Part shown: positions 1-64,000 of the stretch, in pieces
Layout: every line of letters starts with the position of its first letter
Numbering within the stretch: position 1 is the stretch's first letter
Assembly: GCF_944388105.1 (NCBI RefSeq)
Contig: NZ_CALXHN010000002.1
DNA from: an uncultured Gemmiger sp.
GTDB lineage: Bacteria > Bacillota > Clostridia > Oscillospirales > Ruminococcaceae
DNA length: 64,000 nt
Reading direction: 5' to 3' (one strand)
Notes under the pieces: model-generated
What the model was told of the DNA's origin: nothing
The model's database searches: none
The model's input: only the letters and a program-made list of their open reading frames with translations
Translations under genes and position numbers: made by a program

Positions 1-545
1 GGCTTGGCCTTGATCTGGAACCGGTAGAAGGCCTTGTTGATGAGCCCGGATTTCAGCCGGTCCAACGCACCTGCCGGCAGGGTGGGGAAGTCCTGGCCGG
101 CCCGGATGTGTGCGGCGGCCGCTTCCAGGGCCGGGTGTGCCGCCCGGATGATGGAGCGGGCTTCCTCCGGCTCGGGGGCGCCGAACATGGCAATGTAGTT
201 TTCCGGCATGACGATGGCCGCAGTGCCCCGGTACACCAGTCCCTTGTCACGGCACAGAAGCCGGTTGGCCGGTTCGGGGCTGCCCGCCTCACTGCCGCAG
301 GTCATGACAAAATAGGCGTCCCGGCTGCCGCGGAACTCACCGCTGCGGATAAACCGGACAAAAAGGCGGGGCAGCTGCCAGGCATAGGTGGGGGACACAA
401 AGACCCAGGGCTTGTCCGAGGTGAAGTCGGCGGCAATGCCCTCCCGGATAAAGCGGAACGCATCGGTGCACACATCCCCCAGCCTGTCCGCCAGAAACTC
501 GGCACAGTAGCGGCTGTTGCCGGTGCCGGTAAAATAGACGATCAT
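1..545 (-). CDS. EFR1-family flavodoxin/ferredoxin, N-terminal part (runs off left edge)
   Basis: Manual translation from ATG at 545: MIVYFTGTGNSRYCAEFLADRL...FVSPTYAWQLP...MPENYIAMF; flavodoxin YFTGTGNS motif; no stop before base 1, so absent from the ORF track. Confidence 0.85.
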   Translation of the reverse strand, partial: MIVYFTGTGNSRYCAEFLADRLGDVCTDAFRFIREGIAADFTSDKPWVFVSPTYAWQLPRLFVRFIRSGEFRGSRDAYFVMTCGSEAGSPEPANRLLCRDKGLVYRGTAAIVMPENYIAMFGAPEPEEARSIIRAAHPALEAAAAHIRAGQDFPTLPAGALDRLKSGLINKAFYRFQIKAK

Positions 546-588
546 AGTTTTCCCTCCCGTCAGAAGTTCCCGTCCCGGGAACGGCTTC

Positions 589-657
589 ATTGTATATCGG
601 GACAGCGGGCGCGTCAAGGGGCGGAGGTTGCCCGTTTTGTCCGCCCCGTGGTATACT
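589..657. promoter_or_regulatory. Back-to-back sigma-A-like promoters
   Basis: Minus strand TTGACG (617-612)-17 bp-TACAAT (594-589); plus strand TTGCCC (628-633)-18 bp-TGgTATACT (649-657). Confidence 0.6.
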
Positions 658-702
658 GGGAGCAGACCGGAACACAAGGACCGCAACAAGGAGGAACCCG
701 CA

Positions 703-1692
703 ATGAAACTGGGAATTCTGGGGGCCGGACAGATCGCCGGCGTCATGGCCAGGACCGTCCGCATGCTCAATCAGAACGGCCACCCGGAGGTGGAACTGTA
801 TGCCGTGGGGGCCCGGGACCTGTCCCGCGCCCGGACGTTTGCCGACGCCAACGGGGTGCAGAAGGCGTTCGGCAGCTATGAGGAGATGCTGTCCGACCCG
901 GCGCTGGATCTGGTGTACATTGCCACGCCGCACTCTCACCATTATGGACATATCAAGCTCTGTGCCGACCACGGCAAGCACATTCTGTGCGAAAAGGCCT
1001 TCACCGTCAGCGCCCGTCAGGCGGAGGACGCCATCCGGTATGCCCGGAGCAAGGGCGTGCTGGTGACCGAGGCCATCTGGACCCGCTATCAGCCCGTGCG
1101 CCGCCTGATCCGGGAGACCCTGGACGCCGGACTCATCGGCGAACCCCGGCTGCTCACGGCCAACCTGGGATATTTCATCACCGGCAATCACCGGATCGTG
1201 GTGCCGGAACTGGCCGGCGGCGCTCTGCTGGATGTGGGGGTCTACACCCTGAACTTCGCCGAGATGGTGTTCGGCCGGCCCGATTCCCTTCATGGGCTGT
1301 GCACCAAAAATGAGAACGGGGTGGACCTGACCGACAGCATCACCCTGACCTGGCAGGATGGCCGGGTGGCCAACCTGACCGCTGCCGCCAATTCGGTGTC
1401 CGACCGGTACGGCGTGATCTACGGTACCAAGGGATACATGATGGTGGAAAACATCAACAATCCCCAGGGCCTGCGGGTCTATGACGCCGAGAACCGGCTG
1501 ATCCACAGCCTGGACTGCCCTGCCCAGCTCACCGGCTATGAGTATGAAGTGCTGGAAACGGTGGACTGTATCCGAAAGGGCCTGACCGAATGCCCCTCCA
1601 TGCCCCATGCCGAGACCATCCACATGATGGAGCAGATGGACCATCTGCGGGCCCAGATGGGCATCCGCTACCCCTGCGAAGAGATCGGCTGA
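703..1692 (+). CDS. Gfo/Idh/MocA-family oxidoreductase
   Basis: MKLGILGAGQIA Rossmann motif, YIATPHSHH, CEKAFT, GGALLDVGVY; RBS AAGGAGG before ATG 703. Confidence 0.92.
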   Translation: MKLGILGAGQIAGVMARTVRMLNQNGHPEVELYAVGARDLSRARTFADANGVQKAFGSYEEMLSDPALDLVYIATPHSHHYGHIKLCADHGKHILCEKAFTVSARQAEDAIRYARSKGVLVTEAIWTRYQPVRRLIRETLDAGLIGEPRLLTANLGYFITGNHRIVVPELAGGALLDVGVYTLNFAEMVFGRPDSLHGLCTKNENGVDLTDSITLTWQDGRVANLTAAANSVSDRYGVIYGTKGYMMVENINNPQGLRVYDAENRLIHSLDCPAQLTGYEYEVLETVDCIRKGLTECPSMPHAETIHMMEQMDHLRAQMGIRYPCEEIG

Positions 1693-1701
1693 CCTTGCAA
1701 G

Positions 1702-1750
1702 AACAGCCCCCGCCGGACGGGAATCCGTCCGGCGGGGGCTGTTTTGTTTT
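1702..1750. terminator. Intrinsic terminator between convergent genes
   Basis: AACAGCCCCCGCCGGACGG / CCGTCCGGCGGGGGCTGTT inverted repeat followed by T run. Confidence 0.85.
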
Positions 1751-1770
1751 GGCGTCCGGGAAAAGGCGGG

Positions 1771-2274
1771 TCACTTCACCCCGTAGATCTCGGCGCACAG
1801 GTCCCGTCCGGCCCTGGTGCGGAAGATGGTATCCCTGGCATGACGGATGCCCTCCTCACCCACGCCGTCCTCGTACAGGTTGACCAGAAAATCCGCCTCT
1901 ACCAGGATCTGATAGTCCGGGCCGTCAATGCCGGTGTAGGTGTGATGGTGGCCCACCAGATAGCAGATGCGGTCGATGTCGGGGGCTGCAAGCCCCAGCT
2001 CTTCCAGCATGGGACGGGCGTAGGCGGGGCCTTCCTGCTCCTGCAGCTTTCCGGTGCAGCTGCCGTATTTGGCTTCCGCAGGGCGGATGCCGATATCGTG
2101 CACCAGGGCGGCACATTCCAGCACCATCTGGGTGTGGTCGTCCAGCCCTTCCATGCGGCCGATGAGCTGGGCAAAGCGGTGTACCTTCATCAGGTGCTGG
2201 ATGCGCTTGGCGTCTGCCGCGTTGAAGGCCAGCATTTTGCGGGTCAATGTATCGATCAGTTGTGTGGTGTCCAT
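1771..2274 (-). CDS. HD-domain metal-dependent phosphohydrolase
   Basis: H(30)...AALVHDIG...GHHH...EAD HD motif set. Confidence 0.85.
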   Translation of the reverse strand: MDTTQLIDTLTRKMLAFNAADAKRIQHLMKVHRFAQLIGRMEGLDDHTQMVLECAALVHDIGIRPAEAKYGSCTGKLQEQEGPAYARPMLEELGLAAPDIDRICYLVGHHHTYTGIDGPDYQILVEADFLVNLYEDGVGEEGIRHARDTIFRTRAGRDLCAEIYGVK

Positions 2275-2639
2275 GGCTGAGCTCCTTTCCGGCGGGAGAC
2301 AGTTTCTCCCGTACCCCTATGATAGCGCAAACTGGCCGAAAGTTCAAAACCCCGGACCGGAGCAAAAGGAATTCCCAGTATTGCCCCGGCGGCCCTTGCC
2401 TGCCGCAAAGAGGGAAAAACGAGGAAATGATATAAAGAGTATAAAATAAGAAATATTGGGTATAAGGCTTGAAATTGCACAAAATCAATGGTACTCTGGT
2501 GACAGAAAATAGTCGATATTTCAAATAAACGCCCCGAATGTTCCAGAAAACCATGGCGTCCGGCCGGAAAATGACTTCCCTGAAAAGAAGGAATGATCCG
2601 CAAATGATATATATGATATGTTAAAGGCGGTCGAGGAAA

Positions 2640-3566
2640 ATGAAAACGAACAGGTACACCATATTCACCGACATCCGAAGAAACAAGGCAGCCTATGCCA
2701 TGCTGATCCCGGCGGCGCTGTACACCTTTATCTTCGGATACTGCACCATCCCGTACATGGTCATCGCCTTCCAGAAATTCAGTTACCGGAAAGGCATCTT
2801 CGGCAGTGATTGGGTGGGGGTGGACAACTTCCGCTTCTTCTTCGGTTCCCAGGACGCGTGGCGGATCATCGGCAACACCCTCAAGCTGAATCTGCTGTTC
2901 ATCTTTTTCACCATCCTGGCGGCGGTGGCCCTGGCCATCATGATCAACGAGATCCGCTGCCGGTATTTCAAAAAGGTGGCCCAGTCCACCTACCTGCTGC
3001 CCTATTTCCTGTCCTGGGTCATCGTCAACTATATCCTGTACGGCATCATCGGCAGCAAGTACGGTCTGCTGAACCGGGTCATCGAATTCTTCGGCGGCAC
3101 TGCCATCAACTTCTACAACGCCCCCGGGTACTGGACCGCCATCCTGGTGGTGGCCAAGGTGTGGAAGGACCTGGGAATGAACATGGTCATCTATCTGGCC
3201 ACCCTGGTGGGCTTTGACGATGAGCTGTATGACGCGGCGGCGGTCAGCGGTGCCACCCGATGGCAGATGTGCTGGAAGATCACCCTTCCCATGCTGATGC
3301 CCACCGTCATCATGCTGGGCATCCTGTCCATCGGCAAGGTGTTTTACGGGGACTTCGGCATGATCTACGCCCTGGTGGGGGACAACGGTGTTCTGTACAA
3401 CGCCACCGACGTGATCGACACCTATGTGTTCCGGCTTCTGCGCTCCACCGGCAATCCCTCCCAGGCCATGGCCATCGGGCTGTTCCAGGCCATCATGGGC
3501 TTTCTCTGCGTGTGGGGCACAAACTACATTGCCAAGAAGAAATTTGAGGAAGGAGCGTTGTTCTGA
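2640..3566 (+). CDS. Carbohydrate ABC transporter permease (LplB-like)
   Basis: Multiple TM segments; EAA-like loop LYDAAAVSGATRWQ. Confidence 0.92.
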   Translation: MKTNRYTIFTDIRRNKAAYAMLIPAALYTFIFGYCTIPYMVIAFQKFSYRKGIFGSDWVGVDNFRFFFGSQDAWRIIGNTLKLNLLFIFFTILAAVALAIMINEIRCRYFKKVAQSTYLLPYFLSWVIVNYILYGIIGSKYGLLNRVIEFFGGTAINFYNAPGYWTAILVVAKVWKDLGMNMVIYLATLVGFDDELYDAAAVSGATRWQMCWKITLPMLMPTVIMLGILSIGKVFYGDFGMIYALVGDNGVLYNATDVIDTYVFRLLRSTGNPSQAMAIGLFQAIMGFLCVWGTNYIAKKKFEEGALF

Positions 3567-4447
3567 TGGGCGTCGCGGCCAGAAAAGTCACCTTCGGCAA
3601 GGTGCTGCTCTATCTGTTTACCACCCTGGCGGCGGCCTTCTGCCTGCTGCCCCTGCTGCTGATGGTCATTGTCTCCTTCACCTCCGAGCAGGCCATCGTC
3701 CGCAACGGGTATTCCTTCTTCCCGGCGGAACTGAGCCTGGATGCCTACAGGACCCTGTTTGAAAACGGCGCCGAAGTTGCCCGCTGCTACCTCAACTCGG
3801 TGGGGATCACGGCGGTGGGCACCGTGCTGGCGGTCATCGTCACCTCCATGGCGTCCTATTCCCTGGTGAACCCCTCGGTCAGATACCGCAACGGCATCGC
3901 CATGTATTTCTTTGTCACCATGGTGTTCAACGGCGGCATGGTGCCCTGGTACATGATCTGCACCAAGGTGGGCCTGACCGAAAACTACTTCGCCCTGCTG
4001 ATCCCCAACCTGGTGTTCAGCCCCTTCAACCTCTTCCTGGTACGCAACTACATGCGGGAGATCCCCCTCTCCCTGATGGAATCGGCCAAGCTGGACGGTG
4101 CCAACGACGGGCAGATCGCCTTCCGCATCTATTTCCCGCTGTGCAAACCCATTCTGGCCACGGTGGGGCTGTTTTACGGCATCGCCTACTGGAACGACTG
4201 GTGGAACTCCATCATGCTGGTGTCCAATTCCAATATGTACACCATCCAGTATTACCTGATGAAACTGAAATCCGATTTGAACTTCATGCGCAATCTGCAG
4301 GGCGGCGGCATCGGCGGCGGCTTCCCGCCCACCGAATCCCTGCAGATGGCCACCGCGGTGGTCACCATCGGGCCGCTGATCCTTCTGTATCCGTTTTTGC
4401 AGCGATATATCGTGAAAGGTCTTGTGATAGGAGGTGTGAAAGGCTGA
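3566..4447 (+). CDS. Carbohydrate ABC transporter permease
   Basis: TM segments; LMESAKLDGANDGQI EAA motif; coupled to upstream permease. Confidence 0.92.
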   Translation: MGVAARKVTFGKVLLYLFTTLAAAFCLLPLLLMVIVSFTSEQAIVRNGYSFFPAELSLDAYRTLFENGAEVARCYLNSVGITAVGTVLAVIVTSMASYSLVNPSVRYRNGIAMYFFVTMVFNGGMVPWYMICTKVGLTENYFALLIPNLVFSPFNLFLVRNYMREIPLSLMESAKLDGANDGQIAFRIYFPLCKPILATVGLFYGIAYWNDWWNSIMLVSNSNMYTIQYYLMKLKSDLNFMRNLQGGGIGGGFPPTESLQMATAVVTIGPLILLYPFLQRYIVKGLVIGGVKG

Positions 4448-4532
4448 TTCTTTCCCTGCTGCGCGCCGCGCAGACCCGGCCCCGTGACCCTGAACGGGGC
4501 GCAACCGATCATCTTCAAGGAGGAGCTTATCC

Positions 4533-6026
4533 ATGAAAAAAGCCATTGCTATGGTGCTGACCGCCGGACTGTGCACGGCGATGCTCGGAGGCTGCGGCCA
4601 GTCGGGCAGCAGCAATGCCACCACCGAAAACGCCGCCGCGGCTGCCGCGTCGGGGGAAAAGACCGTTGTCACCTACCTGCGCCCCGGCACCGAGGTGGAC
4701 CACAATGCCGAGCTGGTACAGGCCATCAACGACAAGCTGGACGCCGACGGCACCGGCCTGCAGCTGGAAATCATGTACATCCCCTCGGATGTGTTCCAGG
4801 ACAAGGTCAGCCTGATGCTTTCCACAGGGGAAGCCTTTGACCTGCTGTGCGTCATGGAAGACCAGAAGCCCTTCACTTCTTTTGTGGCCAGTGAAGGCAT
4901 CATGCCCATCACCCAGTATGTGAATCAGTCCGAAAACCTGAAGCGTGTCATCCCCGACTATATGTGGGATGCCGCCACCATCAACGGGGAGATCTACACC
5001 ATCCCCGCCAACTGGTGCGAGCAGGCCGACCAGAACAACTGCATCACCATCCGCCGGGAAAAGCTGGAAGAGTTCGGCCTGGAAGACCCCCAGACCATGG
5101 ATGACCTGCTGAACATGTGTGAAGTGTTCACCAAAAACTGGGACGGCCCCAACAAGCCGGTGGTCATCCCTCTGTACAAGGAACCCTTTACCTATCTCTT
5201 CCGCACCCTGGACACCTATCCCTTCACGGTGCAGAAGGACCTGATCTTCATTGACCAGCAAGGCAACGTGAAAAACTGGATGGAGACCGATGAATTCCGT
5301 CAGTGCGCGGATTTCTTCCACAAACTGTACCAGGGCGGCTATGTGCCCGAGGACGTGCTCTCCGCCGGATGGTCCAGCTGGAACACCATGCTCACCGGCG
5401 ATTTCATCTGGGTGGACCAGTGCCAGCTGTGGGATACCGAGCAGGTCTGGAAAGAGCGCATCCCAGGCGTGCAGCTGGATACGATCTACCTGAATCAGGA
5501 GGCGCCCCAGTTCCGTTCCAGCTCTTTCCGCAACGACACCGCCGTCTCCGCCACCTCCGAACATCCCGAAGCCGCGGTGAAATTCATGGACTGGATGTAT
5601 TCCAGCCAGGAAAACTATGACCTGATGGTCTACGGCGTGGAAGGCCTGACCTGGAACGATGCGGGCAACGGCCTGTACACCAAGAACGATCCCGCCTTTG
5701 AGTTCAACGCCGACTGGATGATCGGCAACCTGGACTATGTGCGGTATCAGGAAGGCACCTACGACAAGTTCATCGAGATCATGGGCATCGAAAAGCCCGA
5801 CGCCGTCAACAGCGTGGCCCTCAACTTTGTCTTTGACCCCGCCAATGTGGCCGATGAGTACGCCGCCTGTCAGGCGGAGGTGGAGCAGAGCATCTACCCC
5901 ATCAAACTGGGTCTGGTCTCCTATGAGGAAGGCTACGAGAATGCCCTGGCCCGGATGAAGGCCGCCGGCATCGACAAGGTCATTGAGGAATACCAGAAGC
6001 AGCTGGATGCCTATCTGGGCAAATAA
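4533..6026 (+). CDS. ABC sugar-binding lipoprotein
   Basis: Signal peptide with lipobox-like MLGGC, Ser/Ala linker, C-terminal KAAGIDKVIEEYQKQLDAY typical of these SBPs. Confidence 0.9.
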   Translation: MKKAIAMVLTAGLCTAMLGGCGQSGSSNATTENAAAAAASGEKTVVTYLRPGTEVDHNAELVQAINDKLDADGTGLQLEIMYIPSDVFQDKVSLMLSTGEAFDLLCVMEDQKPFTSFVASEGIMPITQYVNQSENLKRVIPDYMWDAATINGEIYTIPANWCEQADQNNCITIRREKLEEFGLEDPQTMDDLLNMCEVFTKNWDGPNKPVVIPLYKEPFTYLFRTLDTYPFTVQKDLIFIDQQGNVKNWMETDEFRQCADFFHKLYQGGYVPEDVLSAGWSSWNTMLTGDFIWVDQCQLWDTEQVWKERIPGVQLDTIYLNQEAPQFRSSSFRNDTAVSATSEHPEAAVKFMDWMYSSQENYDLMVYGVEGLTWNDAGNGLYTKNDPAFEFNADWMIGNLDYVRYQEGTYDKFIEIMGIEKPDAVNSVALNFVFDPANVADEYAACQAEVEQSIYPIKLGLVSYEEGYENALARMKAAGIDKVIEEYQKQLDAYLGK

Positions 6027-6093
6027 GATCGTTTGAATGAGAACCGCCCCAGTCCGGCTGCGGCCGGACTGGGGCGCATTCCGGAGGAAGCCT

Positions 6094-8625
6094 ATGGACC
6101 GCCTGTGTCTTGACGGGAGCTACAAGCTCAACTATTTTGACCACGAGACCTTCCAAATCCAGGATGTGATGCGCCCGGACTTTTTCCCCGACGGCTGGAT
6201 CGACACCCAGGTGCCGGAGGACGTGCGCACGGCGCTGCGCCGGTACGGGTATATCGACGGACATTACTACGGCAAGGATCTGGACAAGGAACGCTGGATC
6301 GATGAGAAGGACTGGGTATATTACCGCAGTTTCACGGTGGACGAAAGCTGGCGCGGCCGTGCCTGTGCGCTGTGCCTGGAAGGGGTGGATACCGTCGCCC
6401 GTGTCTTTCTCAACGGCCGGCTGCTGGGTGTGTGCCGCAATATGTTCCGCCGCTACGCCTTTGATGCCGGCGCAGCCCTGCGCATCGGGCAGGAGAACCG
6501 CCTGGTGGTGCAGGTCCTTTCCCCGGTGAACTGCACCGCCGGCATCAGCCGGGAGGGGATCTATCCCCAGGAGGACACCACCCGGATGCTGATCCGCAAG
6601 TCCCAGATGAACTGGGGCTGGGATTTCTGCGGGCACTGCCTGACCACGGGCCTGTGGAAATCCGTTTGCCTGGAAAGCCGGGACACCCCCTGCCTGACCA
6701 AGACCCGCCTGACCACCCTGTCCCTGAGCGAGGGGCAGGCCTGCCTCCGGTTCGAGTGCGATGCCCGGGCGCCGGAGGACTGCCAGGCGGAACTGGAACT
6801 GACGGCGGAAGGAAAACCGGTATACAGCGGGCGCATTGCCGGTGCCCGCACATCCGGGCTGGATTTTGTGCTGCCGGAGCCCCGCCTGTGGTGGCCCCGG
6901 CCTTACGGGGAACCTTTCCTGTATGATGTGCGGGTCACCCTGCGGCAGGGGAGTACCCTGTGGGAGGAGCGCCGTTTCCGGTTCGGGGTACGCACCGCCG
7001 AACTGCTGCAGGACCGGGACGAGGGCGGACGGGGATTTGTGTTCCGCATCAACGGCCGGCGCCTGTTCATCCGGGGCGCCAACTGGGTGCCGCTGAACTG
7101 CGTGTATGCCGAGATTACCGACCGGGACTACGACCGCGCCTTTGCCCGGGTCCTGGACTCCAACCTGTCCATGCTGCGGGTCTGGGGCGGCGGTATTTAT
7201 GAGTCGGAACATTTCCTGGACCTGTGCGATGAAAACGGGATCATGCTCTTTCAGGACATGATGCTGGCCTGCGGCATTTTCCCCCAGGACGACTGCTTCC
7301 TGCAGCAGGTGTATGAAGAGGTGGCCGAGGTGGTGGACCACTGCTACAACCGCACCTGCATCGTGATCTGGTCGGCGGACAACGAGCTGGATGAGGCCTA
7401 CCGCTGGTACGACAAGCTGCCCGAATTCCCCACCAACCGGGTCAACCGGGAAGCCGTGCGGCGGGCCGTGCTGGAAAACGATTCCTCCCGGCCCTTCCTG
7501 GTCAGTTCGCCCTGCAGTCCCTTCCCGGAAGAGGAGGGGGGCGATGACCCCAACTCCGACCGGCAGGGAGACATGCACCTGTATCTGACCCGCTTCAAAC
7601 AGGGGGATGAATACTACTACAAAAAGATCCTGGAATACAAACCCCGCTTCCTCAGCGAGTACGGGTTCAGCAGCCTGCCGTCCGAACCCTCCTACTCCCG
7701 GTTCAATTTCCGGCGGGGGGCGCTGGACCTGGTGCGCAACCCCTGGCTGGCCCAGCTGGACTGGCTGGCCCGCCTGGGGGAGGCAGGGGAGAAGGACCCC
7801 ATCCTCTACTATTCCCAGTTCACCCACGCCCAGGGACTGAAATACTGGATCGAGTATCTGCGGTCCCTCAAGTGGCACTGCGGAGGGTCCCTGTACTGGA
7901 AGTTCAACGACCCCGTGGCGCCCAACCGGGAAGATATGCTGTTTCCCTCCCTCATGTCCTCGCTGGACTTCTACGGCCTGCCCAAGATGGCCTATTACTA
8001 TGCCCGCCGTGCCTACGAAGACCGGATCCTGGCTTTCCGGGAGGAAGCCGACGGAAGCCTGTGCGTGTACGGCTGTTCCGAGACGGAGCAGGACCTGACC
8101 GGGGAGCTGACGCTACGGCTGATGGACTACGACGGCCGCCTGCTGTGGAGCTGCCACCAGCCCGCCTGCCTGCCGGCGGACAGTGCCGCTGTGCTGGGGT
8201 GCTTCCCGGCCCGGGTGCTGGCTTCGGCGCCGCCCTTCCGCTGCTATGCGGCGGCGGAGTTTGATGGGGGCGAGAGCCGGCTGTGCAACCTGTTCCATCT
8301 TACCGAGATCGGGACCTGGGACCGGGTCTGCCTGCCCAGGGCCACGCTGCAGGCGGAACTGCGCTGCCTGAGCCAGCGGGAGTACGAGCTGTCCATCCGG
8401 ACGGATGCCTTTGCCCAGGATGTCATGGTGGAGATTCTGGATGCGGATGTATATTACTCCGACAATGCCTTCTGCCTGGAAAAGAATGATTCCCGCCGGG
8501 TGCATATCCGGCTGAGTGAAGCACCTCCCGCCTGGATGCGGGTGCGGGTGCGGGCCGCCAACGGGGACCCGGTCTGTTTTGGCTTTGCGCCGGAAAGGAA
8601 CTGCCATGAAAATCCATCCCATTGA
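6094..8625 (+). CDS. GH2 beta-mannosidase
   Basis: IRKSQMNWGWD, RGANWVP, LRVWGGGIYE, WSADNE (acid/base), LSEYG (nucleophile); RBS GGAGG before ATG 6094. Confidence 0.88.
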   Translation: MDRLCLDGSYKLNYFDHETFQIQDVMRPDFFPDGWIDTQVPEDVRTALRRYGYIDGHYYGKDLDKERWIDEKDWVYYRSFTVDESWRGRACALCLEGVDTVARVFLNGRLLGVCRNMFRRYAFDAGAALRIGQENRLVVQVLSPVNCTAGISREGIYPQEDTTRMLIRKSQMNWGWDFCGHCLTTGLWKSVCLESRDTPCLTKTRLTTLSLSEGQACLRFECDARAPEDCQAELELTAEGKPVYSGRIAGARTSGLDFVLPEPRLWWPRPYGEPFLYDVRVTLRQGSTLWEERRFRFGVRTAELLQDRDEGGRGFVFRINGRRLFIRGANWVPLNCVYAEITDRDYDRAFARVLDSNLSMLRVWGGGIYESEHFLDLCDENGIMLFQDMMLACGIFPQDDCFLQQVYEEVAEVVDHCYNRTCIVIWSADNELDEAYRWYDKLPEFPTNRVNREAVRRAVLENDSSRPFLVSSPCSPFPEEEGGDDPNSDRQGDMHLYLTRFKQGDEYYYKKILEYKPRFLSEYGFSSLPSEPSYSRFNFRRGALDLVRNPWLAQLDWLARLGEAGEKDPILYYSQFTHAQGLKYWIEYLRSLKWHCGGSLYWKFNDPVAPNREDMLFPSLMSSLDFYGLPKMAYYYARRAYEDRILAFREEADGSLCVYGCSETEQDLTGELTLRLMDYDGRLLWSCHQPACLPADSAAVLGCFPARVLASAPPFRCYAAAEFDGGESRLCNLFHLTEIGTWDRVCLPRATLQAELRCLSQREYELSIRTDAFAQDVMVEILDADVYYSDNAFCLEKNDSRRVHIRLSEAPPAWMRVRVRAANGDPVCFGFAPERNCHENPSH

Positions 8626-10480
8626 CTGGAATGCCCGGGATCTGCGCTGTCTGGATGAGCTGGCCCCGCTCCTGGGGCTGGAACGGGCCGAGGACGGCAT
8701 GCCCCTGCGTCTGTGCAGGGCGGCCTCCCCGGGCTGTGCCCTGCAGGCGGGGGAAGGGGTGCTGCGGTATGCCCACCGGGTACAGATCTGGCGGCAGCTG
8801 GGCATCCTGTGCGCCGAAGCCGCTTGTGGTGCCGGATTTGACCGCACCGAGACCCCCGCGTACCGGGAACTGTGTGCCATGCTGGACTGCTCCCGCAACG
8901 GGGTGCTCACCCCCGAAGCGGTGAAGGACCTGACCCGCCTGCTGGTCCTGATGGGATATACCTCCCTGCAGCTGTACACCGAAGATACCTACCGGATCGA
9001 CGGGCAGCCCTATTTCGGGTACCAGCGGGGGGCCTATACCCGGGAAGAACTGGCTGATATGGATGCCTATGCGGCGGATTTCGGGGTGGAACTGGTGCCC
9101 TGCATCCAGACGCTGGCCCATCTGGACTGCGTGCTGCGCTGGAAAGAGTACGAGGACGTGCGGGACCTGGGCAACATTCTGCTGGCGGACGAACCCCGGA
9201 CCTACGACCTGATCCGGCGCATGTTCGCCCAGATGGCCGGCAGCCTGCGCAGCCGCCGCATCAACATCGGCATGGACGAGGCCCATATGCTGGGTCTGGG
9301 GCAATACCTGGACCGGTTCGGGTACCGGGACCGCATGCAGATCATGCTGCGCCACTACCGCCGGGTGGTGGACATCGCCCACGAGTTCGGATATGAACCC
9401 ATGATGTGGTCGGATATGTTTTTCCGTCTGGCCACCCATGGGGAATATTATACCGATGGGGAACTGGACATCGACCCCGCGGTCCGGGACCTGGTGGGCG
9501 GGGATGTGACCCTGGTGTACTGGGATTACTATACCCTGGAAGAGGAAAAGTACGACCGCATGTTTGCCAGCCACCAGAAGATCTGTGACCGTCTGGCCTT
9601 TGCGGGCGGCGCCTGGAAATGGGAAGGTCCCTGCCCCAACGCCTGGTACAGCCGCGCGGTGGCACCGGTGGCCCACCGCAGCTGCCGCAAAAACGGTGTC
9701 CGGCAGGTCCTTGTCACCGCCTGGGGCGACAACGGGGACGAATGCCCGGTGTATGCGGTGCTGCCGGCCTTTCAACAGTGGGCGGAATTGTGCTATACTG
9801 ATGATAACGAGGACGAATCCTGGCTGGAGCGGCGCTTCCGTACCTGCACCGGCGGTTCGTACCGGGATTTCCTGCACCTGGGGGATGCCGCCGTCATGCC
9901 GGACAATCCGGCCCCGGGACGGTGCGGGGTGAACCCCGTCCGGGCGCTGCTGTACCAGGACCTGCTGGGCGGCCTGTTCGACGCCCATGCCGACGCGGCC
10001 CAGCCGGCCTATCTGCAGGCCTGTGCCCGCCGGATGGCGGAATGCCGGGACCGGGCGCCCCGCCGCTGGCAGTATCTCTTTGAGACCCAGCGCGTGCTGG
10101 ACACGCTGCTGGCGGACAAGTGCACCCTGGGTCTGGAGATCCGGGACGCCTACGCCCGCCGGGATATCCGGGCCCTGCTGCAATGCCGGGAAAAGATCCA
10201 GGCCCTGCTGCCCCAGGTGGAAGACCTGCTGGCCGCGGTGGAGGAACAGTGGCTGCGGGAAAACAAGATCTTCGGTCTGGATGTACTCCAGCTGCAGCTG
10301 GGCGGCCTGAAAGAGCGGCTGACCTTTGCCGCCCGCCGTCTCCAATCCTTCACCCGGGGCAAGGTGACGCGCCTGGAAGAACTGGAAGAACCGCCGCTGC
10401 CTTTCTACGGCAGCCAATGCAGGGAAAAAGCGGTGGTCTCTCCGCCATGGCGCAGCATCGTCACCGCAGGCAGCCACTGA
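8606..10480 (+). CDS. GH20-type beta-N-acetylhexosaminidase
   Basis: MLDCSRNGV, LYTEDTY, PCIQTLAHL, NIGMDEAH (Asp-Glu pair), MMWSDMFF; overlaps the GH2 stop. Confidence 0.88.
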   Translation: MKIHPIDWNARDLRCLDELAPLLGLERAEDGMPLRLCRAASPGCALQAGEGVLRYAHRVQIWRQLGILCAEAACGAGFDRTETPAYRELCAMLDCSRNGVLTPEAVKDLTRLLVLMGYTSLQLYTEDTYRIDGQPYFGYQRGAYTREELADMDAYAADFGVELVPCIQTLAHLDCVLRWKEYEDVRDLGNILLADEPRTYDLIRRMFAQMAGSLRSRRINIGMDEAHMLGLGQYLDRFGYRDRMQIMLRHYRRVVDIAHEFGYEPMMWSDMFFRLATHGEYYTDGELDIDPAVRDLVGGDVTLVYWDYYTLEEEKYDRMFASHQKICDRLAFAGGAWKWEGPCPNAWYSRAVAPVAHRSCRKNGVRQVLVTAWGDNGDECPVYAVLPAFQQWAELCYTDDNEDESWLERRFRTCTGGSYRDFLHLGDAAVMPDNPAPGRCGVNPVRALLYQDLLGGLFDAHADAAQPAYLQACARRMAECRDRAPRRWQYLFETQRVLDTLLADKCTLGLEIRDAYARRDIRALLQCREKIQALLPQVEDLLAAVEEQWLRENKIFGLDVLQLQLGGLKERLTFAARRLQSFTRGKVTRLEELEEPPLPFYGSQCREKAVVSPPWRSIVTAGSH

Positions 10481-10507
10481 ACCAAATCCGACAGGGGGCG
10501 TATCTGT

Positions 10508-11608
10508 ATGAAACAGGTTCCGCTATATGAACAGATTCACGACACGATTTTGACCCAGATTGATACCGGGGTGTATCCTCCCGGGGAAAAACTGCCCTCT
10601 GAAAAGGAACTGGAAGGAATCTACCATGTCAGCCGGATCACAGCCAAAAAGGCCATGAATCTGCTGGCGGAAAGCGGGCGCATTGTGCGCATGCCGGGAA
10701 AGGGCTCCTTTGTGGCCGCCCATACGGCGGCCCTGCCGGGGGCTTCGGCGGGGCCATGCCCGCTCATCGGCCTGATCCTGGACGGCTTCAGCCCCAGCTT
10801 TGCCTACCATATCCTGCACAGCATTCAGTCGGTGTGCGAGGAGGAAGGCTACAGCCTGGTGCTGCGCTGTTCCGGCGGCAGCCTGGAACGGGAGACCAAA
10901 GCCATCGAAGACCTGGTGGCCCTGGGTGTCCGCGGTCTGATCATCATGTGCGTACATAATGAAAACTACAACGAGCGCATCCTGCAGCTGGTCATTGACA
11001 AATTCCCGGTGGTGACCATCGACCGGCAGCTCAAGGGGCTTTCCGTCCCCTTTGTGGGCACCGACAACGTCAGCGCTGCCCGGGAACTGACCCGCGGGCT
11101 GCTGGAACAGGGGTTCCGCCGCATCGCCTTTGTGCGGCCCGAAGCCCACGAGACCATCACCCTGCTGGATCGCCAGACCGGCTTTCAGCTGGCTTTCAAC
11201 GATTACGGCCTCATTGCCGATGAATCTCTCTGGATCACCAATCTCCGCTCCACCCTGCCGGAAAGCACCGGCGAGGAATACGGCAAACAGGATATTGCCA
11301 TTGTGGAGGAATACCTGCGCAGCCATCCCGAAACGGAGGCCTTCATGGCCAGTGAATACAATCTGGCGCGGATTCTGAAATACTGCCTGGAAAAGGCGGG
11401 GCGCTACCGCGAGGATATGATCGCCTGTTTCGACGGGCCGGAAGTGTTCCTGGGCGAAGCGGAATTCACCCATGTGGCGCAGGGAGAACGGGAAATCGGC
11501 CGTGCCAGCATGGAACTTCTGCTCAAAACCATCCGGGGGCAGGACCGTCCCATGGCTGTGCTGGCTCCCTATCGCATTATCCGACGAAACGAACGAAACT
11601 GGGGGTAA
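10508..11608 (+). CDS. GntR-HTH / LacI-type sensor transcriptional regulator
   Basis: N-terminal GEKLPSEKEL...VSRITAKKA GntR HTH fused to periplasmic-binding-like domain (VGTDNVSAA). Confidence 0.88.
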   Translation: MKQVPLYEQIHDTILTQIDTGVYPPGEKLPSEKELEGIYHVSRITAKKAMNLLAESGRIVRMPGKGSFVAAHTAALPGASAGPCPLIGLILDGFSPSFAYHILHSIQSVCEEEGYSLVLRCSGGSLERETKAIEDLVALGVRGLIIMCVHNENYNERILQLVIDKFPVVTIDRQLKGLSVPFVGTDNVSAARELTRGLLEQGFRRIAFVRPEAHETITLLDRQTGFQLAFNDYGLIADESLWITNLRSTLPESTGEEYGKQDIAIVEEYLRSHPETEAFMASEYNLARILKYCLEKAGRYREDMIACFDGPEVFLGEAEFTHVAQGEREIGRASMELLLKTIRGQDRPMAVLAPYRIIRRNERNWG

Positions 11609-11615
11609 CACGGGC

Positions 11616-12893
11616 ATGAAAATACCCGAAATCCTGCAACAAAAAGCCACGGAACTGGAACAATACTATCTCAGCCGGCTGCCGGAAGCGGCGCCGCTGG
11701 TCCGGCGGTGCTTCCTGAACACCATCGAGACCACCGTCAAGCACACCGGGGATGATTATTTCGTCATCACCGGGGATATCCCGGCCATGTGGCTGCGGGA
11801 TTCCACCTCCCAGATCTCCCATTATGTGCGGTATGCGGGGCAGGACCCGGATCTGCGGCAGATCGTGGAGGGGGTCCTGCGCCGTCAGGCCCGCATGGTG
11901 CTGGTGGATGCCTATGCCAACGCCTTCAATGAAACGCCCAACGGCCGCTGTTTTGCCCGGGACCGCACCGAGCACCATCCCCAGGTGTGGGAGCGCAAAT
12001 ACGAGGTGGACTCCCTGTGTGCACCGCTGTATCTGCTGCACCTGTACTGGAAGACCACCGGCCGCACCGGAATTTTTGATGGGGACATCCGCCGCATGAT
12101 CCTGCGTATCCGGGAAGTCTTTGCCTGCGAACAGCATCACGAAAATTCCGCCTATTCCTTTGAGCGCACCGGCTGTGTGGAGACCGATACGCTGCCCTGT
12201 GCCGGCCGGGGCAATCCGGTGGCGTACACCGGCATGACCTGGTCGGGGTTCCGGCCTTCGGATGACCGCTGCGTGTACGGGTATCTGATCCCCGCCCAGC
12301 TCATGGCCGTCAAAGCCCTGGAATTCGGGGCGGAGATGCTGCGGGCGGTGTACGGGGACGAGCCCTCCGCTTCCCGCTGCGCAGACCTCGCCGGTCAGAT
12401 CGAAGCCGGTGTGCGCCGGTACGGTCTGGTGGACCACCCCCGGTTCGGGCGCATGTATGCCTATGAGACGGACGGCCTGGGCCATTCTCTGCTCATGGAC
12501 GACGCCAACTGTCCCAGCCTTCTCTCCCTGCCCTATCTGGGCTGCACCACACCGGAAGATGAGGTGTACCGCAACACCCGCGCCTTTATCCTTTCGGAGG
12601 AAAATCCCTGTTATTTCCGGGGCCGGGTCCTGCGGGGCGTGGGCAGTCCGCACACCCCGCAAAATTATGTGTGGCCCATCGGCATCACCATGCAGGCGCT
12701 GACCAGCCGGGACCCGGCGGAGATCCGTTCCTGCCTGGAACTGCTGCTGGCCAGCCACGCCGGCACCGGCTACATGCACGAGTCGGTGCATGTGGACGAT
12801 CCCGCCCGCTATACCCGTTCCTGGTTTGCCTGGGCCAACAGCCTCTTTGCCGAACTGCTGATCCGCATCCGGGAGAGCGGAATGCTGGATTGA
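11616..12893 (+). CDS. GH125 exo-alpha-1,6-mannosidase
   Basis: TGDIPAMWLRDS, WERKYEVDSLC, MDDANCPSLL, GSPHT, WFAWANSLF motifs. Confidence 0.92.
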   Translation: MKIPEILQQKATELEQYYLSRLPEAAPLVRRCFLNTIETTVKHTGDDYFVITGDIPAMWLRDSTSQISHYVRYAGQDPDLRQIVEGVLRRQARMVLVDAYANAFNETPNGRCFARDRTEHHPQVWERKYEVDSLCAPLYLLHLYWKTTGRTGIFDGDIRRMILRIREVFACEQHHENSAYSFERTGCVETDTLPCAGRGNPVAYTGMTWSGFRPSDDRCVYGYLIPAQLMAVKALEFGAEMLRAVYGDEPSASRCADLAGQIEAGVRRYGLVDHPRFGRMYAYETDGLGHSLLMDDANCPSLLSLPYLGCTTPEDEVYRNTRAFILSEENPCYFRGRVLRGVGSPHTPQNYVWPIGITMQALTSRDPAEIRSCLELLLASHAGTGYMHESVHVDDPARYTRSWFAWANSLFAELLIRIRESGMLD

Positions 12894-12913
12894 ACATCCT
12901 GCCAGAAAACCAG

Positions 12914-12941
12914 GCCGGTGACGCTGCCGTCACCGGCTTTT
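12914..12941 (+). terminator. Intrinsic terminator of glycan operon
   Basis: GCCGGTGACG-ctgc-CGTCACCGGC-TTTT. Confidence 0.85.
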
Positions 12942-12961
12942 GTTCTGTCCCCGTGCGCCCC

Positions 12962-12989
12962 TTGGCAGAACGGGAAAACGTGCTATAAT
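12962..12989 (+). promoter_or_regulatory. Sigma-A-like promoter for YoaK gene
   Basis: TTGGCA-16 bp-TATAAT with extended TG. Confidence 0.6.
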
Positions 12990-13046
12990 GGAAATCACCT
13001 GACATGTGTTGTGGAAAAGAGGCTTCCTGTGGCAAAAAAGAACGAT

Positions 13047-13760
13047 ATGCAAAAACATTTTCTGACCTGTGAAAAAAACTGGGTCTACTTTACCCTGATC
13101 TGTGTGGCGGGGTTCTGGGGGGCTTATACCTATCTGCTGCGCGGGGGCATCTTCTGCAACGCCCAGACCGGCAACGTGGTGCTCATGGGTCTGGCCCTGG
13201 GTTCGGCCCAGTGGGGCAAGGCCCTGTATTACCTGGTGCCCATCTCGGCGTATATCCTGGGAGCCTTCGTCTCCGAACTGCTGCCCAATCCACTCAAACA
13301 CCGGCTGAAGGTCCGGTGGGACACCATCCTCATCTTCATTGAGATGCTGGCGGTGCTGGCGTTGGGGTTTGTGCCCGACTCCGCTCCGGTGCAGATCTCC
13401 CAGGTGGTCATCAACTTCATCGCCTCCATGCAGTACAATACCTTCCGGCAGGCGGAAGGGGTGGCGGTGGCCACCACCTTTGTCACCAACCACATCCGGC
13501 AGGTGGGGGTGGGGCTGGCCACCGAGCTGCGTCACCGGCATAACCCGGACAAGTCCCACCGCCGCAAATGGGGCCGCCATGCAGGGATGCTCTTCTTCTT
13601 CATCACGGGCGCCGTGGTGGGCACCGTCTGCGGCAACCTGCTGGGCGGGCGGTCCATCTGGGTCACGCTGCTGCCCCTGTGCGTCATCTTTGTCACCCTC
13701 CTCCATGCGGACCTGACCACCGAGCGGGCCCTGGTGGAACAGAAACCTTCCGGCCACTGA
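13047..13760 (+). CDS. YoaK/DUF1275-family membrane protein
   Basis: GGIFCNAQTGNVVL and TTFVTNHIR motifs, multiple TMs; start could instead be GTG 13029. Confidence 0.82.
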   Translation: MQKHFLTCEKNWVYFTLICVAGFWGAYTYLLRGGIFCNAQTGNVVLMGLALGSAQWGKALYYLVPISAYILGAFVSELLPNPLKHRLKVRWDTILIFIEMLAVLALGFVPDSAPVQISQVVINFIASMQYNTFRQAEGVAVATTFVTNHIRQVGVGLATELRHRHNPDKSHRRKWGRHAGMLFFFITGAVVGTVCGNLLGGRSIWVTLLPLCVIFVTLLHADLTTERALVEQKPSGH

Positions 13761-13770
13761 CGGCCGCAGC

Positions 13771-13802
13771 AAAAGGCAGGGAGCTTCTCCCTGCCTTTTT
13801 TT
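13771..13802 (+). terminator. Intrinsic terminator
   Basis: AAAAGGCAGGGAG-ctt-CTCCCTGCCTTTTTTT. Confidence 0.85.
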
Positions 13803-13932
13803 CATGGGTTCGGCTGTTTCCGGGCCGGTCCGGCAAAGGCTGCCCTTGCGCATCTCCCGTCCGGCGTACTATAATAAAACATAGCAAGGTGCAGTCGGGC
13901 GGAGCCCGGAACTGCAGACAAGGGGACGGCAG

Positions 13933-14904
13933 ATGAAAGTGGAGAAGATGCTTCCGGCCATCGGCGGGCTGCTGGTGGTGGGGATGCTGGCCGCGATCCT
14001 GATACCGCTGCTGTGGCTGCCGGGGGACCACTCCGCCGACCAGATCGAAAGCCAGCGGCTGATCGGTGCGACCTACATGACCATGAACAATCCCTTTTAC
14101 CAGGAACTGGATGCACGGCTGCAGGCGGCGGTGGAAGCCCGGGGCGACCGCCTCCTGACCCGGGACGGGGTCATGGACCAGGACCGCCAGAACCAGGAGA
14201 TCGCCGACCTGCTGGACATGGGGGTGTCGGCCATCCTTCTCAACCCGGTGGACTGGGAAAAGGTAAGCGACGGGCTGCAGATGGCGGCACAGGCCGGGGT
14301 GCCGGTCATCGTCATCGACGCCCCGGTGAAGGATGACAGCCTGGTGGCTTCCACCATCCTTTCGGACAATTACCAGGCGGGGGTGCAGTGCGCCGAGCAT
14401 CTGCTCAGCGTGCGGGATTCCGCCAACATTCTGCTGCTGGAACACATTACCGCCCGCTCCGGCGCCGACCGCATCCAGGGATTCCTGGACACCATTGCCG
14501 GACACGAAGGCTTTGCGGTGGTGGGGGCCGGCTCCTCCGACGGCCAGATCGAAAACGCCATGCCGGTGATGGAGCAGCTGCTGGCCGAACATCCGGAGGC
14601 GGACGTGGTCATGGCCCTGAACGATCCCAGTGCCCTGGGCGCCCTGGCCGCCATTGAAGGCGCCGGTCTCAGCGACAGGTTCCTGGTGTACGGGGTGGAC
14701 GGTTCCCCGGAGGGCAAGGTCCTGGTGGCCGACGGCCTGATGACCGCCACCAGCGCCCAGATGCTGGGCAAAATGGCTGAGACCGCCGTGGAACAGGCCT
14801 ATCTGGCCCTGGACGGCGGCACGCCGGAAAAGGAGATCGTGCTGCCGGTCACCCTGCTCACCCGGGACAATGTGGCTGATTACGGAACAGGCGGGTGGCA
14901 GTGA
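13933..14904 (+). CDS. RbsB-like sugar-binding protein (membrane-anchored)
   Basis: N-terminal TM, MNNPFY, SDNYQAG, VMALNDPSALGA, VYGVDG; promoter TTGCGC..TATAAT at 13846-13875. Confidence 0.88.
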   Translation: MKVEKMLPAIGGLLVVGMLAAILIPLLWLPGDHSADQIESQRLIGATYMTMNNPFYQELDARLQAAVEARGDRLLTRDGVMDQDRQNQEIADLLDMGVSAILLNPVDWEKVSDGLQMAAQAGVPVIVIDAPVKDDSLVASTILSDNYQAGVQCAEHLLSVRDSANILLLEHITARSGADRIQGFLDTIAGHEGFAVVGAGSSDGQIENAMPVMEQLLAEHPEADVVMALNDPSALGALAAIEGAGLSDRFLVYGVDGSPEGKVLVADGLMTATSAQMLGKMAETAVEQAYLALDGGTPEKEIVLPVTLLTRDNVADYGTGGWQ

Positions 14905-16229
14905 TGAAGCAGGATAAGACATTGCGCACCCTGCGCGGGTTGATGCTGGCCATCAATCTGGTGCTGGTGGTGTATTACTCCCTCATCCGCGGCCTGACCC
15001 CCCTGCGGGTAGCAGCCGGGTTTGAAGCCCGGGACTTTCTGGCGCAGGCCGGCATGGTTCCGGCCCCGCCCTGGCAGATGGCCGTGCTTTCCCTGGGGGT
15101 GTTCATCCCCCTGGCGGTGCTCATGCTGGGCAAGGACCATCTGCCTGCGGACCGTCCGGCGCTGCGCGCCTCGGTGTTTGCCGCCGAGATCCTGCTGGCG
15201 GCGGCGGAGGTCATCACCCTGGACTTCTATTACCGGGCGCTGTTCCTCATGGTGCTGGCGGACCTGGTCTCCACCGTGCAGGAACGCTATGGCCGGGTGT
15301 GCATCATTGCGGTGCTCACCCTGCTGTATGCCCTGTCGGATTATGACATCGCCTCGGCGGTCTTTCCCAGCATCCCCATGCGGCAGTACCTTTCGTACTA
15401 CACCGACGGATACCACAGCTGGTTCAGCGGGGTGGAAAGCCTGCTCACCTCCCTGCATGTGCTGCTCTTTGTGGTCTTTCTGGTACTGCTTTTCCTGGGC
15501 CAGAAGGCGGAAAACACCCGGGTACAGCAGCTGAACGCCCAGTTGCAGGAAAGCTACCGTCAGCTGCAGGAATACGCCGACAAGACCGCACATATGGCCG
15601 AACTGCGGGAGCGCAACCGGCTGGCCCGGGAGATCCACGACACCCTGGGCCATACCCTGACCGGGATCATCATGACCACCGATGCCAGCCTGGTGCTCAT
15701 GGATGCGGCGCCCGACCAGGCCAAACAGCAGCTGCAGCTGGCAAACCGGACCGCCCGGGAGGGGCTCAACGACGTGCGCCGCTCCATCAATGCCCTGCGG
15801 CCGGATGCCCTGGAACACAGCGACTTTGCCGAGGCGCTGGAAAATACCATCGAAAAGTTCTGCCTGACCACCTCGGCCCGGGTCACCTATGTGCAGAATG
15901 CGGGAGAACTGGATTTTGCCCCCGATGAGGAGGAGGCCATCTACCGTGTCATTCAGGAAAGCCTGACCAACGGGGTGCGCCACGGGCAGGCCCGCAACAT
16001 TGAAGTGCGGCTGGACCGGGAAGGGGATCAGCTGACCATCACGGTCCGGGACGACGGCATCGGCATGCCGGCGGGCAAAAAGGAAGGCTTCGGACTGCGG
16101 CATATGCGGGAGCGGCTGGAGCTGCTGCACGGAAGTCTGCGGTATGGCAATCGTCCGGCGGAGCAGGGCGGCGGTTTTGAACTGACCGCCCGCCTGCAGC
16201 CGCGGCAGAAAGGGGAGGAAAACATATGA
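14904..16229 (+). CDS. Sensor histidine kinase (HisKA_3, NarX/DesK type)
   Basis: Several TMs; ERNRLAREIHDTLGH H-box, QESLTNGVRH, DDGIG, GFGL; TGATG coupling with the SBP gene. Confidence 0.92.
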   Translation: MKQDKTLRTLRGLMLAINLVLVVYYSLIRGLTPLRVAAGFEARDFLAQAGMVPAPPWQMAVLSLGVFIPLAVLMLGKDHLPADRPALRASVFAAEILLAAAEVITLDFYYRALFLMVLADLVSTVQERYGRVCIIAVLTLLYALSDYDIASAVFPSIPMRQYLSYYTDGYHSWFSGVESLLTSLHVLLFVVFLVLLFLGQKAENTRVQQLNAQLQESYRQLQEYADKTAHMAELRERNRLAREIHDTLGHTLTGIIMTTDASLVLMDAAPDQAKQQLQLANRTAREGLNDVRRSINALRPDALEHSDFAEALENTIEKFCLTTSARVTYVQNAGELDFAPDEEEAIYRVIQESLTNGVRHGQARNIEVRLDREGDQLTITVRDDGIGMPAGKKEGFGLRHMRERLELLHGSLRYGNRPAEQGGGFELTARLQPRQKGEENI

Positions 16230-16894
16230 TCCGTGTGGTGATCGCGGACGATCAGGAATTGTTCTGCCAGAGCCTGAAGATCGTCCTCAACGTCAACCCC
16301 GATATGGAAGTGGTGGACACGGTGGGGGACGGCGGCGCTGCGGTGGAAAGCGTGGCCAGACACCGCCCCGACGTGGTGCTCATGGACATCCGCATGCCGG
16401 TGATGGACGGGGTGGAAGCCACCCGCACCATCAAGGAAAAATACCCCGCCACCAAGGTCATCGTGCTCACCACCTTTGCGGATGATGAGTATGTGTTCGG
16501 GGCCCTGAAGAACGGTGCCAGCGGCTACCTGCTCAAGGGTGCCGGGATCACCGAACTGGCCGAGGCCATCCGGGTGGCCCACAGCGGCGGCGCCATGGTC
16601 AACCCCAATATCGCCAGCAAGATGATCCAGCTGTTTTCCAGCATGGCCCACGGCGAAGGGGGCATCCCCGTGGAGGACCAGCGGGCTGCCAGCCTGACCA
16701 AAGGGGAGATCCCGGTGGTGCAGTCGGTGGGGCGCGGCCTTTCCAACAAGGAGATCGCCGCCGAACTTTGCCTGTCGGAAGGCACGGTGCGCAATATCAT
16801 CAGCACCGTGCTGGGCAAGCTGGGGCTGCGTGACCGCACCCAGCTGGCCATCTGGGCGGTGGAGACCGGCCTGCGGCGCCGGGACATCCCGTGA
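16226..16894 (+). CDS. NarL/LuxR-family response regulator
   Basis: VIADD, VLMDIRMP, LTTF receiver domain; GLSNKEIAAELCLSEGTVRN HTH. Confidence 0.93.
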   Translation: MIRVVIADDQELFCQSLKIVLNVNPDMEVVDTVGDGGAAVESVARHRPDVVLMDIRMPVMDGVEATRTIKEKYPATKVIVLTTFADDEYVFGALKNGASGYLLKGAGITELAEAIRVAHSGGAMVNPNIASKMIQLFSSMAHGEGGIPVEDQRAASLTKGEIPVVQSVGRGLSNKEIAAELCLSEGTVRNIISTVLGKLGLRDRTQLAIWAVETGLRRRDIP

Positions 16895-18201
16895 AGCGGC
16901 GCACGGCGGTCCTGCTGGGGGCCGCGGCGGTGGCGGCGGCAGTCGGGATAACAGCTGTACTCTGCCGCCCCCGGCAAGACACGGTGCTGCACCTGGGTGT
17001 CTTTTCGGGCAGCTACTGGGGCACCCCCAACGGCAGCAGCTATCAGGTGCTGGATGATGCCATCTCCCGGTTTGAGTCCAGCCACCCGGGGGTCCGGGTG
17101 GAGTATGAGAGCGGGATCCCCACCGATGAATACAGTGAGTGGCTGTCCGGCAAACTGCTGGCCGGGGAAGAGCCGGATCTCTTTTTTGTGCTGCCGGAAG
17201 ACTTTGGCCTGCTGGCCGAGACCGGGGCCCTGGCCCCGCTGGACTGGCTGATCGACGGCCAGAACGGGCTGGAACGCAGCATCTACTATGACGCCTGCCT
17301 GCAGGCGGGACTGTATGAGGGCAGCCAGCTGGCCCTGCCCTATGAGAGCGCGGCCATGGTCATGTTCGTCAACCGGACGCTGCTGGAAGAATACGGCATC
17401 CCCATGCCGGAAAATGACTGGACCTGGGATGATCTGTACACCATCTGCCGGACCATCGCCACCGCCCAGCCGGACAGTACCCAGCGGGATTACGGCATCT
17501 ACGGCTATACCTGGCAGAATGCGCTGTACGCCAACGGCAGCACCCTCTTTTCGGAGGATGGCAGGCAGTGTTACCTGTCCGACAGCCGGGTGACGGCAGC
17601 CATCCAGTTTGTCCAGGGGCTGAACGCCCTGGACGCCGGCTACACCGTCACCGCTCAGGACTTCGACACCGGCCATGTGGCCTTCCGCCCCTTCCTGTTC
17701 AGTGAGTATCGGGCCTACCAGCCCTATCCCTGGCGGGTCAAGAAATATTCCAGCTTTGTGTGGGACTGCCTGCGTATGCCCGCCGGCCCGGAGGGCGGCA
17801 ACACCAGTGAGCTGCATACGGTGCAGGTGGGCATCAGTGCCCGCAGTTCCCACACCGAGCTTGCCTGGGAACTGCTGTGCAGCCTGTGTGCCGACGAAGT
17901 CACCCAGGGACAGCTCTTCCTGCAGTCCCAGGGCATCTCGCCCCTGCGGGACGTGACCGAGAACACCGCCCTGCTGAACCGCATTTTTGCCGAGACCCAG
18001 GGCACCAGCACCTTCAACAGCGCCGCCATCGGCGAGATCATGCGCACCGCCGCCACGGTGCCCCAGTTTGCCGCCCGGGAACAGGCCGTTGCCATGGCGG
18101 AGACCGCGGTCTCCGGGGCCTTGGCGGACAATGCCTCCCTGACCACCTCTCTGGCGGCCGCCCAGCGGGAGATCGACCTCTACCTGCAGAATACGGGCTG
18201 A
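16891..18201 (+). CDS. Extracellular solute-binding protein (sugar, family 1)
   Basis: N-terminal hydrophobic anchor, PDLFFV, LALPY...MFVNRTLL, WTWDDL. Confidence 0.85.
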   Translation: MKRRTAVLLGAAAVAAAVGITAVLCRPRQDTVLHLGVFSGSYWGTPNGSSYQVLDDAISRFESSHPGVRVEYESGIPTDEYSEWLSGKLLAGEEPDLFFVLPEDFGLLAETGALAPLDWLIDGQNGLERSIYYDACLQAGLYEGSQLALPYESAAMVMFVNRTLLEEYGIPMPENDWTWDDLYTICRTIATAQPDSTQRDYGIYGYTWQNALYANGSTLFSEDGRQCYLSDSRVTAAIQFVQGLNALDAGYTVTAQDFDTGHVAFRPFLFSEYRAYQPYPWRVKKYSSFVWDCLRMPAGPEGGNTSELHTVQVGISARSSHTELAWELLCSLCADEVTQGQLFLQSQGISPLRDVTENTALLNRIFAETQGTSTFNSAAIGEIMRTAATVPQFAAREQAVAMAETAVSGALADNASLTTSLAAAQREIDLYLQNTG

Positions 18202-18231
18202 ACCCATCCCGAAAACTGAAGACAAACCGCA

Positions 18232-18280
18232 CCCCGGTTTCTTTTGTGAGTACCGCAAAAGGAACCGGGGCTTTCTTTTT
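18232..18280 (+). terminator. Intrinsic terminator
   Basis: CCCCGGTT..CTTTTG / CAAAAG..AACCGGGG stem followed by T run. Confidence 0.7.
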
Positions 18281-18374
18281 CTGCCCGGGAACGGTCCTGG
18301 GGTGTGCATTCTGCACAAAAAGCAAAAGCGGAATACGGTCAATCCGGCACTTTCACGGAAAAAATCGGAAAAAG

Positions 18375-18441
18375 CGTGACATTTGTCACGCCCAAGTCGT
18401 GACAAACTTCAGATGTGATCACGGCCCGGATTTTCTACAAT
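18375..18441 (+). promoter_or_regulatory. PTS operon promoter with palindromic operator candidates
   Basis: CGTGACA-TT-TGTCACG (18375-18390), half-site CGTGACAAA (18398-18406), GTGATCAC; -10 TACAAT (18436-18441) with no good -35. Confidence 0.55.
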
Positions 18442-18495
18442 AAAGACAACAAAAGAAAGCCGCCGCAAGGCAAAAAAATAAAGGAGAGATGAGTA

Positions 18496-18921
18496 ATGCG
18501 GTATCTTTTGCTGGTGGCCCACGGCGAGTTCGCACCGGGCCTGCACACGGCGCTCAACATGCTGGAAGGGGAGCGCGACGATGTGCTGGACATTCCCTTC
18601 CACGACGGCATGACCCAGGATGACTTCAAGGCGGAGATCCGGCAGGTCATTGCCCCCGTCACCGCCGACGATGAGGTGCTGGTCCTGGCCGACCTCATGG
18701 GCGGTTCCCCCCTCACCGGCCTGATGGAGCAGCTGGATGCCAAGGTGGGTCTGGACAAAGTCCGGGCCATCGGCGGCATGAACCTGCCCATGGCCATCTC
18801 GGCCTGCGAAGCCGAGGATATGGGCCTGGACGAAGCGGTCACCGCCATCCAGGCCGAAGCCGCCGAACAGATCCGCCCCTTTGCCGCCGCGGTGGATTCC
18901 GACGCGGACGACGACATCTGA
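18496..18921 (+). CDS. PTS mannose/fructose/sorbose family EIIA
   Basis: LLVAHGEFA (phospho-His), LADLMGGSP, GGMNLPM. Confidence 0.92.
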   Translation: MRYLLLVAHGEFAPGLHTALNMLEGERDDVLDIPFHDGMTQDDFKAEIRQVIAPVTADDEVLVLADLMGGSPLTGLMEQLDAKVGLDKVRAIGGMNLPMAISACEAEDMGLDEAVTAIQAEAAEQIRPFAAAVDSDADDDI

Positions 18922-18964
18922 GCCCCTTACACCCGTATACAAGCAAGAAGGAGGAAATCCCGTT

Positions 18965-19456
18965 ATGATCAGCTTCATTCGTATCGACGACCGTATGATC
19001 CATGGCCAGACCTGCACCCGCTGGGCGCTGGAATACCCCTGCACCGGTCTGGTAGCCGTCAACGACGCCGCCGCCAACAACTCCATCCTGTCCGCCGCCT
19101 ACAAGAACGCCTGCGACAAGAAGACCTTCGTCTGGACCCTGGATGCCTGGCAGAAGAAGAAGGACAAGGTGGTCGCCAGCAAGGACCAGTACTTCCTCAT
19201 CACCAAGAACCCGGTGGATATGGCCAAGGTCCTGCTGGACCAGCCCTTTGACCCCGGCATCCACACCATTATCGTCGGCCCCTGCAACGACCGTCCCGGG
19301 GCCATCAAGCTGGGCAACAACCAGAGTGTCACCCCGGAGGAGGCCGCTGCCTTTGAAAAGCTCATGGCCGCCGGCTACGACATCGAGTTTGCTCTCATCA
19401 AGGAAGCAGCCATTGGCAACTGGAAGAAGTTCCGCGGCCAGTTCGGCTACAAATAA
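18965..19456 (+). CDS. PTS mannose family EIIB
   Basis: IRIDDRMIHGQ motif; RBS GGAGG before ATG 18965. Confidence 0.92.
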   Translation: MISFIRIDDRMIHGQTCTRWALEYPCTGLVAVNDAAANNSILSAAYKNACDKKTFVWTLDAWQKKKDKVVASKDQYFLITKNPVDMAKVLLDQPFDPGIHTIIVGPCNDRPGAIKLGNNQSVTPEEAAAFEKLMAAGYDIEFALIKEAAIGNWKKFRGQFGYK

Positions 19457-19479
19457 TCATTTCTTGAGGAGGAATTTCC

Positions 19480-20325
19480 ATGACGATCAATGTATTTCAG
19501 GCGGCATTGCTGGGCCTGTGCGCCTGCCTGTCGTCCATGCCGGGCATGGGCGGCACGACCTTCGGTAACTATACCCTGGGCCGTCCGCTGGTAGCCGGCC
19601 TGGTCGTTGGCCTGATCCTGGGCAACGTGCCCATGGGCATTTTCCTGGGTGCTGCGGTGCAGCTGGTCTACATCGCGCTGGTCACCCCCGGCGGCACGGT
19701 CTCTGCGGACGTGCGCGCCATCTCCTACATCGGCATCCCTCTGGCCATGCTGTATGTCAGCGCTGCAGGGCTTGACCCCGCCACCTCCGCCGCCCAGGAT
19801 ATGGCCGTGACCCTGGCCTCCACCGTGGGCACCCTGGGCACCGTGCTGTTCTACGGCACCGCCACCGTCAACCTGGTGTGGCAGCACATCGGCTGGCGCA
19901 ATGTGGAAAAGGGCAACCTGAAGAGCCTGTACCTGGTGGATATGGTCTTCCCCTGGATCTCCCACATCCTGTGCTCCTTCATCCCCACCTTCATCATCTG
20001 CTACTTCGGCTCCAACATGGTCCAGCTGATCCAGAGCTACCTGCCCATGGACGGCATCATCATGAAGACCCTGTTCACTGTCGGCTCTCTGCTGCCGGCC
20101 GTCGGTGTTGCGATCCTGCTCAAGCAGGTCGTCACCAGCCCGAAGGACTTCCTGACCTTCTTCTTTGGCTTTACCCTGTGCGGCTGCATGGGCCTGAACC
20201 TGATCGGCTGCGCCATCGTGGCCGGCTTCTTCGCCCTGATCAAGTACCAGATCAGCTGCGCTGCCCTGCGTCCGGCGGCCGTCGGCACCGCCTCCGGGGA
20301 CGATGATGACGAGGAGGATATCTGA
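19480..20325 (+). CDS. PTS mannose family EIIC
   Basis: RPLVAGLVVGLILG, hydrophobic, TPGG motif. Confidence 0.9.
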   Translation: MTINVFQAALLGLCACLSSMPGMGGTTFGNYTLGRPLVAGLVVGLILGNVPMGIFLGAAVQLVYIALVTPGGTVSADVRAISYIGIPLAMLYVSAAGLDPATSAAQDMAVTLASTVGTLGTVLFYGTATVNLVWQHIGWRNVEKGNLKSLYLVDMVFPWISHILCSFIPTFIICYFGSNMVQLIQSYLPMDGIIMKTLFTVGSLLPAVGVAILLKQVVTSPKDFLTFFFGFTLCGCMGLNLIGCAIVAGFFALIKYQISCAALRPAAVGTASGDDDDEEDI

Positions 20326-20327
20326 CC

Positions 20328-21155
20328 ATGAAAAAGCTTTCCAAAAAGGCATTGAACAAGTCGTTCCTGAACTGGTTCTATGGCCATCTGACCTGCTTCT
20401 CTCAGGAACATATGCAGACCTTCGGTTACATGCTGGCCATGCTGCCCATCCTGCAGGATCTGTATGAGACCAACGAAGAACAGACCGAAAAGATGCAGAC
20501 CTACACCGCCTTCTTCAACACCGAACCCCAGGTCGGCTCGGTCGTCGTCGGCATCACCGCCGGCATGGAAGAAGCCCGCGCCAACGGCGAGCCGGTGGAC
20601 GGCGAGACCATCAACGGCATCCGCGCCGGTCTGATGGGCCCCCTGGCCGGCATCGGCGACTCCCTGGTGGTCGGCACCGTCATCCCCATCCTGCTGGGCA
20701 TCGCCCTGAGCCTGTCCGGCGGCGGTTCTCCCCTGGGCGCCATCTTCTACATCCTGGTGTGGAACATCGGCATGTTCCTCATCATGCGCCTGCTCTACTT
20801 CAAGGGCTATGAGATGGGCGGCAAGGCCGTGGAGTTCCTGGTGGGCGACAAGGCCAACGCCATCCGTGAAGCCATCGTCATGATCGGTACCATGGTCATC
20901 GGCGGCGTCACCGCCAGCTGGGTCTCCATCAGCACCGCCTTCAAGATGGTGGGCAGCAACGGCGAGACCATCGTCGACCTGCAGAGCACCCTGGATACCG
21001 TCTATCCCCACATCCTGTCCGCCCTGTTCGTGCTGCTGTGCTGGTGGCTGATGAGCAAGAAGAAGATGAGCCCCATCGTGGTCATGCTTCTGCTGGTCGT
21101 CATCGCGTTTGTCGGCGTTCTGGTCGGCTTCTTCGATCCGGGTCTGAGCTACTGA
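20328..21155 (+). CDS. PTS mannose family EIID
   Basis: EHMQTFGY, FFNTEP, MGPLAGIGDS. Confidence 0.92.
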   Translation: MKKLSKKALNKSFLNWFYGHLTCFSQEHMQTFGYMLAMLPILQDLYETNEEQTEKMQTYTAFFNTEPQVGSVVVGITAGMEEARANGEPVDGETINGIRAGLMGPLAGIGDSLVVGTVIPILLGIALSLSGGGSPLGAIFYILVWNIGMFLIMRLLYFKGYEMGGKAVEFLVGDKANAIREAIVMIGTMVIGGVTASWVSISTAFKMVGSNGETIVDLQSTLDTVYPHILSALFVLLCWWLMSKKKMSPIVVMLLLVVIAFVGVLVGFFDPGLSY

Positions 21156-21198
21156 TCCCGTATCCATTCTGAAACGACATCCCGTCATCTCTCAAAAA

Positions 21199-21241
21199 GG
21201 GGCGGCCGGTCAGGAGTCATCCGGCCGGCCGCCCCGCTTTT
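21199..21241 (+). terminator. Intrinsic terminator of PTS operon
   Basis: GGGGCGGCCGG / CCGGCCGCCCC stem plus TTTT. Confidence 0.8.
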
Positions 21242-21270
21242 GTGTGGATCACACCAAGGAGGTTTTTCCC

Positions 21271-21561
21271 ATGCTCACAACCAAACAGGCACTGGACGAA
21301 GCGCGCCGCCAGGAAAAAGCCCTGCGCACCATCAGTGGCTGGCGCACCATTCTGTTTGTGCTTACCGCCTGCTTCGTGGCACTGGCCGCCTGGGGGTTCA
21401 CCGCCGGGGTGATCGCCGCGGGCATTGCGGGGGTCGTTCTGGGGCTGGCCTTCATGGTGCTGACCATGGTGGTACACCTGAGCATCGTCCGCGGCCAGAA
21501 AAATGTGGAGGCTATTCTGGCGTCCCTGGAACCGGGTTCCAAGGCGCCTTCCGAGGGGTGA
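21271..21561 (+). CDS. Small 2-TM hypothetical membrane protein
   Basis: RBS AAGGAGG, two hydrophobic helices, host-like codon usage. Confidence 0.7.
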   Translation: MLTTKQALDEARRQEKALRTISGWRTILFVLTACFVALAAWGFTAGVIAAGIAGVVLGLAFMVLTMVVHLSIVRGQKNVEAILASLEPGSKAPSEG

Positions 21562-21567
21562 GTTTTT

Positions 21568-22398
21568 ATGCCGCATTATTCCATTGTTTTTCTGGATGTG
21601 GACGGAACCCTGCTGGACAGCAGCCATCGCGTCTCGGAACCCACCCGGGACCTGCTGCGCCGTCTGAACCGCAAAAAGGTACCGGTGGTGCTGGCCAGTG
21701 CCCGCCCGCCCAAAGGGCTGGAACCCATCTACCGGCAGCTGGGCTTTCAGGGACCGGCCATCTGCTGTGCCGGCGCGCTGGCGGTCATGCCCGACCAGCA
21801 TATCCTGTATGACCGGGGCATCCCCGCCGCCACCGCCGCCCGCTTTGAGCAGGCGGTGCTGGACGGCTGGCCGCAGGTCGCCCTCAGCGCCTATCTGTAC
21901 GACGCATGGCTGACCCCGGATCCCAACCACCCGGCCATCCGCAACGAGGCCTCCGTCACCGGCTGTGAGGCGCTGGCCGCTTCCCTGGGTACCGGTGCCG
22001 AACGTCTGGGCGACGTGCACAAACTGCTGTGCATCGGTCCGGAACAGGCGATCACCGACCTGCAGCGCCGCCTGGGACCCCAGTTCCCGGAACTGACGGT
22101 GCTGCGGTCCAACCCCACCTATCTGGAGGTGGTGGCTTCCGGTGTCTGCAAGGAGCATACCGCCGCTGCGGTGCTGGAGCATTACGGGCTCAGCGCCAGT
22201 CAGGCCGTGGCCTGCGGAGACGGCGAGGTGGACGCCGGTATGCTGCGTCTGGCCGGCCTGGGGGTCGCCATGGGCAATGCAGCGCCCGGTGTGCAGGCCG
22301 CCGCCGATTTCGTCACTTCCTCCAATGACCAGGACGGGGTGTATGTGGCCTTGAGCCGCCTGCATTTCTCCCGCCCGGAGGAACAGGATCGCCGGTAA
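21568..22398 (+). CDS. Cof-type HAD-IIB hydrolase
   Basis: FLDVDGTLL, LASARP, SNPTYLEV, CGDGEVD, GVAMGNA. Confidence 0.92.
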   Translation: MPHYSIVFLDVDGTLLDSSHRVSEPTRDLLRRLNRKKVPVVLASARPPKGLEPIYRQLGFQGPAICCAGALAVMPDQHILYDRGIPAATAARFEQAVLDGWPQVALSAYLYDAWLTPDPNHPAIRNEASVTGCEALAASLGTGAERLGDVHKLLCIGPEQAITDLQRRLGPQFPELTVLRSNPTYLEVVASGVCKEHTAAAVLEHYGLSASQAVACGDGEVDAGMLRLAGLGVAMGNAAPGVQAAADFVTSSNDQDGVYVALSRLHFSRPEEQDRR

Positions 22399-22411
22399 AG
22401 AAAGAGCAAAG

Positions 22412-22452
22412 AAAAACAGCCTCCGGAAATACGGTTCCGGTGGCTGTTTTTT
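22412..22452 (+). terminator. Intrinsic terminator
   Basis: AAAAACAGCC..CCGGAA / TTCCGG..GGCTGTTTTTT. Confidence 0.75.
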
Positions 22453-22742
22453 GTTGGTAAGCGGAAAAAGAACCGTGGCCCGATGGAAAAATTGATCTGG
22501 AAGCCGGCGGCCGCACCGGTATGGCTTGCCCAAAAAGGTTGAAAGGGTGTACTATATAACTGTACGCAGCTCCGAACAGAAAGAGCGGCCCCCGGACAAA
22601 AGGGCTTCTGTGGGGCCGGAAAAGCGGAATTTTCGGGTGCTGCGGGAGGAAAAAAGCGGGGCGGACCGCACACATTCCGGGGGAAAAAGTGTGCGGAGCC
22701 GCGAACTTTGGAACATGTGAAAATATAACGGAGGGAGACGGC

Positions 22743-23939
22743 ATGGAATACATCACAGTGCGGCAGGCTGCAGAGCGATGGGAAATCTCGGAAAGGCTGG
22801 TGCAGAAATACTGTGCACAAGGGCGCATTGCGGGTGCCCGCAAGTTCGGCGTTTCCTGGGAGATACCGGCCGATGCGCAGAAACCGGGGGACCCCCGTCG
22901 GGAAAAGGCAGCGCAGACCGAAACGGCAGCGGCGGGGGTGGGAAATGAATCCGGCCTGATGCCGCTGATGAACACCCCCTTTGCGCCCGGGCACTGCCTG
23001 GAATTCGTGCAGTCCCTTCCGGTGGGACCGCGCCGGGATATCGCCATGGCGGAATACCATTATTTCAGCGGTCAGGCGGAGCAGGCAGTCCAGGAAACGG
23101 AACTGTACCTGATGGACCGGGACGCGGAGATCCGCCTTTCCGCCTGCCTGATTTATGCCTATGCCAACCTTTCCCTGGGCCAGATCCAGCGGGCCTCTTA
23201 CACTCTGGCGGAACTCAAGCGCACCCTGTCCCAGGCATCGGAGGTATCCCCCCAGCTGCAGGCGGCCATGGCCTTTGTGGGCACCGCAGCCATGGTGCTG
23301 CTGCACCTGCCGCTGCCGGAATCCACCCCGGCGCCGGAAACCTTTCTTCCGCTTCTGCCGCCGGGGCTTCGTGCCTTTGCGATGTACGTACAGGCGCACT
23401 ATCTGTACCTGCAGGGGGCGTATGCCAAGAGCCTGGGGGTGGTGGAAGCCACGCTGGCCATGCAGCCCAAGGTATGTCCCATTCCGGCCATCTATCTGCA
23501 CCTGGTGGCGGTCATGGACTGCATGAGCCTGCGCAGTTCCGAACAGGCGGAAACCCACCTGCTGGCGGCCTGGGACCTGGCCCGGCCGGATAACCTGATC
23601 GAAGGGTTCGGCGAGCACCACGGCCTGCTGGGCGGCATGCTGGAAGCCGTTATCAAGAAAGACTGGCCGGAGGATTTCAAGCGCATCATCAATATCACCT
23701 ATCGCTTCTCGGCGGGGTGGCGCCGCATCCACAACCCGGTCACCGGACATGATGTGGCGGACAACCTGACCACCACCGAATTCGCCGTGGCCATGCTGGC
23801 GGCCCGGGGCTGGACCAACCAGGAAATCGGGGAGCACATGAACATCTCTCCCAACACGGTCAAACACTATATTTCTCTGGTGCTGCAAAAGCTCAACGTC
23901 AGCCAGCGCCAGGATCTCAAGCAGTATATGCTGCAGTAA
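22743..23939 (+). CDS. Transcriptional regulator: N-terminal excisionase-like HTH plus C-terminal LuxR HTH
   Basis: MEYITVRQAAERWEISERLVQKYCAQGRI; C-terminal LTTTEFAVAMLAARGWTNQEIGEHMNISPNTVK. Confidence 0.8.
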   Translation: MEYITVRQAAERWEISERLVQKYCAQGRIAGARKFGVSWEIPADAQKPGDPRREKAAQTETAAAGVGNESGLMPLMNTPFAPGHCLEFVQSLPVGPRRDIAMAEYHYFSGQAEQAVQETELYLMDRDAEIRLSACLIYAYANLSLGQIQRASYTLAELKRTLSQASEVSPQLQAAMAFVGTAAMVLLHLPLPESTPAPETFLPLLPPGLRAFAMYVQAHYLYLQGAYAKSLGVVEATLAMQPKVCPIPAIYLHLVAVMDCMSLRSSEQAETHLLAAWDLARPDNLIEGFGEHHGLLGGMLEAVIKKDWPEDFKRIINITYRFSAGWRRIHNPVTGHDVADNLTTTEFAVAMLAARGWTNQEIGEHMNISPNTVKHYISLVLQKLNVSQRQDLKQYMLQ

Positions 23940-24243
23940 ACAAGGCTTTTCCTGCACTTTGCAGGAAGAATTCTTCTGTATATTTCCGTGCCGCGGCGTA
24001 CCCGGAACAGGGCGCCCCGCGGTATTTTTTATGCATTTTCAGTAGAAGGTCCTGCGGCGGCCAACCCGCCGTATACGGCCCGTTTTACCCCCCTGAATGG
24101 GTGATGGCAAAGATTGTCTTTTGTGATATATTGGAAAAAATAGTCGGTTTTTCGACCAGGACGGGTCCTGGCCGGAGGCGGCACAGACAGCCGTGGTATG
24201 GCTGCCGCGCAAAAGTACGGCGGACGCAGTCAGGAGGTCGGAG

Positions 24244-25737
24244 ATGGAAAAGAGCGGAATGTTTATGGATCAATTGGAAGAATATGCAAAACAGGAAGAA
24301 TGGACCGAAGCCGCAGCTCTTCTGGAATGCACCGACGTACAGCGACTGCCCTGGCCGGAACGCAAGCGCGCCGCCCAGGTCCTGGCGGACCTGCCGGAAG
24401 AACTGTATCTGCGCATGCCGCTTCTGAGTGTGCGCCGGATCCAGCTGGGGGCCGGCCGCGGTGACCGTGAAGAGGTGCGCCGCGGTTTTTCCGTTCTCAC
24501 ATCCCTTCGGGAGCGCAGCCGGGAGAACACCCCCGAGCGCCGGAAGCTGGACAACCTTCTCAGTGCGGCATCCCTCCTTAAACGGGGGATCGATAACGCC
24601 CAGCTGCTGCTGACCCTCTCTGTTCTGTACAACGAACTGCACGGCCAGACCCCCCAGGTGGTGCTCAGCGCCACCGCCGGACGTCCCAGCGTGCTCAGCG
24701 GCGCCAAGGACCTGTCCCAGTGGGGGCGCAACTGGCGGGCGGTCAGCAGCATCGTGCGGCCCATGCTGGGAGCGCTTCTGCCCCATGGCGGGGAAGGCGC
24801 CGCGGCGGCGGCCTGCGCCGAACTGCTGTACCTGAAAAATGACATCAACAACGCGGCCCTGCAGGTGTCGGCCGCCAAATCCTCCCCGGACCCGGAGATC
24901 CGGTTTGCCGGTCTGGCCGTGACCATCCAGCTCCATCGCCTGGACCCGGCCGCCAAACAGCCGGAAGAACTGGCGGGCCGCATGGCGGACTCCCTGCGGG
25001 AAGCCGGTGCGGACTGGCTGCTGCCCAACGCCGAGGCCCTGATCACCCGCCTGGATATCGGCCGGGGACGTCTGGACCAGGTGGAACAGTGGTTGGACCG
25101 GTATGACGGAGTGGAACTGGACCGCTGCTGTCCGGACAATGCCTATGTGGTGCACACCAAAGCCCAGGCCTATCTGGCGCTGGGACGCTTCCGGGAAGCA
25201 GCCATGCTCACCGAGGACCTTTTGCATATGATCGAAGGCGACTGCCGCCCCATTGACCGCATTGAGTATCTGCTGGACGGGGCTCTGGCCTGCGAACGGA
25301 TGGGGGATGGGACCGCGGCTGCCGGCAAGGTGCGCAGTGCCCTGGACCTGGCCCAGCCTTACGGGTATGTGCGCCTGTTTGCCGACCGCGGCGCCGCCAT
25401 GCTGGCCCTGCTGGACCGCTGTGCCCGGGAGGACCCTCTGCCCGAAGAGCAGCTGCCTTTCTGGCGCAAATGTGTGGAAGCCGCGCGGCAGATGTCGCTT
25501 CTGCATCCGGCGCTGTACCAGCCCGTCACCAAGGAGGCGGACCCGCCGGAGCTCACCCGCACGGAAGTGCAGGTCATGCACCTGCTGGCCCAGGGCAAGA
25601 CCAACCGGGAAATATGCGATACCCTCAGCGTCAAGCTGCCCACGGCCAAGTTCCATATCCACAACCTGTGCGAAAAACTGGGAGCAGCCAACCGGACGGC
25701 GGCTGTTGCTGAGGCCAAAAAACAAGGACTTTTGTAG
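24244..25737 (+). CDS. MalT-like (TPR + LuxR HTH) transcriptional regulator
   Basis: Helical TPR-like body, GYVRLFADRG, LTRTEVQVMHLLAQGKTNREICDTLSVKLPTAKFHIHNLCEKLG; RBS AGGAGG; no N-terminal Walker A seen. Confidence 0.82.
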   Translation: MEKSGMFMDQLEEYAKQEEWTEAAALLECTDVQRLPWPERKRAAQVLADLPEELYLRMPLLSVRRIQLGAGRGDREEVRRGFSVLTSLRERSRENTPERRKLDNLLSAASLLKRGIDNAQLLLTLSVLYNELHGQTPQVVLSATAGRPSVLSGAKDLSQWGRNWRAVSSIVRPMLGALLPHGGEGAAAAACAELLYLKNDINNAALQVSAAKSSPDPEIRFAGLAVTIQLHRLDPAAKQPEELAGRMADSLREAGADWLLPNAEALITRLDIGRGRLDQVEQWLDRYDGVELDRCCPDNAYVVHTKAQAYLALGRFREAAMLTEDLLHMIEGDCRPIDRIEYLLDGALACERMGDGTAAAGKVRSALDLAQPYGYVRLFADRGAAMLALLDRCAREDPLPEEQLPFWRKCVEAARQMSLLHPALYQPVTKEADPPELTRTEVQVMHLLAQGKTNREICDTLSVKLPTAKFHIHNLCEKLGAANRTAAVAEAKKQGLL

Positions 25738-25748
25738 AAAAAAATTAT

Positions 25749-25808
25749 AAAAATCGCCGAAACCTATACTTTTGGACAGTTAACGGGTTTCGGCGATTTT
25801 TGTAAAAT
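25749..25808 (+). promoter_or_regulatory. 16-bp perfect inverted repeat overlapping the predicted CIS-operon promoter
   Basis: AAAAATCGCCGAAACC (25749-25764) / GGTTTCGGCGATTTTT (25786-25801); -35 TTAACG (25780-85)-17 bp- -10 TAAAAT (25803-08); imperfect palindrome CTATAC-TTTT-GGACAG (25764-79). Confidence 0.55.
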
Positions 25809-25840
25809 AAAGCAAACAGCGGAAAAGGAGGGATGGGGCC

Positions 25841-26677
25841 GTGGCTGTGCAGAAGGCGACTTCCGCCCGGGAAGATGCCCGGGAAACCGCTGCGCGGCTG
25901 AGCGCGCCGCAGCATCTCACCACCACCCGGTTCGAGGAGCACAAGAGGATCGAAGGCTACGAGCAGGACCGGGCGGTTCCGGAGTTTTACGGCTGTGACC
26001 GGCTGTGGAAGATGGACACCCTGTACGGCCGCATCCAGATGGGATACCACCCGGGCCGGGGACAGAGCTTTCTGTTTGCCAACATCAAGACCTCCATCTT
26101 CGATACGGCGGCCTCGGAATACCAGCACCGCATGAAGGAGACCCAGCAGATGCGGGCGCTGAAAAGCGGCACCCAGAATATGGCGTACAGTTCCCGCCGC
26201 TGGCGCAACAGCACCGTGCTGCTGTACAAGGCGGAAAACAAGCCCTGGTCCGAACAGTCCATCGCCCCGTATCTCAAGCGGATCAACCTGGAGACCCTGC
26301 GCAAGACCATGCCCTTCCTGGAACGCAGCGAAGCCAGGGACCGGGAGGAAGGACGGCAGGAAAAGAAACGCCTGGAACAGCAGATCCGCAGCAAACTCCG
26401 GGAAGGAGACGGGGCGGCGGTGGCGGCCCTGCGCCTGCAGGAGCGGGAACTTTCCCGCCGGCAGGACACGCTGGGGGCGCTGCTGGTCCGCAAACAGACC
26501 CAGAGCCAGCTGTTTTTCCGCAAGATCAACATTGCCTTTGACCTGCAGAAGGCCAAAATGTTCGAATATTACCGCCGCGTGCGGGACCGCCGTGCCCAGC
26601 GTGCGGCCGAAGCGCGTGCCATGACGGGTACCGAGGAGACAAACCCCAATGCCAACACCGACCGCCGTGACAACTGA
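25841..26677 (+). CDS. Hypothetical basic coiled-coil protein, first gene of CIS operon
   Basis: GTG start after AAGGAGGG; 278 aa; no recognised family. Confidence 0.7.
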   Translation: MAVQKATSAREDARETAARLSAPQHLTTTRFEEHKRIEGYEQDRAVPEFYGCDRLWKMDTLYGRIQMGYHPGRGQSFLFANIKTSIFDTAASEYQHRMKETQQMRALKSGTQNMAYSSRRWRNSTVLLYKAENKPWSEQSIAPYLKRINLETLRKTMPFLERSEARDREEGRQEKKRLEQQIRSKLREGDGAAVAALRLQERELSRRQDTLGALLVRKQTQSQLFFRKINIAFDLQKAKMFEYYRRVRDRRAQRAAEARAMTGTEETNPNANTDRRDN

Positions 26678-28475
26678 ACAGTACATGGAGGCTGTATGCG
26701 CCGCCGGACGTGCCGCGCAGCGCGGCAGCGCTTCCGCGGAGCTGCGCGCTCTGGCCGAACTGGAACAGGGCGCGCAGTGCTTTTTGCCGGCGGCCCACCT
26801 GCGGGATGCCTGGGGCCTTACCCGGGCGGAGACCCTGCTTCTCTATGTCTGCATTGCCTGTCTGGCCGAAGGCAAGCCTCTGCCCGGTCGGGCCCAGGCC
26901 GCCTCGCTGCTGGCCGGTTTCGGCCAGGATTTCTGGCAGGGAACGGCAGGTTTGTTTGTCCCCGGCGCCGATGGCGGCTGTCTGCACCCGGCGGCGGTGG
27001 ATTTTCTTTTGCAGCGCACGCCCCGGCCGTGGCCGGGGGCCCGTCTGGTCCTGGGAACGCCGGACACACTCTACCATTCCCAGGAGGTTCTGGAACGGAT
27101 GGAGCGGTTTGTGCAGGCCCTGACCCGCACCCCACAGCCGGTGGATACCGCAGCCGTGGTGCTGTGCGGTCCCGACGGAAGCGGCCGGCGGTTCCTGCTG
27201 GAACAGCTGGCGGTCCGCCAGGGATTTTCCCTGCTGCTTCTGGAAACGCCGGACGCGTTGTCCGCCGCCGATCTGGAAGTATACAGCCGCATTTACAACG
27301 CGCTTCCCTGTGCCGTCAACGCCCGGAATGCATGGCCGGAACTGGCCGGATTGTCCCTGGCGCTGTACACCGCCCCCGAGCAGGGGCTGGAAGGTCCGGC
27401 ACCGGCCCGGACGGTCCTGTGCTGCACGGTGCAGCCCATGACCCCGGCGGACAGTGTGCGGGCGGTGGAAAACCGCTGCGGAAAGGACGCGGCGGCCGTG
27501 TGGGCCCAGGCTGCCCGGGTCTGCCGCCCTGCGGTGGGCCGGCTGCTGGCTGCCTGCGGGCGGGCCGAAGCCCAGGCCCTGTGCGGCGAGAAGAAGGAAT
27601 CCGCCTTCCTGCAGGCGCTGCGGGAGGAAAACGGTGCCGCCCTGCGCACCGGTGCCCAGAAGCTGACCACCGGCTACCGCTTTGCCGACCTGGTGGTCTC
27701 GGCGCCGGCGGAACGCCAGCTGCGGGAGATCTGCACCTTCGCCCGGGTCCGGGGCACCGTGTACGGCGACTGGGGCTTCGGACACAAATCCGGGGCCGGC
27801 CGGGGGATCACCGCTCTGTTTTACGGTGCTTCCGGCACCGGCAAGACCATGGCCGCCGGCGTGGTGGCCAATGAGCTGGGCCTGGAACTGTACCGGGTGG
27901 ACCTGTCCCAACTGATCAGCAAATACATCGGGGAAACCCAGAAAAATATCGGCCGCATCTTCGATGGGGCCAGCCGGGGCGACTGTGTGCTCTTCTTTGA
28001 CGAGGCAGATGCCCTGTTTGCCCGCCGGTCGGACGCTTCCGACGCCCAGGACCGGTACTCCAACGCCGAGATCGCCTATCTTCTGCAGCGGACCGAACAG
28101 TATGACGGCATCATCCTGCTGGCCACCAACCTGCTGCAGAATTTTGATGAAGCCTTCCGCCGCCGCATCGGGTTCATGGTGCATTTCACCCTGCCCGATG
28201 AATCCCAGCGCCTGCGTCTGTGGCAGGCGGCCTTCCCGCCCCGGACGCCGGTGGAAGGCCTGGACCGGGAACTGCTGGCGGCACAGCTGGAACTGTCCGG
28301 CGCCGGCATCCGGTCCTGCGCGGTGTATGCGGCCTGTCTGGCCGCGGCCGCACAGGCACCGGTGACCATGGACCTGGTGGTCCGGGCGGCCCGCCGGGAA
28401 TACGAAAAAGAGGGAAAAGCCTTCCCGCCCAGACTGGACGCAATCTATCCGCAGGAAAGGAGTATGCAGGGATGA
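26649..28475 (+). CDS. CIS AAA+ ATPase (Afp15/Pvc15-like)
   Basis: Walker A GASGTGKT, VDLSQLISKYIGET, Walker B LFFDEAD, QDRYSNAEIAYLLQR, ATNL..NFDEAFRRR; degenerate first AAA (GPDGSGRR). Confidence 0.9.
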   Translation: MPTPTAVTTEQYMEAVCAAGRAAQRGSASAELRALAELEQGAQCFLPAAHLRDAWGLTRAETLLLYVCIACLAEGKPLPGRAQAASLLAGFGQDFWQGTAGLFVPGADGGCLHPAAVDFLLQRTPRPWPGARLVLGTPDTLYHSQEVLERMERFVQALTRTPQPVDTAAVVLCGPDGSGRRFLLEQLAVRQGFSLLLLETPDALSAADLEVYSRIYNALPCAVNARNAWPELAGLSLALYTAPEQGLEGPAPARTVLCCTVQPMTPADSVRAVENRCGKDAAAVWAQAARVCRPAVGRLLAACGRAEAQALCGEKKESAFLQALREENGAALRTGAQKLTTGYRFADLVVSAPAERQLREICTFARVRGTVYGDWGFGHKSGAGRGITALFYGASGTGKTMAAGVVANELGLELYRVDLSQLISKYIGETQKNIGRIFDGASRGDCVLFFDEADALFARRSDASDAQDRYSNAEIAYLLQRTEQYDGIILLATNLLQNFDEAFRRRIGFMVHFTLPDESQRLRLWQAAFPPRTPVEGLDRELLAAQLELSGAGIRSCAVYAACLAAAAQAPVTMDLVVRAARREYEKEGKAFPPRLDAIYPQERSMQG

Positions 28476-38618: not shown

Positions 38619-41288
38619 GTGAAAAAGGAAGGCAGAGGCATCCTCATTGCGGTGTTTGTGCTGGCGCTGTGCCTGAGTGTGGTGCAGAACATTGTGCTGG
38701 CATCCCACAGCTATTCCAATCTGGCCGCCGTACAGTACACGGAAGGCGGCGCGCTGCTGGCCCGCTACGGGGAGAACGGCCTGATCGTGGAGCGTGTGGA
38801 ACCGGACTCGACGGTTTCCCAGCGGTTTACGGTCCCGGAAAAGATCGGCGGCAAGCGGGTATCCCTTCAGGATATGGCGGCCGATACCCTGGGCAATGTC
38901 TATCTGCTGCTGGAACTCAGTGATCCGCTGTCCGGCAGTCCGGTTTCCCAGCAGCTGCAGGTATACCGGCCGGGACGGCTGCTCTTTCCCAAAATTTCGT
39001 CCCATACCCTGGATCCCGGCGCCACCAACGTGCGCTGGCGCTGGCTGTCCGTCACCAGTTCGGTCAGCATCATGGGCACCACCGCCGACGGCAGCAGCCT
39101 GGTGCGGGAAGTGTACGAACCCGCCGCCCTCACCCAGGGCGGAGACCTGACCGCCAAACTCAACCGGGGCTACACCATCGACCCTGACGAGGGCATCTGG
39201 CGTGCCTGGGCCATGGGCAGCGACACCGCCTATATCTCCGGTTCCGGCAAGCTGTTCCTGGCCAAGGAAGGGCAGGGCACCACCGAGATCTATCCCGCCC
39301 GCGTGCTGGAAGAGGTCATGTATCCCATTTACGCTTCGCCCATCGACACCGGCACCATGTATCTGGGCGAGCAGGAAAGCGGCGATCTGCTTTCCATCGA
39401 CCTGACCACCCGGCAGACCACCGTGCTCAAATCCGGCACCGAACCCTTTGCCGGTTCTGCCAGCTATGCGCCGGCGGATCTGGTGCAGGCGTCCATAGAA
39501 AACGAGCAGAATTTCGTGGGCGTGGTGAAAAATGAGACGGAAAACCGGTATGAGCTGATCCTGTCGGTGGACGGGCAGGTGGAAGTCATCTCCACGGTGC
39601 GTCCCGGCATTCCCATCCTGCTGGGCAATACCCTGCTGTGGACGGTGATCTGGCTGCTGGTGTTCGCCGCAGGGGCGGTGCTCCTGCCGGCGGGGCTGAA
39701 CGCCCTGCGCAGCCGCCGGACCCTGGCCGCCAGACTCATGGTGGCCGCCGTGCCGCTCCTGGCGCTGTCGGTGGTGCTGTTCGGTGCCTTTGCCTACCGG
39801 ACCTACGCCAACGCCATCCGCCAGAGCTTTGAAAAGCAGGTGGTGGATGAAGGCAACATGCTTATGGCCCTCTTCGGCACCGAGAGCTTTGACGGCATCG
39901 AGTATCCCTACGATTATACCGGCGACGATTACGGGTATCTGCTCAACCAGATGAACACCCGTTCGGTCTACACCCGCACCGCCTACTATGAGCGGGGCAT
40001 GCTGTACACCGGCGTGGACCGGGATGCCCCCTGCTTCTATCCCTTCACCGTCAACATGAACGCGGAAGCGGATTCCCTGTATCTCAAGGCCGCCTACACG
40101 GGCGCAGCCCAGACCGGCGTCCTGCGGGACAAAAACGGGGAGCGGCTGGTCTGCGTCACGCCGGTGGGCGGCATGTCGGGCAGCACCGTCTATCTGCTGG
40201 AAACCGGCATCCAGATGGACAACGTCCGGCAGTACACCCGGGCATACCTGCTGGGCTTCTGCCTGGTGGGGGCGGTGTTCCTGGCAGCGGTCAGCGCCGT
40301 GCTGGCCCTGGTGTTCCGCCGGGTGCTCAGTCCGCTGAGCAAGATCCGCAGCGGCCTGGAACAGTTTGCCCAGGGCAACCGCAACGTGCGCCTGGAAGAT
40401 GACGATTCGGAGGAATTTTCCGGTATCGTGCGGGTCTTCAACAAGATGGCCGGCGATATCGACGTCCAGATCTACAACCTGCGCCAGACCAGCGCCACCT
40501 ATTTCCGGTTCATTCCCCAGAAGGTGTTCCAGCTGCTGGGCAAGGAGAACCTGGGCGATCTGGACCTGGCCAGCGGCAAGCACGCTTCCTACCACATCCT
40601 GAGCGTGGACATGACCCTGAGCGCCCGTCTGGCCCAGGACGAGGTCAAGGAGCGCACCGACCGGTTCTTTGCCATTGTGGATGAGCTGTGCGAGGAGTAC
40701 GGCGCCGTCCTTCTCACCGACAGCGTCAACCTGCGCCGACTGCAGGTGATCTGCCCCTCCGGCGGGGACAGCGCGGTGGACATCGCCCTGGCGGCGTTGT
40801 CCCGCCTGGACAGCGTCAATGCGGCAGCACCGGTGCAGAGCCGGATGGAAGCCTTCTTCCTGGTCCACCGGGCCGAGGTGTATTACGGCATCTGCGGGGA
40901 CGAAAAGCGTCTGGTGCCCGCCATGATCAGCGGGGAGATGGACGCCCTGGCCGCGCAGGCCGGAGAGCTCCGGCAGTTCTCCAGCCGTCTGGTGGTCACC
41001 CGGGCCGCCCTGGAAGGCATGGACGAGAGCCACTACTTCCATCGGTTCATCGGCTGTCCCGAAGGCGCGGATGAAACCCGCTTCGGTCTGTATGACTTCT
41101 ATGACAGCTGTACGCCGGAAGAGATCCGCCTGATCAACGAGACCCGGGAGACCTTCGACAAGGCGATGGAACTGTACCGGGAAGGCCGCTGGTACGACGC
41201 CAAGAACATGTTTGCGGTGGTTCTGCGGGAGAACCAGTATGACAACGTTTCCCGCACCTACATTTTCCGCTGCGAAAAGCGGCTGTGA
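38619..41288 (+). CDS. Multi-TM HAMP receptor with degenerate class III adenylate/guanylate cyclase domain and C-terminal TPR-like tail
   Basis: 4 hydrophobic segments; HAMP SPLSKI..EEFSGIVRVFNKM; YFRFIPQKVFQLLG cyclase entry; FDKAMELY...DNVSRTYIFRC tail; catalytic motifs eroded. Confidence 0.75.
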   Translation: MKKEGRGILIAVFVLALCLSVVQNIVLASHSYSNLAAVQYTEGGALLARYGENGLIVERVEPDSTVSQRFTVPEKIGGKRVSLQDMAADTLGNVYLLLELSDPLSGSPVSQQLQVYRPGRLLFPKISSHTLDPGATNVRWRWLSVTSSVSIMGTTADGSSLVREVYEPAALTQGGDLTAKLNRGYTIDPDEGIWRAWAMGSDTAYISGSGKLFLAKEGQGTTEIYPARVLEEVMYPIYASPIDTGTMYLGEQESGDLLSIDLTTRQTTVLKSGTEPFAGSASYAPADLVQASIENEQNFVGVVKNETENRYELILSVDGQVEVISTVRPGIPILLGNTLLWTVIWLLVFAAGAVLLPAGLNALRSRRTLAARLMVAAVPLLALSVVLFGAFAYRTYANAIRQSFEKQVVDEGNMLMALFGTESFDGIEYPYDYTGDDYGYLLNQMNTRSVYTRTAYYERGMLYTGVDRDAPCFYPFTVNMNAEADSLYLKAAYTGAAQTGVLRDKNGERLVCVTPVGGMSGSTVYLLETGIQMDNVRQYTRAYLLGFCLVGAVFLAAVSAVLALVFRRVLSPLSKIRSGLEQFAQGNRNVRLEDDDSEEFSGIVRVFNKMAGDIDVQIYNLRQTSATYFRFIPQKVFQLLGKENLGDLDLASGKHASYHILSVDMTLSARLAQDEVKERTDRFFAIVDELCEEYGAVLLTDSVNLRRLQVICPSGGDSAVDIALAALSRLDSVNAAAPVQSRMEAFFLVHRAEVYYGICGDEKRLVPAMISGEMDALAAQAGELRQFSSRLVVTRAALEGMDESHYFHRFIGCPEGADETRFGLYDFYDSCTPEEIRLINETRETFDKAMELYREGRWYDAKNMFAVVLRENQYDNVSRTYIFRCEKRL

Positions 41289-41316
41289 CACATTCTGACC
41301 GGAAGGGGGTGAGCCT

Positions 41317-43146
41317 TTGTTCAAGCTGCTGGCAAGTATTTTCAAGCGTGTGGTGACGGCCGTCACCAACCCCTTCCGCATGCTGGTCGTGCGGATCCAG
41401 CGGATGTTCAACGTCAACATCCTGACGGCCAAGCTCATCCCGCCTCTTACCAAAAAGGTCAAGGCCCTGGTCACCCTCAAACCCCAGTCGCCCCAGGATT
41501 ATTTCAGTGTGGGGCGGTACTGGGTCTACAAAAAGCTGTTCCTGACCCTGATCCTGGTGCTGTGTGCGGCGGTGTTCCTGTACTTTTCCATGTTTGCCCC
41601 AAAGGTGACACCCAAACCCTCCCAGCCGGAACAGGTCATGACCACGGTGACCTTTGATTTTGACGATATGGCCCTGGCCGACTACACGGGCGTGGCCAAC
41701 ATCCGGGCAGCGGACGGCACCGTGGTGTATGTGGGGGATGTGGTGGCCGGCGTATGCACCGGCAACGGCACCCTGCGGGACCGCAAGGGCCGCCTGGTGT
41801 ATGAGGGCGGCTTTGAAAACAACCAGTACAGCGGCCAGGGGGTGCGCTACTGGCCCTCCGGCAATCCCATGTACGAGGGCGGGTTTGAGAAAAACCAGTA
41901 CAGCGGGGAAGGGGTCCTGTACGCGGAGGACGGCCGCACGGTCCTGTATGCAGGCAGCTTCAAGGGCGGCCTGCGGGACGGCGCCGGCAAAGCGTACGGG
42001 GAATCCGGGACCCTGCTCTATGAGGGCGAGTTCGCGGAGGACCTCTACCACGGTTCCGGCACGGAATATTACGAAAACGGCATCATTGCCTACACCGGCC
42101 AGTTCTTCCGCGGGGAACCCCAGGGCGAAGGCACCCTGTACAGTACCCAGGGACGTGCCCTCTACACCGGCTCGGTGTACGCCGGCAAGATCAATTACAG
42201 CGCCCTGGTGGGGGCCACACTGGCCGACCTGGAAGCGGCCTTCACCGAGACCCCCTGCATCTACTACAACGACACCGAAAGCGTGTTCCTCTACCAGGAA
42301 GCCGGCGTGGTCATTACAGTGGACTGCCGGGTCCGGGTGGATGTGTGGGAAAACGCCAACGCCGCGGCGGACCAGAGTGCCCCGCTGTATTACATGCCCG
42401 CCTCGGTGCAGACAACCGGCGCCACGGTGCGGGCGGTACACGCCCAGGGCGGAACCGGCATCCGCACGGTGGGGTGGGTGAATTCCGGCGGGGAATCCTC
42501 TTCCGGCGGGACTTCCGCCACCCCGGCACCGGCCACCCCGGCTCCCACGGCGGTGCCGGCCACGCCGGTCCCCGCCGCGATGGCCCCGTCCGGGAGCACC
42601 GCTTCCGGCGGTACCGCGGCTTCGGTCACCGCGCCGACCCCCAGCCCGACACCCAATCCGACCCCCATCCCGTCGCCCACCCCGTCGCCTGTGCCGTCGG
42701 CCGCTGCGGCCCCGGATTTCATCCAGAAAAACCTGACCCTGTATTTTGAGATCGACAGCAACATCTGGCAGGCGGAGGCCGACCTGGACAAGACCAAGGT
42801 CTTTGTCAGCGAGGTCACGGTATGTGCGGACAACATCCCGCTGGAAACTCTTTCCGCGGACGTGTATGAGGAGGACCGGCCTCCGGCCATCCAGGATTGC
42901 GTGGCCATTGAGCGCCTGCGCCGGGACGAGGCCACGGCATTTTCCAATGTGACCTTCCAGCTGGACCAGCAGAACAAGCTGTTTGTGGAGGTCAGCGGCG
43001 TGAGTTATGCCAACCAGATCCAGCGCTACGGGCTGGAAAAGGATGGTCTGGTATACGAATACTGCTATCCCTACGACACCGGCACCGTGCTGGATACCGA
43101 CACCGCCGGCACTGCGCCCATGTATTATTCCATCCGAAAGGGGTGA
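41317..43146 (+). CDS. Membrane-anchored MORN-repeat protein with Pro/Thr linker
   Basis: TTG start; TM LFLTLILVLCAAVFLYF; about seven YxGxFxxGxxxGxG repeats; PTPSPTPNPTP linker. Confidence 0.82.
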   Translation: MFKLLASIFKRVVTAVTNPFRMLVVRIQRMFNVNILTAKLIPPLTKKVKALVTLKPQSPQDYFSVGRYWVYKKLFLTLILVLCAAVFLYFSMFAPKVTPKPSQPEQVMTTVTFDFDDMALADYTGVANIRAADGTVVYVGDVVAGVCTGNGTLRDRKGRLVYEGGFENNQYSGQGVRYWPSGNPMYEGGFEKNQYSGEGVLYAEDGRTVLYAGSFKGGLRDGAGKAYGESGTLLYEGEFAEDLYHGSGTEYYENGIIAYTGQFFRGEPQGEGTLYSTQGRALYTGSVYAGKINYSALVGATLADLEAAFTETPCIYYNDTESVFLYQEAGVVITVDCRVRVDVWENANAAADQSAPLYYMPASVQTTGATVRAVHAQGGTGIRTVGWVNSGGESSSGGTSATPAPATPAPTAVPATPVPAAMAPSGSTASGGTAASVTAPTPSPTPNPTPIPSPTPSPVPSAAAAPDFIQKNLTLYFEIDSNIWQAEADLDKTKVFVSEVTVCADNIPLETLSADVYEEDRPPAIQDCVAIERLRRDEATAFSNVTFQLDQQNKLFVEVSGVSYANQIQRYGLEKDGLVYEYCYPYDTGTVLDTDTAGTAPMYYSIRKG

Positions 43147-43153
43147 TGCGTCC

Positions 43154-43732
43154 ATGGCAGATTTTTCCGTTGTGGCCGATGTGAGCGCCGGCCTGCTCCG
43201 GCTGCTGCGGGCGCAGATGTGCCCCTCCCCGGTCAGTGCCCCGGAGTCCATCCGGCTGGCGGCCCCCACCGACAAAAACGGGGACTTTCAGCTGGGGCTG
43301 TACCTGTACGATCTGCGGGAACTGGGCGAATACCGGGCCGGGGCCCTGCAGCGCGGGGCGGACAACATCCGCCGCCGTCCGCCCCGTCCGCTGACGCTGC
43401 ATTACATGCTGTTCCTCAACAGCAAGGCGCAGATGGCCACCGGTGCCGAGGCGGAACAGCGCATCCTGGGCAGGGCGCTGCAGGTGCTGTCGGACTACCC
43501 CGCCGTGGATGTGAACGAACTCCATCCCTATTCCCCGGAACCGGAGGAGGCCGCCGCCATCTCCCTGCTGACCCTGACCTTTGAGGAAAAAACCAAGATC
43601 TGGGCGGCATTGTCCACCCCCTATCAGCTGGGAATCTACTTTTCCGTGTCGCCGCTGATGCTCTCCTCCCGCCGGGAGGAATCCTTCGCCCGTGTGCGTG
43701 AGGTGGAGATACGGGGCAAACGTCCTCTGTGA
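43154..43732 (+). CDS. Pvc16/Afp16-like (DUF4255) CIS cap/terminator protein
   Basis: LGLYLYDLRE, PLTLHYML, EQRILGRALQVLSDYP, KIWAALSTPYQLGIYFSV. Confidence 0.85.
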   Translation: MADFSVVADVSAGLLRLLRAQMCPSPVSAPESIRLAAPTDKNGDFQLGLYLYDLRELGEYRAGALQRGADNIRRRPPRPLTLHYMLFLNSKAQMATGAEAEQRILGRALQVLSDYPAVDVNELHPYSPEPEEAAAISLLTLTFEEKTKIWAALSTPYQLGIYFSVSPLMLSSRREESFARVREVEIRGKRPL

Positions 43733-43776
43733 GGGCGGCGCGCCGCAAGGCGTCCGCCGAAAGAAGGTGATGTGTT

Positions 43777-44481
43777 TTGATTCATATTTCCCTGCGTTTC
43801 GCGTTGCTGCTGAAAGACGATTTCAGCGGTGCGACCATAGCGGACGGCGGGCAGCGGTTCTTTGTCAACGGCCGGCCCGTCCGTCCCATCCGCAAGCCGG
43901 AAGGATTCTTTGTGTTCACCGCAGAGTCCGCCCCCGGACCGGAACCGGCCGACGGCTGGGAAGTGCGGATCGAAAGCACCCGCTATTTTGCCAGGACGTT
44001 GTCCGTCCGGTCGGACCAGCTGCCCCCGGACATGCCTCTGCGCCTGGTCCAGATGTACCGCCGGCCCCACAGCGGGTTTGCCGACTGTGACTGGTTTGAG
44101 GCCAAGGGCCCGCCGGGAAGGCTGGCCGCGCTCCTGTTCCGGGAGGACCCGCCCCTGGCGCTGAAAGCTTTTTCCGGCAACGGAGAGGCCATCAGCCTGC
44201 GCGGGTACATGGCGGCCAATCTGGTTTGGCGGCGTATCTGCGTGGGCAGCGGCTCCAAAGCGGAGCTGTTTACCCTGACGGCCCGCCGGCCGGACGGCGG
44301 ATACCGGGTGGATCATCCTGCCCGGAAGCGCTGGAAGGAAGGGGCGCCCGTCTATCTGACGGCCTGCGCTCCGGCCCAGCCCGACGGACGCTGCAGTGTT
44401 CCCATCCCGCCGGGATGGGCGGACAGGGACCCCGTTGTCCGCTGGTATGATGAGGAGGCGATGCGATGGCAGGAAATCTAG
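43777..44481 (+). CDS. Hypothetical beta-rich protein (prealbumin/carboxypeptidase-regulatory-like N-terminus)
   Basis: TTG start, 234 aa, LKDDFSG..KPEGFFVFT; lies between DUF4255 and the PAAR-like gene. Confidence 0.6.
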   Translation: MIHISLRFALLLKDDFSGATIADGGQRFFVNGRPVRPIRKPEGFFVFTAESAPGPEPADGWEVRIESTRYFARTLSVRSDQLPPDMPLRLVQMYRRPHSGFADCDWFEAKGPPGRLAALLFREDPPLALKAFSGNGEAISLRGYMAANLVWRRICVGSGSKAELFTLTARRPDGGYRVDHPARKRWKEGAPVYLTACAPAQPDGRCSVPIPPGWADRDPVVRWYDEEAMRWQEI

Positions 44482-44861
44482 TCTGCGCCGGTGCCCAGCT
44501 GATGTGCAGCTTCGGCATGGCGCCGTCCGCGCTGGTGGTCACCCCGCAGAACAAGGTCCTGTGCGGCGGTCCGCCCGCAGCCAACATCATGGATATGAAA
44601 CCCATGACCAACATCGTGCCCTTTGGCATGTGCAGCTCAATGGCCAATCCCACGGTGGCCTCGGCCACTTCCGCCGCCATGGGCGTGCTCACGCCCATGC
44701 CCTGCGTGCCGGTCATCACCGGACCCTGGGTACCGGGCAGCACCACCGTGCTGCTGGGCGGCATGCCGGCACTGAACAGTACCTGCAAACTGATGTGCGC
44801 TTACGGGGGAGTGATCCAGATCGTATCCCCCGGGCAGATAAAAACGACCGTAGGCAACTGA
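44466..44861 (+). CDS. DUF4280 PAAR-like spike tip
   Basis: VCAGAQLMCSFG, NIVPFGMCSS, PCVPV..PW, CKLMCAYGGVIQI. Confidence 0.9.
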   Translation: MAGNLVCAGAQLMCSFGMAPSALVVTPQNKVLCGGPPAANIMDMKPMTNIVPFGMCSSMANPTVASATSAAMGVLTPMPCVPVITGPWVPGSTTVLLGGMPALNSTCKLMCAYGGVIQIVSPGQIKTTVGN

Positions 44862-44932
44862 CCCACGCAACAAAAAAACAAATCGAAAAGGAGGAGTGGT
44901 CCGGCGCATGACCGGCCGGACCCAGACAGATT

Positions 44933-46648
44933 ATGGCTGAGTATTTATCCCCCGGAGTGTACGTGGAAGAATTTGAATCCGGCATGCGCGCCATGGAAGG
45001 CGTCAGCACCAGCACCGCCGGTTTCGTGGGCATGGCGGAGCGCGGCCCCGTGGTCGGCACGCCGGAATTCCTCACCAGCTTTGCCGACTACAAACGCAAG
45101 TTCGGCGGCTATTTGTCCGAAAACACCCATGGCGGCAACCGTTTCCTGCCCTACGCGGTGGAGCAGTTCTTTGCCAATGGCGGCGCCCGCTGCTATGTCA
45201 TGCGCGTGGCCCCCGCCGACGCCAAGGCCGCCAGTGCGGTGATGAGCTGCGTGGTGCTCACCGCCAAGAACCCCGGCAAGTGGGGCAACGGCATCCGGGT
45301 CACCGTCACCGCGGCCTCCAAGGGCAAGACCCAGGCCGTGGCCGTGACCGAGGATGCGGCCGCCGCCAAGACCTACACCCTCAAGAATGCCTCCGTCTTC
45401 AGCGTGGGCGATGTGGTGGCCCTGTATGAGAGCGGCCGTCTGGCCGGTCACAACCGGGTGGCCCGCGTCCAGGGCAACGAAGTCTCCTTTGAAAACGAGT
45501 TCGAGCAGGACATCGTGGACGCCGGTCTGGTGCCCCGCCGTATCCTGGCCAGCTGCGAAGTGAACATCGAGATCAGCTGCGAAGACGTGGCCGAAACCTA
45601 TGAGAACGTTTCCCTGAATCCCCAGGATGCCAGCTACATCGAAAACAAGCTGGCCCGGTCGGCCCTGGTCTCGGTCAAGGTCACCCCGGTGGAGGATGTC
45701 TGCCCGCCCATGCTGGCCCTCACCGGCGACGCAGCCGGGGAAAAGGCGGTCTTCACCCTGTCCGGCGGCACCGACGGCGACTGCCGGAAGATGGAAGATG
45801 CCATCTACATCGGCGGCGGCGACGCCCCCGGCAAGCGCACCGGTCTGGCCGCCTTTGAGGAAGTCAGCAACGTGAGCATCATGGCCATCCCCGGCATCAC
45901 CAGTCCGGCCGTGCAGCTGGCGCTGGTGGCCCACTGCCAGAACCTGGCCAGCCGGTTTGCCGTGCTGGACATGCCTCTGGAACTGACCAAACCCCAGGAT
46001 CTGCTGACCCACCGGGAGATCGTGGATTCCGACTACGCAGCCATGTACCATCCCTGGCTGGAAGTGTACGATATGGCGGCCAAGCGTCCTGCCTACATTC
46101 CGCCTTCGGGGGCCGTGTGCGGAATCTATGCCCGCAGCGACAACACCCGCGGCGTGCACAAGGCGCCCGCCAATGAGGTGGTCAACAACTGCATCGGCCT
46201 GTCCTGCATGTACAACAAGGGCGAGCAGGACCTGCTCAATCCCGCCGGCGTCAACCTGATCCGTGCGCTGCCCGGCCAGGGCATCCGGGTGTGGGGCGCC
46301 CGCACCTGCTCCAGCAACAGCCTGTGGAAGTATGTCAACGTCCGCCGTCTGTTCATCTATCTGGAAGAGACCATCCGCACCCAGACCAGCTGGGCGGTGT
46401 TCGAGCCCAATGACGAGGTCCTGTGGCTGCGCGTGCAGCGCACCATCGTTTCCTTCCTGCGGGATATGTACCGCTCCGGCGCGCTGGTCGGTGCCACCGA
46501 GGACGAGGCCTTCTTCGTCAACATCGGCCGCGACACCATGACCGAGCAGGATATCGCCAACGGCCGCCTGATCTGCGTGATCGGTGCCGCGCCCAGCCGT
46601 CCTGCCGAATTCGTCATCTTCCGCATCACCCAGAACATGAAAGAGTGA
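44933..46648 (+). CDS. Contractile tail sheath (Afp2/3/4, gp18-like)
   Basis: YLSPGVYVEE, FFANGGARCY, PPSGAVCG, RGVHKAPAN, WGART, YVNVRRL, VFEPN, PAEFVIFRI. Confidence 0.97.
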   Translation: MAEYLSPGVYVEEFESGMRAMEGVSTSTAGFVGMAERGPVVGTPEFLTSFADYKRKFGGYLSENTHGGNRFLPYAVEQFFANGGARCYVMRVAPADAKAASAVMSCVVLTAKNPGKWGNGIRVTVTAASKGKTQAVAVTEDAAAAKTYTLKNASVFSVGDVVALYESGRLAGHNRVARVQGNEVSFENEFEQDIVDAGLVPRRILASCEVNIEISCEDVAETYENVSLNPQDASYIENKLARSALVSVKVTPVEDVCPPMLALTGDAAGEKAVFTLSGGTDGDCRKMEDAIYIGGGDAPGKRTGLAAFEEVSNVSIMAIPGITSPAVQLALVAHCQNLASRFAVLDMPLELTKPQDLLTHREIVDSDYAAMYHPWLEVYDMAAKRPAYIPPSGAVCGIYARSDNTRGVHKAPANEVVNNCIGLSCMYNKGEQDLLNPAGVNLIRALPGQGIRVWGARTCSSNSLWKYVNVRRLFIYLEETIRTQTSWAVFEPNDEVLWLRVQRTIVSFLRDMYRSGALVGATEDEAFFVNIGRDTMTEQDIANGRLICVIGAAPSRPAEFVIFRITQNMKE

Positions 46649-46687
46649 CGCCCCCGGGCAAGCTGAACGAAAGGATGGAACATAACC

Positions 46688-47137
46688 ATGGCAGTCAATA
46701 CCTATCCCTTTAAGAAATACAACTACCGCGTGGAGATCGACAGCATCGACGTGGCGGCCTTCTCGGAGGTCAGCGGCTTTGATGCCAGCGTGGACGTCAT
46801 CGAATACCGCGAAGGCACCGATCCCATCAACTCCCCCCGCAAGATGCCCGGCCTGACCAAGTATGGCAACGTCACCCTGAAATGGGGCATGACCGAAAAC
46901 CTGTCCTTCTATGAATGGGTGGCGGGCATCTCCGACGGTTCCAAGGCCGCCGCCGAGGACCGTGTCCAGGACATCACCATCTACCTGCAGGACGACGCCC
47001 ACAACGACATCGCCAGCTGGACCCTGGTCAATGCCTGGCCCTGCAAGTACACCGCCCCCGACTTCAACGCCTCCTCCAGCGAGATCGCCTTCGAGAGCGT
47101 GGAACTGGCCTTTGAGGAAATGCGCAGAGACCAGTAA
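46688..47137 (+). CDS. Inner tube protein (Afp1/5, T4 gp19-like)
   Basis: FSEVSG..VIEYREG, KMPGLTKYGNVTLKWG, WTLVNAWPCKY, EIAFESVELAFE. Confidence 0.95.
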   Translation: MAVNTYPFKKYNYRVEIDSIDVAAFSEVSGFDASVDVIEYREGTDPINSPRKMPGLTKYGNVTLKWGMTENLSFYEWVAGISDGSKAAAEDRVQDITIYLQDDAHNDIASWTLVNAWPCKYTAPDFNASSSEIAFESVELAFEEMRRDQ

Positions 47138-47213
47138 CCGGCCTGCGCCACTGCGTCCCGGATCCCCGCGCGGCCCCGGTGCCGCGCGGGTGCGGGACTG
47201 AAAGGAAGATACC

Positions 47214-47585
47214 ATGGAAGATTTTGCCACCGAATTTGAGTTCGATCTGCCCAAAGGGTACATCGATGCGGCCGGCACCCTGCACAAGCACGGGGTCATG
47301 CGTCTGGCCACGGCGGCGGACGAGATCCTGCCTTTGCGGGACCCCCGGGTGGTGCAGAATCCCGGTTACCTGACCATCATCCTGCTTTCCCGGGTCATCA
47401 CCAGTCTGGGCACCGTTCCCAAGATCGATCCCCGCGTCATCGAGCGGCTCTACTCCTCCGACCTGGCGTTCTTGCAGAGCATGTACCAGCGCATCAACGC
47501 CGTGGAGCCCATCGTGGAGACTTGTGTCTGCCCGGAGTGCGGCCATACCTTTGAGCATCAGGTAAATTTTACTTCAGCGGAGTAA
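47214..47585 (+). CDS. Tail assembly chaperone (G-like)
   Basis: FEFDLPKGYID, MRLATAADEI, DLAFLQ..Y..IN, CPECGH; directly after the tube gene. Confidence 0.8.
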   Translation: MEDFATEFEFDLPKGYIDAAGTLHKHGVMRLATAADEILPLRDPRVVQNPGYLTIILLSRVITSLGTVPKIDPRVIERLYSSDLAFLQSMYQRINAVEPIVETCVCPECGHTFEHQVNFTSAE

Positions 47586-47761
47586 CCCTCTATCCCGAGC
47601 AGGAACTGTACAAGGAGGTCTCCTTCCTGGCCTACTACTACCACTGGGATTACAAGACGGTTATGACGCTGGACCATCAGACCCGGCGCCGGTTCTGTGC
47701 GGAGATCTCCGCCATCCACAAGGAACTGAACCAGACGCCCAAAAACATCTTTGAGGTATAA
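47564..47761 (+). CDS. DUF6760-like T segment in the -1 frame; predicted frameshift fusion with the chaperone (~182 aa)
   Basis: -1 frame reads KFYFSGVTLYPEQELYKEVSFLAYYYHWDYKTVMTLDHQTRRRFCAEISAIH..*; no ATG/GTG/TTG before the conserved part; slippery A AAT TTT at 47564-47570. Confidence 0.75.
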   Translation, partial: KFYFSGVTLYPEQELYKEVSFLAYYYHWDYKTVMTLDHQTRRRFCAEISAIHKELNQTPKNIFEV

Positions 47762-47764
47762 ACC

Positions 47765-48271
47765 ATGGGGAATGCCAACACACCGAACAAACGGCCGGAA
47801 CCGGTTTCGGGCTATCAGTTTCAGGTTTTTGTCAGCAATATCCGCATGGGTTTTTCCAAAGTGACCAACATCGAGGAATCCATCGAGACCCAGGCGTTTC
47901 AGGAAGGCGGCGTCAACGACCGCGTGTACTCCCTGTGCCGTCCCGCCTCCGCCGAGCGGACCCTTGTGCTGGAACGGGGACTGGGCAACAGCGGTCAGGT
48001 GACCGACCTGCTCAGCCCGCGTTCCGCCGTGGGCCGGCGCATCCTGCCCGATATCCTGATCATGGTGGGCGGACGCGGCGGCGCTGTCAGCAACATTTAT
48101 CAGGTGCACGGTGCGGTCATCAAGCGCTGGAGCCTGGGGGAACTGGATGCCCTGAACAGCCAGGTGGTCATCGAGCGGTTCGAACTGACCTACGAAACCC
48201 TGGAAACCTGTCCCGTCAGCAAAAATCTGGCCGGACGGTCCCTGGCCTCGGTCAGGGCGGGGGATGTGTGA
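47765..48271 (+). CDS. Second tube-like protein (gp19 family)
   Basis: YQFQV..GFSKVTNIE..QEGGVND..LVLERG..WSLGELDA..IERFELTYE. Confidence 0.85.
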   Translation: MGNANTPNKRPEPVSGYQFQVFVSNIRMGFSKVTNIEESIETQAFQEGGVNDRVYSLCRPASAERTLVLERGLGNSGQVTDLLSPRSAVGRRILPDILIMVGGRGGAVSNIYQVHGAVIKRWSLGELDALNSQVVIERFELTYETLETCPVSKNLAGRSLASVRAGDV

Positions 48272-48300
48272 CCCGGCAGGATTGAAATGGAGGTGGGGAT

Positions 48301-51096
48301 ATGCTGCGGCCTGTGCTGGACCCTGTTCTGAGCAGGGAGATCCTTGCCCGCTATACCACCTTTGCCGGTTCGGTGGGGGCACCCGCTCCCATGGAACACC
48401 TGGCCCCCGCCGCGGCGGCACAGCCTGCCCGGTATGAGACCTATGTGGAAAACCTGCACCAGGTCACACAGGCCATCCGCAAAAACTATCTGATCAACCT
48501 GCAGCTGGATCTGCGGTTCCTGGCCCTGCAGCTGGCTTCGGCTGTGGAACAGGAAAGCCGGACCGAATCCCGGCGCATGCAGATGCTGGAACAGCAGGTC
48601 ACCGTCCTGCGGGAGGAGAGCGGCCGGCTGAAAGCCGCCCTCCGCACCGCCCCCCGCCGCCAAGGGGGCCGCTCCCGCGGACCGGACCGGGCCGCACGGC
48701 CCGCCGATGTCCGGTCTGTGGTAGAGAACGCCCGTCTGGCGGCAAAAGCCCCCTGGCCGCTGCTGCCCCAGCCGGAAACACCGGAAAAGCAGGGGACGGC
48801 CCCGGCATCGGGTCGGACGCCTGTCCCGGCGGAAACGGTTTTTCCCCACCCTGGCCGCATGCCGGTATCCGGCACGGCGGTGACGGAAATCCGTACTTCC
48901 TCCGCCCCGCAGGGCGGTCCGCTGCCGGTCCCGGCGGCGGAGTCTGCCCCGGCGGGTGTCCTTCCCCCCGGGGAGCCCAAGGCGGCGGTATCTCCCATGA
49001 TGCCGGTACAGCGGGTACTGCCCCGGCAGGAACCGCCGACACCGGAAAACAACGCAGCGCAGGAAAGCCGCCGGCAGCCCCTGTCCGCCGATTCCCACGG
49101 CAGGGCTTCCGCGCCGAAGGCGGCCCCCTCCGCCCCGGCTCCCGGGGAAAAAGCCCCGTCTCCCGCATCCGCCGCCGCGGCTTCCCCCCGTGTCCCTCTG
49201 GGACATACAGAACCTGATGAGCGGGACGCCTGGAAGGCGCCCCTGCCCGATCCCCGTCCCGCACGTCTGCAGCGGCCGGAACCGGCCCGACGCATCCTGC
49301 GCACAGACGTGACGGAACGGGCGTCAACCCGGCAGGACGCGCCCGCAGCTACCCGGCCGCCGGCCCCCGTGCGGGCGGACGGACCCCGCCAGACCCCGGA
49401 AACAGCGCACGCCGTTTCCGCTTCCGCAGCCCGGACGGACAGTCCGGTGCCAATGCCCAAACCCGAAAGCCGATCGCTTCCGACCCTCCGGCAGCAGCCG
49501 TCGGCAGCGGCGCAAGACCAGGCTTTGTCGGAAAGCCCGGAACCCCGGGAAGGGGTTGCCATCCGCACCGCGCCGCTGGTCCATGCCGCACCGGCCCTTT
49601 CCCCGGCCGCACCCTCTGCGTCACAGGCGGAACCCTGGCACAGTGACCGGCGGGACGGACTTGCCGCACCCCGGCAGGAAAAAGAAAGCCTGTCGGTCCC
49701 GGTGCAGCCGGCCCGTTCCGCGGCGCCTCCGGCGGAGGCGGCATCGCTGGTGCACGCCGCACCGACGCCCACGGTATGGGAACAACGGCCCGGGCAGAAG
49801 ATTTCTCCCCGGCCTTTCGCTGTGCCGGCCGCTTCGTTGCCGGTTCCCGGAAATCCGTCGGTGGGTTTTTCCGCAGGAGAGACCGGCCGGACGCCTTTGC
49901 GGGCGCCCACGCCGGCATCCCCGGCCGGTATCCCTGCCGCACAGCGGGTACTGCCCCGGCAGCAAATGCCGCCGGAACAGACCGCTGAAACCCGGCGGAT
50001 CCGGGCCCCGGAACCTCTGGCGGCGCCTGCATCCGGGCTCCGGGAGGGAGGGGGAAAGACCCCCGACAGTCTCCGGAAAACGGAAGCCCCCAGAACCCTT
50101 AAAACTGAGGAGTCCGCCCGCACCTGGACGGCAGAGGCCCGGACCCCGGACCGGTCCATCCGCCCGGAAAAGGTGGCGGCCCCGGAAACCGACCTGCCTG
50201 CCCGCACCGCTTCCGTTCCCGCCATGACAGCCACACCGCTGCTCCACCGCCTCTCTCCGGCGGAGGAAAAAGCGGCCGGTGCCCGGGAATCCGCCGCGGG
50301 GAAGGCACCGGATGTCCGCACTCCGGCGGCAATGTCCTTTCCGATGCCGGAGCGGGTGCCGGCCGTCTCTGCGCCGGCTGCTTTCCGAGGAATGTCCCGC
50401 GCCCCTTCCCCCGGTGGGCGGAAGGCGGAAGAAGGCAGTACCGTTTCCACGACGGAAGAGAATAACCGGCCCGCCGCCCGGTGGGATGCCGCCCCGCTGC
50501 GCACCCTGCCGGATTTTGTGCGCACGCCCATGATCCCCCGCGGGGGGATGGCATCGGTCCTTTCCGGGAACGGTACTGTCACCCGGCCGGAAGCCGGATA
50601 TGGGCTGCCCGCAGGGGCAGCCGCCGGACCAGCCCTGGTCCGTACAACGGCGGGCCTCACCCCTCCGGCGGTGCCGATGGCGCCGCTGGCCGCCGCCTCC
50701 CCGGTGATCCCGGCCGGCCAGACCCCGGCAGACAAGGCACCTTTGATGCCCCTGCCGCAGGGGAAAGCAGGAATCGGCATGCCGCCCGCCATACCGGCGG
50801 GCAGTCCGGCGCCCATGGAATTGCGCCGCACCCCGGTCCCTGCCCAAGGCACGGCCCCGACGGGCAGTGCAGAATGGCAATCCGACGGCATCCGGACGGT
50901 GCACCGCACCCGGACGGTACACCGGGAGACCATACAGCAGCCCACGACCGATGCCACGATCCGCCTTCCGGGAGAGACCCTCTCCGCTCCGGTATCCCGG
51001 ACCCTGGGCCCCGCCGAGGTGGAGCGGATCGCCGACAAGGTCTACCGGCAGATCGAAGAACGCCTGCGCAGTGAAAAGATGAGAAGGGGGATGTGA
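48301..51096 (+). CDS. Pro/Ala-rich, probably disordered 931-aa protein at the tape-measure position
   Basis: N-terminal coiled coil, low-complexity middle, C-terminal helix VERIADKVYRQIEERLRSEKMRRG. Confidence 0.65.
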   Translation: MLRPVLDPVLSREILARYTTFAGSVGAPAPMEHLAPAAAAQPARYETYVENLHQVTQAIRKNYLINLQLDLRFLALQLASAVEQESRTESRRMQMLEQQVTVLREESGRLKAALRTAPRRQGGRSRGPDRAARPADVRSVVENARLAAKAPWPLLPQPETPEKQGTAPASGRTPVPAETVFPHPGRMPVSGTAVTEIRTSSAPQGGPLPVPAAESAPAGVLPPGEPKAAVSPMMPVQRVLPRQEPPTPENNAAQESRRQPLSADSHGRASAPKAAPSAPAPGEKAPSPASAAAASPRVPLGHTEPDERDAWKAPLPDPRPARLQRPEPARRILRTDVTERASTRQDAPAATRPPAPVRADGPRQTPETAHAVSASAARTDSPVPMPKPESRSLPTLRQQPSAAAQDQALSESPEPREGVAIRTAPLVHAAPALSPAAPSASQAEPWHSDRRDGLAAPRQEKESLSVPVQPARSAAPPAEAASLVHAAPTPTVWEQRPGQKISPRPFAVPAASLPVPGNPSVGFSAGETGRTPLRAPTPASPAGIPAAQRVLPRQQMPPEQTAETRRIRAPEPLAAPASGLREGGGKTPDSLRKTEAPRTLKTEESARTWTAEARTPDRSIRPEKVAAPETDLPARTASVPAMTATPLLHRLSPAEEKAAGARESAAGKAPDVRTPAAMSFPMPERVPAVSAPAAFRGMSRAPSPGGRKAEEGSTVSTTEENNRPAARWDAAPLRTLPDFVRTPMIPRGGMASVLSGNGTVTRPEAGYGLPAGAAAGPALVRTTAGLTPPAVPMAPLAAASPVIPAGQTPADKAPLMPLPQGKAGIGMPPAIPAGSPAPMELRRTPVPAQGTAPTGSAEWQSDGIRTVHRTRTVHRETIQQPTTDATIRLPGETLSAPVSRTLGPAEVERIADKVYRQIEERLRSEKMRRGM

Positions 51097-51099
51097 CCC

Positions 51100-51915
51100 A
51101 TGCTGACACCGGACGCCGCCAAACCTGCGGCCAACAACAACACCAAAGGGTCCAACACCCTGACCCCCGCCAAACTGGAAAAGGCACGCCTGGAAATCAT
51201 AGCCGGGTCCAACGCCCGCACCACCACCGAAAAAAAGACGGTGACGGTGCAGTTCAACCCTTCGGAATATACCATTGAGCGGCATGCGCATCTGTCCCGC
51301 CGGCAGAGCCTGGGCAACAACGGCAGCCCGGACCAGGGCCAGGTCCCGGCGGGAGAGCCGGCCCGCCTCATCGTGCCCCTGTACTTTGATACAGTGACCG
51401 AACTGCCGGCCCTGGGCACGTCGGAGGCAAAGAGCTCGGCCAGAGGTGCCGAAGGCCTGGTGCCGCTCCTGCGGGAATCCGCCACAGCCGGCTCCAAGGA
51501 GAACCCGGCCGCTGCCTGTGCCGAGATCATGCAGCTGGTGAAATTCGTGCGCCAGTGCCACCAGCCCCCCAAGGTGAATTTCCTGTGGGGTACCCTGGAT
51601 TTCATCGGGGTGGTGGAAAATGCCACCGCGCAGTATACCATGTTCGCACCGGGCGGCACGCCGGTGCAGGCCCGGGTCCAGCTGGTCATTGTGGGGGAGG
51701 AACGGGCGGTGATCCAGCAGAGCACCCAGCAGCCCAATGAATCCCCCAACCGTACCAAGGAACGGACCCTGGCCCAGGGAGACCAGCTCTGGATGATCGC
51801 CGGCCAGGAATACGATGATCCCGGCCAGTGGAAGGTCATTGCCGAAGCCAACGGCATCCTCAACCCCCGCCGGCTGGAACGGGCGGTGGTGCTCAAGGTA
51901 CCGTCCATCAAATAA
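51100..51915 (+). CDS. Tube initiator with LysM-like domain (Afp7-like)
   Basis: VQFNPSEYTI, LYFDT, VNFLWG..F.GVV, MFAPGGTPVQARV; C-terminal GDQLWMIA..EYDDPGQWKVIAEANGI. Confidence 0.88.
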   Translation: MLTPDAAKPAANNNTKGSNTLTPAKLEKARLEIIAGSNARTTTEKKTVTVQFNPSEYTIERHAHLSRRQSLGNNGSPDQGQVPAGEPARLIVPLYFDTVTELPALGTSEAKSSARGAEGLVPLLRESATAGSKENPAAACAEIMQLVKFVRQCHQPPKVNFLWGTLDFIGVVENATAQYTMFAPGGTPVQARVQLVIVGEERAVIQQSTQQPNESPNRTKERTLAQGDQLWMIAGQEYDDPGQWKVIAEANGILNPRRLERAVVLKVPSIK

Positions 51916-51936
51916 CACCCGGAAAGGGGGCGCCCC

Positions 51937-53037
51937 ATGGACCTGATGACAGCCGGCACCAGTTACCAGCAGCTCAAGAGCAAGTATCAGGATTTCCGCG
52001 CCCCCACCGTGCGGATCCTGGTGGATGGCACCGATATCACCGAAAGCCTCAAGACCCGCCTGTCCCGGGTCACCGCCGATCTTACCTGCGGGTATGCCGC
52101 ATCGGGGGTCTCCTTTGATGTGATGGGGGAATACGACTATGAGCAGACCTCCTTTTCCGCCAAAGGCGCGGTGAAGGTGCTGCAGTTGGGCGCGCGGGTG
52201 GAACTGCAGCTGGGGTACATCCGTACCGAAACGGTGTTCAGCGGCCTCATTGCCGAGGTCCGGTATGAGTTCGAGGAGGACGACGCCCCCTACATCCATA
52301 TCGAATGTATGGACGCCAAATGCCTGCTCATGAAGATGCAGCGCCTGGAGATCCGCAGCGAAAAAAAGATCGCGCCCGTGGTCAATGCCCTGTTGGGGAC
52401 CCAGCCTGTCAGCACCTATCTGAGCGGGCGGACCGTCCAGCTGCAGGAAGCCGAACGGGAGCCGCTGCCCTTCAATATGGAAAGCGATTACGACTTTCTG
52501 GTGCGGCAGGCCCAGTACACCGGATGTGAGTTTTTCATCTTTGCGGGCAAGGCCTACTTCCGCCGCCCGCCTGCCGCCTCCACGCCCATCATGACCCTGG
52601 AACCCCGGCAGGGCATCTCCCGGGCCAGCTTCTCTCTGCGGGGCGCGCCGCTGGTCAAAAAGGTGACGGTGGTGGGGGTGGACCCCACCAGCGACGAACC
52701 GGTATCCGGCAGCGCCACGGCCCAGGGCAGCTTCGGCAAGGGCGCAGGCCCCAACCGGATGCTCTCCGGCACCGAGCGCACCTACTTTGATCCCCGCACA
52801 GCCAGTGCCCGGGATGCCGCAGACCGGGCCAAGGTCCTGATGGGCGGCATCCAGCAGCAGTTCGGGGTCCTCAGCTGCCGGTGCATCGGTCTGCCGGAGC
52901 TGGTACCGGGCCGCTGGATCAACATCAAGGGGCTTGTCCCCGAAGCCGACACCGGCTTTTATATCACCGATGTGCGGCATGTCTATTCCAAGAACGGCTT
53001 TACCACCACCTTTGATGCGAGGATCAGCAGCCTATGA
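51937..53037 (+). CDS. Spike hub, gpD/gp27-like (late control D)
   Basis: VELQLGY..VFSGLI, ESDYDFL..A...GCEFF..G..YF, GLPELVPG, YITDVRHVY. Confidence 0.88.
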   Translation: MDLMTAGTSYQQLKSKYQDFRAPTVRILVDGTDITESLKTRLSRVTADLTCGYAASGVSFDVMGEYDYEQTSFSAKGAVKVLQLGARVELQLGYIRTETVFSGLIAEVRYEFEEDDAPYIHIECMDAKCLLMKMQRLEIRSEKKIAPVVNALLGTQPVSTYLSGRTVQLQEAEREPLPFNMESDYDFLVRQAQYTGCEFFIFAGKAYFRRPPAASTPIMTLEPRQGISRASFSLRGAPLVKKVTVVGVDPTSDEPVSGSATAQGSFGKGAGPNRMLSGTERTYFDPRTASARDAADRAKVLMGGIQQQFGVLSCRCIGLPELVPGRWINIKGLVPEADTGFYITDVRHVYSKNGFTTTFDARISSL

Positions 53038-53822
53038 GTGAGATTACCCAACTTCTGGAACCCGGCGGGGAATTCGCCCGGGACCCGACCCTGCGCCGTC
53101 CGCCTCAGTTTGTGCAGGGCAAGGTGACCGACAACGCAGACAAAAACAACCCCGGCATGGTCAAGGTGGAGTTCCTTTCCTGGAAAAGCGGCAGCAACAT
53201 CTGCGAATGGATGCCCCTGCTGCACCCGTATGCCGGAAAAGCCTACGGCGCCTACGCCGTGCCCGAGATCGGGGACGTGGTCCTGGTGGGATTTATGGGT
53301 GCCGAGATGCGCCGCCCCTTTGTTCTGGGGGTGCTGTATCCGGCGGGAGCCCAGTATCCCGGCCGCTGTTTTGACAAGAAGAACAATGTCAAGGCCCTGC
53401 GCACCAAGGGCGGACACGAGGTCGTGCTGCGGGACGAGCAGGGCAAGGAAAGCTGCACCGTCACCACGCCCAAAGGGCTGACCGCCTGTCTGGACGATGA
53501 AAAGCAGTGCATCACCCTTTCGGACAAAAACGGAAAAAACCTGCTGCGTCTGGATTGCAAATCCGGGGAAGCCCAGCTCAACGCCGATGCCAAAATCGTT
53601 CTCAAGACCGGCAAATGCACCGTCACCCTGGACGGCCGGGGCGGGGAACTCAAGCTGGAATGTGACCGCCTGACGGCCAAAGCCACCCAGCAGGCCAACG
53701 TGTCGGCCAACCAGATGATGCAGCTGTCCGGCGGGATGCTCAAGGCCGAAGGCAAACAGACCGTCCAGGTCAAGGGCGGCGCCATGACCGAAATTTCCGG
53801 CGGCATGGTCAAGATCAACTGA
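53034..53822 (+). CDS. Spike protein, gpV/gp5 OB-fold plus beta-strand repeats
   Basis: GMVKVEF, GAYAVPEIGDVVLVGFMG...RPFVLG, RTKGGH, short beta repeats to the C-terminus. Confidence 0.9.
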   Translation: MSEITQLLEPGGEFARDPTLRRPPQFVQGKVTDNADKNNPGMVKVEFLSWKSGSNICEWMPLLHPYAGKAYGAYAVPEIGDVVLVGFMGAEMRRPFVLGVLYPAGAQYPGRCFDKKNNVKALRTKGGHEVVLRDEQGKESCTVTTPKGLTACLDDEKQCITLSDKNGKNLLRLDCKSGEAQLNADAKIVLKTGKCTVTLDGRGGELKLECDRLTAKATQQANVSANQMMQLSGGMLKAEGKQTVQVKGGAMTEISGGMVKIN

Positions 53823-53862
53823 GAAAAACCGGCCCCGCCGGGACCGGAGGAAGGAGCCGAAC

Positions 53863-54279
53863 ATGGCAGGCACACGGGATTTTCTGGGTACGGGATGGGC
53901 ATTTCCCCCCCGGGTGGACGCGGCGACCGGCCGTCTGGCCACCAGCAGCGAGGAGGAAAACATCCGCCAGTCGGTGCTCATCATCCTGACCACCCGCTGC
54001 GGGGAGCGCGCCATGCGCCCGGATTTCGGCTGCAACCTGCATAACTATGTGTTCGAACTGCCCGACCTATCGGCCCTGACCCGCATCAAGGCGGAGGTGG
54101 TGGAGGCCCTGACTCTGTGGGAACCGCGGATCATGGATATTGCGGTGGATGTGGACATGCACGACCTGGGCCGCGGCGTGCTCACCTTCACCATCGGCTA
54201 CACCGTGCGTTCCACCAACAACCCCAACAATCTGGTGTTCCCCTATTATCTGTATGAGGGCGTGGGGGACGAACTGTGA
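53863..54279 (+). CDS. gp25/GPW baseplate wedge (Afp9-like)
   Basis: FLGTGWAFP, IRQSVLIILTTRCGERAMRPDFGC, WEPRI, NLVFPYY. Confidence 0.93.
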   Translation: MAGTRDFLGTGWAFPPRVDAATGRLATSSEEENIRQSVLIILTTRCGERAMRPDFGCNLHNYVFELPDLSALTRIKAEVVEALTLWEPRIMDIAVDVDMHDLGRGVLTFTIGYTVRSTNNPNNLVFPYYLYEGVGDEL

Positions 54280-54299
54280 CCGCAAGGGAGGAAGCGCGT

Positions 54300-57167
54300 A
54301 TGAAACAGGAGAACCAGGCACTGCGCCGCAGGCTGCAGCAGCTGGCCGGCGCCTACGTGCCCGAATGGCGCTTCGACCCGCAGGACCCGGACCCGGGCTC
54401 GGCGGCGGCGCTGCTGCTGGAAGATATGCTGGCCGACAGCGAAAAACGCTTCGCCGATGTGCTGCGCATGCATAAGGTGCATTACCTGAACCTGTTTGAC
54501 CGCCTGCGGCCGGACCCGGCCCTCTCGGCCCGCAGCTATGTGCGGTTCGACCCGGTGGCCGGGGTGGAACAGCCTGTCTATGTGCCCCGGGGCACCGCAC
54601 TTCTGGCGGAGGACGCCCAGGGCAGTCCCTCCCTGGTATTTGAAACCACGGAGGGCATCACCGCAACGCCCGCCCGCCTGACGGCCATCGTGGCGGCACG
54701 GCGGGAACAGGATCACATTGTCACGGTGCTGGACGGGGATGACGCCGAACACTGTGTCTTCACCGCCTTTGACCCGGAACCGGAAAGTGAAGCCCACCAT
54801 CTGCTGACACTGGAATTTGACCGGGGACTCAGTACCCTGGAGGCAGGGGAGCTGGGCCTGCAGATCCGTACCCCGGACCCGCAGGATGCCCCGGCGGCCG
54901 CCCAGCGGCTGGGGGAGGAGGACGTATTCTTCACCCTGTCCGGACAAGGGGGAACCGAGCTGCCCCTGCCCCGTCCCCGGGTACAGGAGGACATCCTGTG
55001 GTTCCGTCTGGAGGAAAGCTGGCCCGCCTGTACACCGCCCGAGACCGCCCCGCGCTGGCGGCTGTGCGCCCGGGCACGCCATGCCATGGAACTGAGCGTG
55101 TGCGGCGCGGCCCTGGTCTTTTCCCGCACCGGGCTGGTCCCCCAGGAGGTCCGCAGCGCGGATATCACCCAGTCTCCCGGCCGGTTCTATCCCTTCGGGT
55201 CACCGCTGGAACTGTATACCGAATGCGGCATCGAGTGTCCGGCAGCGCTGGAACGTCCCGGCGCCGATGTGACCATGGAATTCGACCTGGACTTCGAGAC
55301 GGTGGAACAGACCCTGCCCGAGGTGGAGGTCGAGGTGGATTACAAGGTGATCATGCGCAAGGTCACCCAGACCCCCCGCCCGGAAATGCGGGATGTGCAG
55401 CCGGACTACGTCCTGATCGAATACCTGAGTACCCGCGGCTGGAAACGGCTGATGCCGGATGAACACGCGGCCCTGCTCTTCAACGGGTCAGCCCGGGGCC
55501 ATCTGGCGCTTTCCTTCCGCTGTCCCGGGGACCTGCTTCCCGCCGACCAGCTTCCGGAAGGATACCGCCTGCGCCTGCGCCTGCTGCGGGCGGACGGTCT
55601 GTACCAGCTGCCATGCCGGCAGCATGTACCGGTCATCACCGGCCTGTGTTTCTCCTACAGCTATGCATCCGCGCCCCTGGAACCCTGCGCGGTGCAAACC
55701 CGCAACAACTTCGCGGAGCAGGACCTGCTGCCCCTGTGGCGTCAGGGCCGGGGCACCCCTCTTTTTACCTGCAGCGAACGGCGGGGCGCCTGCCTGTATC
55801 TGGGGTTTGACGCCTGTCCCCAGGGCAGCCCGCTGAGCCTCTACTTTGAGGTGGAAAACCATGAGGACCTGCCCCTGAACTACGGGGTGGAATATCTTTC
55901 CCCCACGGGTTTCGTGCCGGTGCAGGCCCAGGACGGTACCGGAGGCCTGCTGTACTCCGGCTCCCTGCTGGCCCTGATCCCGGCCGATGCCGCCCGCGCC
56001 GTGCTGTACGGCAAGGACCGCTACTGGCTGCGGATGGTGTGCGGGGGGGACCTCACCCGGCGCTCCGGCCTGCCGGTGGTGCGCGGCATCACCCTGAACA
56101 TGGCCCGGGTGGAAAACCGCAGCACCCGCACCGAGACCTTCTTTGTGGACGATCCCCGGGCGGCGGTGCGGTTCAAACTGGGGGAAAATCACATCCTCAT
56201 GGCCCGGGTCTATGTGAATGAGGAACAGCCGGAAGACCCCGGCCGGGATCACTGGGTCCTGTGGCAGCGCCGCACCTACGCCGCCCAGCGGGGGCGGTTC
56301 TATGAACTGGACACCGCCGCCGGTGCGGTGCTCTTTGACCGGCATACTTTCTCGGTCTACGCCCCGCCCGAAGGCGCTCCCGCCGTGCGGGTGGAATACC
56401 AGAGCTACCAGGGCACCCAGGGCAATGTGCCGGCGGGGGCCATCCATACCATGGCGGAGCCCATCCGGTATATCAGCCATGTGAGCAACCCCATGGCAGC
56501 GTACGGCGGTACCGACGCGGGGGATGAACAGGTGGCCGCCGGACTGGTCTCCAACCTGCTGCGCACCCGGGGCAGGGCTGTCAGCGAGCGGGATTACTTT
56601 GATATCATCGCCCAGCTGGGCTGCGGCGTGCGGCAGATCAAATGCTGCAGCGGCATCGACCGCCAGGGCCGCCCCGCCGCCGACACCATCACGGTGGCCC
56701 TGCTCATCGACGAATACGAAAAAGGAAGCCACATCTTTTCCGCCGTCAAGGATGCTGTGCGTCAGGCCCTGACCGACGCGGGCGGCATGGTGCCCCTGGG
56801 CAAGACCCTGGTGCTCTGCCAGCCCCGGTTTGTGCGGTTTTCGGTGCGCATCTGGCTGCGCTGCTCCGATATGGAAAAGGTGTACGAGATACAGCGCCGT
56901 ACCGAACAGACCATCCGCCGGTTCCTGGACCCGCTGGAAGGCGGATTTGACGGCCGGGGCTGGAAGATCGGCTCCCTGCCCACGCCCCAGCAGCTGCTGG
57001 CCTGCCTGAAAATGCGGGACAGCGCCCTGCGTGTGGAGCGCATGGCCATGGTGGCCAGGGCCGGCGGCCGGGAATATGCGGTGGACGATGATTTCCTGAC
57101 CCGCATGAATGATCCCTTTGTCATGGCCATCAACGGTACCCATACGGTGTACGTGGACCTGAGCTGA
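54300..57167 (+). CDS. Baseplate J-like protein (Afp11/12 class)
   Basis: YVPEW...DPGSA, FETTE, YQSYQGTQGNVPAG, RAVSERDY, FLDPLEGG.DG.GW.IG; RBS GGGAGG before ATG 54300. Confidence 0.88.
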   Translation: MKQENQALRRRLQQLAGAYVPEWRFDPQDPDPGSAAALLLEDMLADSEKRFADVLRMHKVHYLNLFDRLRPDPALSARSYVRFDPVAGVEQPVYVPRGTALLAEDAQGSPSLVFETTEGITATPARLTAIVAARREQDHIVTVLDGDDAEHCVFTAFDPEPESEAHHLLTLEFDRGLSTLEAGELGLQIRTPDPQDAPAAAQRLGEEDVFFTLSGQGGTELPLPRPRVQEDILWFRLEESWPACTPPETAPRWRLCARARHAMELSVCGAALVFSRTGLVPQEVRSADITQSPGRFYPFGSPLELYTECGIECPAALERPGADVTMEFDLDFETVEQTLPEVEVEVDYKVIMRKVTQTPRPEMRDVQPDYVLIEYLSTRGWKRLMPDEHAALLFNGSARGHLALSFRCPGDLLPADQLPEGYRLRLRLLRADGLYQLPCRQHVPVITGLCFSYSYASAPLEPCAVQTRNNFAEQDLLPLWRQGRGTPLFTCSERRGACLYLGFDACPQGSPLSLYFEVENHEDLPLNYGVEYLSPTGFVPVQAQDGTGGLLYSGSLLALIPADAARAVLYGKDRYWLRMVCGGDLTRRSGLPVVRGITLNMARVENRSTRTETFFVDDPRAAVRFKLGENHILMARVYVNEEQPEDPGRDHWVLWQRRTYAAQRGRFYELDTAAGAVLFDRHTFSVYAPPEGAPAVRVEYQSYQGTQGNVPAGAIHTMAEPIRYISHVSNPMAAYGGTDAGDEQVAAGLVSNLLRTRGRAVSERDYFDIIAQLGCGVRQIKCCSGIDRQGRPAADTITVALLIDEYEKGSHIFSAVKDAVRQALTDAGGMVPLGKTLVLCQPRFVRFSVRIWLRCSDMEKVYEIQRRTEQTIRRFLDPLEGGFDGRGWKIGSLPTPQQLLACLKMRDSALRVERMAMVARAGGREYAVDDDFLTRMNDPFVMAINGTHTVYVDLS

Positions 57168-57222
57168 AGGCGGGCGGACCGCCGCCGGCAAAATCAACGG
57201 GCGGACGCCCCGGAGGTGTTTT

Positions 57223-59301
57223 ATGCTGCAAGTGCCGCGCCTGGACGGCGACGATTACGAATCCATCTTTGAGCGTGCCAAGGCCCGCATCCCCACTCTC
57301 ACCGAAGAATGGACCAACTTCAACGCGGCGGACCCCGGCATCACCACCCTGGAGACCTTTGCCTGGTTGTTTGATACCCTGCATTATTACATGAATGCTT
57401 CGGGGGAGGTGCACCGGCTCAAATATTTCAAACTGCTGGGCATCCGCCCTGTCCGCCGGGAAGCGGAATGTGTGCTGGCACTGGAAGGCCCCGGCCCCCT
57501 GGATCTGCCCAAAGGCACCCGGGTGTACGCGGGGGATATCTCCTTTGAAACCGTGGAATCCCTGCGGGGACAGGCCAACCGCCTGACGGCCCTTTACCTG
57601 GAAGAGCAGGGCCGGCGGGTGGATCTGTTCCCCCGGGCCGGTGTGGACGGCGGATTTGCCCCGCTGTTCAGCCCTGCCAGTCCGGCGGGGACCTGTCTGT
57701 ATCTGGGGTTTGCACAGCCGCTGTCCGGCAGGGTGCGGCTGTACCTGGAACTGGCCCCCCAGCCCCGTACCCCCTTTGAACAGGATTTCCGGCTGGCGGA
57801 ACTGGCGTGGGAGGCCTTTGACGGCCGCGCATGGCAGGCCGTGCAGCCGGAAGGGGACGAGACCTGCGGCTTTCTGCGCAGCGGTTTTCTGACCCTGACC
57901 CTGCCGGAGCCTGCCGGCACTGCCGAAGGCTGCTGCCTGCGCTGCCGGCTTGTGAAAAATCAGTATGACCTGACCCCGCGTCTGGGGCGGGTCCTGCCCG
58001 CCTGTGTGCGGGCTGTGCAGACCAGGACCTGGGCCCGCACGGAGATGTTCGTCAGTGACGGGTCTGACGTTCTGGAACCCGACTTCCAGGTGCGCCGGGA
58101 TACGCTGATTTCGGTCTATGTCCGGCGGGAAGGGGAGGACGCCTATACCCAGTGGGCGGGGATACATGCCGGGGCGGATGCCCTGGCCCGGGTGGAACTG
58201 CCTGCGGTCAGCGGACGGCCGCGCATCCGGTTTGAAACTGCGCCCCGGGCGGGGGACCGCATCCTGGTCACCGCCCTGTCCCCCCAGGCGGCGGAGATGG
58301 CGTACCTGGGCCGCACCGACGGCTGTTCCGGCCTGCGGCTGGATATCAACGCGGAGAACATCAGCGCATTGACCCTGGCGCTGGTCCGCCCCGGCCCGGA
58401 CGGAAGGCCGGTCTGCCGGCTGTGGCATGCCTGTGATGACCTGATGGAAGCCGGCTGGGACGACTGCGTTTTCTGGCTGGATGAGCAGCAGCGGCAGGTG
58501 GTTTTCGGGGACAGCCGCCGGGGCCGCCAGCCGGAAGCCGGCTGGGATGTGTGGGCCGTGGAACTCTGTACCTCCCGGTTTGAGGGCGGCAACGTGGTGG
58601 CGGGCAGCGTCACCCAGCCCCAGGACCCCATGACCGGCGTGGAGCGGGTGTACAACCCGGCCCCCGCGGCGGGAGGCTGCTGCCGCAAGACCGCCGCCCA
58701 GCTCCAGACCGAACTGGATGAAAAGATGACCCGCCCCACCCGCGCCGTCACGGCGGAGGATTACCGGGCCATTGCCATGGCCACACCCGGCCTGATGCTG
58801 GACAGCGTGGCGGTCATCCCCATGGCCGCATACAGCCGCACCTATGGCCTGCCCGACGCCATCAACACGGTGGTGGTGGCGGTGAAACCCCGCTGGGAAC
58901 AGCGCCTGCCGGTACTCAGCGAGGTCTACCGCAGGGCGGTGGAAGCCCAGCTGGAACGCTGCCGCATCCTGACCACCGATGTCCGGGTGGTACCCGCCCA
59001 GTACATCGGCGTCAGCGTATACGGCCGGCTCTGGCTGCGCCCCGGGGAGACCGGAGGCCGCGCCCGGGTGGAAGCGGTCATTCGGGCGGCGGTGGAGACC
59101 CTGCATACGGGAGAATACGGCCGCGGGGTGGACTGCGGACGGCTGTTCTCGGCCCTGGAACTGGAACCCTGCGTACAGCGGGTGGAACGCCTCTCTCTGG
59201 AATATATCGGACGGGGCGGCGGCAAGAACGAACACGGGGACATCACCGCCGGACCGGATTGCCTGACCTATCTGCTGGAGACCGGCATCGAATACATGTA
59301 A
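57223..59301 (+). CDS. Second baseplate J-like protein (Afp11/12 class)
   Basis: LDGDDY..I...A.ARIP....EWTNFNAADPGITTLETFAW, FGDSRRG, RAVTAEDY. Confidence 0.9.
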   Translation: MLQVPRLDGDDYESIFERAKARIPTLTEEWTNFNAADPGITTLETFAWLFDTLHYYMNASGEVHRLKYFKLLGIRPVRREAECVLALEGPGPLDLPKGTRVYAGDISFETVESLRGQANRLTALYLEEQGRRVDLFPRAGVDGGFAPLFSPASPAGTCLYLGFAQPLSGRVRLYLELAPQPRTPFEQDFRLAELAWEAFDGRAWQAVQPEGDETCGFLRSGFLTLTLPEPAGTAEGCCLRCRLVKNQYDLTPRLGRVLPACVRAVQTRTWARTEMFVSDGSDVLEPDFQVRRDTLISVYVRREGEDAYTQWAGIHAGADALARVELPAVSGRPRIRFETAPRAGDRILVTALSPQAAEMAYLGRTDGCSGLRLDINAENISALTLALVRPGPDGRPVCRLWHACDDLMEAGWDDCVFWLDEQQRQVVFGDSRRGRQPEAGWDVWAVELCTSRFEGGNVVAGSVTQPQDPMTGVERVYNPAPAAGGCCRKTAAQLQTELDEKMTRPTRAVTAEDYRAIAMATPGLMLDSVAVIPMAAYSRTYGLPDAINTVVVAVKPRWEQRLPVLSEVYRRAVEAQLERCRILTTDVRVVPAQYIGVSVYGRLWLRPGETGGRARVEAVIRAAVETLHTGEYGRGVDCGRLFSALELEPCVQRVERLSLEYIGRGGGKNEHGDITAGPDCLTYLLETGIEYM

Positions 59302-59316
59302 AAGGGGGCGTGCCGC

Positions 59317-60417
59317 GTGAAGCAGCCGCTGAAACAAGTCAACTTCTATAAGCGCGCGCTGATGGCGGGCTGTTTCCACGGCTTTACGCCGGATGCGGAA
59401 CTGTGCCTGCATCTGCAGGACGCCGGGGGCGGCGCCTGGTTCGCCGCCTTTGACACCGCCGATGCGGACAGTACCTACAACCGTCTGGTGGTGGAAGGCG
59501 ACTTCGGGGGCAGCAAGCTGGAGATCCTGGTGGCGGTCAGCCCCACGGACACCGAGCCCACGGGGGAAAGTCTGGCGGCCTTTCTGGCGTCGGCAGCCTC
59601 CCCGGCGGAAAAGCTGGCCCGCCTCACCGCCCTGCGGCATCTGCGGGCGGTGGACCGGCAGGACATCCTGCTGCACAGCCTGCAGGGGCGGTGGGTGTAC
59701 CTTGGCATCTGCGCTTTGCCCCAGGACAGCGCCGACTGTGTGCTGCGGGGACTGCGGCTGGAATTCCCCCGGTACAGCTTCACCCAGTACTTCCCCGAGA
59801 TCTATCAGCAGGACGACTTTTTCCGCCGTTATATCGCGGTGTTTCAGTCGCTGTACCTGGACCTGGAAAGCCGGGTGGATGAGGTGCCCCGTCTGTTGGA
59901 TTATGAGAGCGCCGCTGACGATCAGGTGGAGACCCTGGCCGGGTGGCTGGGCATCGACACCGCCGGCGGGCTGTTCGGGCCGGACCAGCTGCGCAGCCTG
60001 ATCCGGGACAGCCAGCTCTACCAGGGCGGCAAGGGGACCCGGGCCGCCCTGGAAAAGGTGGTGGAGCTGGTCTGCGGCATCCGCCCGCAGATCGTGGAGT
60101 ATTTCCAGTGGAGCCGCCTGCCTATGCCTGCCGCCCGCCGCCGGCTGTATGAGACCCTGTACGGCGGGGACGGCAACACCTTCTGCGTCATTCTGAACAT
60201 GACGGCCCATCCCGGTCCCCTGCCGGTCAGCGAGGCCCAGCTGGACCGGCTGGTGGAAGCATACAGCATGCTGGGAACGAAACACCGTCTGGTGTTTCTG
60301 CGCCGGTGCAGCTACACCGACACCCACTGCTACCTGGACGTGAACAGCTGCCTGTCCACGCCCGAAATGGCGGCGGTGGACGGCGTGACCCTGGGCGGAT
60401 ACTTTACCATCGGATGA
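59317..60417 (+). CDS. P2 gpI-like baseplate/tail protein with N-terminal extension
   Basis: YFPEIYQ, LAGWLG, KGTRAALEKVV..VCG..P.IVEYF. Confidence 0.82.
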   Translation: MKQPLKQVNFYKRALMAGCFHGFTPDAELCLHLQDAGGGAWFAAFDTADADSTYNRLVVEGDFGGSKLEILVAVSPTDTEPTGESLAAFLASAASPAEKLARLTALRHLRAVDRQDILLHSLQGRWVYLGICALPQDSADCVLRGLRLEFPRYSFTQYFPEIYQQDDFFRRYIAVFQSLYLDLESRVDEVPRLLDYESAADDQVETLAGWLGIDTAGGLFGPDQLRSLIRDSQLYQGGKGTRAALEKVVELVCGIRPQIVEYFQWSRLPMPAARRRLYETLYGGDGNTFCVILNMTAHPGPLPVSEAQLDRLVEAYSMLGTKHRLVFLRRCSYTDTHCYLDVNSCLSTPEMAAVDGVTLGGYFTIG

Positions 60418-60457
60418 TCGGCGCTGCCGGACCCGTACCGAAAAGGAGGAGAACCCT

Positions 60458-63001
60458 ATGCCGGAATATACCAGACGAAAACAGTCGCAGTCGGAACAGC
60501 TGGAGGATCTGCTCAGGTCCCGCATCGCCGATGCCCGGGGCCCCGTGACCGAAAAAAGCCTGCCGGAGGATGTGCGCTCGGACTTTGAATCCCGCAGCGG
60601 GTACTCCGCCCGGAATGTGCGGGTGGTGGAATCCGATCTGCCCCAGGCAACCTATGCCAACGCGGTCACCCAGGGCAGCACCATCCATTTCCCCCGGGGC
60701 GGCTATCACCCCGCTGATGCGGAAGGCCGCCGGGTGCTCATGCACGAACTGAGCCATACGGTGCAGCAGGCCAGGGGAGAGGTGCGCCCCAACTTCGCGG
60801 GCCAGATCAACGAAACGCCGGCCCTGGAACAGGCGGCGGACCGGGGATTCAGTGCTCCGGAGTCCGACGCTGCCCCCGGCGTCGCACCGGCCCCCATGCC
60901 CTCCGCACCCGCCGGTGCCCCCATGCAGCGGGACGGCACCACTTTGGAGCGCATTGCCAAGGAGCACGGCATGACAAAGGAAGAAGTGCTGAAGAACGTG
61001 AGGTGGTGGACCGGACACAAACTCAAAAAGCAGGATAAAAAAGAAGAAAGAGAGCGCCAGAAGAAACTCTTTGCGGATACGATAGCGGCCATGGAAGCCA
61101 AGCTCACCAGGCCCAAGTCGCCGTACGAGATCCATCTGGAAAATCAGATCAAGGCCCTGCCCGATCCGGAGGAAAAAGGTATCGGCATACGGGAGCGGCA
61201 CAGACGCAAGAAGGCCAAGGAACAACTGGAAAAGCAGCTGGAGGAACACAAGCAGACCAACGATCGGATGATGGAAGACATGCTCCTGCAGCAGCTGGGC
61301 GGTGTCGGCGACCACGACGAAAAGGAACTGCGGGCCGCCATCCACAAGGCGCGGCGCCATAACCAGAAAGAAGCGCTGCAACAGTCTTTTGCAAAATCCA
61401 AGACGGCCCGCCGTCTGACCGCAGAGGATAACCAGGGCGAATACGATGCACCAACAAGAACATTTGTGGACAATGGCGGGGGCCACACCCAGGTCATCAA
61501 GGCCGACCCTGCGGCCGGACAAGCCGCCGGTCAAGACTCTCTCAGCCGTTATGAACAGCTGGGCCAGCGCAGCGAAGGACTGAACAAGGCGGCCAGCTAT
61601 ACGGACAAGGGAGCCACCGTGGCGGATGTGGCGCTGGGCTCCGGAGAAAAGGTGCGGGAAGCCCATCAGGCGGTGGGAATTGACGGCGGCAAGGCCTATG
61701 AGCAGTTCTCCGGCAGCACGGCGGCCGCCCATGCCTCCGGTCTGACCAGCATGGCCGGCGTGGTGAGCAGCGGGCTGGATGCAGCGGAATCCGTTGTGCA
61801 GGCCCGACAGAGTGCCCTTGCCGGGGACCGGGAAGGACAGGTTCACCACACCCTGGACTCTATGGCCAAGGGAAGCGGTGCTTTGCAGAGTTTTTACTCC
61901 GCATTCGGGGAGGACGGCCTGGGCGGGGCGGCCAATATGGTCATCCCGGCGGAAGCTGCCACGGGCGCGGCGGTCGTCCAGAATGTCCTTACTGCGGTGC
62001 GGGCCGGTTCGGATCTGCATGCGGCCCACAATCGGAAAAAGAAATTTGACGCCATCAGAAATCAAGAGGGCGTGAGTTATGACTCTGAGGACCCGGAACA
62101 GGTCGAAGCTTACGAGGCGGCTAATCTGGGACGATATAACGCCAAAAAGAACGAAGCCACCGCCGCGGTGGAGCTGGCGGGTGCCGTGATGGGAACGGCG
62201 GGCAACGTGGCAGCCGTGGTCCCGGGGGCACAGCCGGTGGGGTTGGCCCTGTCCACTGTCAGCAAAGGCACAGCAGTGGCCAAGGCTGCTACCGACAAGG
62301 GCATGCAGCACTATGCCCGGAAAAAGGTTGTGGGCGATCTGATGGCGTCAGAAGATGTACAGCGGGCCGAACAGCAGGTGAATACCTCCACTCTGGATGA
62401 AAAGGACAAGGTCAAGGCCATGGCCCGGGCCAGCCATGCGAAGGATGAAAAGCAGCTGTATAACCGTATGGTCGCCCACCAGGCCGTCCGCCTGCATCAG
62501 AATATGGGGGATGGCCAGCTCTCGGGCTATGATGACCAGGTCCTGCAGGCGGCCGGCTTCGACCCTGAGAAGTACGGAGACGTGCCGCTGGAGCTGCTCA
62601 ACAAGCGGCTGGGCGGTGTGGTGTCGGCCCAGCAGGGACTCGTCAACCGGGAAGAGCAAAAGGCGGCGAAACAGGAAGCCAAAGAAGCCGAGATCCGGGC
62701 TGCAACGATCAAAGCCGCAGAGGTAAGTGCCAGAAACCGGGGGAACGGGGAGACCTACAACCGGTATATGGCCAATACCCTCCAGACCCTGCGGGAAGGC
62801 GATGTACAGCTTCCCAGGCAGGAACAGCCCCGGCAGCCGGTGGTCCGGCCTTTGCCCAAGGAGAAAGCCGAGCGCAAGGCGGCAGAGGAAAAACGCCACC
62901 AGGAGCAGATGGCCTACATGCAGAAATACGGTATCGCCAAACGGCTGCCGCCGAGTAAGAAAAAGAACACTGCCCCCACCGCGACTCCCATCTTCGCATA
63001 A
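60458..63001 (+). CDS. DUF4157 (eCIS core domain) protein with ~690-aa C-terminal candidate effector region
   Basis: LPEDVRSDFE..SG....VRV, ANAVTQGSTIHF, VLMHELSHTVQQ (HExxH), PMQR linker, then charged helical and Gly/Ala-rich hydrophobic segments. Confidence 0.82.
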   Translation: MPEYTRRKQSQSEQLEDLLRSRIADARGPVTEKSLPEDVRSDFESRSGYSARNVRVVESDLPQATYANAVTQGSTIHFPRGGYHPADAEGRRVLMHELSHTVQQARGEVRPNFAGQINETPALEQAADRGFSAPESDAAPGVAPAPMPSAPAGAPMQRDGTTLERIAKEHGMTKEEVLKNVRWWTGHKLKKQDKKEERERQKKLFADTIAAMEAKLTRPKSPYEIHLENQIKALPDPEEKGIGIRERHRRKKAKEQLEKQLEEHKQTNDRMMEDMLLQQLGGVGDHDEKELRAAIHKARRHNQKEALQQSFAKSKTARRLTAEDNQGEYDAPTRTFVDNGGGHTQVIKADPAAGQAAGQDSLSRYEQLGQRSEGLNKAASYTDKGATVADVALGSGEKVREAHQAVGIDGGKAYEQFSGSTAAAHASGLTSMAGVVSSGLDAAESVVQARQSALAGDREGQVHHTLDSMAKGSGALQSFYSAFGEDGLGGAANMVIPAEAATGAAVVQNVLTAVRAGSDLHAAHNRKKKFDAIRNQEGVSYDSEDPEQVEAYEAANLGRYNAKKNEATAAVELAGAVMGTAGNVAAVVPGAQPVGLALSTVSKGTAVAKAATDKGMQHYARKKVVGDLMASEDVQRAEQQVNTSTLDEKDKVKAMARASHAKDEKQLYNRMVAHQAVRLHQNMGDGQLSGYDDQVLQAAGFDPEKYGDVPLELLNKRLGGVVSAQQGLVNREEQKAAKQEAKEAEIRAATIKAAEVSARNRGNGETYNRYMANTLQTLREGDVQLPRQEQPRQPVVRPLPKEKAERKAAEEKRHQEQMAYMQKYGIAKRLPPSKKKNTAPTATPIFA

Positions 63002-63032
63002 CAGGACGGACAAAAGGAGATTTGCGTGACCC

Positions 63033-64000
63033 ATGAATCCGATAGAATATATAGCAGCCCGGGCGCTGGATACCTGGGACCCGCCTGAAAGCAGCGACCC
63101 CCTGTACCCGCTGTGGCAGGAATACGCTGACCTGGAGGAGGAAGACCACAAAGCCATGCAAAACAGTCTGCCCCTGCAGCGGTTTGCACTGCTGGCACGG
63201 GAGTACTGTGCCGGACCGGGGCAGGAAGCTGCCGCTCTGGGCCTGGGTCTGGCGGTGGCCTGCGCCCTGCACCCGGGCACCGAAGCACGCCTGATCCCGG
63301 AAGGGCAACCCCTGTGTTTTGCCCGGGTGTGGCAGGCAGCTTACGGATGCAGTGTGTGGGAAACCCCGGACACAGCCCGGGAAACGCTGGCCCAGCTGCG
63401 CCTGTTCCTGCTCTCGGAAGAGCCGGACAGCTTTCTGGCGCCTTTGCAGGCGGACGAACGCCTGCTGGGCTACCTGGGCGGCGGGGATGAGATCGACCCT
63501 CTGCTGAAAGAGGTGGCCGCCTATGCGCGGACCGGACCGGGGGAGGACCTTCTGATCCGCACCGAGCTGGCGGATACCCTCACCCGGGACCTGGCGGATG
63601 CCCGCCAGACCGGGGACCTGCTGCATCTGAGCGGGGCGGAGGGGATCGGCAAATTCTTTGCCCTGTCCCATGCCGCTGCCCGCAACGGGGTGGAGCTGCT
63701 GGCGGTGGATTGCCGCATGCTGGCGGCCAACCCGCTGCCCACCATCTGGAAGATGGTGGACAGCATCCGGCGGGAAGCCCTCTTCTATGGCGCCTGCATC
63801 TGCCTGCGCCATGCGGACTGCTTTGTGCAGCGTGCCCAGCCGGAACAGGCGGAACCGGAAGCCTGGGAAAAACGGTTTTACCATCTGTGTGCGGCGCCGC
63901 TGCTGGAAAAAGGGGCCGCCGTCTGCATCTGCACCGACGGTCCGGCCAGCTTCCTGCCCTGGGCGGGGCGGCCGGTGCGGCAGCTGGAATTTCCCGACTG
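63033..64000 (+). CDS. Second Afp15-like AAA ATPase, N-terminal part (runs off right edge)
   Basis: Manual translation MNPIEYIAAR..; LQADERLLGYL and LHLSGAEGIGK match the layout of the first ATPase's N-terminal half; RBS AAGGAG; no stop in window; catalytic second AAA domain not visible. Confidence 0.7.
   Translation, partial: MNPIEYIAARALDTWDPPESSDPLYPLWQEYADLEEEDHKAMQNSLPLQRFALLAREYCAGPGQEAAALGLGLAVACALHPGTEARLIPEGQPLCFARVWQAAYGCSVWETPDTARETLAQLRLFLLSEEPDSFLAPLQADERLLGYLGGGDEIDPLLKEVAAYARTGPGEDLLIRTELADTLTRDLADARQTGDLLHLSGAEGIGKFFALSHAAARNGVELLAVDCRMLAANPLPTIWKMVDSIRREALFYGACICLRHADCFVQRAQPEQAEPEAWEKRFYHLCAAPLLEKGAAVCICTDGPASFLPWAGRPVRQLEFPD

Follow-up and report, generated by a model that had tools for sequence, protein, structure and literature searches.

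A predicted disordered 931-aa protein in the tape-measure slot of a lineage-II contractile injection system operon is a candidate ruler

The stretch of DNA that was analysed as a whole (the window; 64,000 nucleotides) contains an operon of an Oscillospiraceae gut bacterium that encodes a lineage-II contractile injection system (CIS). In this operon, the genes for the cap, a DUF4280 protein, the sheath and the tube are followed by a chaperone gene with a -1 frameshift, a second tube gene (tube 2), an ORF specifying 931 aa and a gene for a CIS_tube/LysM protein, and the subsequent genes encode gpD, the spike, gp25, two baseplate-J proteins and gpI (Table 1). The 931-aa ORF was identified as a real ORF by ORF calling. 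It is preceded by the Shine-Dalgarno sequence GGAGG located 9-10 nt 5' of the ATG, and its stop codon is separated by a gap of only 3 nt from the ATG of the tube initiator gene, which is translationally coupled to it and whose product has a LysM-like C-terminus (LysM, E 1.6e-4). The preliminary description of this DNA had already placed a gene here, after the chaperone and tube 2 and before the tube initiator; the gene was confirmed by the ORF, the Shine-Dalgarno sequence and conservation, and its placement by the matches to phrog_508, Phage_T4_gp19 and CIS_tube. On the opposite strand, very long spurious ORFs of 850 and 1119 aa overlap the 931-aa ORF, and GC1 and GC2 are unusually high within it. 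Both observations would suit an artefact of high GC content that yields no functional protein, but this explanation is refuted by conservation and deserves virtually no credence: the two ends of the protein are conserved (dN about 0), genomes of lower GC content, in which chance ORFs of such size are absent, contain orthologues of 642-852 aa, the Shine-Dalgarno sequence and the coupling to the next gene are in place, and the family comprises 92 cluster representatives.

Table 1. Features of the CIS operon and of the 931-aa protein, with positions counted from the first nucleotide of the window
Feature	Coordinates	Strand	Evidence
Cap/terminator (Pvc16_N)	43007..43732	+	PF14065, E 4e-29
Tail assembly chaperone (G-like), zinc ribbon at C-terminus	47214..47585	+	phrog_508, E 7e-8
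Chaperone -1 frameshift extension, 65-aa DUF6760 frame	47564..47761	+	DUF6760, E 4e-14
Slippery heptamer A_AAT_TTT	47564..47570		Sequence read directly
Second tube protein (tube 2), gp19-like (Phage_T4_gp19)	47765..48271	+	PF06841, E 1.5e-12
Tape-measure-slot protein, 931 aa, stop included	48301..51096	+	ORF, Shine-Dalgarno sequence; same slot in 10/10 related genomes
N-terminal helical module, aa 1-148	48301..48744	+	AlphaFold2 pLDDT 64-78 over aa 50-100; sub-clade identity 70-88%
APMEHL motif	48385..48402		
Predicted disordered low-complexity spacer, aa 149-834	48745..50802	+	AlphaFold2 coil, pLDDT < 50
QRVLPRQ motif	49009..49029, exact nt copy 49942..49962	+	
Sub-family-conserved linear block in spacer, aa 298-345, VPLGHTEPDE..PLPDPRPARLQRPEPARRILR	49192..49335	+	Column identity 0.60-0.66, 53 homologues
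APLVHA motif	49570..49587	+	Recurring-motif copy
ASLVHA motif	49741..49758	+	Recurring-motif copy
TPLLHR motif	50233..50250	+	Recurring-motif copy
C-terminal module, aa 835-931 (~97 aa): PAPMELRR, IRTVHRTRT, terminal helix	50803..51093	+	
APMELR, variant copy of recurring motif	50809..50826	+	
Terminal helix, aa 904-928, VERIADKVYRQIEERLRSEKMRRGM	51010..51084		AlphaFold2 pLDDT 80-95
Tube initiator (CIS_tube)	51100..51915	+	PF19266, E 1e-24
Baseplate hub (Phage_GPD)	51937..53037	+	Pfam match
Spike (Phage_base_V)	53034..53822	+	Pfam match
847-aa DUF4157 (eCIS_core) protein with helical tail	60458..63001		eCIS_core domain scan

The 65-aa DUF6760 frame lacks a start codon of its own, and the slippery heptamer along with the -1 frame is kept in four relatives (L006, L007, L009 and L011). 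In phages, a frameshifting chaperone coats the ruler while the tube polymerises around it, as is the case for gpH with G/GT in lambda and for gpT with E/E+E' in P2, and to our knowledge the tape measure protein (TMP) is the sole client of such a chaperone. [quoted passage not shown] A difference from the phage loci is the second tube gene that is inserted between the chaperone and the 931-aa ORF. A classical tape-measure domain or gene was not detected by domain scans of the whole window.

The deduced 931-aa protein is rich in Ala (17.0%), Pro (15.1%) and Arg (10.2%). AlphaFold2 predicted helices for residues 8-24, 44-111, 137-148 and 904-928, whereas the 755 residues from 149 to 903 were predicted as coil with pLDDT values below 50; the mean pLDDT of the model is 43. 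The extended helical or coiled-coil body of phage TMPs is thus missing from the prediction, with residues 44-111 forming the sole long helix. Between residues 116 and 834 the Pro content rises to 17.5% and no Pro-free run exceeds 19 aa. In the Uversky charge-hydropathy plot, the spacer fell outside the disordered class; since this plot is crude and unreliable for Ala/Pro-rich sequences, the AlphaFold2 prediction and the proline spacing were used instead. No 19-residue segment exceeds a hydropathy of 1.6, the maximum being 1.27, and an enzymatic domain, a folded effector domain or a DUF4157 domain was not found in the protein with Pfam. The preliminary description had proposed a short N-terminal coiled coil and a C-terminal helix flanking a long low-complexity middle, with disorder prediction as a check. 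The flanking helices (in the region 8-148 and at 904-928) and the unstructured state of the middle agree with the AlphaFold2 prediction, but the sequence complexity turned out to be only moderately low, with 3.0-3.7 bits per 40-aa window.

The N-terminal module carries the motif ILARYT..F and the copy APMEHL of a recurring motif, and the family-wide invariant residues I14, R17, N62 and F73 are all located in it. Within the spacer, the linear block of aa 298-345 contains the invariant residues L300, G301, H302, P314, P318, P320 and R322 (alignment A1), and it is not seen in distant family members. The recurring motif, noticed from the outset, yielded four matches versus 0.02-0.03 expected from 2000 shuffles and is conserved in relatives; likewise, the pattern hydrophobic-hydrophobic-[H/Y] occurs 134 times in 37 family members versus 37.4 expected, which is a 3.6-fold enrichment. 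The exact duplication encoding QRVLPRQ proved to be real and to comprise 22 nt (49008-49029 and 49941-49962) rather than the 21 nt initially noted. The product of the repeated stretch is another recurring motif, QRVLP, that is also carried by relatives, and R[VI][LF] is 3.5-fold enriched across the family (35 versus 9.9 expected). In the C-terminal module, the last 31 aa display 85-96% identity, and Y915, R921, E925, R928 and G930 do not vary even when divergent members are aligned (A4), with E919 also belonging to the invariant residues of the family. Additionally, weak DNA repeats 921-969 nt apart had suggested that some 311 aa are duplicated within the protein. This duplication was rejected, as self-BLAST was empty off the diagonal and the offset statistics fell inside the shuffle range.

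The 931-aa protein has no sequence match in Pfam, NCBIfam, PHROG or PDB. Pfam searches at E values of up to 10 yielded nothing, whether the query was the entire protein, the first 120 aa or the last 108 aa, and nothing for five divergent family members either; PDB searches with full-length and C-terminal profiles matched only designed helical repeats with E values of 6-8. Judged by profile searches, the protein nevertheless belongs to a conserved but unannotated family that is defined by an N-terminal I-x-x-R-Y-T module and a C-terminal ...ADKVYxxLExRLRxExxRRG helix (with the signature …IADKVYxxIExRLRSEKMRRG). This slot family includes 92 representatives at 50% clustering, all of which were found via the end modules. 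The two modules enclose a low-complexity spacer of variable sequence, and the full-length members comprise 608-1112 aa. Profile matches were obtained in 10 of 201 genomes of the same bacterial family, and in each of the ten the gene for the slot protein shares the strand of CIS_tube and directly precedes it; the slot protein is also encoded directly upstream of CIS_tube at the loci L006, L007, L009 and L011. Four CIS_tube loci without a profile match contain an ORF of 1035-1954 aa in the slot, and in three of these the product has a similar basic helix at its end (those of L018 and L021 and, with a looser resemblance, that of L020); that of L021 was confirmed by the C-terminal HMM with E 1e-12. 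A pattern scan of genome contigs detected only seven loci, all from Oscillospiraceae or Bacillota, because the patterns are very specific.

The spacer composition tracks the GC content across the family, with Pro varying between 1 and 21% and the sum of Asn, Gln, Ser and Thr between 13 and 48%. Relatives from low-GC genomes are rich in Asn, Gln, Ser and Thr and contain 1-7% Pro in the same architecture, and AlphaFold2 predicted a Gln/Asn-rich relative from a low-GC genome to be equally disordered and to possess the same end helices. Accordingly, the Pro/Ala richness of the 931-aa protein is a GC effect: the composition that had given the protein its first characterization is correct, but it is not the essence of the protein.

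A comparison of strains indicated that selection acts unevenly along the gene. In the spacer, dN/dS is 0.81-0.85 without indels (versus the strains L009 and L010), with 57 substitutions and zero indels across 719 codons between strains, whereas dN/dS is about 0 at the N-terminus (dN 0), 0.35 at the C-terminus and 0-0.22 in neighbouring genes. Among six sub-clades the spacer identity is 0.29-0.35 versus 0.25-0.28 for shuffled sequences, so that the spacers are nearly randomised, yet the total length remains between 920 and 979 aa (CV 2.7%). The alignments thus indicate a spacer that evolves almost neutrally yet keeps its reading frame and length. In a clade with 92-100% identity, however, lengths range from 865 to 969 aa by in-frame indels of 1-68 aa, and the wider slot family extends from about 530 to 1950 aa. 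According to this variation within the clade and the family the length is not strictly fixed, which counts against a function as ruler.

A comparable arrangement was detected in the CIS cluster on a plasmid of S. clavuligerus (NZ_CP065235.1), the chaperone of which is 54% identical to the chaperone described here (E 1e-46). This cluster contains a 1381-aa ORF (L024:11792-15937) between the chaperone/DUF6760 pair and the genes for tube 2, LysM and VgrG; the order of the slot ORF relative to tube 2 is thus swapped when compared with the 931-aa locus. The ORF is rich in Pro, Ala, Thr and Gly, includes many short motifs of the VQR type and ends in a basic C-terminal helix, LDRLARRLVAPLSRLLRAELRGDRERVG, that is in register with the helix of the 931-aa protein. 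The C-terminal HMM of the slot family did not match the 1381-aa ORF and hhalign assigned a probability of 3.9%, and the 1381-aa ORF is treated as an analogue. The PLSDB gene table, which is incomplete, lists only the last 71 of the 1381 codons as a gene; since most of this ORF is missing from the table, it also represents an annotation problem.

Length determination by partly unstructured chains has precedents outside phages. YscP and FliK are partly disordered, Pro-rich chains in a growing tube, the residue count of which determines how long the needle or hook becomes, and their ruler segment tolerates indels and is under little sequence constraint. The comparison with the 931-aa protein is an analogy of mechanism, as the machines are unrelated and Pfam detected no T3S4-type domain. 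Like phage TMPs, the 931-aa protein combines conserved termini with a variable, repeat-prone middle; unlike the TMPs with their long helices or coiled coils, its spacer is predicted to be incapable of forming long helices, and it matches no PHROG tape-measure family. The eCIS and phage rulers known so far are predicted to be helical, and the 931-aa protein has no recognizable sequence likeness to any known tape measure protein; both points count against a ruler. Moreover, a disordered chain that is free lacks the rigidity of a ruler, and a chaperone coat or contacts with the tube lumen must therefore be assumed.

Among CIS of lineage I, the Afp14/Pvc14/Alg14 proteins (Cis14) provide the closest functional comparison. 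The residue count of Alg14 sets the particle length at 0.229 nm per residue (bioRxiv 10.64898/2026.05.27.728243). By analogy, the 931-aa protein would be lumenal, baseplate-anchored and length-setting by its residue count, and like a cis14 gene its ORF is among the largest of the operon. Differences are apparent as well: the protein matches neither Pfam, which would include CIS_TMP, nor solved CIS chains, it consists of a predicted 755-residue coil in place of a central region predicted to be mainly alpha-helical, and its gene occupies the phage-like position with the chaperone before and the tube initiator after it. The eCIS of lineage II were described as lacking Afp14 homologues (PMC6899500), and the particles of CIS-Sc from S. 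coelicolor are uniformly 268 nm long although the tape-measure gene was called absent (PMC12237407). In S. lividans, whose SLP particles measure about 300 nm, deletion of both Sle1, a helical protein related to tape measures, and Sle2, a DUF4157 protein, left the particles structurally normal, which indicates that another ruler must exist.

The latter observation also bears on the 847-aa DUF4157 protein of the present locus. Its long helical tail matches the helical content of classical rulers, and Tme of S. davawensis joins DUF4157 with tape-measure-like segments (PMC11126660). It is nevertheless very improbable that this protein is the true ruler and that the 931-aa protein has another role, as the DUF4157 proteins of AlgoCIS are cargos, the S. 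lividans particles are normal without Sle2 and Sle1, and the gene is located at the distal operon end, away from the chaperone.

Considering the slot, the conserved ends, the evolution of the spacer and the missing classical TMP gene, the 931-aa protein is probably the tape-measure analogue of an 'Afp14-less' CIS (lineage II, CIS-Sc-like). The preliminary reading of a ruler in the slot stands in this respect, whereas its emphasis on Pro and Ala was misleading because the composition follows the GC content. We infer that length would be measured by the extended chain; the total of 920-979 aa that sub-clades with randomised spacers have in common lends this indirect support. With the published eCIS values of 0.216-0.229 nm per residue, 931 aa would correspond to particles some 200-213 nm long, and the 268-nm particles of S. 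coelicolor would call for a ruler of about 1170-1240 aa. A C-terminus in the hub/spike and an N-terminus at the terminator would agree with the conservation of the terminal modules. In the proposed mechanism, the C-terminal module of about 97 aa with its basic amphipathic helix would dock in the complex of hub, spike and tube initiator, with the hub and spike (51937..53822) as presumed docking site, and would seed tube growth. The predicted disordered spacer of about 690-755 aa would be selected for its reading frame, its approximate residue count and a few motifs (PLVHA-like and QRVLP-like), while its sequence and composition would be free to drift. The spacer would be held by the G/GT-type chaperone and its DUF6760 frameshift product, possibly via the short motifs, and passed on to the tube subunits as they polymerise, in the way that G/GT serves gpH in lambda. 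The N-terminal helical module of about 148 aa would finally signal the arrival of the growing tube and let the Pvc16-type cap, its presumed partner at termination, bind.

Alternatively, the 931-aa protein might be a passenger or plug that fills the lumen and leaves the tube when the particle fires, perhaps acting as a disordered effector or a translocation aid; the length would then depend on another factor or on the kinetics of assembly. Such a role appears unlikely. Known eCIS cargos possess disordered N-terminal loading regions and are unfolded in the lumen, and close relatives of the 931-aa protein tolerate indels of up to 68 aa. A precedent is Tme of the S. davawensis CIS, an effector according to its characterisation, whose gene occupies the same slot just ahead of the baseplate genes; Tme is reported to be about 70% disordered and to interact with proteins of the spike and the tube initiator (PMC11126660). 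The 931-aa protein shares with Tme the slot and the predicted disorder over most of its length. Tme, however, contains DUF4157, predicted transmembrane helices, coiled coils and a C-terminal EndA-like nuclease (PMC11126660), whereas the 931-aa protein is devoid of eCIS_core, which the scan located in the 847-aa neighbour, of predicted transmembrane helices and of a nuclease domain, and has no other enzymatic or folded effector domain either. Purifying selection is confined to both termini and the short motifs, a pattern more in keeping with an assembly component than with a toxin. Furthermore, the slot gene is strictly coupled to the chaperone and tube initiator genes, whereas cargo genes are situated at the variable 3' end, and the length is held within 6% while the sequence randomises.

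It is quite unlikely that the protein is solely a scaffold for hub or tube initiation, with the initiation role of T4 gp29 alone. Such a scaffold would be needed to nucleate hub and tube via the conserved C-terminal module, and the spacer would be an inert tether, the length of which is not read out in the structure. The C-terminal module is indeed the best conserved part, the gene is translationally coupled to that of the tube initiator and the spacer is nearly neutral in sequence. An inert tether, however, would not be expected to hold 920-979 aa across randomised sub-clades, to be enriched in short motifs or to be accompanied by a conserved N-terminal module.

If the 931-aa protein acts as a ruler, it may be the Oscillospiraceae member of a wider class. 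In this tentative reading, to which we give slightly less than even chances as a whole, lineage-II CIS including the Streptomyces machines of uniform length may use a disordered ruler, in which selection would act on the residue count, on a helix at the C-terminus that docks in the hub, on a stop module at the N-terminus and on a few hydrophobic motifs, whereas the rest would drift with the genome composition; either the G/GT (DUF6760) chaperone or the lumen of the tube might read the short motifs. The slot family probably provides the ruler in machines that the literature calls ruler-less, and the 931-aa protein represents a concrete candidate for lineage-II CIS reported to lack a tape-measure gene. 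A phage-tail-like machine could then measure with a ruler that is nearly free of constraint on sequence and fold, as type III secretion does, and engineers of programmable injection systems would gain a tunable element for length and capacity.

The 'Nucleoporin?' toxins EAT8 and EAT12 of Geller et al. were considered as slot proteins and rejected as unrelated, since the gene for EAT12 (Ccel_1518) measures 180 nt and follows the fibre genes at the 3' operon end. In addition, a plasmid locus of Halogeometricum borinquense (L025) contains chaperone, DUF6760 and tube genes in the stretch examined.

The window carries a complete contractile-injection-system (CIS) operon, and its tape-measure position, between the chaperone and the tube initiator, is occupied by a gene encoding a protein of 931 aa. 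The placement of this gene after the chaperone and second tube genes and before the tube initiator, as reported in the preliminary description, matches the operon map compiled in the Table. A canonical -1 slippery heptamer, A_AAT_TTT, was located at 47564-47570 inside the chaperone gene, and the -1 frame past the heptamer (47564-47761) is open for 65 codons, lacks a start codon of its own and specifies a DUF6760 domain (E 4e-14). Four related loci (L006, L007, L009 and L011) retain the heptamer as well as the -1 frame, despite differing flanking synonymous positions. This layout is the lambda G/GT arrangement, of which the tape measure protein is, to our knowledge, the sole client. The large ORFs of the window gave no match to a classical tape-measure domain.

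Table. Genes of the CIS operon and their positions in the window
Feature	Coordinates	Strand	Supporting match
Pvc16_N cap	43007-43732		
DUF4280	44466-44861		
Sheath	44933-46648		
Tube	46688-47137		
Tail assembly chaperone	47214-47585		phrog_508, E 7e-8
Second tube protein	47765-48271		
931-aa ORF	48301-51096	+	
CIS_tube with LysM	51100-51915		
gpD hub	51937-53037		
Spike	53034-53822		
gp25	53863-54279		
Baseplate-J proteins (n=2)	54276-57167 and 57223-59301		
gpI-like	59317-60417		
DUF4157 (eCIS_core) protein	60458-63001		

The 931-aa ORF is present as described, with a Shine-Dalgarno sequence GGAGG upstream of its ATG and only 3 nt between its stop codon and the ATG of the next gene. The deduced protein contains 17.0% Ala, 15.1% Pro and 10.2% Arg, and the GC content at codon positions 1/2/3 is 0.75/0.63/0.74, the adjoining genes showing the usual excess of GC3 above GC1 and GC2. 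The recurring APLVHA-type motif was found four times, versus 0.02-0.03 matches expected from shuffled sequences, and the exact duplication is real, with a length of 22 nt (49008-49029 = 49941-49962) instead of the 21 nt previously given. As a whole, the observation made on this protein was confirmed. On the minus strand, open frames of 850 aa (48486-51038) and 1119 aa (49621-52980) overlap the 931-aa gene and adjacent genes. These are chance ORFs produced by the GC content, which gene-prediction software could call in error; conservation is in the plus frame.

No match to the 931-aa protein was obtained in Pfam (E up to 10), NCBIfam, PHROGs or the PDB sequences. A word-indexed search yielded 52 related proteins, and a set of 1.84 billion cluster representatives, searched with a profile, yielded 92, including 60 at E <= 1e-10, all of which were recognised via the N-terminal module (aa 1-148), the C-terminal module (aa 835-931) or both. 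Full-length members comprise 608-1112 aa. The C-terminal consensus begins with hydrophobic-hydrophobic-[H/Y]-[R/K], followed by DI-x-T-I-[K/R] and A-I-N-x-P-G, and ends with IADKVYxxLExRLRSEKMRRG. Of 201 genomes belonging to the same taxonomic family, 10 contain a match to the protein family, in each case directly upstream of CIS_tube and on the same strand. Nine other genomes contain CIS_tube without a profile match; the four loci inspected all hold an ORF of 1035-1954 aa in the same slot, and a similar basic terminal helix is present in three of them (L018, L021 and, more loosely, L020), the C-terminal HMM matching the L021 ORF with E 1e-12. Among plasmid records, this HMM also matched a 534-aa slot ORF of Paenibacillus cellulosilyticus (NZ_CP054613.1, L026:14529-16130; E 1.6e-5) and, weakly, the exact C-terminus of a 1830-aa ORF of Deinococcus actinosclerus (CP029777.1, L027:13224-18713; E 0.28), which suggests that the anchor helix extends beyond the Clostridia.

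The AlphaFold2 model, computed from a 33-sequence alignment, places helices at residues 8-24, 44-111, 137-148 and 904-928 and shows residues 149-903 as coil with pLDDT below 50, in agreement with the disorder proposed previously. Since residues 116-834 contain 17.5% proline, with a median inter-proline gap of 4 and a longest proline-free run of 19, the sequence by itself rules out long helices of the kind present in classical rulers. In no 19-residue window of the protein does hydrophobicity reach the level of a membrane helix. The Pro/Ala richness singled out in the preliminary description proved to be an effect of mutational bias, since the composition of the spacer (aa 149-834) follows genome GC across the family (Pro 1.3-21%, Asn+Gln+Ser+Thr 13-48%) and since an Oscillospiraceae genome of lower GC encodes an 852-aa relative, with Gln/Asn-rich tandem repeats in place of Pro/Ala, for which AlphaFold2 predicts the same terminal helices, low-confidence coil over 515 residues and one additional helix (243-284). 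The conserved property of the slot family is a polar, structure-poor spacer.

Between strains, represented by two copies that each share 96% amino-acid identity with the protein of the window, dN/dS was 0.81-0.85 in the spacer, compared with 0.35 in the C-terminal module and 0-0.22 in the neighbouring genes, while dN was 0 in the N-terminal module; the 719 codons compared contained 57 substitutions and no indels. Across six sub-clades, spacer identity was 0.29-0.35 versus 0.25-0.28 for shuffled spacers, the N- and C-terminal modules were 70-92% and 59-82% identical, and total lengths were 920, 930, 931, 939, 976 and 979 aa (CV 2.7%). The lengths of a second group of relatives cluster at 675-746 aa. 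Nevertheless, length is not rigid: one clade of 92-100% identity (P0005 to P0030) ranges from 865 to 969 aa through in-frame indels of 1, 2, 5, 6, 30 and 68 aa, all of them in the spacer. The 68-aa step corresponds to one APLVHA-bearing repeat unit, and genuine tandem repeats in relatives have periods of about 50-52, 62-77 and 9-12 aa. The suggestion that the protein is a ruler or lumenal cargo setting particle length is supported in part: frame and approximate length are kept while the sequence is free, a pattern that a spacer-type ruler predicts and that does not prove one.

The recurring motif generalises to hydrophobic-hydrophobic-[H/Y], in most cases following a Pro, Ala, Ser or Thr residue. 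Spacers from 37 members contain 134 copies of this tripeptide versus 37.4 expected, the excess being significant for 21 members taken singly, and in repeat-bearing relatives the tripeptide recurs every 50-77 residues. The duplicated QRVLP belongs to a second class, R[VI][LF] (35 versus 9.9 expected); both patterns were defined after inspection of these sequences, and the enrichments are descriptive. These motifs may be where the chaperone or the tube lumen contacts the protein. Within the otherwise free spacer, a block conserved in the sub-family and absent from distant members (VPLGHxEPDE..PLPDPRPARLxRPEPxRRVLR) lies at 49192-49335.

Lineage II CISs generally lack afp14 homologues, and subtype-specific genes without a known function may make up for their absence (Chen et al. 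2019, PMC6899500). CIS-Sc has no typical tape-measure gene, yet all its particles measure 268 nm (Casu et al. 2023; 2025 eLife study). Particles of S. lividans are structurally normal after joint deletion of the helical, tape-measure-related Sle1 and its DUF4157 partner Sle2 (Nagakubo et al.), which argues against the DUF4157/helical protein as the ruler. On an S. clavuligerus plasmid (NZ_CP065235.1), the genes for sheath, tube, chaperone and a 52-aa ORF are followed by about 3.9 kb without a listed gene and then by tube 2, LysM and VgrG. This stretch (L024:11792-15937) is a single 1381-aa ORF in the tape-measure slot, rich in Pro, Ala, Thr and Gly, with many VQR-type motifs and the C-terminal end LDRLARRLVAPLSRLLRAELRGDRERVG; of this ORF, the incomplete PLSDB gene table has a gene entry for just the last 71 codons, besides a small 'hypothetical protein' entered within it on the opposite strand. 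The CIS chaperones of plasmid and window are 54% identical (E 1e-46). Because the slot ORF gave no HMM match to the window family and hhalign aligned the terminal helices in register with a probability of only 3.9%, it is treated as a positional and architectural counterpart, for which homology cannot be shown. The S. davawensis protein Tme (PMC11126660) is likewise a slot protein, about 70% of it disordered, but it also contains DUF4157, transmembrane helices and a nuclease. The literature searched contained no mention of DUF6760 or of a disordered CIS tape measure.

We propose that the 931-aa gene represents a new, unannotated variant of the tail tape measure, an interpretation that is partly supported. 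The C-terminal helix would dock in the hub/spike/initiator complex, the G and G-DUF6760 chaperones would bind the disordered spacer and bring in tube subunits, and tube and sheath would grow up to the N-terminal helical module, whereupon the Pvc16-type cap would close the particle. A 2026 preprint (bioRxiv 10.64898/2026.05.27.728243) establishes Alg14 as a true ruler, each residue adding 0.229 nm, and reports a slope across systems of 0.2156 nm per residue for the known eCIS tape measures, whose predicted structure is helical. At 0.216-0.229 nm per residue, 931 aa predict a particle of about 201-213 nm, compared with 140 nm for an all-helical and up to about 290 nm for a polyproline-II-like chain. 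Left free, a disordered chain could not act as a rigid ruler, so that the model needs a chaperone coat or lumen contacts; because of this weakest point, a disordered-spacer ruler is considered probable with moderate confidence. An entire CIS lineage may have its 'missing' ruler in this protein.

The CIS ATPase is usually encoded after the DUF4157 gene, where the 322 aa available of a large ORF at the 3' edge of the window (63033-63998) gave no Pfam match. The region upstream of the operon encodes an AAA ATPase (PF00004, E 1e-27) at 26649-28475 and, just before the operon (28220-35809), a giant protein of 2529 aa that has six Fn3_assoc / CHB_HEX_C repeats and may be a surface or fibre-like component.

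Follow-up and report, generated by a model that had tools for sequence, protein, structure and literature searches.

A DUF4157 Protein with a Predicted All-Helical Tail beside the AAA+ ATPase Gene of a Gemmiger Contractile Injection System as a Possible Tape-Measure-Related or Translocator-Like Lumen Cargo

A single DUF4157 gene (60458..63001, + strand) lies in the window, the 64-kb stretch of DNA from an uncultured Gemmiger sp. analyzed here, and its 847-aa product joins a conserved DUF4157 domain to a long, predicted all-helical C-terminal region. Our leading, still tentative, reading is that the protein is a dedicated, vertically inherited lumen cargo of Oscillospiraceae eCIS, lineage-specific, tape-measure-related or translocator-like, and akin in architecture to Tme and Sle1/Sle2. 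Judged by this analogy, the family is best read as a lineage-restricted variant of a cargo class known from Streptomyces, where it is represented by Tme and by the Sle1/Sle2 pair, of which Sle2 carries DUF4157. For the helical tail, a passenger resembling a tape measure, possibly one active on membranes, is more likely than an enzyme toxin.

DUF4157 proteins whose C-termini lack annotation account for half of all predicted eCIS toxins, and no tape measure has been identified in lineage II systems, which make up the majority of eCIS. The family described here is a compact test case (about 850 aa, no enzyme domain, single-copy, always beside the loader ATPase), and it offers natural variants, some without DUF4157 and others without its chaperone-like partner gene. 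It is suited to asking what DUF4157 does, whether helical cargo is structural, membrane-active or both, and how cargo is coupled to an AAA+ loader, in gut Oscillospiraceae whose contractile injection systems have barely been studied. Practical benefits are modest unless the protein proves experimentally to be a ruler or a translocon.

Genomic Context

The gene is a real ORF of 847 aa plus stop with an ATG start, and a strong ribosome-binding site, AAGGAGG (60443..60449, +), stands 8 nt ahead of the ATG. Sheath, tube, spike, gp25, Baseplate_J, Pvc16_N, and AAA ATPase genes surround it, and this eCIS cluster, together with the Pfam match described below, bears out the proposal in an earlier note on this DNA that a DUF4157 protein is encoded within an eCIS operon. 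Its upstream neighbor encodes a Tail_P2_I-like, Afp12-like baseplate protein (59317..60417, +). Downstream, after a co-oriented gap of 31 nt in which we found no terminator or promoter-like site, comes an Afp15/Pvc15/Alg15-like AAA+ ATPase gene (63033..64000, +), of which only the start is present before it leaves the window at its edge; in a contig 99% identical to the window (L088) the ATPase is 664 aa long. As the earlier note had observed, no small immunity ORF follows the DUF4157 gene in the window, and the next ORF is that of the ATPase (~63033). Among 80 diverse eCIS loci, long DUF4157 proteins (880–1300 aa) with hydrophobic segments likewise directly adjoin the AAA ATPase gene. The neighborhood of a Paenibacillus eCIS ATPase contains no DUF4157 gene within 9 kb. 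We counted the adjacency in the 80 loci, and the presence of only one DUF4157 gene in the window, in favor of the cargo reading.

Most relatives encode a YbjN-family protein of 161–163 aa between the DUF4157 and ATPase genes (23.6 and 25.6 bits vs. a cut-off of 22), which we take to be type III chaperone-like. Loss of this ORF from the window and from one further locus (L086) left the DUF4157 gene in place. In two loci (L001 and L092) the DUF4157, YbjN, and ATPase genes stay together, apart from the baseplate genes, and both this co-travel and the presence of the YbjN-family neighbor were also counted for the cargo reading. A polymorphic toxin with a cognate immunity protein was considered and rejected: one C-terminal family occupies all loci, no small ORF follows in the window, and the small ORF of the relatives is YbjN-like and dispensable.

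Compared with the order in pADAP, the succession of Tail_P2_I gene (59317-60417), DUF4157 gene, and ATPase gene (~63033) is the Afp14-slot arrangement. This raises a serious if unlikely alternative, that the protein is the tape measure (length ruler) of a lineage II eCIS, equivalent to Afp14/Pvc14/Alg14 with a DUF4157 head, whose helical C-terminal region would span the lumen during assembly and set particle length, with exit on firing as a by-product. The slot, after Afp11/Afp12-like baseplate genes and directly before an Afp15-like ATPase gene, fits such a ruler, as do the single-copy presence of the gene in every related locus, the absence of an immunity gene, an all-alpha fold with a variable helical middle, and reports that lineage II eCIS have no recognizable Afp14 homologues. 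Published scaling of tape measures, about 0.22 nm per residue, would put 847 aa at about 190 nm, a plausible eCIS length, and the top viral Foldseek matches, non-significant throughout (best E 0.05), are tape measures. However, protein length ranges from 629 to 973 aa (collinear core 508–749) among loci whose structural proteins are 70–96% identical, and the insertions that alter it are low-complexity Gly/Ser/Asn/Pro sequence rather than helices. The C-terminal tail is unconserved, whereas in tape measures the tail binds the baseplate hub; there is no similarity to Afp14 (BLASTP against the pADAP protein, best E 0.5), no PHROG or Pfam tape-measure match, and no tandem or internal repeat in the gene. 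The gene is also detached from the structural genes in L001 and L092, and loss of Sle1/Sle2 leaves particles intact.

The cluster moreover holds a second candidate for this role. A Pro/Ala-rich 931-aa ORF (48301..51096, +) in the Afp6 or phage tape-measure slot has a near-invariant C-terminal helix and follows a 123-aa tail-assembly-chaperone-like gene (47214..47585, +; phrog_508), which makes it an alternative candidate for a ruler or spike-plug function; the tube initiator is encoded at 51100–51915. In the two loci compared, its length is steady (931 vs. 938 aa) where that of the DUF4157 protein differs (847 vs. 973 aa).

Domain Architecture and Predicted Structure

The protein opens with a short, charged segment (aa 1–34, 60458..60559, +) modeled at pLDDT 39–44; analogy to the N-terminal parts of Cgo1/Cgo2 makes it a candidate loading signal. 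The eCIS_core/DUF4157 domain (Pfam PF13699; aa 35–107, 60560..60778, +) matches profile positions 2–78 of 79 at 60.8 bits (cut-off 22). Its HELSH sequence (aa 96–100, 60743–60757), with the His codon at 60743 where the earlier note had placed it, leaves HExxH intact, and H96, E97, H100, and Q104 are invariant among relatives; the PF13699 match with its intact HExxH was counted for the cargo reading. A Pro/Ala-rich disordered linker (aa 108–159, 60779..60934, +) ends in an A-P-M-Q motif that is invariant across relatives (P155, Q157). PMQR, also recognized earlier, is present there (aa 155–158, 60920–60931) and represents a variant, placed after the domain, of the [LVIM]QR[KR] motif enriched among DUF4157 proteins; a more stringent search for P-[hydrophobic]-Q-R beyond HExxH showed no enrichment (11 observed vs. 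6.4 expected).

After the APMQ linker, the C-terminal region of 688 aa is predicted to be all-alpha, and the whole protein is predicted to be nearly so, with a folded bundle of three long helices plus a small domain (pTM 0.71). The Lys/Glu helices reported earlier are recovered as long Lys/Glu/Arg-rich helices (aa 160–340, 60935..61477, +; H183–216, H244–280, and H285–312; pLDDT about 70–90), in a segment that carries conserved KAxRHNQK and DGxxYD (Y329) motifs. A Gly/Ala/Ser/Thr low-complexity region of low model confidence (aa 341–439, 61478..61774, +) accommodates large insertions in three relatives (P0008, P0009, and P0011). Next come Gly/Ala/Ser-rich helices (aa 440–630, 61775..62347, +) that include a long predicted helical hairpin (H546–587 / H592–629). 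The Gly/Ala stretch quoted previously corresponds to aa 569–599 (62162–62254), and a charge-free stretch of 30 residues (aa 573–602, 62174–62263) spans the Pro-Gly turn of the hairpin. The earlier note had called these helices hydrophobic; the helices themselves are present, but their hydrophobicity is weak and below transmembrane level, with a maximum Kyte-Doolittle 19-mer of 1.51 and no transmembrane segment on a translocon-type scale in any family member (minimum sums +2.2 to +6.9).

Conservation within the C-terminal region is highest in a small helical domain (aa 640–725, 62375..62632, +; pLDDT 85–92) with the motif GFxDPxKYxNIxVxxLxxKxGG and conserved residues N669, A676, H680, G700, D702, K705, and G719. 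It is followed by a Lys/Glu/Ala helix, a Pro/Gln linker, a terminal helix, and a basic tail (aa 726–847, 62633..62998, +), which are unconserved within the family (tails 53–265 aa). Given this conservation, the protein could be a conventional toxin effector whose active domain is aa 640–725, with invariant H680, D702, and K705, the rest serving as a delivery scaffold. The presence of DUF4157 strongly marks eCIS toxins, many of which have C-termini without annotation, and the aa 640–725 domain is the most confidently modeled part of the C-terminal region, with invariant polar residues. We nevertheless find such a toxin decidedly improbable: the domain comprises only about 85 residues of short helices, no enzyme or toxin family matches by sequence or fold, and no immunity gene accompanies it, the small ORF of the relatives being chaperone-like and lost in the window and L086 without gene loss. 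The same module also recurs in all loci, unlike the variable C-termini typical of polymorphic toxins.

Database searches agreed with the earlier description of the C-terminal region as helical and unrecognized. It matched nothing in Pfam (E ≤ 5), PHROGs (E ≤ 1), or NCBIfam (E ≤ 1), nothing below E 0.15 among PDB sequence profiles, and nothing by tblastn in 50,697 phage genomes. Foldseek with the full model and with aa 436–725 gave no match at E ≤ 1e-3 in PDB or BFVD, and we found no enzyme, catalytic, or nuclease family and no nuclease motif in the protein. A C-terminal HMM run against all ORFs of 87 loci retrieved only its own family, and a profile search of a 5.8-billion-protein database returned none, in a setting where the word prefilter may have failed on Gly/Ala-rich words. 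The recurring best matches, all non-significant, were AhlB/SmhB by fold and residues 2121–2215 of XptA2 by profile. We discarded the likeness to the XptA2 channel tip as evidence (hhalign probability 17%, HMM E 0.19) and found no significant fold similarity to ClyA/AhlB-type pore-forming toxins (Foldseek E 0.3–1.2, probability ≤ 0.14, TM-score ≤ 0.2; hydrophobicity sums +2.2 to +6.9). Thus the pore-forming activity suggested earlier is not demonstrated, its fold and sequence matches being non-significant and hydrophobicity lying below transmembrane level, while the effector or translocator-like role suggested alongside it stays the most likely single reading, with no enzymatic domain detected and no immunity gene. 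The nearly all-alpha prediction and the lack of a catalytic family were counted for the cargo reading; the lack of significant similarity to Tme-like proteins, tape measures, translocators, or pore-forming toxins, and helices below transmembrane thresholds, were counted against it.

Composition and Evolution

The A-rich turn after ~60930 described in the earlier note is real by GC and skew analysis and mostly amino-acid driven. GC content falls from 0.70 (60650–60949) to 0.53 (60950–61249) and AT skew rises to as much as 0.55, with aa 160–340 as the source of both the GC dip and the A-richness; the shift lies mostly in codon positions 1 and 2, and Lys+Glu reach up to 32%. Codon usage also departs from that of the flanking genes, as claimed, through a modest but true synonymous shift: GC3 of the C-terminal region is 0.715 vs. 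0.803 expected from the codon usage of the neighbors, and AGA, ACT, TCT, GGT, and GGA are in excess (Arg P = 8e-8, Thr P = 2e-6).

One explanation, which follows the earlier note in treating the C-terminal region as swapped in, is that recombination recently joined this region, as a foreign module, to a DUF4157 head already in place. The break in composition at about 60930, a GC3 some 0.09 below expectation together with a greater share of rare codons, the unrelated C-termini borne by DUF4157 heads across eCIS lineages, and the far better conservation of the N-terminal domain (64–70% identity vs. about 25–30% for the C-terminal region in P0008, P0009, and P0011) are all consistent with such an event. 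However, the same full-length collinear family, single-copy, is found in every related locus, and dS of the C-terminal region against an 80%-identical relative (0.20–0.40) equals that of the flanking structural genes (0.33–0.42). At 99.2% nucleotide identity the C-terminal region varies no more than neighboring genes. Two relatives (P0016 and P0018) even retain the C-terminal module in the equivalent slot without DUF4157, behind short, Lys/Ser-rich N-termini, an arrangement we also counted for the cargo reading. Codon positions 1 and 2 account for most of the break, GC3 is lowered to a similar degree (0.742) in the 931-aa ORF, which evolves about as fast, and the C-terminal profile finds no possible donor outside the lineage. 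Recent foreign origin is therefore highly improbable and already largely refuted.

The DUF4157 protein is under purifying but relaxed selection (omega 0.30–0.59 for the C-terminal region vs. 0.04–0.16 for its neighbors), and this rate was likewise counted for the cargo reading. Lys/Glu content and relaxed constraint account for the codon and composition shift better than foreign origin does. The earlier note had expected a tape-measure or structural protein if the C terminus proved invariant across loci; the same C-terminal family does recur across loci, with sequence and length that vary, so that half of this expectation was borne out and the tape-measure alternative therefore stays alive.

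Comparison with Known Systems

Published cargo proteins offer the closest parallels, and data on Cgo1/Cgo2, Tme, and Sle1/Sle2 were counted for the cargo reading. Cgo1/Cgo2 of AlgoCIS are DUF4157 lumen cargo loaded via Alg15 (PMC8894135; bioRxiv 10.64898/2026.05.27.728243), and they resemble the present protein in having DUF4157, a cluster AAA+ ATPase that aids loading, and variable C-terminal regions. In contrast, a long disordered region precedes DUF4157 in the Cgo proteins and is the loading signal, whereas only about 34 residues precede the domain here, and AlgoCIS has a separate Afp14-type tape measure (Alg14), while none is recognizable at this locus. DUF4157 itself is dispensable for loading in AlgoCIS, which we counted against the cargo reading.

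Tme (BN159_7576) of the Streptomyces davawensis CIS combines DUF4157, a coiled coil, and transmembrane helices, and binds spike proteins (PMC11126660). Like it, the 847-aa protein has an N-terminal DUF4157 domain, a coiled coil, hydrophobic helices, and large disordered parts, is among the largest ORFs of its cluster, is conserved within its CIS lineage, and adjoins the ATPase gene, as in Tme-type loci. Unlike it, the protein has no nuclease, whereas Tme is about 2,250 aa long with a C-terminal EndA-like nuclease; tme lies directly upstream of the baseplate genes, whereas the gene here lies downstream of them and is not the largest ORF, Baseplate_J (963 aa) and the 931-aa ORF being longer. Among the features by which Tme-like proteins have been defined (relative ORF length, N-terminal DUF4157, and conserved synteny; Nagakubo 2024), the N-terminal DUF4157 is present, while the gene is neither the largest ORF nor immediately upstream of the baseplate genes, and searches of PHROG, Pfam, and phage genomes (tblastn) revealed neither remote phage tape-measure homology nor a C-terminal nuclease. 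Long DUF4157 proteins of Streptomyces align with the 847-aa protein over the DUF4157 domain only.

In the phage tail-like particle of Streptomyces lividans, the DUF4157 protein Sle2 has Sle1 and the tube initiator as binding partners. Sle1 (SLIV_17115) joins a coiled coil to a helical hairpin and a globular domain of helices; it is ejected and arrives at lipid membranes, and particles remain intact after Sle1/Sle2 loss (bioRxiv 10.1101/2025.11.06.686954). This system too pairs a DUF4157 module with a non-enzymatic helical protein that is cargo and not a structural part, and the Sle1 architecture (long coiled coil, helical hairpin, small helical globular domain) agrees with our moderate-confidence models when compared by description rather than sequence. 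Family members without DUF4157 in cis (P0016 and P0018) extend the likeness. Sle1 and Sle2 are nonetheless separate proteins, whereas here DUF4157 and the helical protein form one polypeptide; sle1/sle2 lie upstream of the sheath gene, whereas this gene is at the 3′ end beside the ATPase; and the hairpin is much less hydrophobic than in Sle1, in a host that is a gut member of the Clostridia. A gene position unlike that of tme and sle1/sle2, and a position and size matching Afp14, were counted against the cargo reading.

The tape measures Afp14, Pvc14, and Alg14 share with the protein the slot between baseplate genes and ATPase gene, are of similar size, and likewise have a helical middle, but they lack sequence similarity to it and differ strongly in composition. 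Set against the tape-measure plan, the protein has a helical middle and an unconserved C-terminal tail (53–265 aa), with an alpha/beta N-terminus (DUF4157) and a C-terminus that is alpha only; its family varies in length and carries DUF4157, with which Afp14/Pvc14/Alg14 are not reported. Alpha-helical pore formers and translocators (ClyA/AhlB/SmhB, the TcA channel tip, type III translocators) resemble it in a long antiparallel helical bundle, one end of which is an uncharged hairpin of small residues, but their true membrane hairpins are more hydrophobic, and all matches are insignificant (Foldseek E ≥ 0.3).

Proposed Mechanism

If the protein is lumen cargo, the aa 1–34 segment and DUF4157 would target it to the assembling particle, and loading would depend on the AAA+ ATPase encoded directly downstream. 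The long charged and small-residue helices would allow it to lie extended within the tube lumen, from which contraction would expel it. The Gly/Ala-rich hairpin and the small conserved helical domain might then work non-catalytically, either at the target envelope or inside it. The invariant APMQ motif may be cleaved by the HExxH domain or recognized by the ATPase.

A further possibility, which we consider improbable, is that the ruler and translocon functions are combined: the protein would be the lineage II tape measure, with a DUF4157 metallopeptidase-like head processing APMQ, and would be the first to be expelled, its Gly/Ala hairpin entering the target membrane. If true, this would tie eCIS delivery directly to the channel formation of phage tape measures, and the DUF4157, YbjN-chaperone, and AAA-ATPase genes would constitute a portable cargo-loading module.

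Two minor observations concern sampling of the locus. Only one fragment was retrieved when the N-terminus of the 931-aa ORF served as query, so that the steady length of this ORF is drawn from two loci, and a metagenome scan with the P2_I-like protein recovered two near-identical contigs only.

The DUF4157 Gene Closes the eCIS Operon

The DUF4157 gene, the sole one of its kind in the 64-kb window, is an ORF of 847 codons (60458–63001, + strand) that starts with ATG, preceded at 8 nt by the ribosome-binding site AAGGAGG. By its sequence the 847-aa product belongs to the DUF4157 family: the eCIS_core/DUF4157 domain occupies aa 35–107 (Pfam, 60.8 bits versus a cut-off of 22), and the HELSH and PMQR motifs named in the earlier note fall at aa 96–100, which places the His codon at 60743, and at aa 155–158. 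The Gly/Ala stretch quoted there lies at aa 569–599; a charge-free stretch spans aa 573–602. The operon runs from the Pvc16_N terminator (43007) through sheath (44933), tube (46688), a tail-assembly-chaperone-like gene (47214–47585, + strand; 123 aa; phage family phrog_508, E = 7e-8), second tube (47765), a 931-aa Pro/Ala-rich ORF (48301–51096, + strand), CIS_tube initiator (51100), GPD and base_V spike genes (51937 and 53034), two Baseplate_J genes (54276 and 57223) and Tail_P2_I (59317), directly before the DUF4157 gene that closes it, with the AAA+ ATPase (from ~63033, + strand) last in order. As had been claimed, the ATPase follows without an intervening small ORF, and the 31-nt gap contains no terminator or promoter-like site on the + strand. 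The product of 47214–47585 carries a C-terminal CxxC...H zinc-ribbon-like motif.

The C-Terminal Region Differs from Its Flanks in Constraint, Not dS

After 60930, GC drops from 0.70 to 0.53 and AT skew reaches up to 0.55, in agreement with the A-rich break first noticed by eye. Although codon-position analysis assigns most of this break to positions 1 and 2, from a Lys plus Glu content of up to 32%, the reported use of codons rare in flanking genes reflects a genuine synonymous shift: GC3 of the C-terminal region (aa 160–847) is 0.715 versus 0.803 predicted from the neighbors' codon preferences, with AGA, ACT, TCT, GGT, and GGA in excess. Both the break and the shift favor a recent swap, as the earlier note had proposed, but we find such an event scarcely credible, since dS of C-terminal sub-regions relative to an 80%-identical relative (L086) is 0.20–0.40, the same as in flanking structural genes (0.33–0.42), and the region is no more divergent than its neighbors in a 99.2%-identical contig (L088). 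What differs is constraint, with omega versus L086 of 0.07 in the DUF4157 part, 0.30–0.59 in the rest of the protein, and 0.04–0.16 in structural genes. The 931-aa gene, which likewise evolves fast, shows weaker codon bias too (GC3 0.742). A C-terminal HMM found no match in 80 other eCIS loci, and with a long Streptomyces DUF4157 protein hhalign aligned the domain alone. Across eCIS lineages, the C-termini on DUF4157 heads are unrelated to one another; module exchange is therefore ancient and not a feature of this locus.

A Helical Module Is the Constant Element of a Small Family

A search of 5.8 billion proteins with the whole protein yielded only 15 matching clusters, and its C-terminal 688 residues matched only 10 cluster representatives out of 1.84 billion. 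The close relatives all come from metagenome-derived assemblies; among named genomes, Candidatus Ruthenibacterium merdigallinarum (Oscillospiraceae) is the closest. Family members can be aligned end to end (alignments A1 and A2), with a highly conserved N-terminal domain and a fast-diverging remainder in which conserved islands persist (KAxRHNQK, DGxxYD, GD 456–457, the hairpin described below, and N669/H680/G700/D702/K705/G719). Wherever the contig was long enough to judge synteny (L002, L003, L006, L086, L087, L095), the gene lies 3′ of a 366-aa P2_I-like gene and 5′ of the ATPase. Two members in the same slot, P0016 (844 aa) and P0018 (629 aa), lack DUF4157 entirely and open with a short stretch rich in Lys and Ser; what stays constant is therefore the helical module rather than DUF4157.

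Most relatives also have a conserved acidic ORF of 161–163 aa between the DUF4157 gene and the ATPase (L002 12944–13429; L006 12714–13202; L004 2199–2690; L087 9004–9489), and two of the four scanned copies exceed the YbjN threshold of Pfam; we take the YbjN fold class to be type III secretion chaperone-like. This ORF is absent from the slot in the window and in L086, and no copy occurs elsewhere in the window. In two loci (L001 and L092) the trio of DUF4157, YbjN, and ATPase genes lies away from the baseplate genes, beside a gene for a ~2,400-aa Fn3_assoc/CHB_HEX_C repeat protein, whose window homologue (28220–35809, 2,529 aa) lies upstream of the eCIS operon and may be a fiber or adhesin of the eCIS. 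There, the trio faces three genes head-to-head: the ~2,400-aa gene, one of 279 aa, and a second AAA gene.

Structure Models Show a Nearly All-Alpha Region with Weakly Hydrophobic Helices

AlphaFold2 (15-sequence alignment) modeled the whole protein as nearly all-alpha (mean pLDDT 64, pTM 0.53), with confident blocks at aa 160–340, 510–590, and 600–760 and disorder at aa 340–439. A separate model of aa 436–725 was better (pLDDT 75.5, pTM 0.71) and comprises three helices of 34–42 residues and a small helical domain, including a hairpin (546–587/592–629) whose Pro-Gly turn lies inside the charge-free stretch. The C-terminal region has no match in Pfam, PHROGs, or NCBIfam, none by tblastn in phage genomes, and none better than E = 0.15 among PDB sequence profiles; that it is an unrecognized enzymatic toxin appears quite improbable. 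Foldseek of the models against PDB and BFVD returned nothing at E ≤ 1e-3, and the non-significant top lists hold AhlB/SmhB/ClyA-type alpha pore formers (PDB) and tape measures (viral set). The best PDB sequence match of the hairpin profile (aa 526–620, 62033–62317) is residues 2121–2215 of XptA2 (Tc toxin A), in the channel region and with a similar Gly-Gly turn, a likeness that is not significant (E = 0.19, hhalign probability 17%) and serves as a lead only. Such lists, XptA2 included, are telling, yet they are not evidence.

The Gly/Ala helices are weakly hydrophobic, with Kyte-Doolittle maxima of 1.1–1.7 family-wide and a translocon-scale sum never below +2.2. Classical transmembrane segments are absent across the family, so membrane action, if any, would be of a post-translational, oligomeric kind; such activity is a plausible possibility. 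Of the pore-forming or translocator-like effector suggested earlier, the translocator-like part stays in our best reading, while pore formation gains no support from the weakly hydrophobic helices or from the sequence and Foldseek searches.

A Loaded Passenger Is the Best Reading of the DUF4157 Protein

Our best reading, still tentative, is that the protein is a vertically inherited, non-enzymatic passenger, tape-measure-related or translocator-like, which the adjacent ATPase helps to load. In favor of cargo, long DUF4157 proteins adjoin the cargo-loading ATPase across phyla, and the chaperone-like YbjN gene neighbors the DUF4157 gene in most relatives. DUF4157 marks the proven lumen cargo Cgo1/Cgo2 (PMC8894135; bioRxiv 10.64898/2026.05.27.728243) and the spike-associated proteins Tme (PMC11126660) and Sle2 (bioRxiv 10.1101/2025.11.06.686954). 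The closest architectural analogue is Sle1, an ejected protein that reaches lipid membranes and is dispensable for particle structure (same preprint), although the likeness to the Sle1/Sle2 pair is in architecture only; two of the three features that define Tme-like genes are lacking here.

That the protein is instead the tape measure of the eCIS we consider unlikely. Its gene is single-copy, always present, and exactly in the Afp14 slot of the pADAP gene order, in a lineage (II) for which no recognized Afp14 has been reported, and at the published 0.22 nm per residue 847 aa would correspond to a particle of ~190 nm. However, family length varies from 629 to 973 aa (collinear core 508–749) versus 70–96% identity among structural proteins, P0008, P0009, and P0011 owe their extra length to low-complexity rather than helical sequence, the C-terminal tail is unconserved, internal repeats are absent from the protein, and L001 and L092 show the gene to be detachable from structural genes. 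Membership in the Afp14 family was rejected, as neither sequence nor composition is similar.

The 931-aa ORF is a competing tape measure candidate. Situated 3′ of the tail-assembly-chaperone-like gene, between the second tube gene and the tube initiator, it is rich in Ala (17%), Pro (15%), and Arg (10%) and has no match in Pfam, PHROG, or NCBIfam. Indels abound among relatives in its Pro/Ala-rich body, whereas the GSPAPMELRR and GIRTVHRTRT motifs and the helical last 27 residues (AEVERIADKVYRQIEERLRSEKMRRGM) are almost invariant across loci; in two loci its length is 931 versus 938 aa, against 847 versus 973 aa for the DUF4157 protein. Its C-terminal helix (VERIADKVYRQIEERLRSEKMRRG) resembles that of Afp6/DUF5908 (VERIKQEVLEQLLERG), the spike plug, in the same gene slot, with weak statistics (hhalign probability 8.5% over 17 residues), so the ORF may represent a giant relative of Afp6, the actual tape measure, or both.

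DUF4157 Proteins Across eCIS Loci

In 17 loci from many phyla (L013, L022, L023, L025, L026, L028, L036, L037, L039, L042, L043, L049, L066, L072, L076, L079, L080), one long DUF4157 protein (880–1300 aa, 1–10 hydrophobic segments) adjoins an AAA ATPase gene, the distance to the matched ATPase segment being 12 bp to 1.4 kb (<400 bp in 14/17). Other eCIS loci instead carry tandem arrays of 400–600-aa DUF4157 proteins, which suggests two classes. A [LVIM]QR[KR] motif occurs in 71/158 DUF4157 proteins of diverse eCIS loci (L008–L085; 7.4 expected from shuffles), mostly ~55 aa before the domain and sometimes ~40 aa after it; the invariant APMQ(R) of the window (60920–60931) is a post-domain variant. 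We found no mention of this motif in the literature searched; it could serve for recognition or processing.

Upstream of the window eCIS lie a MalT-TPR/GerE (LuxR) regulator, a HAMP-domain protein, and a MORN-repeat protein (24193–25737, 38619–41288, 41317–43146), and in L002, L086, and L095 a conserved pair of dynamin-like GTPase genes lies 3′ of the ATPase on the opposite strand.
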